A stretch of 32,000 nucleotides of DNA, from NCBI RefSeq assembly GCF_965208925.1, contig NZ_OZ242364.1, positions 3,212,928 to 3,244,927 on the forward strand, given 5' to 3'. A program made the position numbers and the translations under genes. Shown piece after piece: positions 1 through 32,000 of the stretch; positions within the stretch are counted from its first letter, which is position 1, and every line of letters starts with the position of its first letter. The stretch is from Candidatus Poriferisodalis sp. Lineage in GTDB: Bacteria; Actinomycetota; Acidimicrobiia; Acidimicrobiales; Poriferisodalaceae. The notes below the pieces were generated by a model. That model ran no database searches, was not told where the DNA came from, and was given only the letters and a program-made list of their open reading frames with translations.

Positions 1-485
1 TACGGCGAGCTCGACCCGCCGCCGCGCCAGCCGGCCATCGAGGCCGTGTTGACGATCGCGCCCTTCGACTCCTTCAGGAACGGCGCCGCAGCGTGCGAGG
101 TGCGGAAGGCCGACAGCAGGTTGATCGACAGCGCTTCGGACCAGAGCTCTTCGGTCTGGCTGTCGAGGTCCTCGGGCCCGATGCGCGTGAGCGTCACCGG
201 GTGGCCGGCGATGTTCACCAAGTAATCCAGGCCCCCCATCTGTGCAGCGGCTGCCCGCACCATCTGGCGCGCCGCGTCTGGGTCACGCAGATCGGTGGGC
301 GCAGCGAACACCTCGAGCCCCTCCCCAGCCAGCGACGCGGCTGCTTCACCGAGCCGGTCGCCGTCGAGGTCGGCCAAGGCCACGGTCGATCCCATCTCGG
401 CGAACTTGCGAGCAGTGGCCAGGCCCAGGCCACTGGCACCGCCGGTGACAATGGTCCGCCGTTGGCCGAGATCGGCAGAAATCAT
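1..485 (-). CDS. Short-chain dehydrogenase/reductase (SDR) family oxidoreductase; the C-terminal part lies beyond the window edge
   Basis: Absent from the ORF track because it runs off the edge. I translated the reverse complement from the ATG at 485..483: MISADLGQRRTIVTGGASGLGLATARKFAEMGSTVALADLDG... This contains the TGGxSGxG Rossmann motif. Near the window edge it reads ...FLKESKGAIVNTASMAGWRGGGSSSPY, which covers the NTAS motif and the catalytic Tyr region. Confidence 0.8.
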   Translation of the reverse strand, partial: MISADLGQRRTIVTGGASGLGLATARKFAEMGSTVALADLDGDRLGEAAASLAGEGLEVFAAPTDLRDPDAARQMVRAAAAQMGGLDYLVNIAGHPVTLTRIGPEDLDSQTEELWSEALSINLLSAFRTSHAAAPFLKESKGAIVNTASMAGWRGGGSSSP

Positions 486-601
486 GGGCTTCCTCCCTCA
501 GAACCGGTCGCCAGTGGCGAGCCACCTGTGGCAGCCCGCCCGCCGTGTGCGGTCGTACAGTCAGTCAACCAGCATCACCCATCGACTCAGCGAGGAATCA
601 C

Positions 602-1774
602 ATGCCAGCCGTCGTTGACCTCGAAGCCATCGTCGTGTCAGTGCCCGCGGAAGGGAACGCCTTCACCGAGACCGACACCGAGGACATATTGCTCGTGCTC
701 GTCACCGACGAGGACGGCCGGATGGGCTTCGGGGAATGCGCCTGCGCTCCCGGCGTGCTCAAGGAGCTGATCGAGTTCCCGAGCGAGCACTTCTGGGCCA
801 ACGGCATCACCGAGCACGTCATCGGCAAGGACCCGATCGAGGCGCTGGCCATCTACGACGGCATCTACCACTCGAGCTTCTACCACGGCCGCCGAGGGCT
901 GCTCATCAACGCCCTGTCGGCCGTCGACATCGCCCTCTATGACCTGGCTGGCAAGCAGCTCGGCAAGCCGGTCTGGCAACTGCTGGGAGGTGCCCGCCAG
1001 CCGGGGGCGCGCCCCTATGTGACCCTGTATCCGGGCGACACCAGGGGCGAGCCGACCGGCGTGATCCTGGACAAGATGGAAGGGATCGTCGACCTTGCCC
1101 GGCAGTCGGGCTTCACCGCCATGAAGCTGCCCTTCGTCGGGCTCACCGAACTGCCCGATCACCAGGTGGTCGATCTGGTGGGCCAGCTCCGGGCGATGAT
1201 CGGCGACGACGTGGTGCTGGGCACCGATCCCGGATATCGCTGGACCCACTGGCAGGAAGCGCTGTGGGTGCTCAACCGCCTCGACGACCACCGGGTGTAC
1301 TTCGCCGAGGTACCGCTGCGTCACGACGACATGGAGGGGTACCGCCAGCTCGCGGCCCGCTGCCCGCTGCTCATCGGCGCAGGCGAGTTCTCGACCGGCC
1401 GCTGGGAGGCCAAGGAGTGGCTCGACCACGCCAAGGTGCCGTTGCTGCACTGCGGTATCAGCCGGGCCGGCGGCTTCACCGAGATCGCCCGCATCTCGGA
1501 GATGTGTGAACTCGCCGGGGCCCTGCTGATGCCCCACAGCTACGCCACGGCCGTCTCCGACTACTCCAACCTCCACATGCAGATCGCGAGCATGCAGATT
1601 CCGATGGTCGAGTTCCGCACCATCGAGCCGGTCACCTCGATTCTGCGCCGCGACCTGGTCCACCCGGCGATGCCTGAGATCGTCGACGGATGGGTGGCGC
1701 CGCCGACCGCACCCGGGCTGGGCCTCGAGCTCAACATGGACCTGGTCAACCAGTTCCGGGCTCGGCTTAGTTGA
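602..1774 (+). CDS. Mandelate racemase/muconate lactonizing enzyme family protein (enolase superfamily; sugar-acid dehydratase-like)
   Basis: ORF 545..1774. The likely start is the ATG at 602 (MPAVVDLEAIVV...). The N-terminal capping-domain pattern ...SAVDIALYDLAGKQLGKPVWQLLGG is typical of the family. The barrel region carries candidate metal ligands in GTDPG, FAEVP and GAGEF. Confidence 0.85.
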   Translation: MPAVVDLEAIVVSVPAEGNAFTETDTEDILLVLVTDEDGRMGFGECACAPGVLKELIEFPSEHFWANGITEHVIGKDPIEALAIYDGIYHSSFYHGRRGLLINALSAVDIALYDLAGKQLGKPVWQLLGGARQPGARPYVTLYPGDTRGEPTGVILDKMEGIVDLARQSGFTAMKLPFVGLTELPDHQVVDLVGQLRAMIGDDVVLGTDPGYRWTHWQEALWVLNRLDDHRVYFAEVPLRHDDMEGYRQLAARCPLLIGAGEFSTGRWEAKEWLDHAKVPLLHCGISRAGGFTEIARISEMCELAGALLMPHSYATAVSDYSNLHMQIASMQIPMVEFRTIEPVTSILRRDLVHPAMPEIVDGWVAPPTAPGLGLELNMDLVNQFRARLS

Positions 1775-2927
1775 GCGGCACGGTAGCGGGGTTGTAGTCG
1801 AGCAGCCCCGGCCGGAAGGGGCCTTGGGTGGGCAGGTCGGGGTTCTGCAGGGCGCGTCCCTCCTCCACCGACCACAGGGCGACGTTGTTGCCGCGCTCGC
1901 AGCGCACGTTCTGGTAGATGTCCAGCGCCTCTCCCACGGTGCTCGACGCCTCCAGCGAGCGAGCCAGCACCACGGCGTCCTCCACGGCCATCGACGCCCC
2001 CTGGCCGAGGAACGGCGTCATGGGATGCGCAGCGTCGCCCAAGATCGCAACTCGGCCGGAAGTCCACACCTCGAGCGGTTCGCGGTCGTACAGGCCCCAC
2101 TTGAACAGCGCATCGTCGGGCACCGCTCGGATCAGATCCAGCAGGTGAGGCGCAAAGTCGTCGTAGGCATCGAGGAACTGCTGGGCCGTCGCTGGGATCG
2201 ACCAGCCCTCCTCTTCCCACGTGTCGGTGTGCCCGCAGCCGATGAGGTTCATCAGCTCGCCGCCCCGCAGCGAGTAGTAGAGCAGGTAGCGGCCCGGCCC
2301 CCGGTGCATCGCCAGCTCCCGCTCACACGTGATCGCCGGGGCTGCCTCTCCTGGCAGCACCGCACGGAATGCCACCTGGCCGTTGAAACGCGCCGGCGGG
2401 CCTCCGAACACGAACGAACGCACCGCCGAGCCGTTGCCGTCGGCACCGATCACGAGCGGCGCGGTGTCGGTCGCGCCGTTGGCGAAGCGAACCGTCACGC
2501 TGTCAGCATCCTGGTCGAGCGCCACGAATTCGTGCGCTGCACGTACCGCAGCGGGGTCGTTGCCTCGCACCGCAGCCAGCAACACGCTGTGCAGATCGCC
2601 TCGATGCACCGACAACGACGGCAAGCCGAAGTTCTCCTCGACCCGGGCGTTGGGCAGGTCCGCGATGATCTCCCCGGTGGCGTAGTCGCAGAAATGCAGC
2701 ACCTCCGGGCAGCTCGACACGGCCGCCACCGCATCGTTCACGCCCAGATCGATCAACCCATTGCGCCCGTTGGGCTGCATCACGATGCCCGCGCCGATCT
2801 CACGCAGCTCGCTCGCCCGCTCATACATCGTGACCGCGATGTCGCGGCGCTGCAATGCGAGCGCCAGCGACAGCCCGCCGATCCCGCCACCAACCACAAC
2901 AACCCGATCAACAGCCATAGCGTTCAT
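1767..2927 (-). CDS. FAD-dependent monooxygenase (salicylate/3-hydroxybenzoate hydroxylase-like, UbiH family)
   Basis: ORF 1767..2954. The N-terminal dinucleotide-binding motif is VVVVGGGIGGLSLALAL, and the C-terminal FAD motif is AILGDAAHPMTPFLGQGASMAVEDA. The start is probably the ATG at 2927 (MNAMAVDR) or 2918. Its stop overlaps the convergent enolase-family gene by 8 nt. Confidence 0.85.
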   Translation of the reverse strand: MNAMAVDRVVVVGGGIGGLSLALALQRRDIAVTMYERASELREIGAGIVMQPNGRNGLIDLGVNDAVAAVSSCPEVLHFCDYATGEIIADLPNARVEENFGLPSLSVHRGDLHSVLLAAVRGNDPAAVRAAHEFVALDQDADSVTVRFANGATDTAPLVIGADGNGSAVRSFVFGGPPARFNGQVAFRAVLPGEAAPAITCERELAMHRGPGRYLLYYSLRGGELMNLIGCGHTDTWEEEGWSIPATAQQFLDAYDDFAPHLLDLIRAVPDDALFKWGLYDREPLEVWTSGRVAILGDAAHPMTPFLGQGASMAVEDAVVLARSLEASSTVGEALDIYQNVRCERGNNVALWSVEEGRALQNPDLPTQGPFRPGLLDYNPATVPLN

Positions 2928-2986
2928 TCTGATGATTACACCCAATCGGCGCACAGCTCGGCCCCCGGGCTCGACACGGGCTCAAC

Positions 2987-3073
2987 CTGGTCGCCGTCGA
3001 GGAGTTCCCGCTCAACGCATCCGGCAAGATCCAGAAGTTCCTGCTGCGCGAGCGCTACGACGCTCAGGTCTAG
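2987..3073 (+). pseudogene. Remnant of the C-terminus of an AMP-dependent acyl-CoA synthetase/ligase
   Basis: My translation of 2987..3073 is LVAVEEFPLNASGKIQKFLLRERYDAQV*. This matches the conserved C-terminal (A10) motif FP.T.SGKIQKF.LRE of adenylate-forming ligases. The frame opens only at the TGA at 2933-2935. The space where the other ~500 codons should lie is occupied by the oppositely oriented monooxygenase gene. Confidence 0.55.
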
Positions 3074-3083
3074 CCGACGCTGG

Positions 3084-4109
3084 TCACGTCGTCCGGGTGA
3101 CCTTGGTGATCCCTTGTGGCGAGTCTGGATCCCGACCCTTGAAACCGGTCAGGTAGTAGGTGAACAGCTGGGCCGCCACGACGGCGGGGATCGGGCTCAG
3201 CCACTCGGAAATCGGAGCAATCGGGATCGCTGCGCCAGCGAGCGCCAGCGTTTGAGCGTCGTCTGAGATGACTGCGAGTTTCGCTCCGTAGTCGCGACGC
3301 AGATGCTCGAGGAGCTCATGGACTCCCCGAAGTGGGGCGCCAGATGGAGCGACGGCCAGGACGGGGAGGCCATCGGCCACCAGCGCGACGGGGCCATGCA
3401 GGAAGTCAGCGGTCGAGAACGGCATCGCACAGATACCCACCAGTTCCTGGAGCTTCAGCGCCCACTCGAATGCGGTCGAGAGATTGAATCCGCGTCCGAT
3501 GACGGCGGCCGACGCATCGTCAGAAAATCGGCTTGCAGCATGAGCGATCTGTTCACCGGAGGCGAGCACGCGAGCGACATCATCGGCAACGCGCGAGAGA
3601 CCGGCATAGTCTCCGCCCATCGCAGCGGCGATGAGCGCAACCGCGGCAAGTTGAGAGGTGTACGTCTTGGTCGCAGCAGTCGCCCGTTCCTCGCCGGATT
3701 CGAGCTCGAAGCACAGGTCTGCGACCATGGCGAGAGGCGAGTCCGGATGATTGGTGATGGCAACAGTGGGCCGCCGCTGGCACCGGGCCTCCCGGAGCAC
3801 TGCAACAAGGTCAGGCGACTCACCGGATTGAGAGATACCAATGACGATCGCTCTGTCGAGCCGAGGCGGCCGCTGATACAGCGTGTAGAGCGACGGCGTC
3901 GCGAGCGCTACCTGGAGACGGTGCCGGGACCCCCAGACGTACTGCGCATACCGAGCTGCGTTGTCAGATGTGCCCCGGGCGGCGATGACCACGGATGCGG
4001 TGTCGGCTGCACCGATGAGTGCGGCGACTTCGCCGGCGACTGATCGGTTCGAGTCGAGCATTCGGCGGACGGTGTCGGGCTGTTCGTGGATCTCATCCCA
4101 GAGGCTCAT
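3084..4109 (-). CDS. Two-SIS-domain sugar-phosphate isomerase/deaminase (GlmS isomerase-domain-like; candidate NagB-II glucosamine-6-P deaminase)
   Basis: 341 aa: MSLWDEIHEQPDTV...VVIAARGTSDNAARYAQYV...IGISQSGESPD... The pattern resembles AgaS, FrlB and the GlmS C-terminal domain. It is the last gene of the amino-sugar operon, and its start overlaps the anmK stop (ATGA at 4106-4109). Confidence 0.75.
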   Translation of the reverse strand: MSLWDEIHEQPDTVRRMLDSNRSVAGEVAALIGAADTASVVIAARGTSDNAARYAQYVWGSRHRLQVALATPSLYTLYQRPPRLDRAIVIGISQSGESPDLVAVLREARCQRRPTVAITNHPDSPLAMVADLCFELESGEERATAATKTYTSQLAAVALIAAAMGGDYAGLSRVADDVARVLASGEQIAHAASRFSDDASAAVIGRGFNLSTAFEWALKLQELVGICAMPFSTADFLHGPVALVADGLPVLAVAPSGAPLRGVHELLEHLRRDYGAKLAVISDDAQTLALAGAAIPIAPISEWLSPIPAVVAAQLFTYYLTGFKGRDPDSPQGITKVTRTT

Positions 4110-5311
4110 CGTCCGGCAGCGATCATGATGCGGGCTGGGCGCGGCCGGTGGAATGCCACATCGACGCCTCCAATTGGAGCCGTCGCACCCGGCACGATCA
4201 CACCGAGTCCGCGCTCGCTCGCCGCTCCGGTGCAGCTTGCGACCGTCACGGAATATCCATGAGCCATCAGTGCCGCGAACATGGCGAAGAACACGGCTTC
4301 CTTCGCATCGTTGGGCACCCCGTAGTCCTCCATCGTCGTGACCCGCGCAGGCGCGAGCGCATCGGCGATGTGCCTCATGAGGAGCGGATTGCTGGTGCCT
4401 CCGCCGGCCGCCACAACCTCGGTGATTCCCCGCCGGCGCAGATCATCACCGATCACCTTCGCCGCGTGGTGGGTCGTCGTGGCCACGACATCGTTCGCTT
4501 CCACCGGACCAACTGCGTCCAGCGCAGCGTCGAGATAGCGAGCACTGAACAGTTCCTTGCCGGTGGACTTCGGGGGGTCCAGTGCGTAGTAGGGCTCGTC
4601 CAAGAGGTGCGACAGCAGCGCCGGGTTGACGTGCCCGGCGGCCGCGCGGGCGCCGTTCGCGTCGTACGACTCGCTCCCGTCGCTAGCCCACTGGGTGGCG
4701 ATGTCAATCAGCGCGTTGGCAGGACCGATGTCATAGGCGATCGGTTCTGATTCGTCAACGAGGGTGACGTTGGAGATTCCTCCGAGATTGAGCGCGGCCC
4801 GAGGTCCTCCCTCGCGCCCGCGAAGCAGCATGACGTCGAACGATGAGGCCAGAGGTGCGCCGTGCCCCCCGGCAGCAATGTCAGCAGCTCGAAAATCGGC
4901 GATGACGGGGAGTCCAGTGGCCTCGACGATCCAGGCTGGCTGGCCGAGCTGGAGCGAGCCCATCGCTTGCCGATTTTCTACCCAGTGGAACACCGTCTGA
5001 CCGTGGGAACCGATCAGCTCGGCTGAGCCGCCGGCTATCTCATCGTTGGCCCGTGCCGCCGCGGTGGCGAAGGCCTGGCCGATCCTGGTATCGAGCTTGC
5101 AGACGTCTTCTATCGAGACTTGAGCGGGCGGCAGTACCGCCGCAATCTGGGCCGTCAGGCCTTCGGGATAGTCGTAGGAAGCACTTCCCACGATGCTCAG
5201 ACTCACCACATCGTCCGCGACCCCGACGTCGACAACGGCCACATCGATGCCGTCGAATGACGTGCCGGAGATCATGCCGATGGTGCGGAGCGGGCGGTCG
5301 GATTGCGTCAT
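4106..5311 (-). CDS. anmK: Anhydro-N-acetylmuramic acid kinase
   Basis: 401 aa. The N-terminal signature IGMISGTSFDGIDVAVVD and the overall length fit AnmK. ATGA overlap with the nagA stop at 5308-5311. Confidence 0.9.
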   Translation of the reverse strand: MTQSDRPLRTIGMISGTSFDGIDVAVVDVGVADDVVSLSIVGSASYDYPEGLTAQIAAVLPPAQVSIEDVCKLDTRIGQAFATAAARANDEIAGGSAELIGSHGQTVFHWVENRQAMGSLQLGQPAWIVEATGLPVIADFRAADIAAGGHGAPLASSFDVMLLRGREGGPRAALNLGGISNVTLVDESEPIAYDIGPANALIDIATQWASDGSESYDANGARAAAGHVNPALLSHLLDEPYYALDPPKSTGKELFSARYLDAALDAVGPVEANDVVATTTHHAAKVIGDDLRRRGITEVVAAGGGTSNPLLMRHIADALAPARVTTMEDYGVPNDAKEAVFFAMFAALMAHGYSVTVASCTGAASERGLGVIVPGATAPIGGVDVAFHRPRPARIMIAAGR

Positions 5312-6417
5312 CGTTCATAGACCTCAGTGCCGGCGACAAGGGTGGAGTAGATCTCGAGATCGAGGTCGGTGATGACGACGTCGGCAACAGCACCCGGGGC
5401 GATGCTGGCGTGCTCGGGTCGCTGCAAGAGCGCCCACGGCGCGAGCGTTGCCGCGCGGACTGCGTCAACGAAGCTGACGCCGAGCTCCAGAAGTGAGCGA
5501 ATGGCCTCGGGCATTGTGAGCGTTGAACCTGCCATGACCCCGTCGGGCCGCCGGGCTACGCCGTCGACGACGGTGATGCTCTCGCCGCCGAGGGTGTAGC
5601 TGCCGTCACCGCAGCCAGCGCCGGCAGACGCGTCGGTCACCAGTACCACGCGGTGCCCGGCCAAGTCGGTGACCATCTTCATGATGGTCGGGGCGACGTG
5701 AAGCCCGTCGGCGATCAAACCGATGAACGCATCAGCATGCATCAGCACAGCAGCGGCGATGCCTGGCTCGCGATGATGAATCGACCGCATCGCGTTGAAC
5801 ATGTGGGTGACGGCGGTGCCGCCTGCGTCGAAGCCCGCGAGCGCCTGCTCTTCAGTGGCCTCGGTGTGTCCGAATGACACGGTCACGCCGCCCTCGCGGA
5901 GGACGCGGATCATGTCAAGCGCCCCGGGCAGCTCCGGGGCGAGCGTCACCATCCGCAGGTCGGTCACCTCGTCGAGAAGGCGGCGCGCAAGACCCGCACT
6001 GGGGCCGAGGACATGGTTGCTCCTGTGCGCTCCCGCTCGGTCTGGATTGATCGCAGGGCCCTCGAGATGGATGCCACGAAGTCGAGCACCGGATGCGACG
6101 CCCTGGCCACCCGCGATCGCGTTGGCCTGAGCGATCGTGCGATCGAGTGAGCCAGTGATGAGGGTGGCGAGGAAGCTGGTCACGCCGGTGCGCGCGAGTG
6201 CCGTACTGGCTGCCGCCAGTTCATGCCCGCCGGCAGTAGAGAAATCGATGCCGGCGAATCCGTTCACCTGGATGTCCAGAAACCCGGGAACAGCGATGCG
6301 GCCGGTCCCGGCACCCTCGCCGATGCCGACTGCGTGAATCCGTCCATCGGCGACCGCCACGTCACCACGGACGAGTTCTGCGCCGAGGACGGCTGCGTCG
6401 ACACCCAGCTTGTTCAT
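5308..6417 (-). CDS. nagA: N-acetylglucosamine-6-phosphate deacetylase
   Basis: ORF 5308..6537. The likely start is the ATG at 6417 (MNKLGVDAAV), 4 nt overlapping the upstream ATPase stop. Family motifs seen: FLDIQVNGFAGIDF, IHLEGPAINP, SFGHTEAT and VTHMFNAM. Confidence 0.9.
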   Translation of the reverse strand: MNKLGVDAAVLGAELVRGDVAVADGRIHAVGIGEGAGTGRIAVPGFLDIQVNGFAGIDFSTAGGHELAAASTALARTGVTSFLATLITGSLDRTIAQANAIAGGQGVASGARLRGIHLEGPAINPDRAGAHRSNHVLGPSAGLARRLLDEVTDLRMVTLAPELPGALDMIRVLREGGVTVSFGHTEATEEQALAGFDAGGTAVTHMFNAMRSIHHREPGIAAAVLMHADAFIGLIADGLHVAPTIMKMVTDLAGHRVVLVTDASAGAGCGDGSYTLGGESITVVDGVARRPDGVMAGSTLTMPEAIRSLLELGVSFVDAVRAATLAPWALLQRPEHASIAPGAVADVVITDLDLEIYSTLVAGTEVYER

Positions 6418-7385
6418 TGCTCGATGATCTCCGCGGCGAGATGGCAGGCGACCAAGCGATCGGCCACCGCTCGAAGGACCGGGCTCTCCTGCGAGCACAG
6501 TGCGGTGGCGTGCGGGCAGCGGGGGTGAAAGGCACAACCGGAAGGCGGATCGGCCGGGTTCGGGATCTCGCCCAGCACAGGTGTCTCCTGCGGCCCGGCT
6601 TGGTCGTCAAGTCGCATGTGCGGGACCGCGCCGAGCAGGGCGCGGGTGTACGGATGGACGGGATCGTCGGAGACCTGCCTCCAGGTGCCGAGCTCCTGGA
6701 TGGTCCCGACGTACATGACAGCGATGCGATCCGCGATGTGACGGACGACGCCGAGGTCATGGCTGATGAAGACATAGGTCAGGTCCAGCTGTTCGCGCAA
6801 CGCCACCATCAGATTGATGATCTCGGCTTGGACTGACACATCCAGCGAGGACACTGACTCGTCGAAGATGACGATCGAAGGTTCGATGGCCAATGCACGG
6901 GCAATGCCGACCCGTTGACGTTGGCCGCCCGACAGCTCTGAGGGATAGCGCGAGGCGAATCCAGAGTCGAGACCGACCAGGCCGAGGAGCTCGTCGACCC
7001 GCTCTGCCCGGGCGGCTGGCGATTCGACGAGCTTGTGGACCTTCAAGACCTCCTCCACGGCGGTTCCCACCCGACGCCGGGGATTCAGCGATGCGTAAGG
7101 GTCCTGGAAGACCATCTGGACGCTCCTGCGCAGCTGCCGGAGTTCTTGGCCGCCTATGTGGGTGACGTCATCACCGAGGATCTCGATCGTGCCGGTCGTG
7201 GGTTCGTCGAGGCGGGCGATCAGACGGGCCAGCGTGGACTTGCCGCAGCCGGACTCTCCGACAACACCCAGCGTCTCACCTGGTTCGATGCTGAGCGAGA
7301 TACCTCGCAGGGCTTGGATCGGGGCCGAGCGTCGGTTCCGCCGGAAGCTCCGGCTCAGCTCTCGCACGCTCACCGCCGCAGTCAC
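6414..7385 (-). CDS. Peptide/nickel-family ABC transporter ATP-binding protein (DppF/OppF-like)
   Basis: Walker A is GESGCGKST, the signature is LSGGQRQRV, and Walker B is IVIFDESVSSLD. The C-terminal oligopeptide-type extension carries Cys motif C-x5-C-x6-C-x16-C. The start is probably the GTG at 7385, in a GTGA overlap with the upstream stop. Confidence 0.85.
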   Translation of the reverse strand: MTAAVSVRELSRSFRRNRRSAPIQALRGISLSIEPGETLGVVGESGCGKSTLARLIARLDEPTTGTIEILGDDVTHIGGQELRQLRRSVQMVFQDPYASLNPRRRVGTAVEEVLKVHKLVESPAARAERVDELLGLVGLDSGFASRYPSELSGGQRQRVGIARALAIEPSIVIFDESVSSLDVSVQAEIINLMVALREQLDLTYVFISHDLGVVRHIADRIAVMYVGTIQELGTWRQVSDDPVHPYTRALLGAVPHMRLDDQAGPQETPVLGEIPNPADPPSGCAFHPRCPHATALCSQESPVLRAVADRLVACHLAAEIIEQ

Positions 7386-8359
7386 GACGCAACCTCGATC
7401 GGAACCCAGCACGAGTAGGAGTGGCGAGGTGTGCCGGCTTCGACGGCAGGCATGACGCCACACGATTCGATGGCGTCGACACAGCGCGTCCGAAAGGGGC
7501 AGCCGGTCTGTATGTCGTCGAGGCGGGGCGGCCCGCCCGGGATCTGAGCCAACCGCTCTCGGACCTGAGCATGGCGTTCAGGGAACGCCTTGAGGAGCGC
7601 CGCTGTGTAGCGGTGTCTCGGGGATGTCAGCACGTCAACAACCGGACCCTGCTCGACGATGCGCCCGCCGTACATGACGACGATCCGGTCGACGAGGTTT
7701 GACACCAGAGCGAGGTCGTGCGTGACCCACACGATCGCCGTGTTCTTGGCCGCATGCAGTTCGCGTACCAACGTCAGGATCTGGGCCTGGATCGTGACGT
7801 CGAGCGCAGTCGTCGGCTCGTCGAAGATGATCAGCTCCGGTTCCATCGCGAGCGCCATCGCAATCATCACCCGCTGGCGCATGCCCCCAGAGAGCTGGTG
7901 GGGAAATGACTTCGCAATCCGCTGGGGATCGGGGATGCCGACGTCTCCCAGCACCCGCCGAACGGTGTCGTCCACTCCCGGACCCTCAGCGCCATGAGCA
8001 CGCAGGCCCTCGGCGATCTGGGCACCGACACGCATGACAGGATTCAGGGCCGACATCGGATCTTGATAGACCATCGCCAGCCGCGAGCCGCGAATGCGCT
8101 GGTAGTCGCGTTCGGCGAGTCCGGCGAGCTGGACGCCCGCGAACACGGCACTGCCCGAGGTGATGCTCACATTCGGCGGCAGCAGGCCCATGATCGACAG
8201 CATCGTGATGGACTTGCCCGAGCCGCTTTCGCCGACGAATCCCACTTTCTCGCCAGGCTCAATGTCGAGGGTCACACCTTGGACGAGATGGCGCATCTCA
8301 TCACCGGCCGAGATCGACGCAGTGAGCTCCTCGAGACGCAACACGGGCGCGGCGGTCAC
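7382..8359 (-). CDS. Peptide/nickel-family ABC transporter ATP-binding protein (DppD/OppD-like)
   Basis: Walker A is GESGSGKS, the signature is LSGGMRQRV, and Walker B is LIIFDEPTTALD. The C-terminal extension carries C-x5-C-x6-C-x17-C. GTG start in a GTGA overlap with the murQ stop at 8356-8359. Confidence 0.85.
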   Translation of the reverse strand: MTAAPVLRLEELTASISAGDEMRHLVQGVTLDIEPGEKVGFVGESGSGKSITMLSIMGLLPPNVSITSGSAVFAGVQLAGLAERDYQRIRGSRLAMVYQDPMSALNPVMRVGAQIAEGLRAHGAEGPGVDDTVRRVLGDVGIPDPQRIAKSFPHQLSGGMRQRVMIAMALAMEPELIIFDEPTTALDVTIQAQILTLVRELHAAKNTAIVWVTHDLALVSNLVDRIVVMYGGRIVEQGPVVDVLTSPRHRYTAALLKAFPERHAQVRERLAQIPGGPPRLDDIQTGCPFRTRCVDAIESCGVMPAVEAGTPRHSYSCWVPIEVAS

Positions 8360-9276
8360 GGCTGCGAGTCCTCTAGCGCCAACCGGAGATGGCCGTCATG
8401 GGCCAGAAGCAATGTCGTGGCCGCACCTGCATCGAGACCAGTGGCAACCATGACCACCGCGATCTTGGCCTTGCCGCCCGCGGCATCGAGGGCCCTGATG
8501 GCGTCGTCCGTTGATGCTCCGGTGATCTCGCTGATGATCGCTGCGGCGCGCGCTCGGAGTTTGTCGTTCGATACCCGCACGTCGATCATCAAGTTGCCGT
8601 AGGTGCGGCCGAGCCGGATCATCGAGACTGTCGACAGCATGTTCAGCACCAGCTTCTGTGCGGTGCCGGCCTTGAGCCGGGTGGAGCCGGCCACGAGCTC
8701 GGGGCCGGTAGCGATGTCGATGCCGACCTGGGCGAGCGAGGACAGCGGAGAGTTTTCGTTGTTCGCAATGCCCACGGTCGAGGCACCCCGCGCCCGAGCA
8801 GTCTCGATCGCGCCGAGCACATACGGGGTGCGCCCGCTGGCCGAGATTCCAACCACGACGTCATCGGGCCCCGCTTCGAGCATGGACATGGCGTCGCAGC
8901 CTGCGTCGTAGTCGTCCTCGGCCGCTTCGACCGCGCGAGCAACGGCGTCGGTCCCGCCTGCGACCACCGCGAGCACCTTCTCTGGCTCGACGCTGAACGT
9001 CGGCCCGCATTCCGCTGCGTCAAGCACGCCCAGACGCCCCGCCGAGCCGGCTCCGGCGTAGATGAGGCGTCCGCCTGCTCGCAGACTGTCGACGATCACC
9101 TCGATCGCCGCCGTGATCTCGTCGGTGCGAGCCCTGACGGCCTCGATGACACCACGGTCGAGATCGTTCATCGCCGCGACGATGTCGCGCGTCTCCCAGA
9201 GGTCCAGATCTCGGTGGGCATCGCTTCGGCGCTCGGTCGACAGACCCGCGAGGTGCTCATTGATCCTGGTCATCAT
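8356..9276 (-). CDS. murQ: N-acetylmuramic acid 6-phosphate etherase
   Basis: ORF 8356..9495. The likely start is the ATG at 9276 (MMTRINEHLAGLSTERR...), overlapping the permease stop (ATGA). The SIS-domain pattern GGRLIYAGAGSAGRLGVLDAAECGPTFSV and the later GISASGRTPYV are typical of MurQ. Confidence 0.9.
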   Translation of the reverse strand: MMTRINEHLAGLSTERRSDAHRDLDLWETRDIVAAMNDLDRGVIEAVRARTDEITAAIEVIVDSLRAGGRLIYAGAGSAGRLGVLDAAECGPTFSVEPEKVLAVVAGGTDAVARAVEAAEDDYDAGCDAMSMLEAGPDDVVVGISASGRTPYVLGAIETARARGASTVGIANNENSPLSSLAQVGIDIATGPELVAGSTRLKAGTAQKLVLNMLSTVSMIRLGRTYGNLMIDVRVSNDKLRARAAAIISEITGASTDDAIRALDAAGGKAKIAVVMVATGLDAGAATTLLLAHDGHLRLALEDSQP

Positions 9277-10118
9277 CGATTCTCCCCAGTGGGGTCGAGC
9301 GCGTCTCTCAGGCCGTCGCCGAACATGTTGAAGCCGATGACCAAGGCAGCGACGACGACTGCCGGCCCGGCGAAGTTCCACCACGCAGTTGTGGCGAGCG
9401 CACGGGAGTCGGCAATCATCAACCCGAGCGAGGCCTGCGGCGGCTGGGCTCCCAGACCGAGGAAGCTGAGGCTCGACTCGGTCAGGATCGCCCATGACAA
9501 GGCGAGGCTGATTTGCACGATGATCGCGGCGGCCACGTTGGGGAGGATGTGGACGACGAGAATCCGGGCTGGATGGAATCCGAGCCCCTCAGCCGCTTCC
9601 ACATATTCCCGCGTGCGAAGTGACAGCACGGGGCCGCGAGCGACCCTGGCGAAGATCGGTGTGTACACGACCGCGATCGCTATCGCCGTGTTGCGCCAGC
9701 CGGGACCGAGCGCGGTCACGATTGCCAGCGCCAGCAGGATTGCCGGGAACGCGAAGAAGACATCCGCCACGCGCATGGTCACCGAGTCGAATCGGCGACC
9801 GAAGAAGCCCGCTGCGAGTCCGAAGGTGCTGCCGATCACAGCAGCGATCGCGACTGCGACGATCGAGACCTGCAGCGAGAGCCGAACGCCGTCGAGCACA
9901 CGTGACAGCACATCGCGTCCGAACTGGTCGGTTCCCAGAAGGAATGCGCCCGACGGGCCCTGCAGGCGGCTCTCGGGATGCTGCTCGGCCGGCGGGTAGG
10001 GAGTTATCTCGAAGAGGGCAACAAACATGGCGATGAGGTGCAGCGCCACGATGATCCCGCCGGCCATGGCGGATGGACTCGCCGCGAGACGTCGCATCAA
10101 CGACCGAGGCGCGCTCAC
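9273..10118 (-). CDS. ABC transporter permease (DppC/OppC-like)
   Basis: The hydrophobic multi-span sequence has the binding-protein-dependent transport (EAA-type) region ...YVEAAEGLGFHPARILVVHILPN... The 5' part of ORF 9273..10550 overlaps the upstream permease. The likely start is the GTG at 10118 (GTGA overlap) or the ATG at 10097. Confidence 0.85.
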   Translation of the reverse strand: MSAPRSLMRRLAASPSAMAGGIIVALHLIAMFVALFEITPYPPAEQHPESRLQGPSGAFLLGTDQFGRDVLSRVLDGVRLSLQVSIVAVAIAAVIGSTFGLAAGFFGRRFDSVTMRVADVFFAFPAILLALAIVTALGPGWRNTAIAIAVVYTPIFARVARGPVLSLRTREYVEAAEGLGFHPARILVVHILPNVAAAIIVQISLALSWAILTESSLSFLGLGAQPPQASLGLMIADSRALATTAWWNFAGPAVVVAALVIGFNMFGDGLRDALDPTGENR

Positions 10119-11077
10119 TTGTACCGGATCCTCGGGTCGAGGCGCGCATAGAGCAGGTCGACCAGCAGGTTGACCATCACGAAGAGTCCGGAGATCACCA
10201 GGATCGTGCTCTGCACGACGGCGTACTCCCGCTTGCCGATGCCGTCGAGGACGAGCCTGCCGAGGCCGGGCATCGCGAAGATCTGTTCGACGATGACCGT
10301 GCCGCCGAGGAGGTAGCCGAACTGGATGCCGGTGATGGTGGCAATCGGTATGGACGCGTTGCGCAGGATGTGGACATATCGCACCCGGCGCGCCGAGATT
10401 CCCTTGCCCCGGGCGGTGCGCACGAACGGCTGAGTGGAGGTCTCCAGGAATGCCGATCGGGTGGTGCGCATGATCGTTCCGCTCAGGGCGAGCCCGAGCG
10501 TGATGGCGGGGAACATCATCTGCTGGACATTGAGCCAGGGGTCTTCCCACGGGGCCGCGTACCCCCGAGCGTTCGGGAAGTAGTCGAACCAGGAAGCGAA
10601 CAGCGTGACTGCAAAGGTGCCGATCACGAAGTTCGGAATCCCTAGGCCCAAGAGCCCGAAGACTTGGATGCCGGCGTCGCTGCGGGTCCCGGCCCTGGCA
10701 CCCGACAGGACACCCAGCGGGACACCGATCACCAGGCCGACAAGGATCGAGGCAAGGGCGAGCTCCACCGTGACCGGCAGGGCGTCACGGATCTGTGAGG
10801 CCACGCTGGTGCCGGAGCGCACGGAGAAGCCGAGATTCCCGGTGACCACGCTGCCCAGCCAGGAAAAGAACTGCTGGTAGGCGGGCTGATCAACGCCGTA
10901 GTAGCTGCGCAGCGACTCGATCTGCCGGTCGGTGAGAACGCCCGTCTCCGTGCCGAACGTCGAGGTGATCTCGTCGCCTGGCAGCAGCCGCAGCACAACG
11001 AACACCAGCACTGCCACGCCCGCGAGGGTGAGCACAGAGGCAACGAGTCGCACGAGCGCGTATCGCCAAGGCATCAC
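10115..11077 (-). CDS. ABC transporter permease (DppB/OppB-like)
   Basis: 320 aa. The N-terminus MPWRYALVRLVASVLTLAGVAVLVFVVLRLLPGD is typical of the family, as is the EAA-type region FVRTARGKGISARRVRYVHILRNA. The start is the GTG at 11077 or the ATG at 11074. Confidence 0.85.
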   Translation of the reverse strand: MMPWRYALVRLVASVLTLAGVAVLVFVVLRLLPGDEITSTFGTETGVLTDRQIESLRSYYGVDQPAYQQFFSWLGSVVTGNLGFSVRSGTSVASQIRDALPVTVELALASILVGLVIGVPLGVLSGARAGTRSDAGIQVFGLLGLGIPNFVIGTFAVTLFASWFDYFPNARGYAAPWEDPWLNVQQMMFPAITLGLALSGTIMRTTRSAFLETSTQPFVRTARGKGISARRVRYVHILRNASIPIATITGIQFGYLLGGTVIVEQIFAMPGLGRLVLDGIGKREYAVVQSTILVISGLFVMVNLLVDLLYARLDPRIRYK

Positions 11078-11120
11078 GAGACCAGCCAGTCATCTAGTCG
11101 GCACTCTGGATAGCACCACG

Positions 11121-11154
11121 CCGGTCTGATCGCCCGGATAGGCGATCAGACCGG
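11121..11154 (-). promoter_or_regulatory. Perfect 14-bp stem / 6-nt loop hairpin in the gap between the SBP and permease genes
   Basis: CCGGTCTGATCGCC (11121-11134), cggata, GGCGATCAGACCGG (11141-11154). I checked that the arms are exact reverse complements. It lies 16 nt downstream of the SBP stop, and no U-tract follows it on the transcribed strand. Confidence 0.6.
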
Positions 11155-11169
11155 CGCTGGCCGGAGGTG

Positions 11170-12858
11170 TCATTCGACGAGCGACGCCTCTCGCAGGAAC
11201 TGGAGGGAGCCGGTGGGCATGGGCGTGAAGTTGTCCACGCCATTGAGCATCCGGTACTCGAAGCCGTTGTAGATCCAGATCCACGGCGACGCCTCCTGCA
11301 GCGCTGCGGAGAACTCTGCGTAGATGCGGACCCGGGCGGACTGGTCAGTCTCGACCCGTCCGGCAGCCATCAGCTCGTCGAGGATGTCCGAAGAGTAGGA
11401 GGCGATCGGGTTGAGGTTGCCGTCTGATGTCCAGTAGCGGACATACATCTGGTGCGGGTCGATCTTTCCGCTGTTGAGGGCGACCGCAGCGTCGAAGTCC
11501 GCTGCCAACCACCGTTCGACATAGACGTCGGTCTCGAGCACCTCGAGGTCCAGTGCGATGCCGACCTCGCCGAGCTGGGCCTGGACCACTTGAGCCTCAT
11601 CGACAGCCGAGGCGTAGAAGATCGGGACGATGACGTTGAGCTCGAATCCGGCGCCCTGTCCGGCTGCATCGAGCAGTCGTCGAGCCTCAGCGACGTCCTG
11701 CTGACCGCCGCATGGCAGCCCATCGGGCGGGGACTGGTACGCCGGGATGGTGATCGGACCCGTGACGGCACCCTCGCCGAGCGCCGCCGAGTCGATGACC
11801 TCTTGACGGTTGATCGCGCACGAAATGGCGTGCCGCACGGACTGATCGGCCAACGGCCCTCGGTTCGAGTTCATCATCAGGGCGTGGTACGCGAGTGCGG
11901 GGGTGCGAAGCACTTCCACGTCGCCTCCGGCCTGCACGGCCACGAGCGGATCGGTGATGACAGCGACGTTGACTTCGCCCACATCGACTGCCGCCAGGAG
12001 CGAGGCTTCATCGGGCAGCACTCGAATCTCGATTCCTCCGACTTGCGGCGCGCCTCGCCAATGGTCGAGGTTGGCCGTGAGCGTCAGGGATTCGCCCTGC
12101 TGCCATTCGCCCCAGACGAACGGCCCGGTGCCGTCGGGTGACGTGTCGACGGTGCCGGTCGCGATCGCGTCCGCCGACATCATCGCCGCGTTCAGATCAG
12201 CGAGCGACGCCAGGATCGGGGCATCGGCCTGCGACAGGTTCAGGACGACCGTTGACGCGTCGGGTGTGTCCACCGAAGCGATCGATGCGATGTTCGCCCG
12301 AGTGACCGCGCCCGTCTCCTCGTCGAGGATCCGGTTCAACGAGGCGGCAGCATCGCCGGAGTCGAACGAATCGCCGCCGTGGAACATCACGCCCTCGCGC
12401 AGATGCAGCGTGAGGGTGCGGCCGTCGGCGGAGAACTCCCAGCTCTCGGCGAGGCCGGGGCCGACCGCAAGGTCCGCGCCGAGGCTCAGCAGTGTGTCGT
12501 AGACGAGCTCGAGAGCTTGCACCGACTGGAACGCCGTCGCCCGATGCGGATCGAGAACATCTATGTCCGCAGCTCGGCCGACCACGATGGTTCCAGTCGG
12601 CGGGGCAGGGCTGTCATCGGTCTCGGCTTCGTCGCCGGCGTCACCGGCGTCGTCAGCGGCGGCGTCACTGTCCCCGGCGTCGGGGTCGTCTCCAGGGTCG
12701 TCGGCCGCGGCATCCGGCGAGTCATCGGCCTGTTCCGTCGGAGCAGCCGTGTCATCAGCGGCCTGTTCGTCTGCATCGTCGCCACATGCGGAGACGAACA
12801 ACGCGAGTGCCGCGAACAGGGCGACCATCCTCGTCAACCAACGTGCTTTTTCGCTCAT
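11170..12858 (-). CDS. ABC transporter substrate-binding lipoprotein, family 5 (DppA/OppA-like)
   Basis: 562 aa. A signal peptide with lipobox VSAC (Cys25) is followed by a ~60-aa Asp/Ala/Pro-rich linker and a family-5 SBP body (...IVVGRAADIDVLDPHRATAFQSVQALELVYDTLL...). A strong SD (GGAGGGAG) sits upstream of the ATG at 12858. Confidence 0.85.
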   Translation of the reverse strand: MSEKARWLTRMVALFAALALFVSACGDDADEQAADDTAAPTEQADDSPDAAADDPGDDPDAGDSDAAADDAGDAGDEAETDDSPAPPTGTIVVGRAADIDVLDPHRATAFQSVQALELVYDTLLSLGADLAVGPGLAESWEFSADGRTLTLHLREGVMFHGGDSFDSGDAAASLNRILDEETGAVTRANIASIASVDTPDASTVVLNLSQADAPILASLADLNAAMMSADAIATGTVDTSPDGTGPFVWGEWQQGESLTLTANLDHWRGAPQVGGIEIRVLPDEASLLAAVDVGEVNVAVITDPLVAVQAGGDVEVLRTPALAYHALMMNSNRGPLADQSVRHAISCAINRQEVIDSAALGEGAVTGPITIPAYQSPPDGLPCGGQQDVAEARRLLDAAGQGAGFELNVIVPIFYASAVDEAQVVQAQLGEVGIALDLEVLETDVYVERWLAADFDAAVALNSGKIDPHQMYVRYWTSDGNLNPIASYSSDILDELMAAGRVETDQSARVRIYAEFSAALQEASPWIWIYNGFEYRMLNGVDNFTPMPTGSLQFLREASLVE

Positions 12859-12877
12859 GTGGGACTCCCTCCAATAG

Positions 12878-12933
12878 TCTGGTCTGGACCTTTCAGCGGT
12901 GATCTAGACCATTGCATATTGGCATAGACCAAT
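12878..12933. promoter_or_regulatory. Three dre-like (DasR/NagR-type) operator sites spaced 20 bp apart in the divergent promoter region
   Basis: Compared with the published Streptomyces dre consensus A(G/C)TGGTCTAGACCA(G/C)T. Site 1, 12878-12893, TCTGGTCTGGACCTTT, matches 12/16. Site 2, 12898-12913, GGTGATCTAGACCATT, matches 13/16. Site 3, 12918-12933, ATTGGCATAGACCAAT, matches 12/16. The sites lie between the SBP operon and the GntR/HutC gene. Confidence 0.6.
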
Positions 12934-12970
12934 CTCAGTGTCAACATTGGGAGCGGAGGAACGCCTGCAC

Positions 12971-13684
12971 ATGACCGACACACAGCGACTGCCGAAGTAC
13001 TACCGGGTCAAAGAAGTGATCATGGCCGAGATCGACGGCCTCCAGCCCGGCGCGCCCCTGCCCGACGAACGGACGCTCGCCGCCTCATTCGAGACCTCCC
13101 GCACCACCATCCGACAAGCCCTCCAGGAACTTTCCCGGGAAGGGCGCATCATGCGACGTCAGGGCCACGGCACCTTTGTGGCGGAGCCAAAGCTCACACT
13201 GCCGCTGCGCCTGTCCTCCCATACCGAGGACATGCACGAGCTCGGCATGGAGCCGAGCTCACGGGTTCTCTCCGTGACCGACGAGTGCGCCGACGACACG
13301 ATCGGCGACGCGCTCGGCATTGATGTCGGCGACCCCATCACCGTCATCTCGCGCGTGCGCCTCGCCGACGGCGTTCCGCTGGCCCTCGAGATCAACCACC
13401 TCTCCCAGACTCGGTTCCCCGGTATCGCCCGGCTCATCAATGACCACGTCTCGCTCTACGAGATCCTCGTCGACGACTATTCCGTGACCCCCCACCACGC
13501 GCTCGAGACGATCGAGTCCGCGCCGGCCACTCCGGAGGAAGCCAAGCTGCTCGAGACCGAGATCGGCACGCCCATGATGCTGATGACCCGCCAGTCCTTC
13601 GAATCAGACGGCGATGCGTTCGAGTACGTCCGATCGGTGTACCGCGGCGACCGCTACCGCTTCGCCACTCAGCTCACCACCTGA
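12971..13684 (+). CDS. GntR-family transcriptional regulator, HutC/DasR/NagR subfamily (wHTH plus UTRA effector domain)
   Basis: ORF 12938..13684. The likely start is the ATG at 12971 (MTDTQRLPKYYRVKEVI...), with GGAGGA upstream. The HTH region is LPDERTLAASFETSRTTIRQALQELSREGRIMRRQGHGTFVA. The C-terminal half is UTRA-like. Confidence 0.85.
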   Translation: MTDTQRLPKYYRVKEVIMAEIDGLQPGAPLPDERTLAASFETSRTTIRQALQELSREGRIMRRQGHGTFVAEPKLTLPLRLSSHTEDMHELGMEPSSRVLSVTDECADDTIGDALGIDVGDPITVISRVRLADGVPLALEINHLSQTRFPGIARLINDHVSLYEILVDDYSVTPHHALETIESAPATPEEAKLLETEIGTPMMLMTRQSFESDGDAFEYVRSVYRGDRYRFATQLTT

Positions 13685-13700
13685 CTTCGGCGGCCGATCG

Positions 13701-14531
13701 ATGCCAGTCCGGGTGTTCTCGTCTCGTGATCGAGGCGAGGCGTACCGCGTCGGACGGTCCTTTCTGGAGGCAGACCCGCTGCGCAACTGCGTGGTGATGG
13801 AGATCCTCTGCCAGCCTCAGCCAAGCGGCGACGGCGGGCAGTTCTGGTGGGTCGACGACGGCACGCGAGTCTGCGGACTTGTCGCCCAGCACTCGCCTGA
13901 GTCGATGGCCCTTGTCTCGCCCATGGACAAGGAGGCTGTTGACGCCGCGGCGGCGGCCATCGCCGAGTCTGGCGTCGACCTGCCAGGAGTCAGCGCCGAC
14001 GCCGCCACGGCAGCGTTGTTCGCAGGCAAGTGGACCGAGCGCACCAATGGCGCCGCAGTCCCCTGCTTCGCCCAACGAATCTGCGCAGCAGAGGCGCTGC
14101 TGCCGCCCCAGCCGGCCGAAGGTCGGTTGCGGCGAGCCGTAGACACCGATGCCGACGAACTGATCGGCTGGCTTGATGAGTTCGGCGCGGAGACGGGCGA
14201 CCCGGTGCCCGACTCGGACTGGCTGATACGCCAGCGTCTGTCGGAGCATGAGCTCTGGATCTGGGACTGTGGCAGGAGCGTGAGCATGGCTGCACGTACG
14301 CCTGCCGTCGCCGGCATCAGCCGGGTGCAAGCCGTCTTCACCCCCCGCCAACACCGAGGTCAGCGATTCGCAGCCAACGTGGTTGCGGCCATCACCACCG
14401 CCATCCTGGATGACGGACTCCGCCCGATGCTCTACACAGACCTCGCGAACTCGACCTCCAACATGCTGTACCGGTCGTTGGGCTATCGCGCCGTCGAAGA
14501 AGTGACTCGATACCGATTCAGCCACCCGTAG
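13701..14531 (+). CDS. GNAT-family N-acetyltransferase
   Basis: The internal ATG at 13701 (MPVRVFSSRDRGEAYRV...) of ORF 13614..14531 is the likely start. The C-terminal acetyl-CoA-binding-type region QHRGQRFAANVVAAITTAILDDGLRPMLYTDLANSTSNMLYRSLGYRAV is typical of a GNAT subfamily common in actinobacteria. Confidence 0.7.
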   Translation: MPVRVFSSRDRGEAYRVGRSFLEADPLRNCVVMEILCQPQPSGDGGQFWWVDDGTRVCGLVAQHSPESMALVSPMDKEAVDAAAAAIAESGVDLPGVSADAATAALFAGKWTERTNGAAVPCFAQRICAAEALLPPQPAEGRLRRAVDTDADELIGWLDEFGAETGDPVPDSDWLIRQRLSEHELWIWDCGRSVSMAARTPAVAGISRVQAVFTPRQHRGQRFAANVVAAITTAILDDGLRPMLYTDLANSTSNMLYRSLGYRAVEEVTRYRFSHP

Positions 14532-14597
14532 CGCCGCACAATGGCGGCGGCGAGGGTGGAACAGTCGACAGCCGAACGATGTGGCGCCTGCCGCCCG

Positions 14598-15284
14598 CTA
14601 CTCGGCGACGCGGACGGTGAACTCGAGTCCTCCGGTGAACGGCAGGGTCATCGTGCGGAGCTTGTTGGCGGGGTCGTTGAGGAACTCGAAGTACGGCTGG
14701 TAGCCCTCGGCGGACGAGATGGTGTTGTCGGTGACGACGACCGCGCCGGGGCGCAGGGCGGGGGCGACCAGTTCGAGAGCGTCGAGAGCGACATGCCAGA
14801 TGTCGACGAGCAGGAAGTCGATCGGTCCCCCGCAGTCGACCAGCGTCTCGCGCAGATCGCCCTCCCGCAGCTCGATCCAGCTCGCCAGGCCTGCCTCTTC
14901 GAAGTTGGCCCGGGCGACGGCGGCCTTGTCCGGCTCGTACTCGGTAGCGATCACCACGCCGTCGTCATGACCGTTGTCCCGCACGGCGGCGGCCAGGTAC
15001 AGGGTGGACACCCCGTGGGACGTCCCGGCCTCGACCACACGCCGAGCGCCCAGAGCGCGGCAGACCTGATAGCAGAACATCGCCTTGTCGCGATCGAGCG
15101 CAACGAGCTTGTCGGCGAGGTACTGGCGCATGTCGTCGTCGAAGCCGCGCTGGGTCCGATCTCGGCCGCTCTCCCGCCGCGCCTCGGAGAAGAACGCCGA
15201 CGTCTCGGCGGCCTGCGCGTCGCTCTCGGCGTGCAGCCGATCGAGCAGTGCCTCGAGCGCAGGATCGTGCAGGGGCGATGTCAT
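14598..15284 (-). CDS. Class I SAM-dependent O-methyltransferase (family 3, caffeoyl-CoA OMT-like)
   Basis: 228 aa. The SAM-binding region is RRVVEAGTSHGVSTLYLAAA, followed by VIATEYEPDKAAVARANFEEAGLASWIELREGD and IDFLLVDIW, as in family-3 O-methyltransferases. Confidence 0.8.
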   Translation of the reverse strand: MTSPLHDPALEALLDRLHAESDAQAAETSAFFSEARRESGRDRTQRGFDDDMRQYLADKLVALDRDKAMFCYQVCRALGARRVVEAGTSHGVSTLYLAAAVRDNGHDDGVVIATEYEPDKAAVARANFEEAGLASWIELREGDLRETLVDCGGPIDFLLVDIWHVALDALELVAPALRPGAVVVTDNTISSAEGYQPYFEFLNDPANKLRTMTLPFTGGLEFTVRVAE

Positions 15285-15372
15285 ACATGTCCTCTCTTGA
15301 TTACCGAGTGTCGTCGTCCGAGTTCGGGGGCTTCAGGCCAACGGTCACAGACTCAGGACGGCTCGCAGTCCG

Positions 15373-15612
15373 TCATCGATGGCATCGACCAGTGCCCGAG
15401 GCCATCCGCCCTCCGATCGCCGCGGCGTCTTCGCGAGTCAGTCCGCCGGGCGCGGCCAATGCTGCATCGGCCACGAGCTGATCGGCGAATGACATGGTCG
15501 ACTGGACTGCATGGCGCCGGAGCTGCCCGGTGACCCACCTCGAGAACGGCACGTCCAGGCTGTCGATGATCGGCACCACGTCGTCCGGCACGCTGATGAT
15601 CCTGTTCGGCAC
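15373..15612 (-). CDS. Hypothetical small protein (possibly ribbon-helix-helix/antitoxin-like)
   Basis: 79 codons with a GTG start, 25 nt downstream of the PP2C stop, and high third-position GC. The N-terminus (M)PNRIISVPDDVVPIIDSLDVPFSRWVTGQLRRH loosely resembles CopG/RHH antitoxins. I saw no clear SD, so this call is weak. Confidence 0.3.
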   Translation of the reverse strand: MPNRIISVPDDVVPIIDSLDVPFSRWVTGQLRRHAVQSTMSFADQLVADAALAAPGGLTREDAAAIGGRMASGTGRCHR

Positions 15613-15637
15613 GTACGTTTTCTATCTGCGTACGATC

Positions 15638-16444
15638 TCAGCCCGGCGCGAGACGGGCGACCGCGATGGTGGTGTTGTCGATGAGGCCGGCGAAGCGGGC
15701 GGTGTCCATCAGCGTGTCGGCAACTGTGTCGGCCGATTCCCGCCGTTCGGGCGGCAGAGCGAAGCCGAGGCTCAGATCGTCTGGATCGTCGCCGAACCAG
15801 CCCCGATCATGCGTCATCAATACCGGGTCGAACAGCCCGTCGGTGGCCAGCACGACCAGCAGGCCCTGATCGCTGATCCAGCCTTGGACACGGGCTGCCG
15901 GCACGTCCTCGCTGAGGTTCTCGAGGTGGCCCGCCGGCAGCTCGTAGGTGCTGCCCGTGCTGGCCCGGAACATGCCGACGCCACGGCTGACGAATCCCAT
16001 CGGCCCGCCATGAGGCGTGCTGTGCCAACCCGGCCCGGCGGCGATCGGCACCAAGAATGCCATCGAGTCCCCTGCCCACGACACCAGCAGGCGGCCTTCG
16101 GGTGTCCACGCGGCAACCACCAGCGTCGTGAGCGCGATCACCGACGACACGCCCTCGTCGGCGCTGCGCATCTCGGGATGCAAGCCCCACGCGACCGCGT
16201 TCGCTGCGTCGAACGCTGCGGCCATATCTGCCTGGCTGGTAATGCGTTCGGGCAGCGCATCCACTGCGGCCTGGGCAGCCTCGTCCCCGAACGGATGACC
16301 GCCCAGCCCATCGGCCACCGCCATCACCCACGAGCCGTCAGCGTTGACGACCGTCCGGACGCGGTCCTCCTGCCGATCCCGCGGCCCAACCTCAGCCCGC
16401 GTCGTCAACTCTGCCGTGATGCTCACTGCAGAACTCTCGGACAT
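15638..16444 (-). CDS. PP2C-family Ser/Thr protein phosphatase
   Basis: ORF 15638..16684. The likely start is the ATG at 16444 (MSESSAVSITAELTTRAEVGPRDRQEDR...), preceded by GGGAG. PP2C motifs seen: RQEDR, MAVADGLGGH, VLATDGLFD and DNTTIAVARL. Confidence 0.8.
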   Translation of the reverse strand: MSESSAVSITAELTTRAEVGPRDRQEDRVRTVVNADGSWVMAVADGLGGHPFGDEAAQAAVDALPERITSQADMAAAFDAANAVAWGLHPEMRSADEGVSSVIALTTLVVAAWTPEGRLLVSWAGDSMAFLVPIAAGPGWHSTPHGGPMGFVSRGVGMFRASTGSTYELPAGHLENLSEDVPAARVQGWISDQGLLVVLATDGLFDPVLMTHDRGWFGDDPDDLSLGFALPPERRESADTVADTLMDTARFAGLIDNTTIAVARLAPG

Positions 16445-16541
16445 CCCACCACTCCCATCTGCATCCTCAATCCGACCGTACCGAACCAGCACAGCGTGGC
16501 CCGTGTCGTTTTCGCGGACGCGGCTGCAGGAAGACGCCACC

Positions 16542-16937
16542 ATGGAGCCAGCGTCGCCTTTGACGGCGAAGGACGTCTGGGGCTTGTCATCGGGCTTTCT
16601 CGTGCGGTTCTTAGACTTGAGTGCAGTGGCAACGACGCGCTTTTCCCGACCTGTCGAGATACCGGACGATCTCGCGGAGCACACGCTCGCGCCTGAACGC
16701 GGGCGTGTGAAGCTCCCGAGCCGCCTCGCATGGAGCGGTCAGGGCGAGTTCGATCTCGACGACCGTCGCGACCGCATGTACGTGTATCAATTGGTGATGA
16801 CCGAAGGCACGTGCGACGACGTACGCCGCTATATCGACCTCAAGCTGCTCGTGGAGATGTGGTCCGACATGTGGCTCTCACCGCACGTGCGACAACGCTG
16901 GGACGACTGGTTGCGCGACCGCGAGCTGATTGCCTAG
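16542..16937 (+). CDS. Small antitoxin-position protein upstream of the AbiEii-type toxin (no recognisable HTH)
   Basis: The ATG at 16542 has GGAAGA 10 nt upstream. The stop (TAG, 16935-16937) overlaps the TTG start of the toxin gene. The Trp-rich C-terminus is ...DRMYVYQLVMTEGTCDDVRRYIDLKLLVEMWSDMWLSPHVRQRWDDWL. I associate this only from memory with partners of DUF1814 toxins. The start is uncertain because the 5' part of ORF 16344..16937 overlaps the PP2C gene. Confidence 0.55.
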   Translation: MEPASPLTAKDVWGLSSGFLVRFLDLSAVATTRFSRPVEIPDDLAEHTLAPERGRVKLPSRLAWSGQGEFDLDDRRDRMYVYQLVMTEGTCDDVRRYIDLKLLVEMWSDMWLSPHVRQRWDDWLRDRELIA

Positions 16938-17601
16938 CACTGTGCTGACGTCGCTGCAGCAACGTGTGCGCAGCATCATCGCGGGGTTGCCCGAGGCCGA
17001 CACAGTGGCTCTGGCTGGCGGCGGTGCGCTCATTGTTCACGGCATCGTCGACCGGGCCACTACGGACCTGGATTTCTTCTCGCCCACTGACGTTGATGTA
17101 CGCATTTTCGCTGAGGCGACGTGCTCCGCTCTCGAGCAAGAAGGTCTCGGCGTCGCCATGGAGAGATCGAGTGCTGAATTCGTGCGTCTCCTCGTCAGAG
17201 ACGGCAACGACGAGCTGAGTATCGACATCGGAATCTCCGGCCGTGCGTTTCCTCCAGTGTCCACCGCGCAGGGTCGGGTCCTCGCTGCTGAAGACCTCGC
17301 CGGTGACAAACTGCTGGCTCTCTTCGGTCGTGCCGAGCCACGCGACTTCATCGACGTCTACGCGCTCTCCGCCCGATTCGACGTCATAGACCTTTGCGAC
17401 TTCGCCGCCGACAAGGATCAAGGTTTCAGCCTCGAACAGCTGCGCGACGCCCTCAGCGTGTTCGACCACCATCCACGTCAAGCGTTCCCGATCACCGATC
17501 CAGAATTCGAGACACTGCGCGACTGGGTTCATTCCTGGCGCGGCCAACTGCCGCGCTCAAGCCAATCGTCACGCAATGATCGCGGAAGCACATCGGAGTA
17601 G
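16930..17601 (+). CDS. Nucleotidyltransferase AbiEii/AbiGii (DUF1814, MenT-like) toxin family protein
   Basis: 223 aa. The NTase core is ALAGGGALIVHGIVDRATTDLDFF (hGG...DxD), followed by LSIDIG and the family-typical GDKLLALFGRAEPRDFIDVYAL. The start is the TTG at 16930 or the GTG at 16942. Confidence 0.8.
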   Translation: MPSTVLTSLQQRVRSIIAGLPEADTVALAGGGALIVHGIVDRATTDLDFFSPTDVDVRIFAEATCSALEQEGLGVAMERSSAEFVRLLVRDGNDELSIDIGISGRAFPPVSTAQGRVLAAEDLAGDKLLALFGRAEPRDFIDVYALSARFDVIDLCDFAADKDQGFSLEQLRDALSVFDHHPRQAFPITDPEFETLRDWVHSWRGQLPRSSQSSRNDRGSTSE

Positions 17602-17607
17602 TAGGAG

Positions 17608-18282
17608 ATGGCCGTCAAGTGTCCCGCCTGCCGGATCACCGACCAACGGGTCTGGCTGGGAATTGTCGAGACAACGCTCAACGAAATCTTGGACGAAGTG
17701 TCAGAGTCACCTCGTCTGGACACCGCCGGCAGCAGTATCTGGTTGGCCCGCTGTGCGCGGGCTGACTGCTCAACTCTGGCCTACTGGTTGCGAACCCCAT
17801 CGGAGCACTCATTCGACGGATGGTCAGATGAGCGGTTCGCCGCCTTCCACCGGGATATCCGTCAGGCACCGGATCAAGGCCTGAATGGCGAAGAAGTGGA
17901 TCTCTACCGGGAGGCTGCCGCGGTAGCTGGACTCTCGCCTCGTTCCGCCTGCGCGCTTCTCAGACTCCTCCTGGAGTCGCTGCTCAAGCGTCACCTTGCT
18001 GATGCCGGGCACTCGATTAACAACAAGACGCTGTTCAAGCTGATCGAGCTGGCTGAACAAGAGCTCGATCTTTCGTCACTACTCAAGAGCGGACTTAGTG
18101 CAATCCGGGTCCAAGGCAACGAGGCCTCGCACGACATCTATGGGATCAGCGCCGAGACGGCCGACGCCAATGTGAAATGGCTGTTCGTCGCGATCGATCA
18201 ACTAATCGACGATCTCTACGTCAAGCCCCAGGTCTGGGCAGAACTCGAGCAGCGGCCCAATCCGGAAGAAGAGCCGTTCTGA
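17608..18282 (+). CDS. DUF4145 domain protein with an N-terminal CxxC...Cx4C zinc-ribbon-like module
   Basis: 224 aa. Cys5/Cys8 (CPAC) and Cys49/Cys54 (CARADC) form the ribbon-like module. The C-terminal half, LYREAAAVAGLSPRSACALLRLLLESLLKRHL...LFKLIELAEQE...LSAIRVQGNEASHD, fits the DUF4145 pattern (Y.EA...lR..lE.ll......L...I..L......l..iR..GN.a.H). The ATG lies 6 nt after the toxin stop, and the GGAG SD is inside the toxin's last codons. Confidence 0.75.
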   Translation: MAVKCPACRITDQRVWLGIVETTLNEILDEVSESPRLDTAGSSIWLARCARADCSTLAYWLRTPSEHSFDGWSDERFAAFHRDIRQAPDQGLNGEEVDLYREAAAVAGLSPRSACALLRLLLESLLKRHLADAGHSINNKTLFKLIELAEQELDLSSLLKSGLSAIRVQGNEASHDIYGISAETADANVKWLFVAIDQLIDDLYVKPQVWAELEQRPNPEEEPF

Positions 18283-18333
18283 GGCTGCATCACAAAGGCT
18301 CGGGTTCCGGTCTTGCACATCGAGCCTCGGGAC

Positions 18334-18377
18334 CGCACGGCAGTGATGGCGCTGGGGTGACCCCCTCGTGCCGTGCG
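18334..18377. terminator. 9-bp inverted repeat between the convergent DUF4145 and brxL-like genes (possible bidirectional terminator)
   Basis: CGCACGGCA (18334-18342) and TGCCGTGCG (18369-18377) are exact reverse complements. The 26-nt spacer contains an inner GGGG-tga-CCCC. No U-tract is present. Confidence 0.35.
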
Positions 18378-18397
18378 CCAGGGTCGCTCGGCGACGT

Positions 18398-20395
18398 CTA
18401 CCAGCGGGAGCGGATGTACTCCAGTGCGTCCTTCGTGTTGTAGAGCCGCGTCGAATTGCCCATCCGCACGTAGAACTCGGCGTCGTCGCTCAGGTAGACC
18501 GGCTTCGGGCTCGGTCGGATGTCGAGCCTGCAGACGTCGCCTTCCGGGAACTCCTCGAATGTCACATCAATGAGGGTGGCCGTCGGCGACTTCCCGATCT
18601 CTCGGTCGAGCCGCGTGATCAGCCAGTTTTCGAAACCGTCCCGACCGTTGTTGCCCGTCGTTGAGTAGTCATCCGCCAATCCGGTCGGGTTCTGCCTGTC
18701 GTGCACGCCGATCAGCAGGACGCCCCCGCCAGCGTTCATGAATCCAGCGACGGACTTCAGGACGCTGTGCTCAAGCTTCTTGTCGGCCTTGCCGGTGTAG
18801 GGGTTGAAGCGCGCCGTCTGCTTGTATTCGACGGTCTTGCTCTCGCCTGCCTCGATCAGCTCTGCCGTCGAGCGGCGCTGCTCGTGCTCGACCTCAGCCA
18901 CATCGAGGTCGGGCTCGGTCTCAAGTTCATCCGGTTGCTCTGGAACCTCGACCCAGATCTCGCGCCCGGTGTCCTCTTCCAGGTACGAGAACGCCGTCTT
19001 GGCATAGTCGTGGAACGCCAGCTTCTTCAGCTGCTCCTTGACCCGGCGTCGACCCTCCATGGCGAACTCGAGGTACTCCCGCAGTTCACCGTGGCCCCAC
19101 TCACCGTGCGGATGCAGGATCTTCACCAAACCCGACACGGTCTTGCGCACAGCGCGCTCGTCTCGGGCCGACAGATGCGAGCCAAGCCCGAAGTCAGCGT
19201 CGATCGCCCGCACCTGGCTGCTCTTGCGGAGTTGGCGCATCGCCTCGGCGAAGTAGTCAGACACGAATCCGAAGTGATCAGTGAAGAGCCTCGCTTCGAG
19301 CTTCGGAGCTTCCCAGCCAGGCAGGGAGTAGTGCAGCCGATCAAGGAACGCCGGATCGATCATCTGCGGCGGAAGATCGGCGAAGAGGTGTGCCGTACGA
19401 ACCAGCTCTTCATGGGGCTTCGAGGTGTTCCCGATGAACACGACCGACGCCTCGGCCGGGATCTCTTCCTTGCCGCGAGCAAATGACCCGGACTCCATGA
19501 AGTCCTTCAGCATGTTGACGACGGTCGAATCCCCCATCTGGAGGCCGGCGACCTCATCGAAGGCGACGACGTCCCACGTGCCGAGCAGACCGACTCGGCC
19601 GCTCGACATGTTCACGAACAGCTGAGCGACGGTGACCTTGCCGCCTGATATGAGGATCGCGTTCGGATTGGACTCACGGTAAACGAAGGACTTCCCGGTA
19701 CCCCACGGCCCGAGCTCGATGAGGTTGTAGTTCCGTTCCACCATCGGGAGCAGGCGCGTGAGTGCCAGCAGCTTGCCGCGATGGTCGTACTCGGTTGGCT
19801 CGAGACCGATGGTCCGCACGACAAGGTCGAGCCAGTCGTCACGGCTGAACTCCCGCCTGGCATCGACATAGGCGGGGAGGTCGAAGGCAGCGACCTGGAT
19901 GGGCTTCAGTCCAGCGATGTAGAAGGGTGTCTTCTGCGCCTTGTCCTCTAGGTCGTTGTAGACGAGGTCGATCTGCGACCAGGCACCGCCGCCGAGGAGA
20001 CGCTCGTACTTGTAAACGGTCTCCTCAGGGATGTTGATGAACTTCGACCCGAAGTTCGCCAACGTCGCCCAGAACTTCTTGTCGGACTCAACGAAACGGA
20101 CATCGACCTTGTCGATCAGGCGGTGCTTGCCCTTCTTCTTCAGTTCAGCCTTCGCCTGCTCGGACTCGTCAGGTCGGATGAAGTTGTCGGCGAGCACCTG
20201 ATTGACGACGGTGAGGCCAGCCTCGATCTCGAACGGGTCGGATGAGGCGCAGTACTTGCCAAGGAGGAACTCGAGCACATAAACGGGCACTGACGCGCCG
20301 ACCTTGACCTGACGCACCAGATCTTTACGCACGACTCGGCCAGGGAAGAACCGGTTGGCTAGCTCGTCGAGGCGGTCGTGTTCGCGCTCCGTCAC
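18398..20395 (-). CDS. brxL: BrxL-family AAA+ ATPase with a C-terminal AlbA_2/Schlafen-type domain in place of the Lon-like domain
   Basis: 665 aa. The N-terminus LANRFFPGRVVRKDLVRQVKVGASVPVYVLEFLLGKYCASSD matches BrxL/TIGR02688 as I remember it. Walker A is GPWGTGKS (aa 229-236) and Walker B is VVAFDEV (aa 275-281). YLEFAMEGRRRVKEQLKK follows, then an acidic linker. Residues ~510-665 (AELIEAGESKTVEYKQ...LKSVAGFMNAGGGVLLIGVHD...FYVRMGNSTR) fit the AlbA_2 (PF04326) pattern. GTGA overlap with the pglZ stop. Confidence 0.85.
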   Translation of the reverse strand: MTEREHDRLDELANRFFPGRVVRKDLVRQVKVGASVPVYVLEFLLGKYCASSDPFEIEAGLTVVNQVLADNFIRPDESEQAKAELKKKGKHRLIDKVDVRFVESDKKFWATLANFGSKFINIPEETVYKYERLLGGGAWSQIDLVYNDLEDKAQKTPFYIAGLKPIQVAAFDLPAYVDARREFSRDDWLDLVVRTIGLEPTEYDHRGKLLALTRLLPMVERNYNLIELGPWGTGKSFVYRESNPNAILISGGKVTVAQLFVNMSSGRVGLLGTWDVVAFDEVAGLQMGDSTVVNMLKDFMESGSFARGKEEIPAEASVVFIGNTSKPHEELVRTAHLFADLPPQMIDPAFLDRLHYSLPGWEAPKLEARLFTDHFGFVSDYFAEAMRQLRKSSQVRAIDADFGLGSHLSARDERAVRKTVSGLVKILHPHGEWGHGELREYLEFAMEGRRRVKEQLKKLAFHDYAKTAFSYLEEDTGREIWVEVPEQPDELETEPDLDVAEVEHEQRRSTAELIEAGESKTVEYKQTARFNPYTGKADKKLEHSVLKSVAGFMNAGGGVLLIGVHDRQNPTGLADDYSTTGNNGRDGFENWLITRLDREIGKSPTATLIDVTFEEFPEGDVCRLDIRPSPKPVYLSDDAEFYVRMGNSTRLYNTKDALEYIRSRW

Positions 20396-22911
20396 AACTC
20401 TTCCTGGACCATCACGTGAGCCGCCACCTCGATATCAACAGCATCGCCGAGGCGAATTCCGGTCGAAGCATCGAGCACTTCGAGGATGGCCACAGAACCG
20501 GCGGTGAGATTCTCCGAGATTCGCATGGTGATCACCTGGCTCTTGTCCACTGCCGCGTCAATGGTGCCAGTGACCGGGTCGAAACCGTCGCCACCGACGA
20601 CTCGAGCGATGCGCTTTCCATTCTGCGAGAGGACGACCCGTACAGGGCTCTCACTGGTGAACAAGTCGCCGGTCATCTGAATCGTGACGGCGACGACACC
20701 GGTGGTGATTCGTCCGCCCGCCACAGACAACTCGATCTCATACTTCGGCTCGGCTGTCGGCTCGTCCGACACCACCGTGATAACGGGCACGACGAGTTCT
20801 TGCGGAGACAGTCCGCCGTGGAAGAACTGCAGACCACCGCTGGCCACAAACACGCCGAGCCCCCGCGGGGCGATGATGTCGAGACCGCCGCCGATACCGA
20901 AGTCGGACAGCGGCACCTTCACGGTCGAGTCCGTCGCGGTGCCGCCGGTGCCGATCCAAGCCCGTCGATGCGGCTCTCCCCTGCCGGTTGGCGGCTTGTC
21001 GACCCGCAGCTTCTCCCCTAGCTCGCGGACGGCGAGGAATCCGTGGTCGGCTGTGAGAACGACGCGCCGGATGCCGGCGTGGAGCAAACGAGCGACTGCG
21101 GTTTGGAGCACATCGAGCGTGGAATCGAACGAGCCCCAGCTTGCAGCGAGCTGGTCGGTCTCGCCGTCTGCGTCGATCTCGGTCGACCTAACGAGCACGA
21201 GGGACGCTCCCTCGATGTGCTTCTTGAGTTCGCGATTGGTGTACTGCGCCAGTTTGTCGAGCGGTATATCGGCCACCTTGCCGTGAACCTTCTCGAACCG
21301 ATTGACTCGGTCAGAAACCGTTCGGACGGTCCTTCCCTGGATATGCACCGCGAGGCGCGAATCCGCATTCAGATCAATGTCGAATCGTTCCTCCGCACCA
21401 GGCGTGACTGCGGCCATGCCTATCGGCGTGATCGTCGGAGCAGCAGCTGCCACTGCGCGCACGTCGACGGTCGCATTCAGTCGCCCAAGCCTGGTAGCGA
21501 GGTCCCGGCCGAGTTCGTACCGCAGAGCATCTACGAGCACATATGCCGTGCGAGTCCGGCCGCGCACCTCTGCATGGTGAATGCGGCGCTGCTGCTCGTG
21601 ATCGGGGACGTTCGCATCGCTGGAAATCGCCTCCGCCGTCCGCCGCAGCACTTGGTCAAGCCACTGTTCGTAGCGTTGGCGGCCGAGCCGGAACGCATCG
21701 TCCAACTCATGCAGATCGGTGCCGGCGCTGACTCTCAGTAGCTCCATGCGGCGGTAGGCGCTGTCGACCTCCCAGCCGGTCGACGAGTACCAGTCGACAA
21801 CGGATGCCAACGACGCGGCCGCGGGCAGTTCGCTCTCCAGAGCAGCGTTCAGACCAGCGATGGCGGCAACTGCACGCCACCGAGCATGAAAGTCGTGACC
21901 CTCCAGCCGGTTCGGTTGCGCCCACCAGCTCGACTGCAAGCGCTCCTCGGCCAGTTCGCTCGCAGCATGCCAATCGCGTTCGCCGAGAAGGCGTCTGGCT
22001 TCAAGCAGCGCAAGCTCCTCAATGCCTGGGGTGAGATCAATGCTGCTCATCCCCTCCCGCCAAGTCATGACAGCGGCTGTGTGCAACGCGCTGTCAGCCT
22101 CGTTGGCGAGTTCAACGATGGCGGCCGAGCTCTCGGACAGTGCCCGGAGGAGGCCCCACGTGTCGTTGACGGTTTTGCGCTGTGGCGCCGTGACCGACGC
22201 GAATGCCCCGGTGAAATCGTCGGGCAGCATCCCCGTCGCCTCGTGGAGCACTGTGAGTACGAAGTGGCGAAACACTTCTGAGCGGAGAGCTGCCCCGTTG
22301 GCGACGTCGGCCTTGGCACCGGTCGACTTCGCAAAAAAGGCATGGGCGGCATCGAGGAGCACAGGTTCCGTCAGCTGCTCGTCGTACGAGCCCGAGAGCA
22401 GAGCCCGGGCGATAGCTGCTGTTCCTGACTCACCCACCAGCGTCATCAGTCGCGCATCCGCCTCGCTGGCACCGGCGTCCAGTGCCGCCTCCACCTCCGC
22501 CAGGGTTTGGCACTGCTTGCCCAACTCCTCAAGCCGCTGATCGGTCAGCTGGCCCCGGAGCGAATTGCGGATGACGGTGGGAAGCAAGCTGCGATGCGAG
22601 AATCCGACCGACCGCAACTCCTCAAGTGGGTCGTTCTCGGGCGCCGGAGCTGAAACGTAAACAAGCAGGTTGGGTGATGTCGCTCCAGCGAGTTGCGCTT
22701 CGATGTCCCGTCGGAGTGCAAACCAGCTTCCATCGAACGTAGCGACGGATACGCCTTCCGGAGCGATCTCACCGGCGACCGCGCCATAGGACTGCTCTCG
22801 GTCATCCCAGATAACGACGCCGTACCGCTGGAGCTTGCTAGCAAGCTCCCTTGCCAAGTGGTCTCGTACTGGCGTCACAACTGATCCGCGTACTTCGAGA
22901 CCGTCGACCAT
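20392..22911 (-). CDS. pglZ: BREX alkaline-phosphatase-superfamily protein PglZ
   Basis: 839 aa. The N-terminal region is ...YGVVIWDDREQSY. PglZ-domain motifs are YVLVDALRYELGRDL and VLTADHGF. The start is the ATG at 22911 (37-nt overlap with pglX) or the GTG at 22878 (GTGA overlap). Confidence 0.9.
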   Translation of the reverse strand: MVDGLEVRGSVVTPVRDHLARELASKLQRYGVVIWDDREQSYGAVAGEIAPEGVSVATFDGSWFALRRDIEAQLAGATSPNLLVYVSAPAPENDPLEELRSVGFSHRSLLPTVIRNSLRGQLTDQRLEELGKQCQTLAEVEAALDAGASEADARLMTLVGESGTAAIARALLSGSYDEQLTEPVLLDAAHAFFAKSTGAKADVANGAALRSEVFRHFVLTVLHEATGMLPDDFTGAFASVTAPQRKTVNDTWGLLRALSESSAAIVELANEADSALHTAAVMTWREGMSSIDLTPGIEELALLEARRLLGERDWHAASELAEERLQSSWWAQPNRLEGHDFHARWRAVAAIAGLNAALESELPAAASLASVVDWYSSTGWEVDSAYRRMELLRVSAGTDLHELDDAFRLGRQRYEQWLDQVLRRTAEAISSDANVPDHEQQRRIHHAEVRGRTRTAYVLVDALRYELGRDLATRLGRLNATVDVRAVAAAAPTITPIGMAAVTPGAEERFDIDLNADSRLAVHIQGRTVRTVSDRVNRFEKVHGKVADIPLDKLAQYTNRELKKHIEGASLVLVRSTEIDADGETDQLAASWGSFDSTLDVLQTAVARLLHAGIRRVVLTADHGFLAVRELGEKLRVDKPPTGRGEPHRRAWIGTGGTATDSTVKVPLSDFGIGGGLDIIAPRGLGVFVASGGLQFFHGGLSPQELVVPVITVVSDEPTAEPKYEIELSVAGGRITTGVVAVTIQMTGDLFTSESPVRVVLSQNGKRIARVVGGDGFDPVTGTIDAAVDKSQVITMRISENLTAGSVAILEVLDASTGIRLGDAVDIEVAAHVMVQEEL

Positions 22912-25900
22912 GCGTACTTGCCTTGCCTCAGCTCAGCGCGGTACTTCGCAGCGTCCTTCCATGCCGGAAACAGCGACGCCAACGGCGCGGCGTTAAGCAC
23001 CGCCCCATCGTCGAGGTCAGGCTCCCATCCAAAGTTGGCAATCCGATCCGCTTCGTCCCTGAAGGCAACAAGCTCGACGGCGAGCTTCTGCTCAGCGCCA
23101 AGCTCTTTCGAGACAGCAGCGATAGGTCGGCCAGCACCACCGTCCTCGTACTCCCGCTGCAGCGTGGCGATCCGTCGTTCCGCCAATCGTTGGCGCTGCT
23201 CAGCCTCTCGAACGGTGGCGAACAGCATCTCGCGAGATAGGCGAGGCATGTACAGCCAGACACCCCATGCCTTCGAAGGAACCTGGAGCTGCCAGTAGAT
23301 CGGAGCCTTACGACTGCTCATCGAGTACTGGACGAGGTGTTGAGAGAAGAACTTCGTGCGGATGTAGCGGCTCAGCTGCATCGGTGCGCCGACGAGCGAG
23401 GCGCTGAGATCCTCTACCGAACAGCCTGTGATGTACTCGAGCGCCAACGCTACGCGACGGCTTACGTCGCGGTCTTCGCCTGGATCATCCGGCATGACAG
23501 CATCGGAAGCAACCTCGATTGGGTAACTCGCACGTGCCGCTCGAAGTGCCCCTGGAGGTAGGGGGCGGCGCGGCTCCCAGGGGTGAGTCGAACTTGTCAC
23601 ATTCGAGGGATCTCGGCCGATTTCGATATCCCATCGACCGAAAGCACAACCGACGGCGTAGGAGACCAGATCAGCGAGCTGCTTCTCGCCCGTCGGTGGC
23701 GCTCGATAAGGTCCAACGTGGCCCTGCGCCAATTCGTGGACACGCTCCTCCAAGTCCTCGTCCAGCCACCAAACTGGCGGGACGCTTCCTTGGTGCCCTC
23801 CTTGTGAGTAGCTCGTCGGCAGGGCTCCGAATTCCTCGCTCAGCATCCGGCGATCGGATTCATCGAACCCCATGGCGTCCAGCACCGCTTCATCCACAGC
23901 CGCTAGCTCGGCGAACGGCGTCGCGGCCGGCTCGACCCGACCGTAGGGAGCGAGGAACCGACCTGTCGTCTCGTCCCAAGTGTCATTGGCGGCCTTCCAG
24001 TCGACGATCCTCGCAACCGCTGCGGCGACTGCACCGCTGTCCCAAAATGCCGGAACCTCCGGAAGCCTCTTGACAGCACCAACTTCCCAAGATCCGAACG
24101 TCGTCAAGTAGCCCAGGAACATCTGTCCGGCTCGGGAGAGCAGATAACCGAGGGCGCATAGAAGCGCCTCTTCACCGTCACCATCAATAAACACACCACT
24201 TCCCTTGTCGGCAAAGACCGCTCCATCCGGCATCACTCGGGGGTTGAAGCCCTTCACCGTTCGTCGTGGCCAGGTAAGCCCGCGCCGAAAGTAGTACTGC
24301 GTGTTCTGGGCCCGGCTGCCGCTGCAAGCGCGGATGCGCTCCCCGTCGTTTTCCCAGTCCACGAGGAGGTGGATGTCCCCCCAAAAGGGGCTGTATGCGC
24401 CACCCTTCGCGAACGGCACCCAGCGGCAACCATGTCGAGTGTCACTTGTCGAGAATCCGACTCTTTCGGGGTTGACCTCCCATGCTGCTCGTACGAACCG
24501 AAAATCATCACCTGTTGCCAGTCCCTGCCTCACCTCCGCGCATGCTGCGAACGCAGGCCGAGAGCGGAACTGATCCCTCATCGCTTGGCTCATCCAATAC
24601 GAGACGGGCCAGCCCGGCACTGCTCCAAACTCGGAAAGCTCGACCACGTATACGCGGTGGTCATCGTTGCCGACGCGGTGTGCGCCGCTCGTTTCCCTCA
24701 GAGCCTTGCTTCGATCCACCTCAGAGTTAACGCGCAGGAACACGCCTTCACCCTCCGGCTCTGCCCGAGCCAGCACGTACGCCGCAGCCTCGACCCGAGC
24801 GTCTTCCATCACCCGTTCACCGAGGTCAGCGAGGACGACGAAGCGATTCGCAAGCAGCACCTCCCTTCGCCACTTTTCGAAGGTCCTGGTAATCAGACCT
24901 CCACGTGACGTGATCGCTGCGCATGTGCCGACCCGCTCCTCAGCGAGTTCAAGCCCGCGTCCGACAAACGCCGCGAGAAGGTTGTAGTCCTTATTCGGAA
25001 TCCACGGGTAGGCCGCCTTCAGGTAAGTCTTGGACGCAAAGACAGGCTCGCCGAAGGGTGGATTCATCAAACACGCCGTGTACCGGCGGCTCATGGCTTC
25101 GATGAAGCGAACGGCGTCGTGTGCTTCGGCAGCGAAGAGTCTCTGTGCCACGGTCGACGTCGTCTGGTCAGCAATCGTCTCCAGCGTCTCCAAGACAACA
25201 GACTCGACGTTCACGGCATTACCGCCAGACCACCCTTCGGAAAGAGTTCCCTCAAGGTGGCCGGTCCCGAACACATCACGCGCCTCCCGGTCGAGCCTCT
25301 CTTCGATCTTGAGCAGCGGACCGAGCACCGGAGCCATGATGAGTTCCTCGGCTATCGCTTGCACGACCCGGCCGACGTGCGGCGGCAGGGTGGCGATTAG
25401 TTCGTCTGCCTCTGGAGTGTCTGGCAGTGAGCGGGCGCAGATCACGTTCGGTTTCGGCAGTGGCGTGCGGCAATGACGCCGTGCACGAAGGATCACAGCG
25501 GCCTGCGCAATCTGGGTAGCGCGAGGATCGATGTCGATGCCCCACAGCGACCGGACGATGTCAGGCGCCGCGTCTCCAGGTTCGACGCCAGCGTGCCGCC
25601 AAGCGGCCTCCAGCACGTCATAAGCACCGAGCAGGAAGTGACCGGACCCGCAAGCCGGGTCGAGCGCGCTCACCTCGCGGAGGTCGATCGGCTCCGCGGC
25701 GGGCTCAGGCACCTCGACGAGCATCGGCAATTCGCCCGCAAGCGCCGGGAACGACGCGGCGAGGTGCACGCCGAGGCCGTTCTGAACAAGGAACTCAACG
25801 ACGTACGAGGGCGTGAAGAACTGGTTCCGTACTGCAAGTTCCCTTGAGTTTCGGGGAGCTGAAGACTGCCGCATCTCCTTTCGTTCATCGGACGAGTTGA

Positions 25901-26507
25901 AGAACTGGTAGGACCAACCAAGCGCATCGGGTGCCGACCAGATCGACTCGTCGACAGCGACGAAAAGCTCGATCAATTCCGAGAACGCTGCCGTCGACGG
26001 CTCAAGTTCGAGCAGTGGGTTGCGAGGGTCGAAGAGCGCGGGGACATCGGCCGAGAGTTCATCAGCACAGATCCGCACGAGGAGGCGGAAGCGTTCCCAT
26101 TCCTCATTCGCGCTGGCGGGCGCTATCTCGGCGAAGTCGCGGAATCCTTGCGAGACGAGTCCGTTGCCGATCGCTTCGGGCAGCACGCCGAGTCCTTCCG
26201 CCACCCGCAGGGTGACAAGCCGGTTGACGTGAGTGAAGGCGGCCTCGCGGATGAGACGCTCGACTGCCGAGGATTCTGTCTCGCCTTCGCTGCGCAAGTA
26301 AGCGATGACGTCGAGTAGGTCAAGTCTGACCGCCGCCTCAGACGCATCGAGCGGCAGGGCCTCGGCATCTTCGATCCGTCCGTCGCTGCGGTGGATACCG
26401 AATTCGCCTTCCAACGTCGATGCCAAGTCGATCTCAAGTAGCGACCGCGCCTTCTGGATGAGGTTGCCAAGAGCTGTCCGCTGAGCACCGTCCAGTGCCA
26501 CGGTCAC
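22875..26507 (-). CDS. pglX: BREX adenine-specific DNA methyltransferase PglX
   Basis: 1210 aa. The SAM-binding motif I is LDPACGSGHFLLGAYD and the catalytic motif IV is CLMNPPFG. The length and the N-terminal region (...FTHVNRLVTLRVAEGLGVLPE...) match PglX. GTG start in a GTGA overlap with the brxC stop. Confidence 0.9.
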   Translation of the reverse strand: MTVALDGAQRTALGNLIQKARSLLEIDLASTLEGEFGIHRSDGRIEDAEALPLDASEAAVRLDLLDVIAYLRSEGETESSAVERLIREAAFTHVNRLVTLRVAEGLGVLPEAIGNGLVSQGFRDFAEIAPASANEEWERFRLLVRICADELSADVPALFDPRNPLLELEPSTAAFSELIELFVAVDESIWSAPDALGWSYQFFNSSDERKEMRQSSAPRNSRELAVRNQFFTPSYVVEFLVQNGLGVHLAASFPALAGELPMLVEVPEPAAEPIDLREVSALDPACGSGHFLLGAYDVLEAAWRHAGVEPGDAAPDIVRSLWGIDIDPRATQIAQAAVILRARRHCRTPLPKPNVICARSLPDTPEADELIATLPPHVGRVVQAIAEELIMAPVLGPLLKIEERLDREARDVFGTGHLEGTLSEGWSGGNAVNVESVVLETLETIADQTTSTVAQRLFAAEAHDAVRFIEAMSRRYTACLMNPPFGEPVFASKTYLKAAYPWIPNKDYNLLAAFVGRGLELAEERVGTCAAITSRGGLITRTFEKWRREVLLANRFVVLADLGERVMEDARVEAAAYVLARAEPEGEGVFLRVNSEVDRSKALRETSGAHRVGNDDHRVYVVELSEFGAVPGWPVSYWMSQAMRDQFRSRPAFAACAEVRQGLATGDDFRFVRAAWEVNPERVGFSTSDTRHGCRWVPFAKGGAYSPFWGDIHLLVDWENDGERIRACSGSRAQNTQYYFRRGLTWPRRTVKGFNPRVMPDGAVFADKGSGVFIDGDGEEALLCALGYLLSRAGQMFLGYLTTFGSWEVGAVKRLPEVPAFWDSGAVAAAVARIVDWKAANDTWDETTGRFLAPYGRVEPAATPFAELAAVDEAVLDAMGFDESDRRMLSEEFGALPTSYSQGGHQGSVPPVWWLDEDLEERVHELAQGHVGPYRAPPTGEKQLADLVSYAVGCAFGRWDIEIGRDPSNVTSSTHPWEPRRPLPPGALRAARASYPIEVASDAVMPDDPGEDRDVSRRVALALEYITGCSVEDLSASLVGAPMQLSRYIRTKFFSQHLVQYSMSSRKAPIYWQLQVPSKAWGVWLYMPRLSREMLFATVREAEQRQRLAERRIATLQREYEDGGAGRPIAAVSKELGAEQKLAVELVAFRDEADRIANFGWEPDLDDGAVLNAAPLASLFPAWKDAAKYRAELRQGKYAWSTVSKYADQL

Positions 26508-29500
26508 CGGAGCCGGACCTCAGTGTCTTCGCTAAGTTCGCTCAGGACTGCCTCTCGCAACCGGCCGAGCGCCGCATCCAGCTCGGTCTCGGAAGTGATA
26601 GGTGCGCTCCAGACTTCGGCGGCGCGCACATGGCGGACCTCGCGAGTTGCCACCAGAGCATCCAACGCGTCCGACACCGAGCCGACTGCACCGTCGACAC
26701 TCTGGATGTTTGCCCGTAGCAACGGGATCTCGGCGGTGTCGGCGAGGCGGGCCAGCGGAGCGATCGCCTCGTCGAAGACATCGTCATCGACAGACGGATA
26801 TCGAGATCGGAGCGCCAAGGTGGCTTCCGCCACCTTCTCGGCGACGGCGTCTTGGAGCGAAGCCAAAGCGTTGGCCTTGGCCTGTTCGATCTTGGTGGTA
26901 TGGCTCTTGATCTTCGCCAGATCATCGCCGTAGCGCGCACGGGCCAAGAGTTCGCCGAGTGCTGTGGCCTCCTCCACGATGTCGGGATCGCCAAGCTGGA
27001 GGCCATCGCGGCTCGCCGCAACGGCAGAGCGCAATGTCGGCATCTCGTGTTCAGCAACCGAGGCGAGTGCAGTCACCACCGTTCGTCCGTCAGCGAGATC
27101 GATCCGGCGTTCATGCATAGTTTCAACGACCAGGTCATCGTCGTCGCCTGACAGACGCTCGAGGAGTTCATGCATGACATCGAGCTGCTCAGGCACGTCG
27201 AGGCCAGCGCCTCGGAATGTCGACATGGCTTCCGTGCAGGGCTGACGAAAGCCATCGAACACCGACCGGCCACGATGCGCGAGCGATCCGACGTCGATGC
27301 CGACCGGCTCTCCGGTCAACTCGTGCAGCCACTCGGTGACCTTGCCGCGCACATCGAGATCGGGTCCGCTTTCCTCGGCAGGCCGAAACGAAGCGGCCCG
27401 AAATGTTGGCAGCTTGGCGAAGATCGGCTCCAGACGGTGGTCCGTGTACGACGTGATCCGAGATGCCTGAGAGACGACTTCGAGGAGCCCGGCCCGAATA
27501 GCGGTGGCCAGAACCACCTGCAGCGCCTCGGGCGAACAACCAAAGGGCGGGCTCCCGAAGTGCCGCTCGAGCTGCTGGCCGCTCTGATCCTCGTTGTACT
27601 GCTTGCGGGCACCGATGTGGCCGACAACGGTCTCGATCGGCCCGCTGCCGATCACGAGTTCGTGCCCGCTGCTCGTGATCGTCACAACGTTCAGTCCGTC
27701 CGCGCCGCAACAGTCTGGAAGCCCTGCCAGGGAGTCCGCCTTCAAGACCTGCACAGGGTCGGTTCGCCTGACCGTCGCCGTGAACTCCTCGAGCCGTGGA
27801 TAGATCTTGTCGAGGTGGTCAGTGATGACCTTCTGAGCGGCCGGTTGCAGCTCGCCCTCGGGTGCCGCCTGTGAGGTTCCGCCGAAGACAACCGTCCCGC
27901 CGATCATGTCTCGGGCCAGCAGCTGACTGGCCGTTTGCCCGTGACGGTCCGCCCGCTTGCGTTCTTCCTGGAGCAGGAATCGCTCGGCTTCCCCTTGATC
28001 GTTCTTGTGACGGTCGATCATCTCCTCGCTGCGATAGAGCTCGACCAGCGCCTCGAAGGTGTCGTTCTGAGTCTCGTACGCCCAGTAGATGCGACTGTCG
28101 TTGTCTTCTGCCCGTGAGGTGAATCGCAGGGCGTCGAGATCATCGGTTTCTCGAATGTCGAGACTGATGTCGCCGTCGGTGAGCTTCTCGCGCTCGACGG
28201 TCAGCTCAAGCCTGAAAGTTCGGCCCTTCTTGACAGTGAGTGATCCGAGACGGTCACGTAACAACGTCTTGCGGATCCTCTTGTGGCGCTCGCCGATGTC
28301 GATCTGCCTGCGTTCCTTCTCCCAGTTCTTCTGTTCCGGGGTCTGCAGCCGATAGCCGTCATCACCCTCGCGCAGACGGTCCTCCCTCACAAGGTCCGCG
28401 AGCGCGTCGCGGACCTCCGATTCGAGGGGGTCTGCGTGCGTACTCGGGTGCAGGAGCACCGCCAAGTTCCGCGGAGAGAGCGGTACTCCGGGAACGTCGG
28501 TACACAGCGCCACAACCCGCATGATCTTGGCGTGGAGGCTGTCGTCACCATGTGCACTGGCGACCTGTTCGACTTCGTGGCGCCACGCAGTCGGGATCAC
28601 TTCTTCAAGGAGGGTGTAGGAGCGATCCAGTGTCACGAGCGCTCCGACGTCATCGCCGTGAAGCCCGACTGCCGGGTTGGTGATCAACTGCTGCGTGTGC
28701 TTGATGATCGTGCGGTTTGACCCGCCCAACGTCTGTGGCGCACCACCCTGAGCGCGTCGGGCCGAGACAGCGTCGATCAGGACCTGCAGCTGGTACGGCA
28801 CCAAGGGATACAGGCGAACGAAGTCCTCTTCGCCGAATGGCTCGTAGCGGTCTGACTGCAAGGCGACGGACGTGGCGAGCTTGTTGCGATCCGTGTCGAG
28901 AGCGGCACGAACAGCCGAAGAGCCGTCGGCGCTCTTGTCAAGGACGCGCCGCCCGGTGACCTCGTCAATATCGGAAGGCAGCAGGTCGACGCGAATCGGA
29001 AACCGGTCAACGGCCTTGGCAAGTTCGGTCTGCTTGCCTTCGAGGCTGTCAACCACGTCGGTGAGCTTCTCCTGCGACGTGGCGAGCAGCCAGAGCGCAC
29101 CTTTCTTCTTCTGGCAGGCCTCAGCGAGACCCTGAAGGCCGAGCATCCGGTCGACAGAGCGAGCGACGTACTGACCCGCCTCGTCGACGATGAACACGAG
29201 GCGCGTGGTCCCGCTTCGGCGCCTTGCGAGCATCTCCAGCGCACGGTCAGCGAACCAGTTGGCGTTGATCTCCGGCGGGCTGGCGGCGTTCGACCAAGAG
29301 TCTGCTGAGGGGTAGGTGTCGGGGTCGAGTTCGTGCAGCACCCGGCTGGCCCGATTCTTGGCTGTGATGACGTTGCGGTCGTCATTCCACGACCGGTCAT
29401 TCACCGACTCGTACGTCGAGAGGAACTGCCCGAGGCCGATCGTCTCATCGGGTCCCTCGAGTGCGTACTCGAGTTCGGCCAGCGTGACGTCGCGGCTGTA

Positions 29501-29962
29501 GCCGAGCTGCTCGAGCAACGTTCGGTATACCGGCAGCACCACTGCCTCGCCCTCGCGCAACACGTTGGGGCTGGTGGCGAGATCGAGAAGTACGACCTCG
29601 GCCTCGATTTGCGAGTGGACGGTGCGGAGCAGTTGGCTGGCGCGCGGGATCTCATTGAGCTCAAAAAATCGCTCGGCAACTCGCCGGCCGCCGATCTCCG
29701 GGTTGGCGATGAGATACCCGAGCACCTTGGCAAACGAAGACTTGCCTGACCCAAAGAAGCCGGACACCCAGATATTGACCGTCTCGCTCGGGTTCAGGAT
29801 CATCTCCTGGAACCTGTCGAGCACGTCAGTGAGCTCGGACGCAATGTGGTCGGTCGGGATGTACTCCTCGACCTCGGTGAGGATCGTGGACTCGTCGTCG
29901 ACCTTGATGACCTCTTCGATCTTGCGGTCAATCGGCCGGCTGAACAGTTCTTCGATTCTCAC
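26504..29962 (-). CDS. brxC: BREX P-loop ATPase BrxC/PglY
   Basis: 1152 aa. The N-terminus (M)RIEELFSRPIDRKIEEVIKVDD is followed by Walker A WVSGFFGSGKSSFAKVLGYL and Walker B LVFIVDEAGQYV. The size is typical of BrxC. GTGA overlap with the brxB stop. Confidence 0.9.
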   Translation of the reverse strand: MRIEELFSRPIDRKIEEVIKVDDESTILTEVEEYIPTDHIASELTDVLDRFQEMILNPSETVNIWVSGFFGSGKSSFAKVLGYLIANPEIGGRRVAERFFELNEIPRASQLLRTVHSQIEAEVVLLDLATSPNVLREGEAVVLPVYRTLLEQLGYSRDVTLAELEYALEGPDETIGLGQFLSTYESVNDRSWNDDRNVITAKNRASRVLHELDPDTYPSADSWSNAASPPEINANWFADRALEMLARRRSGTTRLVFIVDEAGQYVARSVDRMLGLQGLAEACQKKKGALWLLATSQEKLTDVVDSLEGKQTELAKAVDRFPIRVDLLPSDIDEVTGRRVLDKSADGSSAVRAALDTDRNKLATSVALQSDRYEPFGEEDFVRLYPLVPYQLQVLIDAVSARRAQGGAPQTLGGSNRTIIKHTQQLITNPAVGLHGDDVGALVTLDRSYTLLEEVIPTAWRHEVEQVASAHGDDSLHAKIMRVVALCTDVPGVPLSPRNLAVLLHPSTHADPLESEVRDALADLVREDRLREGDDGYRLQTPEQKNWEKERRQIDIGERHKRIRKTLLRDRLGSLTVKKGRTFRLELTVEREKLTDGDISLDIRETDDLDALRFTSRAEDNDSRIYWAYETQNDTFEALVELYRSEEMIDRHKNDQGEAERFLLQEERKRADRHGQTASQLLARDMIGGTVVFGGTSQAAPEGELQPAAQKVITDHLDKIYPRLEEFTATVRRTDPVQVLKADSLAGLPDCCGADGLNVVTITSSGHELVIGSGPIETVVGHIGARKQYNEDQSGQQLERHFGSPPFGCSPEALQVVLATAIRAGLLEVVSQASRITSYTDHRLEPIFAKLPTFRAASFRPAEESGPDLDVRGKVTEWLHELTGEPVGIDVGSLAHRGRSVFDGFRQPCTEAMSTFRGAGLDVPEQLDVMHELLERLSGDDDDLVVETMHERRIDLADGRTVVTALASVAEHEMPTLRSAVAASRDGLQLGDPDIVEEATALGELLARARYGDDLAKIKSHTTKIEQAKANALASLQDAVAEKVAEATLALRSRYPSVDDDVFDEAIAPLARLADTAEIPLLRANIQSVDGAVGSVSDALDALVATREVRHVRAAEVWSAPITSETELDAALGRLREAVLSELSEDTEVRLR

Positions 29963-30531
29963 GATTCACCTCGGGGGATGATGAGGGCTCGGTAGCCGTA
30001 TGTCGGCTCGGTCTTGCCCATGAACCGGAGGCCGTAGTCGCCCGAGATGCTGCCTGGGTAGAGCAGCGTGACCGGGCTGTCGATGCGAGCCTTGAGTTCG
30101 TCGAGCAGCGTGCTCGTGCGGTGGGCCGGATAGAGCGCGCCAGCGCGGTACAGGAAGATTGCCGAGCGATCGGTCTGCCTAGCTTGAACCCGGTCGACGA
30201 CGCGGTCGGCGAATGTGGGGCGTGCGCTCAGCACCTGCCGAACAGCGAGCTGCGCTTCCTCGTAGGCACCGGCCCGTTCGAGGTTGATGATCTCGTCGAG
30301 TTGGCCACCCTCCTCCAGGGTCTTCCAGAAGACGTCGGCGAGCGAGACGGTGTCGCATTCGATGTTCCGCGGGTCGGCTTCGAGCCACATGCGGAGATCA
30401 TTCAGCTCCCGCCTCACGGCGTACTCGTCCTGCGGCTCGTACTGGTAGATGAAGAAGGGCACGGTTGCCTGCGTCTCGTAGTAGCTGACGATCCGTTCGG
30501 CGATGTTGGCGACGGGCTCAGGCAACGGCAC
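29959..30531 (-). CDS. brxB: BREX protein BrxB (DUF1788)
   Basis: The DUF1788-like sequence is ...VPFFIYQYEPQDEYAVRRELNDLRMWLE...SAIFLYRAGALYPAHRTSTLLDEL...VTLLYPGS. ORF 29959..30588. I prefer the GTG at 30531 because GGAGG lies 6 nt upstream. That start overlaps the brxA 3' end by 14 nt. Confidence 0.85.
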   Translation of the reverse strand: MPLPEPVANIAERIVSYYETQATVPFFIYQYEPQDEYAVRRELNDLRMWLEADPRNIECDTVSLADVFWKTLEEGGQLDEIINLERAGAYEEAQLAVRQVLSARPTFADRVVDRVQARQTDRSAIFLYRAGALYPAHRTSTLLDELKARIDSPVTLLYPGSISGDYGLRFMGKTEPTYGYRALIIPRGES

Positions 30532-31285
30532 GAGCGACCTCCACCAGACTCTCGACACGCCAGTCGATCCGAAAGCTCGAGCCGGCACGGTCGTAGTACA
30601 CGAGCCCTTCTGCGGCGAGGCGGTGCATGTGTTGATCGATCCGAGGTCCGTCGAGCAGCCATCGCTTCCACACCGGCGCTGTCAAGAGCCCGCGGCTCGA
30701 CTCACCGCCCTGATGGAGTCGGTAGGCGACGTAGGCGAATCCACCATCCGAGATCGAAGGGCCAGTGATCTCCTTGTTGGGTGACTTCGTCGCGCCTTCG
30801 AGACGTCCAAAGTCGCGCAGGGTGGCCAGCAGCCCTTGGGCAACCCGTCGTTTCAGCGATGGTGACCAGGCTGGGACACTCTCGGCCATTTCGAGCTCGG
30901 TCAGCCATTGCTCGGCCAGATCCGCGTTAACTCCGAGCCGGCCTTCGTCGTACCAGCCAGCGAGCGGTCCCTCGGCGAAAGCCCCGAGAAGCTGGTCGGC
31001 TCTGGAAGCCTCGTAGTAGCAAGCGTCAGAGAAAGCAGCGGGGTTGCCGCAGAGAATGCGGAGAGCCCGGACCAAGTCCTCGCCCGGGTCGACAAAGCGA
31101 GGGCGGAGGGCGTACATGGTGACATCGGATGCCCTCGACTGCGAAGGCAACCCAAGCAGGTTCTGCTCGTTGATGAGCGACAGATTCGCTGCGCTTGACA
31201 AGGTGTCGTCCCACAACGAGACGAACTGCCGTGTGTCATCGAGCAGGGCGCCACGCTTCGAGATGTTCGAGCTCATCACCGTCAA
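30518..31285 (-). CDS. brxA: BREX protein BrxA (DUF1819-like)
   Basis: The N-terminal pattern SSNISKRGALLDDTRQFVSLWDD...LINEQNLLGLPSQSRASDVTMYALRPRF...AFSDACYYEASRADQLLGAFAE fits DUF1819. It sits immediately upstream of brxB. Start options are TTG 31285 (TTGA overlap), GTG 31279 and ATG 31276. It is somewhat longer than the typical BrxA I remember. Confidence 0.7.
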   Translation of the reverse strand: MTVMSSNISKRGALLDDTRQFVSLWDDTLSSAANLSLINEQNLLGLPSQSRASDVTMYALRPRFVDPGEDLVRALRILCGNPAAFSDACYYEASRADQLLGAFAEGPLAGWYDEGRLGVNADLAEQWLTELEMAESVPAWSPSLKRRVAQGLLATLRDFGRLEGATKSPNKEITGPSISDGGFAYVAYRLHQGGESSRGLLTAPVWKRWLLDGPRIDQHMHRLAAEGLVYYDRAGSSFRIDWRVESLVEVARAVA

Positions 31286-31827
31286 TCGGTCACCTCGAGG
31301 AATGGCGCGGCGAAGGTCGCGCGACCGACATACACAGCAGCAAGCGTCTGGACAGCATCGGCAACCGCGGCAGGGTCTTCCAGCACCGAGCGCTCGATTG
31401 AACCGGCCCTCAACGCATCGCCGAGGGATTCGATTCGCGGCCTCTTTCCGGCACGTAGAGAATCTTCAATCGCATCGAGCGTCGCAGTCTCGAGGAACTC
31501 GAATATCGCTGACGGCTCGTCTTCGGTCTTCTGCTCGGAAACCCACGCTGCTGTCCAGCGTCGTACTGGCCAGCGGTCGCTGAACAGGTGGACAGCGTTC
31601 GGCCGGTCGATGATGTCGTTGTGCCGGTTCGCCGCCGACGCCAAGTCGAGCTCAACTGCCGCCATACGCCACGTACGCGGAAGCCGCTGCTTCAGGACAA
31701 CGCGACCCGCCGCGCCGAATGAGCGAGACCCCCACCAATTCCGCAGATCGGCCTCACCCAGTCGGGCGACTCGAATGGCGGATACAACGATCTCGTCGAC
31801 GTCAGGTGTTGAGACCGCTGGTGCCAC
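31282..31827 (-). CDS. Hypothetical protein in the brxE position (first gene of the BREX operon)
   Basis: 181 aa. The GTG start at 31827 is preceded by a GGGGGG run 6 nt upstream. The stop overlaps the brxA start. The sequence ...VARLGEADLRNWWGSRSFGAAGRVVLKQRLPRTW... has no motif I can assign with confidence. The BrxE assignment rests on position and size only. Confidence 0.5.
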   Translation of the reverse strand: MAPAVSTPDVDEIVVSAIRVARLGEADLRNWWGSRSFGAAGRVVLKQRLPRTWRMAAVELDLASAANRHNDIIDRPNAVHLFSDRWPVRRWTAAWVSEQKTEDEPSAIFEFLETATLDAIEDSLRAGKRPRIESLGDALRAGSIERSVLEDPAAVADAVQTLAAVYVGRATFAAPFLEVTD

Positions 31828-32000
31828 GGCGCCCCCCGCTCGGTGCCTGCCCCCGGTGTCACGGCGGCCGTGACGGCCCTAGTGGGAGGGACCCGGATCA
31901 GCCGCAGCCGCGCCGACTCAGACTGCGCCGTCCGACACATAGATGTGCCCGGGCACGTCGGCTTTCGCCGAACTCGATGCGGCAGTAAACCCTCGACGGG

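What the first reader, a model, noticed from the sequence alone, without database searches (positions are those of the whole stretch)
16542..18282. Three-gene operon: small HTH-less antitoxin-like ORF, AbiEii/MenT nucleotidyltransferase and Zn-ribbon-DUF4145 protein
**Seen in the sequence.**
- Three plus-strand ORFs are tightly coupled.
- The first ORF's stop (16935-16937) overlaps the TTG start of the toxin gene at 16930.
- The DUF4145 gene starts 6 nt after the toxin stop, and its SD (GGAG, 17595-17598) lies inside the toxin's last codons.

**Established knowledge.**
- AbiE/MenAT systems are two-gene toxin-antitoxin/abortive-infection modules.
- The DUF1814 NTase toxin blocks tRNA charging (MenT). 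The cognate AbiEi antitoxin is normally a ~200-300 aa wHTH protein.

**Inference.**
- The upstream partner here is only ~131 aa and shows no HTH I can see.
- A third gene, DUF4145, a domain recurrently attached to restriction enzymes, is coupled downstream.
- This could be a tripartite variant in which DUF4145 acts as sensor or regulator of the NTase. Alternatively it is a separate single-gene defence candidate riding in the same transcript.
- The operon sits directly next to, and converges on, the BREX operon.
Basis: partly seen in the sequence, partly recalled or inferred. Interest (0 to 1): 0.65.

Follow-up and report, generated by a model that had tools for sequence, protein, structure and literature searches.

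The report
Toxin-antitoxin pair plus RAZR defence gene
The three tightly packed genes are real, but they are two separate, already-known kinds of phage-defence module (an AbiEii/MenT-type toxin with a small partner of an undescribed family, and a homologue of the single-gene RNase defence RAZR/PD-T7-4) travelling together as one 1.7-kb cassette, rather than a new three-part system.

Summary
ORF1 most likely starts at GTG 16626 (103 aa, not 131). The conserved toxin start is GTG 16942, 4 nt after the ORF1 stop, not the overlapping TTG 16930.

- **ORF2** is a DUF1814/AbiEii nucleotidyltransferase with intact catalytic motifs and a predicted MenT-like fold.
- **ORF1** belongs to a large family with no Pfam, NCBIfam or PDB relative. 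In all 19 sampled loci with an ORF1-family match, it lies directly upstream of a short AbiEii gene. Most members lack an HTH; some carry an N-terminal XRE HTH.
- **ORF3** is a homologue of RAZR/PD-T7-4, a zinc-ribbon + DUF4145 HEPN RNase. RAZR is a published single-gene abortive-infection system activated by phage portal rings.

The trio is a discrete cassette (16607-18282). It occurs in a few closely related sponge-symbiont Acidimicrobiia in two genomic contexts.

The two modules also decay independently:
- the pair survives without RAZR;
- RAZR survives after the pair is deleted;
- distant relatives of either module never carry the other.

The tripartite reading is not supported. The modest novelty lies in the uncharacterised antitoxin family.

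The parts
16607..16625 (+). Conserved 19-nt leader at the left boundary of the cassette (GTTCTTAGACTTGAGTGCA). It contains a -10-like TAGACT at 16612-16617, 8 nt upstream of the ORF1 GTG. Candidate promoter or short-leader region (inferred).
   Evidence: The first 18 nt (GTTCTTAGACTTGAGTGC) are identical in L001, L002 and L008, and differ at 2 positions in L006/L007. blastn homology to L006-L008 starts exactly at 16607. In L005 the motif is fused directly to the 3' remnant of AbiEii ahead of an intact RAZR-like gene. The simple sigma-70 scan found nothing.
16626..16937 (+). ORF1, 103 aa. Putative antitoxin or partner of the NTase; a member of an uncharacterised family with no HTH.
   Evidence: Homologues are mostly 103 aa. 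The family has 1064 representative clusters at E<=1e-3. It has no Pfam, NCBIfam, PADLOC or PDB sequence hit. The AF2 model has pLDDT 88 and no Foldseek match in PDB or BFVD. It is always directly upstream of a short AbiEii.
16942..17601 (+). ORF2, 219 aa from the conserved GTG (223 aa if from the non-conserved TTG 16930). DUF1814/AbiEii/MenT-family nucleotidyltransferase toxin.
   Evidence: PF08843 E 2e-12; PADLOC AbiEii models. Invariant residues: G30 G31, R42-x-T44-x-D46-L-D48, K127, R134, R138, D139, D142, K162, D163. The profile hits JHP933 4o8s at E 2.5e-8. The AF2 model has pLDDT 90.9; top Foldseek hits are JHP933, MenT4, MenT3/TglT and MenT1.
17595..17598 (+). GGAG Shine-Dalgarno-like motif for ORF3, inside the last codons of ORF2, 9 nt before the ATG.
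   Evidence: Read directly from the sequence. A GGAA/GGAG element at the same place occurs in L002 and L006-L008.
17608..18282 (+). ORF3, 224 aa. RAZR/PD-T7-4 homologue: an N-terminal Cys4 zinc ribbon (C5, C8, C49, C54) plus a C-terminal DUF4145 HEPN RNase domain (R167, H175).
   Evidence: PADLOC PD-T7-4 E 4.9e-18 over residues 3-210; PF13643 E 1.6e-8. PDB 9y9c (RAZR) E 1.7e-6 with the single sequence and 6.7e-19 with the profile; R167/H175 align with RAZR R146/H154.
18398..31285 (-). Context only: a convergent type 1 BREX operon (brxA, brxB, brxC, pglX, pglZ, brxL). It is not part of the cassette.
   Evidence: PADLOC, Pfam and NCBIfam hits. GC drops from about 0.66 to about 0.61-0.64 from around 17000 onward.

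Best explanation
Positions 16607-18282 form a 1.68-kb cassette. It carries two functionally autonomous abortive-infection/toxin-antitoxin modules, apparently transcribed together from a promoter just upstream of ORF1.

**Module 1: ORF1 + ORF2**
- This is a MenAT/AbiE-like pair.
- ORF2 is a DUF1814 nucleotidyltransferase. By homology to MenT1/3/4, it is predicted to add nucleotides to tRNA 3' ends and so block aminoacylation and translation.
- ORF1 is its cognate neutraliser. It belongs to a previously undescribed family with no DNA-binding domain in this member.
- ORF1 probably acts either by binding over the active site or by inducing auto-phosphorylation of the invariant Thr (T44 in R-x-T-x-D-x-D). 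This residue is positioned like MenT3 S78.

**Module 2: ORF3**
- This is a RAZR/PD-T7-4 homologue: a zinc-ribbon + HEPN RNase.
- By homology, it sits as inactive oligomers until it assembles around a ring-shaped phage protein such as the portal. It then cleaves single-stranded RNA and arrests translation.

**Shown here**
- The domain identities, catalytic residues and fold of ORF2.
- The strict ORF1-ORF2 pairing.
- The cassette boundaries.
- The independent loss of each module.

**Inferred**
- All biochemical activities.
- The antitoxin role of ORF1.
- Co-transcription.
For: **Component identity**

**ORF1-ORF2 are a conserved pair**
- An ORF1-family ORF lies directly upstream of a short AbiEii in the window and in L001-L004, L006-L008 and L019-L024.
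- The same holds in 6 of 6 actinobacterial plasmid loci, L025-L030.
- This persists down to about 35-45% identity.

**ORF3 is autonomous**
- RAZR defends alone from its native promoter in E. coli (PMC13017515).
- RAZR-like genes stand without the pair in L009/L017, L011-L016 and L018. No AbiEii was found among the 10 flanking ORFs tested in L011-L015.
- L005 keeps an intact RAZR-like gene after an internal deletion. That deletion removed ORF1 and about 167 codons of AbiEii, and fused the cassette's upstream motif to the remainder.
- L010 likewise has only a C-terminal AbiEii remnant.

**The pair persists without RAZR**
- L001 has only the RAZR start 'gagATGgcc' followed by a stop.
- L002 has RAZR truncated beside a DDE transposase gene.
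- L003 and L019-L022 have no RAZR.

**Cassette**
- blastn homology to L006-L008 spans exactly 16607-18282 at about 77% identity, with unrelated flanks.

**Phosphoacceptor analogy**
- ORF2 has invariant R42, T44 and D46, compared with MenT3 R76, S78 and K79 (PMC11375011).
Against: - The intergenic gap between AbiEii and RAZR is 3-9 nt in every intact trio.
- The trio occurs in two different genomic contexts.
- The three genes therefore move and are probably expressed as a unit, which leaves room for some functional coupling.
- No experiment or complex prediction shows that ORF1 binds or neutralises ORF2.
- ORF1 matches no known antitoxin family.
- Neither the promoter nor the transcript structure is demonstrated: the consensus scans found no promoter-like site and only one terminator-like site, no more than expected by chance.
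- The sample of distant loci is small, about 9 RAZR-like loci and about 10 pair loci.
Confidence: 0.75

Rival explanations
1. Integrated tripartite system. The NTase, its partner and the HEPN RNase act as one machine. Either RAZR-like ORF3 senses phage and controls the NTase, or the NTase/ORF1 pair modifies and restrains the HEPN RNase, by analogy with HEPN-MNT type VII TA systems, where an NTase AMPylates the HEPN toxin.
For: - The gene order NTase then HEPN, with a 3-9 nt gap, is conserved in the window, L002 and L006-L008.
- The cassette is found in two genomic contexts with boundaries exactly enclosing the three genes.
- Contig-length matching suggests further trios: P0171/P0193 on a 4030-bp contig and P0174/P0198 on a 27901-bp contig.
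Against: - All trios belong to one narrow clade (ORF3 >=70% identical, ORF2 >=64%), so a single fusion event explains them.
- No distant pair locus has a RAZR-like gene: 0 of about 10 in L003/L020, L019, L021, L022 and L025-L030.
- No distant RAZR-like locus has the pair: 0 of about 9.
- Intact RAZR-like genes survive deletion of the pair (L005, L010), and intact pairs survive loss of RAZR (L001, L002).
- E. coli RAZR works alone (PMC13017515).
- The NTase is DUF1814, not an MNT.
- The 2013 HEPN survey lists no NTase partner for DUF4145 (PMC3710099).
Confidence: 0.1
2. The ORF1-ORF2 pair is mainly an addiction or stabilisation module. It maintains the cassette or defence island (RAZR, BREX) in the genome and is not itself an anti-phage effector.
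For: - The pair sits at the edge of a lower-GC defence island.
- It is common on large actinobacterial plasmids: 65 plasmid records.
- It sits among other TA loci, for example RelB/YafQ and PemK in L004, GNAT/DUF1778 in L025, and HicB/Fic in L029.
Against: - AbiE systems were discovered as abortive-infection systems, per established knowledge of the AbiE family (PMC7725324 title and abstract).
- The pair also occurs in housekeeping contexts, between pdxS and sbcCD in L003/L020, with no island to stabilise.
- The pair decays readily (L004, L005, L010, L029, L030), which argues against strong addiction.
Confidence: 0.25
3. ORF1 is not an antitoxin. It could be a transcription factor, a chaperone or activator, or a specificity subunit of the NTase. 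The NTase would then be non-toxic or regulated in another way.
For: - ORF1 matches no known antitoxin family or fold.
- One NCBI record names a homologue 'transcriptional regulator'.
Against: - ORF1 has the canonical TA layout: a small upstream gene 0-4 nt from the toxin start.
- The pairing is strict over wide divergence.
- Some family members carry an XRE HTH N-terminally, the usual architecture of autoregulating antitoxins.
- This member has no DNA-binding domain, so 'transcriptional regulator' does not fit it.
Confidence: 0.12

Closest known systems
MenAT1 (Rv0078B/Rv0078A) of Mycobacterium tuberculosis, and the MenAT/AbiE family in general
   Same: - Both have a short (about 200-220 aa) DUF1814 nucleotidyltransferase toxin preceded by a small antitoxin without a DNA-binding domain.
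- The ORF2 model matches MenT1, MenT3 and MenT4 structures (Foldseek prob 1.0, TM 0.5-0.58).
- ORF2 has an invariant Thr two residues before the DxD motif, positioned like MenT3 S78.
   Different: - ORF1 (103 aa; two short strands plus four helices) has no sequence or fold similarity to MenA1 (68 aa, two helices; 8AN5).
- ORF1 also has no match to AbiEi/MenA3/MenA4 (wHTH + C-terminal domain).
- It represents a separate partner family.
- The tRNA-modifying activity of ORF2 is untested.
RAZR (ring-activated zinc-finger RNase; formerly PD-T7-4) of E. coli, PDB 9y9c
   Same: - Same length class (224 vs 219 aa).
- Same architecture: Cys4 zinc ribbon, linker, DUF4145 HEPN.
- The catalytic Arg/His are conserved (R167/H175 = R146/H154).
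- It matches the PADLOC PD-T7-4 model over nearly the full length.
   Different: - Only about 30% identical in the HEPN part. The zinc-ribbon region aligns only through the PADLOC profile.
- The host is a high-GC actinobacterial lineage.
- Here it sits 6 nt behind a TA pair instead of standing alone. [quoted passage not shown]
- This clade has a conserved acidic C-terminal tail P-[DE]-E-E-P-F.
- Triggers are unknown.
HEPN-MNT (type VII) toxin-antitoxin systems
   Same: A nucleotidyltransferase gene lies immediately upstream of a HEPN RNase gene.
   Different: - The NTase is DUF1814, with its own upstream partner, not a minimal MNT.
- The HEPN is DUF4145 with a zinc ribbon, not DUF86/PF05168.
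- Linkage is not conserved outside one clade.
JHP933 of Helicobacter pylori (PDB 4o8s/4ok0)
   Same: It is the closest solved structure and sequence-profile match to ORF2 (E 2.5e-8 by profile; Foldseek E 1.8e-8). It is a DUF1814 NTase of similar length.
   Different: About 20% identity. Whether JHP933 has an ORF1-like partner was not examined.

Membership tests
AbiE / MenAT (DUF1814 NTase toxin-antitoxin) | Toxin carries the DUF1814/AbiEii domain (PF08843) above the curated threshold | tested here: met
   48 bits against a cutoff of 22.5, E 2e-12. Nine PADLOC AbiEii models hit weakly, best E 1.7e-5.
AbiE / MenAT (DUF1814 NTase toxin-antitoxin) | Pol-beta-type NTase catalytic motifs are intact (GG...DxD, conserved Lys, C-terminal Arg/Asp motifs) | tested here: met
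   G30, G31, D46, D48, K127, R134, R138, D139, D142, K162 and D163 are invariant in 22 sequences.
AbiE / MenAT (DUF1814 NTase toxin-antitoxin) | Bi-lobed MenT-like fold | tested here: met
   AF2 model pLDDT 90.9. Foldseek top hits are JHP933, MenT4, MenT3/TglT and MenT1 (prob 1.0, TM 0.5-0.58).
AbiE / MenAT (DUF1814 NTase toxin-antitoxin) | Cognate antitoxin of the AbiEi/COG5340 type (N-terminal wHTH + C-terminal neutralising domain) | tested here: not met
   No AbiEi or HTH model hits ORF1 in Pfam, NCBIfam or PADLOC. There is no PDB sequence or fold match, including to AbiEi 6Y8Q-type structures.
AbiE / MenAT (DUF1814 NTase toxin-antitoxin) | Alternative: MenA1-type short helical antitoxin | tested here: not met
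   The ORF1 profile and model do not hit the 8AN5 MenA1 chain.
AbiE / MenAT (DUF1814 NTase toxin-antitoxin) | Small gene immediately upstream, conserved as a pair with the toxin | tested here: met
   Every locus with an ORF1-family match (19, counting near-duplicates) has it directly upstream of a short AbiEii, in a few cases degraded.
AbiE / MenAT (DUF1814 NTase toxin-antitoxin) | Toxicity of the NTase, neutralisation by the partner, and tRNA 3'-end nucleotidylation | not testable with these tools
   Needs expression assays and tRNA sequencing.
RAZR / PD-T7-4 | Matches the family profile over most of its length | tested here: met
   PADLOC PDLC04109 E 4.9e-18, residues 3-210 against profile 14-188 of 211. 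The A3 profile against RAZR chain 9y9c gives E 6.7e-19.
RAZR / PD-T7-4 | N-terminal Cys4 zinc-ribbon domain | tested here: met
   C5-x2-C8 ... C49-x4-C54, nearly invariant in 13 homologues. No structure was predicted for ORF3.
RAZR / PD-T7-4 | DUF4145 HEPN domain with the catalytic Arg and His (RAZR R146, H154) | tested here: met
   R167 and H175 are invariant and align to R146/H154 (PMC13017515).
RAZR / PD-T7-4 | Functions as a single gene | tested here: inconclusive
   Comparative support only. Homologues stand alone in L009 and L011-L016, and remain intact after loss of the pair in L005/L010. In the window it is 6 nt behind ORF2.
RAZR / PD-T7-4 | Higher-order oligomer activated by assembly around phage portal or ring proteins; ssRNA cleavage | not testable with these tools
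   Needs biochemistry, cryo-EM and phage escape mutants.
HEPN-MNT type VII TA | Minimal NTase (MNT) antitoxin paired with a DUF86/HEPN toxin, conserved as a pair | tested here: not met
   The NTase is DUF1814 and the HEPN is DUF4145. The adjacency is absent outside one clade.
BREX type 1 (context) | brxA, brxB, brxC, pglX, pglZ and brxL in one operon | tested here: met
   All six are hit by PADLOC, Pfam or NCBIfam. The three-gene cassette is not a BREX component.

The most novel reading that the evidence does not exclude
The cassette is a functionally integrated two-effector abortive-infection unit.
- RAZR expression is slaved to the promoter and feedback of the ORF1-AbiEii module. L005 keeps that upstream motif when the pair is deleted.
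- The two effectors may also converge on the same substrate pool: the NTase would extend tRNA 3' ends and the HEPN RNase would cut tRNA/ssRNA.
- One would then back up or potentiate the other when a phage blocks it.

A smaller, more probable novelty stands apart from this. ORF1 may define a third, structurally new class of neutraliser for MenT/AbiEii toxins, and it is widespread in Actinomycetota.
Probability: 0.12. Interest if true: 0.6.

Novelty: new variant of a known kind. Interest (0 to 1): 0.35.

Why it matters
- **Not a new tripartite system.** The finding resolves into known kinds: a MenAT/AbiE-like pair and a RAZR homologue.
- **The ORF1 family.** It has more than 1000 clusters at 50% identity, is annotated 'hypothetical', and has no Pfam, NCBIfam or PDB relative. 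Its confident predicted fold has no structural match. It is the invariable upstream partner of a large group of short actinobacterial AbiEii/MenT-like toxins, including on Mycobacterium and Streptomyces plasmids. Characterising it would test whether antitoxin-induced toxin auto-phosphorylation is general.
- **RAZR's range.** The recently described RAZR mechanism appears to extend to high-GC sponge-symbiont Acidimicrobiia.
- **How defence islands form.** The locus gives a clean natural example of two Abi modules welded into one mobile cassette and then decaying independently.

Tried and rejected
**ORF1 identity**
- Single-sequence and profile searches of ORF1 against PDB gave only chance hits: TGF-beta2 proprotein at E 0.15-0.73.
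- Foldseek of the ORF1 model against PDB and BFVD gave nothing below E 3.

**ORF2 against PDB**
- The single sequence gave no hit. Only the family profile reached JHP933.

**Wider searches for RAZR-like loci**
- The genome-contig scan with the RAZR-like alignment gave only 8 loci, and the metagenome-contig scan gave 1. The distant-neighbourhood sample is therefore small.
- tblastn of ORF3 against plasmids and phages, and of ORF1 against phages, gave no match.

**Regulatory and RNA features**
- The sigma-70 promoter and intrinsic-terminator scan of 16300-18500 gave no promoter-like site and one terminator-like site (18412-18431), no more than expected by chance.
- The Rfam scan of 15000-19000 gave no hit.

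**Possible mobile-element ends**
- Imperfect inverted repeats flank the cassette (16601-16620 / 18320-18339, 75% complementary). I judged them chance, because the right arm is not conserved in the other cassette copies.

**PP2C as a partner of the pair**
- This was rejected as a conserved feature. PP2C is an insertion relative to L004, and it is absent from the other pair loci except for a generic PstP cluster in L022.

**Literature**
- A search for an XRE-type AbiEii antitoxin family found nothing describing ORF1's family.

**ORF1 start at ATG 16542**
- This was rejected.
Full report
**1. What is in the sequence**

The window is high-GC (about 0.66), dropping to about 0.61-0.64 from around 17000 onward. 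Three + strand ORFs lie between a divergent PP2C phosphatase gene (15638-16444, minus strand) and a convergent BREX operon.

Two starts need revision.

- **ORF1.**
  - Its homologues are mostly 103 aa, and conservation begins at 'ATTRFSRPVEIPDD'.
  - Nucleotide homology to every related locus begins at 16601-16607.
  - The syntenic locus L004 lacks the PP2C gene and the DNA holding ATG 16542.
  - The start is therefore best placed at GTG 16626 (103 aa).
- **ORF2.**
  - All 21 aligned homologues start at the residue matching GTG 16942.
  - The TTG at 16930 is TCG in three related loci.
  - The conserved arrangement is a 4-nt gap, not an overlap.

Tight coupling is unaffected: the gaps are 4 nt and 6 nt.

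**2. The three proteins**

*ORF2*
- It matches PF08843 AbiEii above threshold.
- Its NTase motifs are invariant across 22 homologues: GG, R42-x-T44-x-D46-L-D48, K127, R134, R138, D139, D142, K162, D163.
- Its family profile hits the DUF1814 enzyme JHP933.
- Its AF2 model (pLDDT 90.9) retrieves JHP933, MenT4, MenT3/TglT and MenT1 as the top structures.

*ORF3*
- It matches PF13643 and the PADLOC model for PD-T7-4 over almost its whole length (E 4.9e-18).
- It also matches PDB 9y9c, a 'DUF4145 domain-containing protein' with 24 chains in the entry.
- That entry is RAZR, the renamed PD-T7-4.
  - RAZR is a Cys4 zinc-finger plus divergent HEPN RNase.
  - It defends E. coli as a single gene by abortive infection.
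  - It is activated by assembling as a 24-mer around phage Gp77 or portal rings, then cleaves ssRNA. R146 and H154 are essential (PMC13017515).
- ORF3 keeps the four Cys (C5, C8, C49, C54). It also keeps R167/H175, which align to R146/H154.

*ORF1*
- It hits nothing in Pfam, NCBIfam, PADLOC or PDB.
- A full HMMER search of 1.84 billion representatives found 1064 relatives at E<=1e-3.
  - Most are 100-140 aa.
  - About a sixth of the top 150 have room for an N-terminal domain.
  - Of ten such proteins, four carry an XRE-type HTH and one an HTH_17.
- The AF2 model is confident (pLDDT 88, pTM 0.81). It has an extended N-terminal segment bearing the 'RPVxIPDD' motif, two short strands and four helices.
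- It has no Foldseek match in PDB or BFVD. In particular, it matches neither MenA1 nor AbiEi.

**3. Gene neighbourhoods**

*The pair.* I built HMMs from the three alignments and scanned all fetched loci. Every locus with an ORF1-family match (19, counting near-duplicates) had it directly upstream of a short AbiEii. These comprise:
- the window;
- Poriferisodalis-like metagenomic genomes (L001-L004, L006-L008, L019-L024), down to about 45% toxin identity;
- six plasmid loci from Mycobacterium avium, Rhodococcus, Streptomyces and Streptantibioticus (L025-L030). Where annotated, the ORF1-like gene is 'hypothetical protein' and its neighbour is an 'AbiEii/AbiGii toxin family protein'.

ORF1-ORF2 is thus the conserved two-gene unit.

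*The trio.* The RAZR-like gene follows the pair only in close relatives.
- The trio is intact in L006, L007 and L008.
- It is truncated, next to a DDE transposase gene, in L002.

*No cross-linkage at a distance.*
- Distant pair loci have no RAZR-like gene: L003/L020, L019, L021, L022 and L025-L030.
- More distant RAZR-like genes (39-58% identity) have no pair: L009/L017 beside a type I R-M system, L011-L016 and L018.
- The 10 flanking ORFs tested in L011-L015 gave no AbiEii hit.

**4. A cassette that decays module by module**

blastn shows that homology between the window and L006-L008 runs exactly from 16607 to 18282. That is from 19 nt upstream of the ORF1 GTG to the ORF3 stop, at about 77% identity and with unrelated flanks. 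The flanks differ as follows:
- PP2C and BREX in the window;
- MDMPI_N/2-Hacid_dh fragments and nitroreductase/QueC in L006-L008.

The trio is therefore a discrete 1.68-kb cassette present in two contexts. L004 shares the window's left flank but has only ORF1 plus a toxin fragment.

Within the clade the modules are lost separately:
- **L001** keeps the pair but has only 'gagATGgcc...TGA' where RAZR should start.
- **L005** has an internal deletion. It joins the conserved upstream motif (GTCCTTAGACTTGCGT) directly to about codon 168 of the toxin, followed by an intact RAZR-like gene.
- **L010** also has an intact RAZR-like gene behind a C-terminal toxin remnant.

This pattern is what two autonomous modules sharing a promoter would produce. 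It is hard to reconcile with an obligate three-part machine.

**5. Mechanism**

*Module 1 (inferred by homology).*
- ORF2 would act as a tRNA 3'-end nucleotidyltransferase, as MenT1/3/4 do, and block translation (PMC10435456).
- ORF1 would neutralise it. MenA1 and MenA3 are unrelated to each other, yet both induce toxin auto-phosphorylation on a Ser/Thr just before the catalytic Asp: MenT1 T39 and MenT3 S78, with R76 and K79 nearby (PMC11375011).
- ORF2's invariant R42-x-T44-x-D46 fits this geometry. Induced auto-phosphorylation or active-site occlusion by ORF1 is therefore the most likely mode.

*Module 2 (inferred by homology).* RAZR-type ring-templated activation of a HEPN RNase.

*Co-transcription (inferred).*
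- It is inferred from the 4- and 6-nt gaps, the SD inside ORF2, and the retained upstream motif in L005.
- The consensus scans found no promoter-like site and one terminator-like site, no more than expected by chance.

**6. Comparison and novelty**

- Both modules belong to known kinds.
- A small HTH-less antitoxin for a short DUF1814 toxin has a precedent in MenAT1. ORF1, however, is a different and much larger family with a fold that has no solved relative.
- The HEPN survey of 2013 lists zinc-ribbon fusions and R-M/TerD/McrBC/SymE operon partners for DUF4145, but no DUF1814 partner. It also notes sporadic HEPN coupling to Pgl/BREX (PMC3710099).
- The AbiEii-RAZR juxtaposition is lineage-specific.
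- I rate the whole as a new variant of a known kind, on account of ORF1's family, with modest interest.

**7. Limits**

- The distant-locus sample is small. The RAZR-like subfamily appears restricted to sponge-associated MAGs, and the context look-ups were capped.
- No complex prediction was possible.
- No ORF3 structure was predicted.
- All activities are inferred by homology.

Noticed in passing
window 18398-20395 (-): BrxL has the BrxL_N and BrxL_ATPase domains. Its C-terminal part (residues 518-651) is a Schlafen/AlbA_2 domain (PF04326, E 4e-15) where canonical BrxL has a Lon-protease-like domain. The 675-680-residue BrxL profiles align only to about residue 490.
   Followed up: no
window 15638-16444 (-): A PP2C-type Ser/Thr phosphatase gene lies divergently about 180 nt from the cassette. 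It is an insertion relative to the syntenic locus L004 and is not linked to the pair elsewhere. MenT-type toxins are switched off by Ser/Thr phosphorylation (PMC11375011), so a neighbouring phosphatase could be relevant, but nothing here supports that.
   Followed up: partly
window 15373-15612 (-): A small 79-aa ORF with an N-terminus 'MPNRIISVPDDVV' that looks like a ribbon-helix-helix antitoxin. It is 74% identical at the protein level in L004, so it is probably a real gene.
   Followed up: no
window 31282-31827 (-): A 181-aa ORF overlapping the start of brxA by 4 nt has no Pfam or PADLOC hit. It is a possible accessory BREX gene.
   Followed up: no
P0049 (376 aa; ORF1-family representative): One family member fuses an N-terminal MntA-like minimal nucleotidyltransferase (NF047752, E 5e-9) to the ORF1 domain (residues 255-352).
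   Followed up: no
window 18262-18279; alignment A2/A3: RAZR-like proteins of this clade end in a conserved acidic tail P-[DE]-E-E-P-F, including the stand-alone copy in L009.
   Followed up: no
L006/L007 6026-10669: Beside the other cassette copies lies a cluster of nitroreductase, QueC, PfkB/nucleoside 2-deoxyribosyltransferase, Ogg-HhH, an HTH protein and an MmeI-like enzyme. It looks like another defence or DNA-modification island.
   Followed up: no
window 16601-16620 and 18320-18339: An imperfect 20-nt inverted repeat (75% complementary) brackets the cassette. The right arm is not conserved in the other copies, so it is probably chance.
   Followed up: partly

Follow-up and report, generated by a model that had tools for sequence, protein, structure and literature searches.

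A Schlafen-type domain in place of the Lon-like tail of BrxL in a type 1 BREX operon

We analysed a 32,000-nucleotide stretch of DNA from Candidatus Poriferisodalis sp. (assembly GCF_965208925.1, contig NZ_OZ242364.1, positions 3,212,928-3,244,927 of the forward strand; hereafter the window) and found that the last gene of its BREX operon encodes a BrxL protein with a predicted Schlafen/AlbA_2 nuclease domain where canonical BrxL carries a Lon-like C-terminal domain (CTD). Our best explanation, to which we give slightly better than even odds (roughly 0.55), is that this protein serves as the ATPase in the restriction arm of a type 1 BREX system, its Lon-like CTD having been replaced at the hinge by a single-lobe Schlafen tRNase that is gated by ring assembly. 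This reading draws on sequence profiles, structure models and analogy with characterized systems.

In the list of open reading frames, the gene occupies 18398..20395 on the minus strand, starts with GTG and encodes 665 amino acids. A family-model scan scored its product above the cut-offs of TIGR02653 (663.4 against 628.25) and TIGR02688 (538.8 against 329.3), and the PADLOC BrxL model also matched (E 5e-208). Direct reading of the letters placed the brxL start codon and the stop codon of pglZ in a GTGA overlap (20392..20395, minus strand), a translational coupling. The other genes of the operon lie on the same strand: pglZ (20392..22911; PF08665; PADLOC PglZ, E 1.7e-76), the BREX-1 adenine methyltransferase gene pglX (22875..26507; NF033452, 545.9 bits against a cut-off of 500), brxC (26504..29962; NF033441, 594.6 bits against 400), brxB (29959..30588; PF08747, E 1.2e-19), brxA (30518..31285; PF08849, E 1.4e-16) and, at the operon head, a brxE-family gene (31282..31827; NF033447, 76.8 bits against 40). 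The type 1 BREX operon (18398-31827, 13.4 kb) is complete, with the extra brxE-family gene added to brxA, brxB, brxC, pglX, pglZ and brxL. Furthermore, the order BrxC-PglX-PglZ-BrxL(SLFN) was kept in relatives (loci L001, L003, L005, L006, L008 and L009-L011). An initial annotation, made from the letters of this DNA, had proposed both the coupling to pglZ and the membership in the operon, and both are borne out by the overlap, by the Pfam, NCBIfam and PADLOC assignments of the neighbours and by the conserved order. A promoter and terminator scan of the 3' region of brxL gave nothing informative.

The first three-quarters of the protein is BrxL. It begins with the DNA-binding N-terminal region, BrxL_N (aa 16-146; 19958..20350, minus strand; PF20442, E 9.8e-42), which is collinear with the Acinetobacter structure 8EMC, and continues into the MCM-like AAA+ ATPase (aa 158-469; 18989..19924, minus strand; PF13337, E 3.1e-122), in which members of the close family share 80-94% identity. 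Walker A (GPWGTGKS, aa 229-236; 19688..19711, minus strand) and Walker B (VVAFDEV, aa 276-282; 19550..19570, minus strand) were verified in position, and their residues G229, P230, T233, G234 and K235, and F279, D280 and E281, were nearly invariant among 52 BrxL representatives. The DNA-binding region and AAA+ core are thus those of a canonical BrxL with intact Walker motifs, as the initial annotation had read them for the first ~485 residues; every sequence string that it quoted was confirmed in place. Canonical BrxL assembles on double-stranded DNA as hexamers or heptamers in an ATP-dependent manner, and is needed for restriction but not for methylation. The canonical protein of Acinetobacter sp. 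394 (8EMC/8EMH, PMC10164562) shares the BrxL_N domain, the MCM-like AAA+ domain, the Walker motifs and the terminal place in its type 1 BREX operon, but it ends in a Lon-like CTD of ~180 aa that makes tail-to-tail ring contacts and that the protein described here does not have.

The point of divergence is sharp. Residues 7-487 were collinear with 8EMC (E 4e-149), and the alignment ended at 487/486. TIGR02653 matched over model positions 3-483 of 675 and the PADLOC model PDLC02506 over 3-490 of 680, so that the full-length BrxL models no longer match past about residue 490. The junction (18902..18955, minus strand) consists of WVEVPEQ (aa 481-487) and an acidic, hypervariable linker (aa 488-498); the acidic string PDELETEPDLDVAEVEHEQ covers aa 488-506, and linker identity averages 31% within the close family. 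Divergence after VPEQ followed by an acidic linker had been noted from the start and was confirmed by the alignment end and by the linker string. In Acinetobacter BrxL, residues 469-497 form the hinge between ATPase and CTD (Shen et al. 2023, PMC10164562), and by alignment the homology ends, at residue 487, inside this hinge. The Lon-protease-like CTD has been called 'diagnostic' of BrxL in an EcoSal review. In our Pfam scan, Lon_C was present in 21 of the 52 BrxL representatives and had no match in the 665-aa protein. A full-length AF2 model was too poor to show where the tail lies with respect to the ring: its mean pLDDT was 60, with values below 50 in the ATPase core and at residues 486-496, and a shallow alignment of low diversity is the probable cause.

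Modelled by itself, the tail gave a much clearer result. The module (aa 499-665; 18401..18901, minus strand) comprises two N-terminal helices and an alpha/beta core, and Pfam assigned aa 518-651 to SLFN_AlbA_2 (PF04326; E 4.3e-15, 56.7 bits against a cut-off of 25.3). Its AF2 model had a pLDDT of 93.7 and a pTM of 0.90. Each of the 33 significant top matches in Foldseek had a Schlafen/AlbA_2 fold, none being a Lon or PLD structure, and a probability of 1.00 was obtained to SLFN11, SLFN13, SLFN14, SLFN5 and SLFN12, the SAMD9 tRNase domain, 3lmm and 2kyy. In addition, a sequence-profile search of the PDB matched the catalytic C-lobe of SLFN11, SLFN14, SLFN12 and SLFN13. The initial annotation had called the last ~150 aa AlbA_2/Schlafen and had suggested a profile scan and an AlphaFold and Foldseek comparison; these gave BrxL models over aa ~1-490, PF04326 over aa ~518-651, no Lon match and Schlafen/AlbA_2 folds only. 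Judged by these profiles, the combination of BrxL_N, BrxL ATPase and SLFN_AlbA_2 is far beyond chance.

The predicted catalytic residues are complete. The nuclease motif E518-x4-E523-x-K525 (ESKTVEYK, aa 518-525; 18821..18844, minus strand), invariant in alignments A3 and A4, pairs with ESQSIEFK in SLFN11 and with ESTHVEFK in SLFN14. It is followed by VAGFMNA (aa 549-555), which resembles the Schlafen box SAFAN with the S and second A replaced, and by GGGVLLIGVHD, which ends at the third acidic residue, D566 (together 18698..18751, minus strand). F552, N554, G558, G563 and D566 are likewise invariant in A3 and A4, and D566 falls opposite the second D of the IGVDDK string that SLFN11 and SLFN14 share. 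From the alignment we take E518, E523 and D566 to be the counterparts of SLFN11 E209, E214 and D252, with numbering drawn in part from the SLFN14-E211A structure entry. The E-x4-E-x-K motif and the IGVxD aspartate were invariant in these two alignments, of 57 and 40 sequences, and in all nine divergent BrxL-SLFN lineages, in which the Schlafen domains are 28-57% identical. The domain evolves fast, with a mean identity of 57% against 85% for the ATPase; catalytic competence is predicted because the acidic triad and the lysine stay invariant while the rest of the domain diverges. The tail is, by model and alignment, a Schlafen fold with the full predicted catalytic signature of E518, E523, K525 and D566, which suggests that BrxL delivers a cutting enzyme. 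Relative to mammalian SLFN11, SLFN13 and SLFN14, fold and catalytic residues align with the C-lobe at about 15-18% identity, but only one lobe is present (no N-lobe) and there is no SWAVDL/helicase region.

Prokaryotic Schlafens provide a mechanistic precedent. pSlfn5 (Taboada 2025), Cash (PMC13462974) and SLFN-pAgo (10.64898/2026.05.29.728809) likewise have an AlbA_2 domain of one lobe with the E-x4-(E/D)-x-K motif and an acidic triad, alongside a Schlafen box that VAGFMNA partly resembles, and it is fused, as here, to a sensor or oligomerizing partner within an anti-phage system. These enzymes are tRNases gated by oligomerization, and single lobes that pair under the drive of ATP recreate the two-lobed nuclease of mammals (PMC13462974; 10.64898/2026.05.29.728809). 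Their partners are an Ig-like domain, Csx15 or a GHKL-Argonaute, whereas in our protein the AAA+ ring of BrxL takes this role, and the domain is C-terminal in BrxL but N-terminal in Cash and SLFN-pAgo. By analogy with them, the Schlafen domain of BrxL would be an endoribonuclease that depends on divalent metal and most probably cuts tRNA, and an isolated single lobe would be silent. Assembly of the BrxL ring, dependent on ATP and DNA, may bring two lobes together, either on neighbouring subunits or across two rings at the usual tail-to-tail contacts of the Lon-like domain, and this would restore the active form with its two lobes and start cleavage. Loading of BrxL on unmodified phage DNA could then lead to translation shutdown, adding an effector arm to BREX. 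For this protein the pairing step is conjectural because the canonical CTD, which sits at the ring-ring interface, lies well away from the DNA and stays a monomer in isolation (Shen et al. 2023, PMC10164562).

We found that the BrxL-Schlafen form is a widespread architecture and not a rare swap. All 120 best database matches, from many independent assemblies, share the architecture and length; the architecture occurs in at least three phyla and in multi-Mb contigs. On a distance-based bootstrap tree of the ATPase core, the Schlafen tails were polyphyletic, with 0% bootstrap for monophyly. Single-linkage clustering of tails by BLAST merged nearly all of them because of bridging two-domain proteins, and HMM/jackhmmer classification was used instead. 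The Schlafen domain was also appended behind a retained Lon_C (P0171) or a PLD tail (P0174), and other BrxL proteins carried PIN or HEPN after Lon_C, HEPN at the N-terminus, or TIR or kinase tails. A survey of homologues, which the initial annotation had recommended, thus returned diverse C-termini (Lon_C, PLD, SLFN, kinase, TIR, HEPN and PIN); its description of a domain-swapped BrxL stands as to the replaced tail, but the swap is no one-off. By these comparisons, the fusion is conserved, housed in BREX operons and repeatedly assembled or exchanged in evolution. An effector role is proposed because Schlafen domains have been added after retained Lon_C and PLD tails and because other effector or enzyme domains are fused to BrxL. 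The Schlafen segment showed no compositional anomaly that would point to its recent acquisition (GC 62.2%, GC3 86.5%). An artefact, whether from a frameshift, from misassembly or from the wrong joining of two genes, is refuted by the continuous 665-aa frame, the 120 like matches and the multi-Mb contigs, and we found nothing in its favour, though a handful of relatives in the databases are plainly frameshifted or cut short.

Replacement of the BrxL tail is an established principle, and in the literature searched the Schlafen tail seems to be the new part. In BrxL-PLD (the 'HKD-endoDNase', Pfam MIT_C), described by Li et al. 2025 (PMC12065111) and in a BREX survey (NAR 2026, PMC12839542) that counted it in 1030 of 2913 taxa, a putative nuclease takes the place of the Lon-like domain from the same junction onwards, with a PLD fold and an HDR/HRD motif rather than a Schlafen fold and E-x4-E-x-K. 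The list of BREX types in the initial annotation, ending in BrxL(Lon), BrxD or BrxHI/HII, was outdated in this respect. We rejected the idea that our tail is the published 'HKD/HRD' domain under another name, as it has no MIT_C match and no PLD fold, and P0174 carries both domains side by side. The letters HDR within GVHDRQ are a coincidental likeness, H565 and R567 not being conserved.

The PLD precedent bears on the foremost alternative, which we consider unlikely: that the Schlafen tail is a DNA-directed nuclease on the BrxL ring, an equivalent of the PLD tail that nicks or cuts phage double-stranded DNA or unwound single strands and so lets BREX degrade DNA directly. A proposed DNase does sit in the same position in BrxL-PLD, BrxL holds double-stranded DNA in its pore (Shen et al. 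2023, PMC10164562), and the catalytic residues are conserved. Some Schlafen/AlbA_2 domains bind DNA instead of cutting RNA, as in the SAMD9 DBD-DNA crystal structure 7ksp, and SLFN5 is entered as a 'DNA/RNA binding protein' or as 'ssRNA cleaving and DNA binding'. However, the experimentally characterized prokaryotic Schlafens that we considered all cleave tRNA, the canonical CTD lies far from the pore DNA, and the tandem PLD and Schlafen tails of P0174 argue for non-redundant activities.

Slightly less probable still is a tail without catalysis, a nucleic-acid-binding or dimerization module that substitutes for the Lon-like domain in ring-ring association or ATPase regulation. The canonical CTD is itself catalytically dead, with a structural or regulatory role (PMC10164562; PMC12839542), several mammalian Schlafens lack the catalytic residues, and NCBI names relatives of the tail 'AlbA family DNA-binding domain-containing protein'. 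This account fits poorly with an acidic triad and lysine that are invariant across polyphyletic lineages despite divergence to about 30% identity, and with P0171, where the Lon-like tail is kept and the Schlafen domain follows it, so that the latter is not merely a structural replacement.

An association of Schlafens with BREX has been reported in another form. Stand-alone genes encoding Schlafen-(HisK-like ATPase)-wHTH proteins lie beside BREX (PMC12839542; Cluster 2 of PMC13462974) and were proposed as backup abortive-infection effectors; they are described as genes of their own, each with an ATPase and an HTH, whereas the Schlafen domain described here is a covalent part of the core protein BrxL. 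In the accessible parts of the recent papers that we searched on BREX and on Schlafens of prokaryotes, Schlafens were reported solely as neighbouring genes and a BrxL-Schlafen fusion was not described, one sentence of the Cash paper (PMC13462974) being ambiguous; within this scope the initial annotation's view that the variant is undescribed holds. Neither the fusion class nor WP_271768597 was found in the available portion of the supplementary catalogue of the pSlfn preprint.

Because the canonical tail is catalytically dead, it offers no handle on the output of BrxL. A natural, widespread BrxL with a recognizable and mutable predicted nuclease site would provide a direct read-out of how loading on DNA relates to enzyme activation, and of the substrate. 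The fusion also links BREX to the newly recognized prokaryotic Schlafen tRNase effectors, which share ancestry with human SLFN11-type antiviral proteins. The polyphyletic and appended Schlafen tails, together with the kinase, TIR, HEPN and PIN fusions, cast the C-terminus of BrxL in a new light, as a modular socket for effectors, and extend the published Lon/HKD dichotomy. We put forward tentatively, and with the odds somewhat against it, the general model that BrxL is the hub through which BREX is coupled to effectors, that this socket accepts exchangeable output modules (inert Lon-like dimerizer, PLD nuclease, Schlafen RNase, kinase, TIR, HEPN or PIN) and that ATP- and DNA-dependent ring assembly on unmodified phage DNA is the licensing switch; in the Schlafen form, lobe pairing between rings or neighbours would rebuild the tRNase and stop phage in part through translation shut-off or abortive infection, an outcome that core BREX proteins are currently not credited with.

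Searches with the tail alone returned eight close loci in the genome collection and 32 matches in a word-indexed database, and a profile search with the tail reached further than these single-sequence searches. The closest free-standing relatives of its Schlafen subfamily in the profile search were AlbA_2-only proteins of ~270 aa. Two of their genomic contexts were examined and neither was a defence island, so an antiviral function of the subfamily is not established. Annotation pipelines call BrxL-Schlafen proteins "Lon-related", a label that hides the predicted nuclease.

The BrxL-SLFN reading frame lies exactly where the initial annotation had placed it (18398..20395, - strand, 665 aa, GTG start), and all of the sequence strings quoted there were found in the protein at verified positions. 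Direct reading of the sequence confirmed the GTGA junction with pglZ, in which the TGA stop of that upstream gene and the GTG start share bases. Pfam detected BrxL_N (aa 16-146, E 1e-41), BrxL_ATPase (aa 158-469, E 3e-122) and, as expected for PF04326 in the tail, SLFN_AlbA_2 (aa 518-651, E 4.3e-15, 56.7 bits against a cut-off of 25.3), with no Lon_C match in the 665 residues. BrxL models also stopped where they had been predicted to, at about aa 480-490: TIGR02653 aligned over model positions 3-483 of 675, still passing its cut-off of 628 with 663 bits, and PADLOC PDLC02506 over positions 3-490 of 680. Furthermore, the protein is collinear with the Acinetobacter BrxL structure 8EMC (7-487 with 7-486, E 4e-149) until homology stops at VPEQ/VKEQ. 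Residues 469-497 of 8EMC are the hinge linker from the ATPase to the C-terminal domain (Shen et al. 2023, PMC10164562), so the breakpoint falls within the interdomain hinge. Both the observation and the interpretation of the initial annotation, a BrxL with an AlbA_2/Schlafen tail in place of the Lon-like domain, are supported.

An alignment-based AlphaFold2 model of the tail (aa 491-665) was confident (mean pLDDT 93.7, pTM 0.90). All 33 significant Foldseek matches to it in the PDB were AlbA_2/Schlafen folds, including DIP2311 (3lmm), SLFN11, rSlfn13, SLFN5, SLFN14, SLFN12, the SAMD9 tRNase domain and 2kyy; neither Lon protease nor PLD folds were among them, which bears out the proposed domain structurally. 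The sequence profile of the tail matches the catalytic C-lobe of SLFN11, SLFN14, SLFN12 and rSlfn13, with G-E-S-K-T-V-E-Y-K aligned to ESQSIEFK/ESTHVEFK and IGVHD to IGVDDK. In recent papers on prokaryotic Schlafens (the pSlfn preprint; SLFN-pAgo, 10.64898/2026.05.29.728809), the nuclease signature comprises E-x4-(E/D)-x-K, a Schlafen box and an acidic triad. We found that E518, E523, K525 and D566 are invariant in the tail alignment (n=57), in the full-length alignment (n=40) and across nine divergent Schlafen domains carried by BrxLs, which otherwise share only 28-57% identity. In the tail, the Schlafen box takes the variant form VAGFMNA, in which F552 and N554 are invariant. We take D566 to be SLFN11 D252 from the profile alignments and published residue numbers, calibrated on the SLFN14-E211A PDB entry. 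By sequence and model together, the tail is predicted to have the Schlafen fold and to retain its active site.

Because tRNA is cleaved by all three experimentally studied prokaryotic Schlafens, pSlfn5 (Taboada 2025), Cash (PMC13462974) and SLFN-pAgo (10.64898/2026.05.29.728809), the tail is most likely an active metal-dependent endonuclease, an RNase/tRNase. Next to these three tRNases, a nuclease directed at DNA is an unlikely reading, and with the active-site residues kept invariant, a non-catalytic binding or dimerisation module is a little less likely still. For the RNase/tRNase, a mode of control can be proposed. The studied prokaryotic Schlafens are gated by oligomerisation (PMC13462974; 10.64898/2026.05.29.728809): Cash dodecamers turn into filaments upon cA4 binding (PMC13462974), and in SLFN-pAgo tetramers, whose formation is driven by ATP, two single lobes come together in the horseshoe arrangement known from mammalian Schlafens (10.64898/2026.05.29.728809). 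Canonical BrxL undergoes ATP- and DNA-dependent assembly, two rings meeting tail-to-tail via their C-terminal domains (PMC10164562). By analogy with these systems, rings assembling on unmodified DNA could plausibly bring the Schlafen lobes together, and their pairing would license cleavage. The chief value of BrxL-SLFN is that it offers a naturally occurring handle on what BrxL puts out.

The three-domain architecture was present in all of the best 120 database matches (69-92% identity, many independent assemblies), which carry the names "protease Lon-related BREX system protein BrxL" or "ATP-dependent Lon protease"; that the fusion is an artefact is extremely improbable. Named bearers belong to Actinomycetota, Gammaproteobacteria (Ca. 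Pseudothioglobus) and Verrucomicrobiota. To survey C-terminal diversity, we searched with only aa 1-490, kept one representative per 50%-identity cluster and scanned 51 full-length representatives plus our protein with Pfam. Among these 52, the C-terminal domain was Lon_C in 21, SLFN_AlbA_2 in nine, MIT_C (PLD-like) in eight, a protein kinase in four, HEPN in two, and TIR and PIN in one each. Individual domain scans revealed Lon_C followed by Schlafen (protein P0171, locus L009 10001-12577), by PIN (P0155, from an ANME-2 archaeon) or by HEPN (P0162), PLD followed by Schlafen (P0174, locus L011 6023-8599), an N-terminal HEPN (P0183) and a TIR tail (P0227); Ser/Thr-kinase tails occur in P0163, P0168, P0189 and P0212. 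None of these forms is mentioned in the BREX/Schlafen papers examined. Since Lon_C+Schlafen and PLD+Schlafen composites occur, we argue that the Schlafen domain would be an added output, not merely a structural substitute, and the BrxL C-terminus may be pictured more broadly as a socket in which effectors are exchanged. The gene immediately 5' of pglZ in L011 encodes GmrSD (type IV restriction).

In a neighbour-joining tree of the core (468 shared-core columns, 200 bootstraps), Schlafen-tailed BrxLs were never monophyletic (0% bootstrap). The sister of our protein's clade is a Lon-tailed BrxL (96%), and the remaining Schlafen-tailed members sit inside PLD, kinase and Lon clades (92-100% support). 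Core and tail identity are decoupled across BrxL-SLFN pairs (core 41% and tail 57% for P0160 and P0165; 63% and 37% for P0160 and P0174), which indicates that the Schlafen module was gained or swapped repeatedly among BrxLs. In the close family, the tail has diverged more quickly than the motor (mean identity 57% versus 85%), and the linker is hypervariable (31%). No compositional anomaly was detected in the Schlafen segment of the window, so this lineage has carried the fusion for a long time. The nearest free-standing relatives are AlbA_2-only proteins of about 270 aa (2451 profile matches); two of their genomic contexts (L013, L014) showed no obvious defence linkage and are not defence islands. 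The closest non-BrxL relatives are short (about 255-300 aa), belong to a large group named 'AlbA family DNA-binding', and have hydrophobic, apparently transmembrane N-termini (P0135, P0138, P0139, P0146, P0147), a response-regulator receiver domain (P0143, P0144, P0394) or a bPH_2 domain (P0145).

According to the 2026 BREX survey (PMC12839542), the BrxL tail is inactive LonP, 'HKD-endoDNase' (1030/2913 taxa) or missing (type 4), and Schlafen RNases are reported only as separate neighbour genes that also encode a histidine-kinase-like domain and a wHTH; the terms Schlafen and AlbA are absent from its supplements. We traced the 'HKD' tail to Li et al. 2025 (PMC12065111), where it has the PLD fold of MIT_C and carries an HDR motif, a different domain from the Schlafen tail. 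The HDR within GVHDRQ of our protein is coincidental. BrxL is not among the 55 fusion architectures in the main text of the pSlfn preprint, nor in the parts of its tables examined. The Cash paper (PMC13462974) speaks of Schlafen homologues that bear ATPase and DNA-binding domains as 'tightly associated' with BREX, most naturally meaning neighbouring genes, though its figure or supplement might depict a BrxL fusion. The fusion is real and widespread and, as the initial annotation had supposed, we found no description of it in the BREX/Schlafen literature searched.

The operon (- strand) is a complete type 1 BREX, in the order brxE-family, brxA, brxB, brxC, pglX, pglZ, brxL, and its PglX passes the BREX-1 model cut-off. 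The BrxC-PglX-PglZ-BrxL(SLFN) order was kept in 5/5 related loci that extend far enough to include upstream genes, each from a MAG (four Acidimicrobiia-type, one labelled Enterobacteriaceae), and divergent Schlafen-tailed BrxLs of other lineages are likewise encoded directly 3' of pglZ. The brxE-family gene at the operon head (31282-31827, -) matches NF033447 with 76.8 bits, and PglZ (20392-22911, -) scores best against the BREX-6 model, below cut-off. The operon is type 1 by PglX and BrxL, yet of mixed type 1/type 6 flavour, consistent with the placement of type 6 as a type 1 subtype (PMC12839542). Compared with window positions 18398-29962, the related loci L001-L008 share 86-96% identity in the BrxL N-terminal and ATPase regions and less in PglZ (51-82%), PglX (53-63%), BrxC (53-84%) and the Schlafen tail (63-89%). 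All that L002 (9111-10525, an Acidimicrobiaceae MAG) retains of brxL-SLFN is a truncated and frameshifted piece beginning near aa 194, its Schlafen part (P0121) named 'ATP-binding protein' at NCBI; none of the window's BrxC, PglX or PglZ was detectable in the 10 kb upstream, and this copy seems to have decayed or been relocated. L001 (CAYYHT010000065.1, 'uncultured Enterobacteriaceae') and L007 (JANQPS010001037.1, 'Thermoanaerobaculia') share 95-96% identity with the window in the BrxL core (aa 1-490); all other close relatives are Acidimicrobiia-type, and these two labels are probably binning or label errors.

Convergent with brxL, a 224-aa DUF4145 protein (17608-18282, +; Pfam E 1.6e-8) matches the PADLOC model of the single-gene defence system PD-T7-4 (E 4.9e-18), which places a second defence gene immediately beside the BREX operon. 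An AbiEii-type nucleotidyltransferase toxin is encoded at 16930-17601 (+; Pfam E 2e-12, PADLOC AbiEii matches weak). It is overlapped from its 5' side, the expected AbiEi antitoxin position, by a 197-aa ORF (16344-16937, +) with no family match. Further upstream, ORFs 14541-15533 and 15494-16696 had no Pfam or PADLOC match. The defence island starts after a housekeeping part (1-13700) that encodes an enolase-superfamily (MR_MLE) enzyme, an FAD monooxygenase, SIS-domain proteins, the anhydro-MurNAc kinase AnmK, an amidohydrolase, an Opp/Dpp-type ABC transporter and a GntR/UTRA regulator; this gene content suggests a cell-wall amino-sugar recycling cluster.
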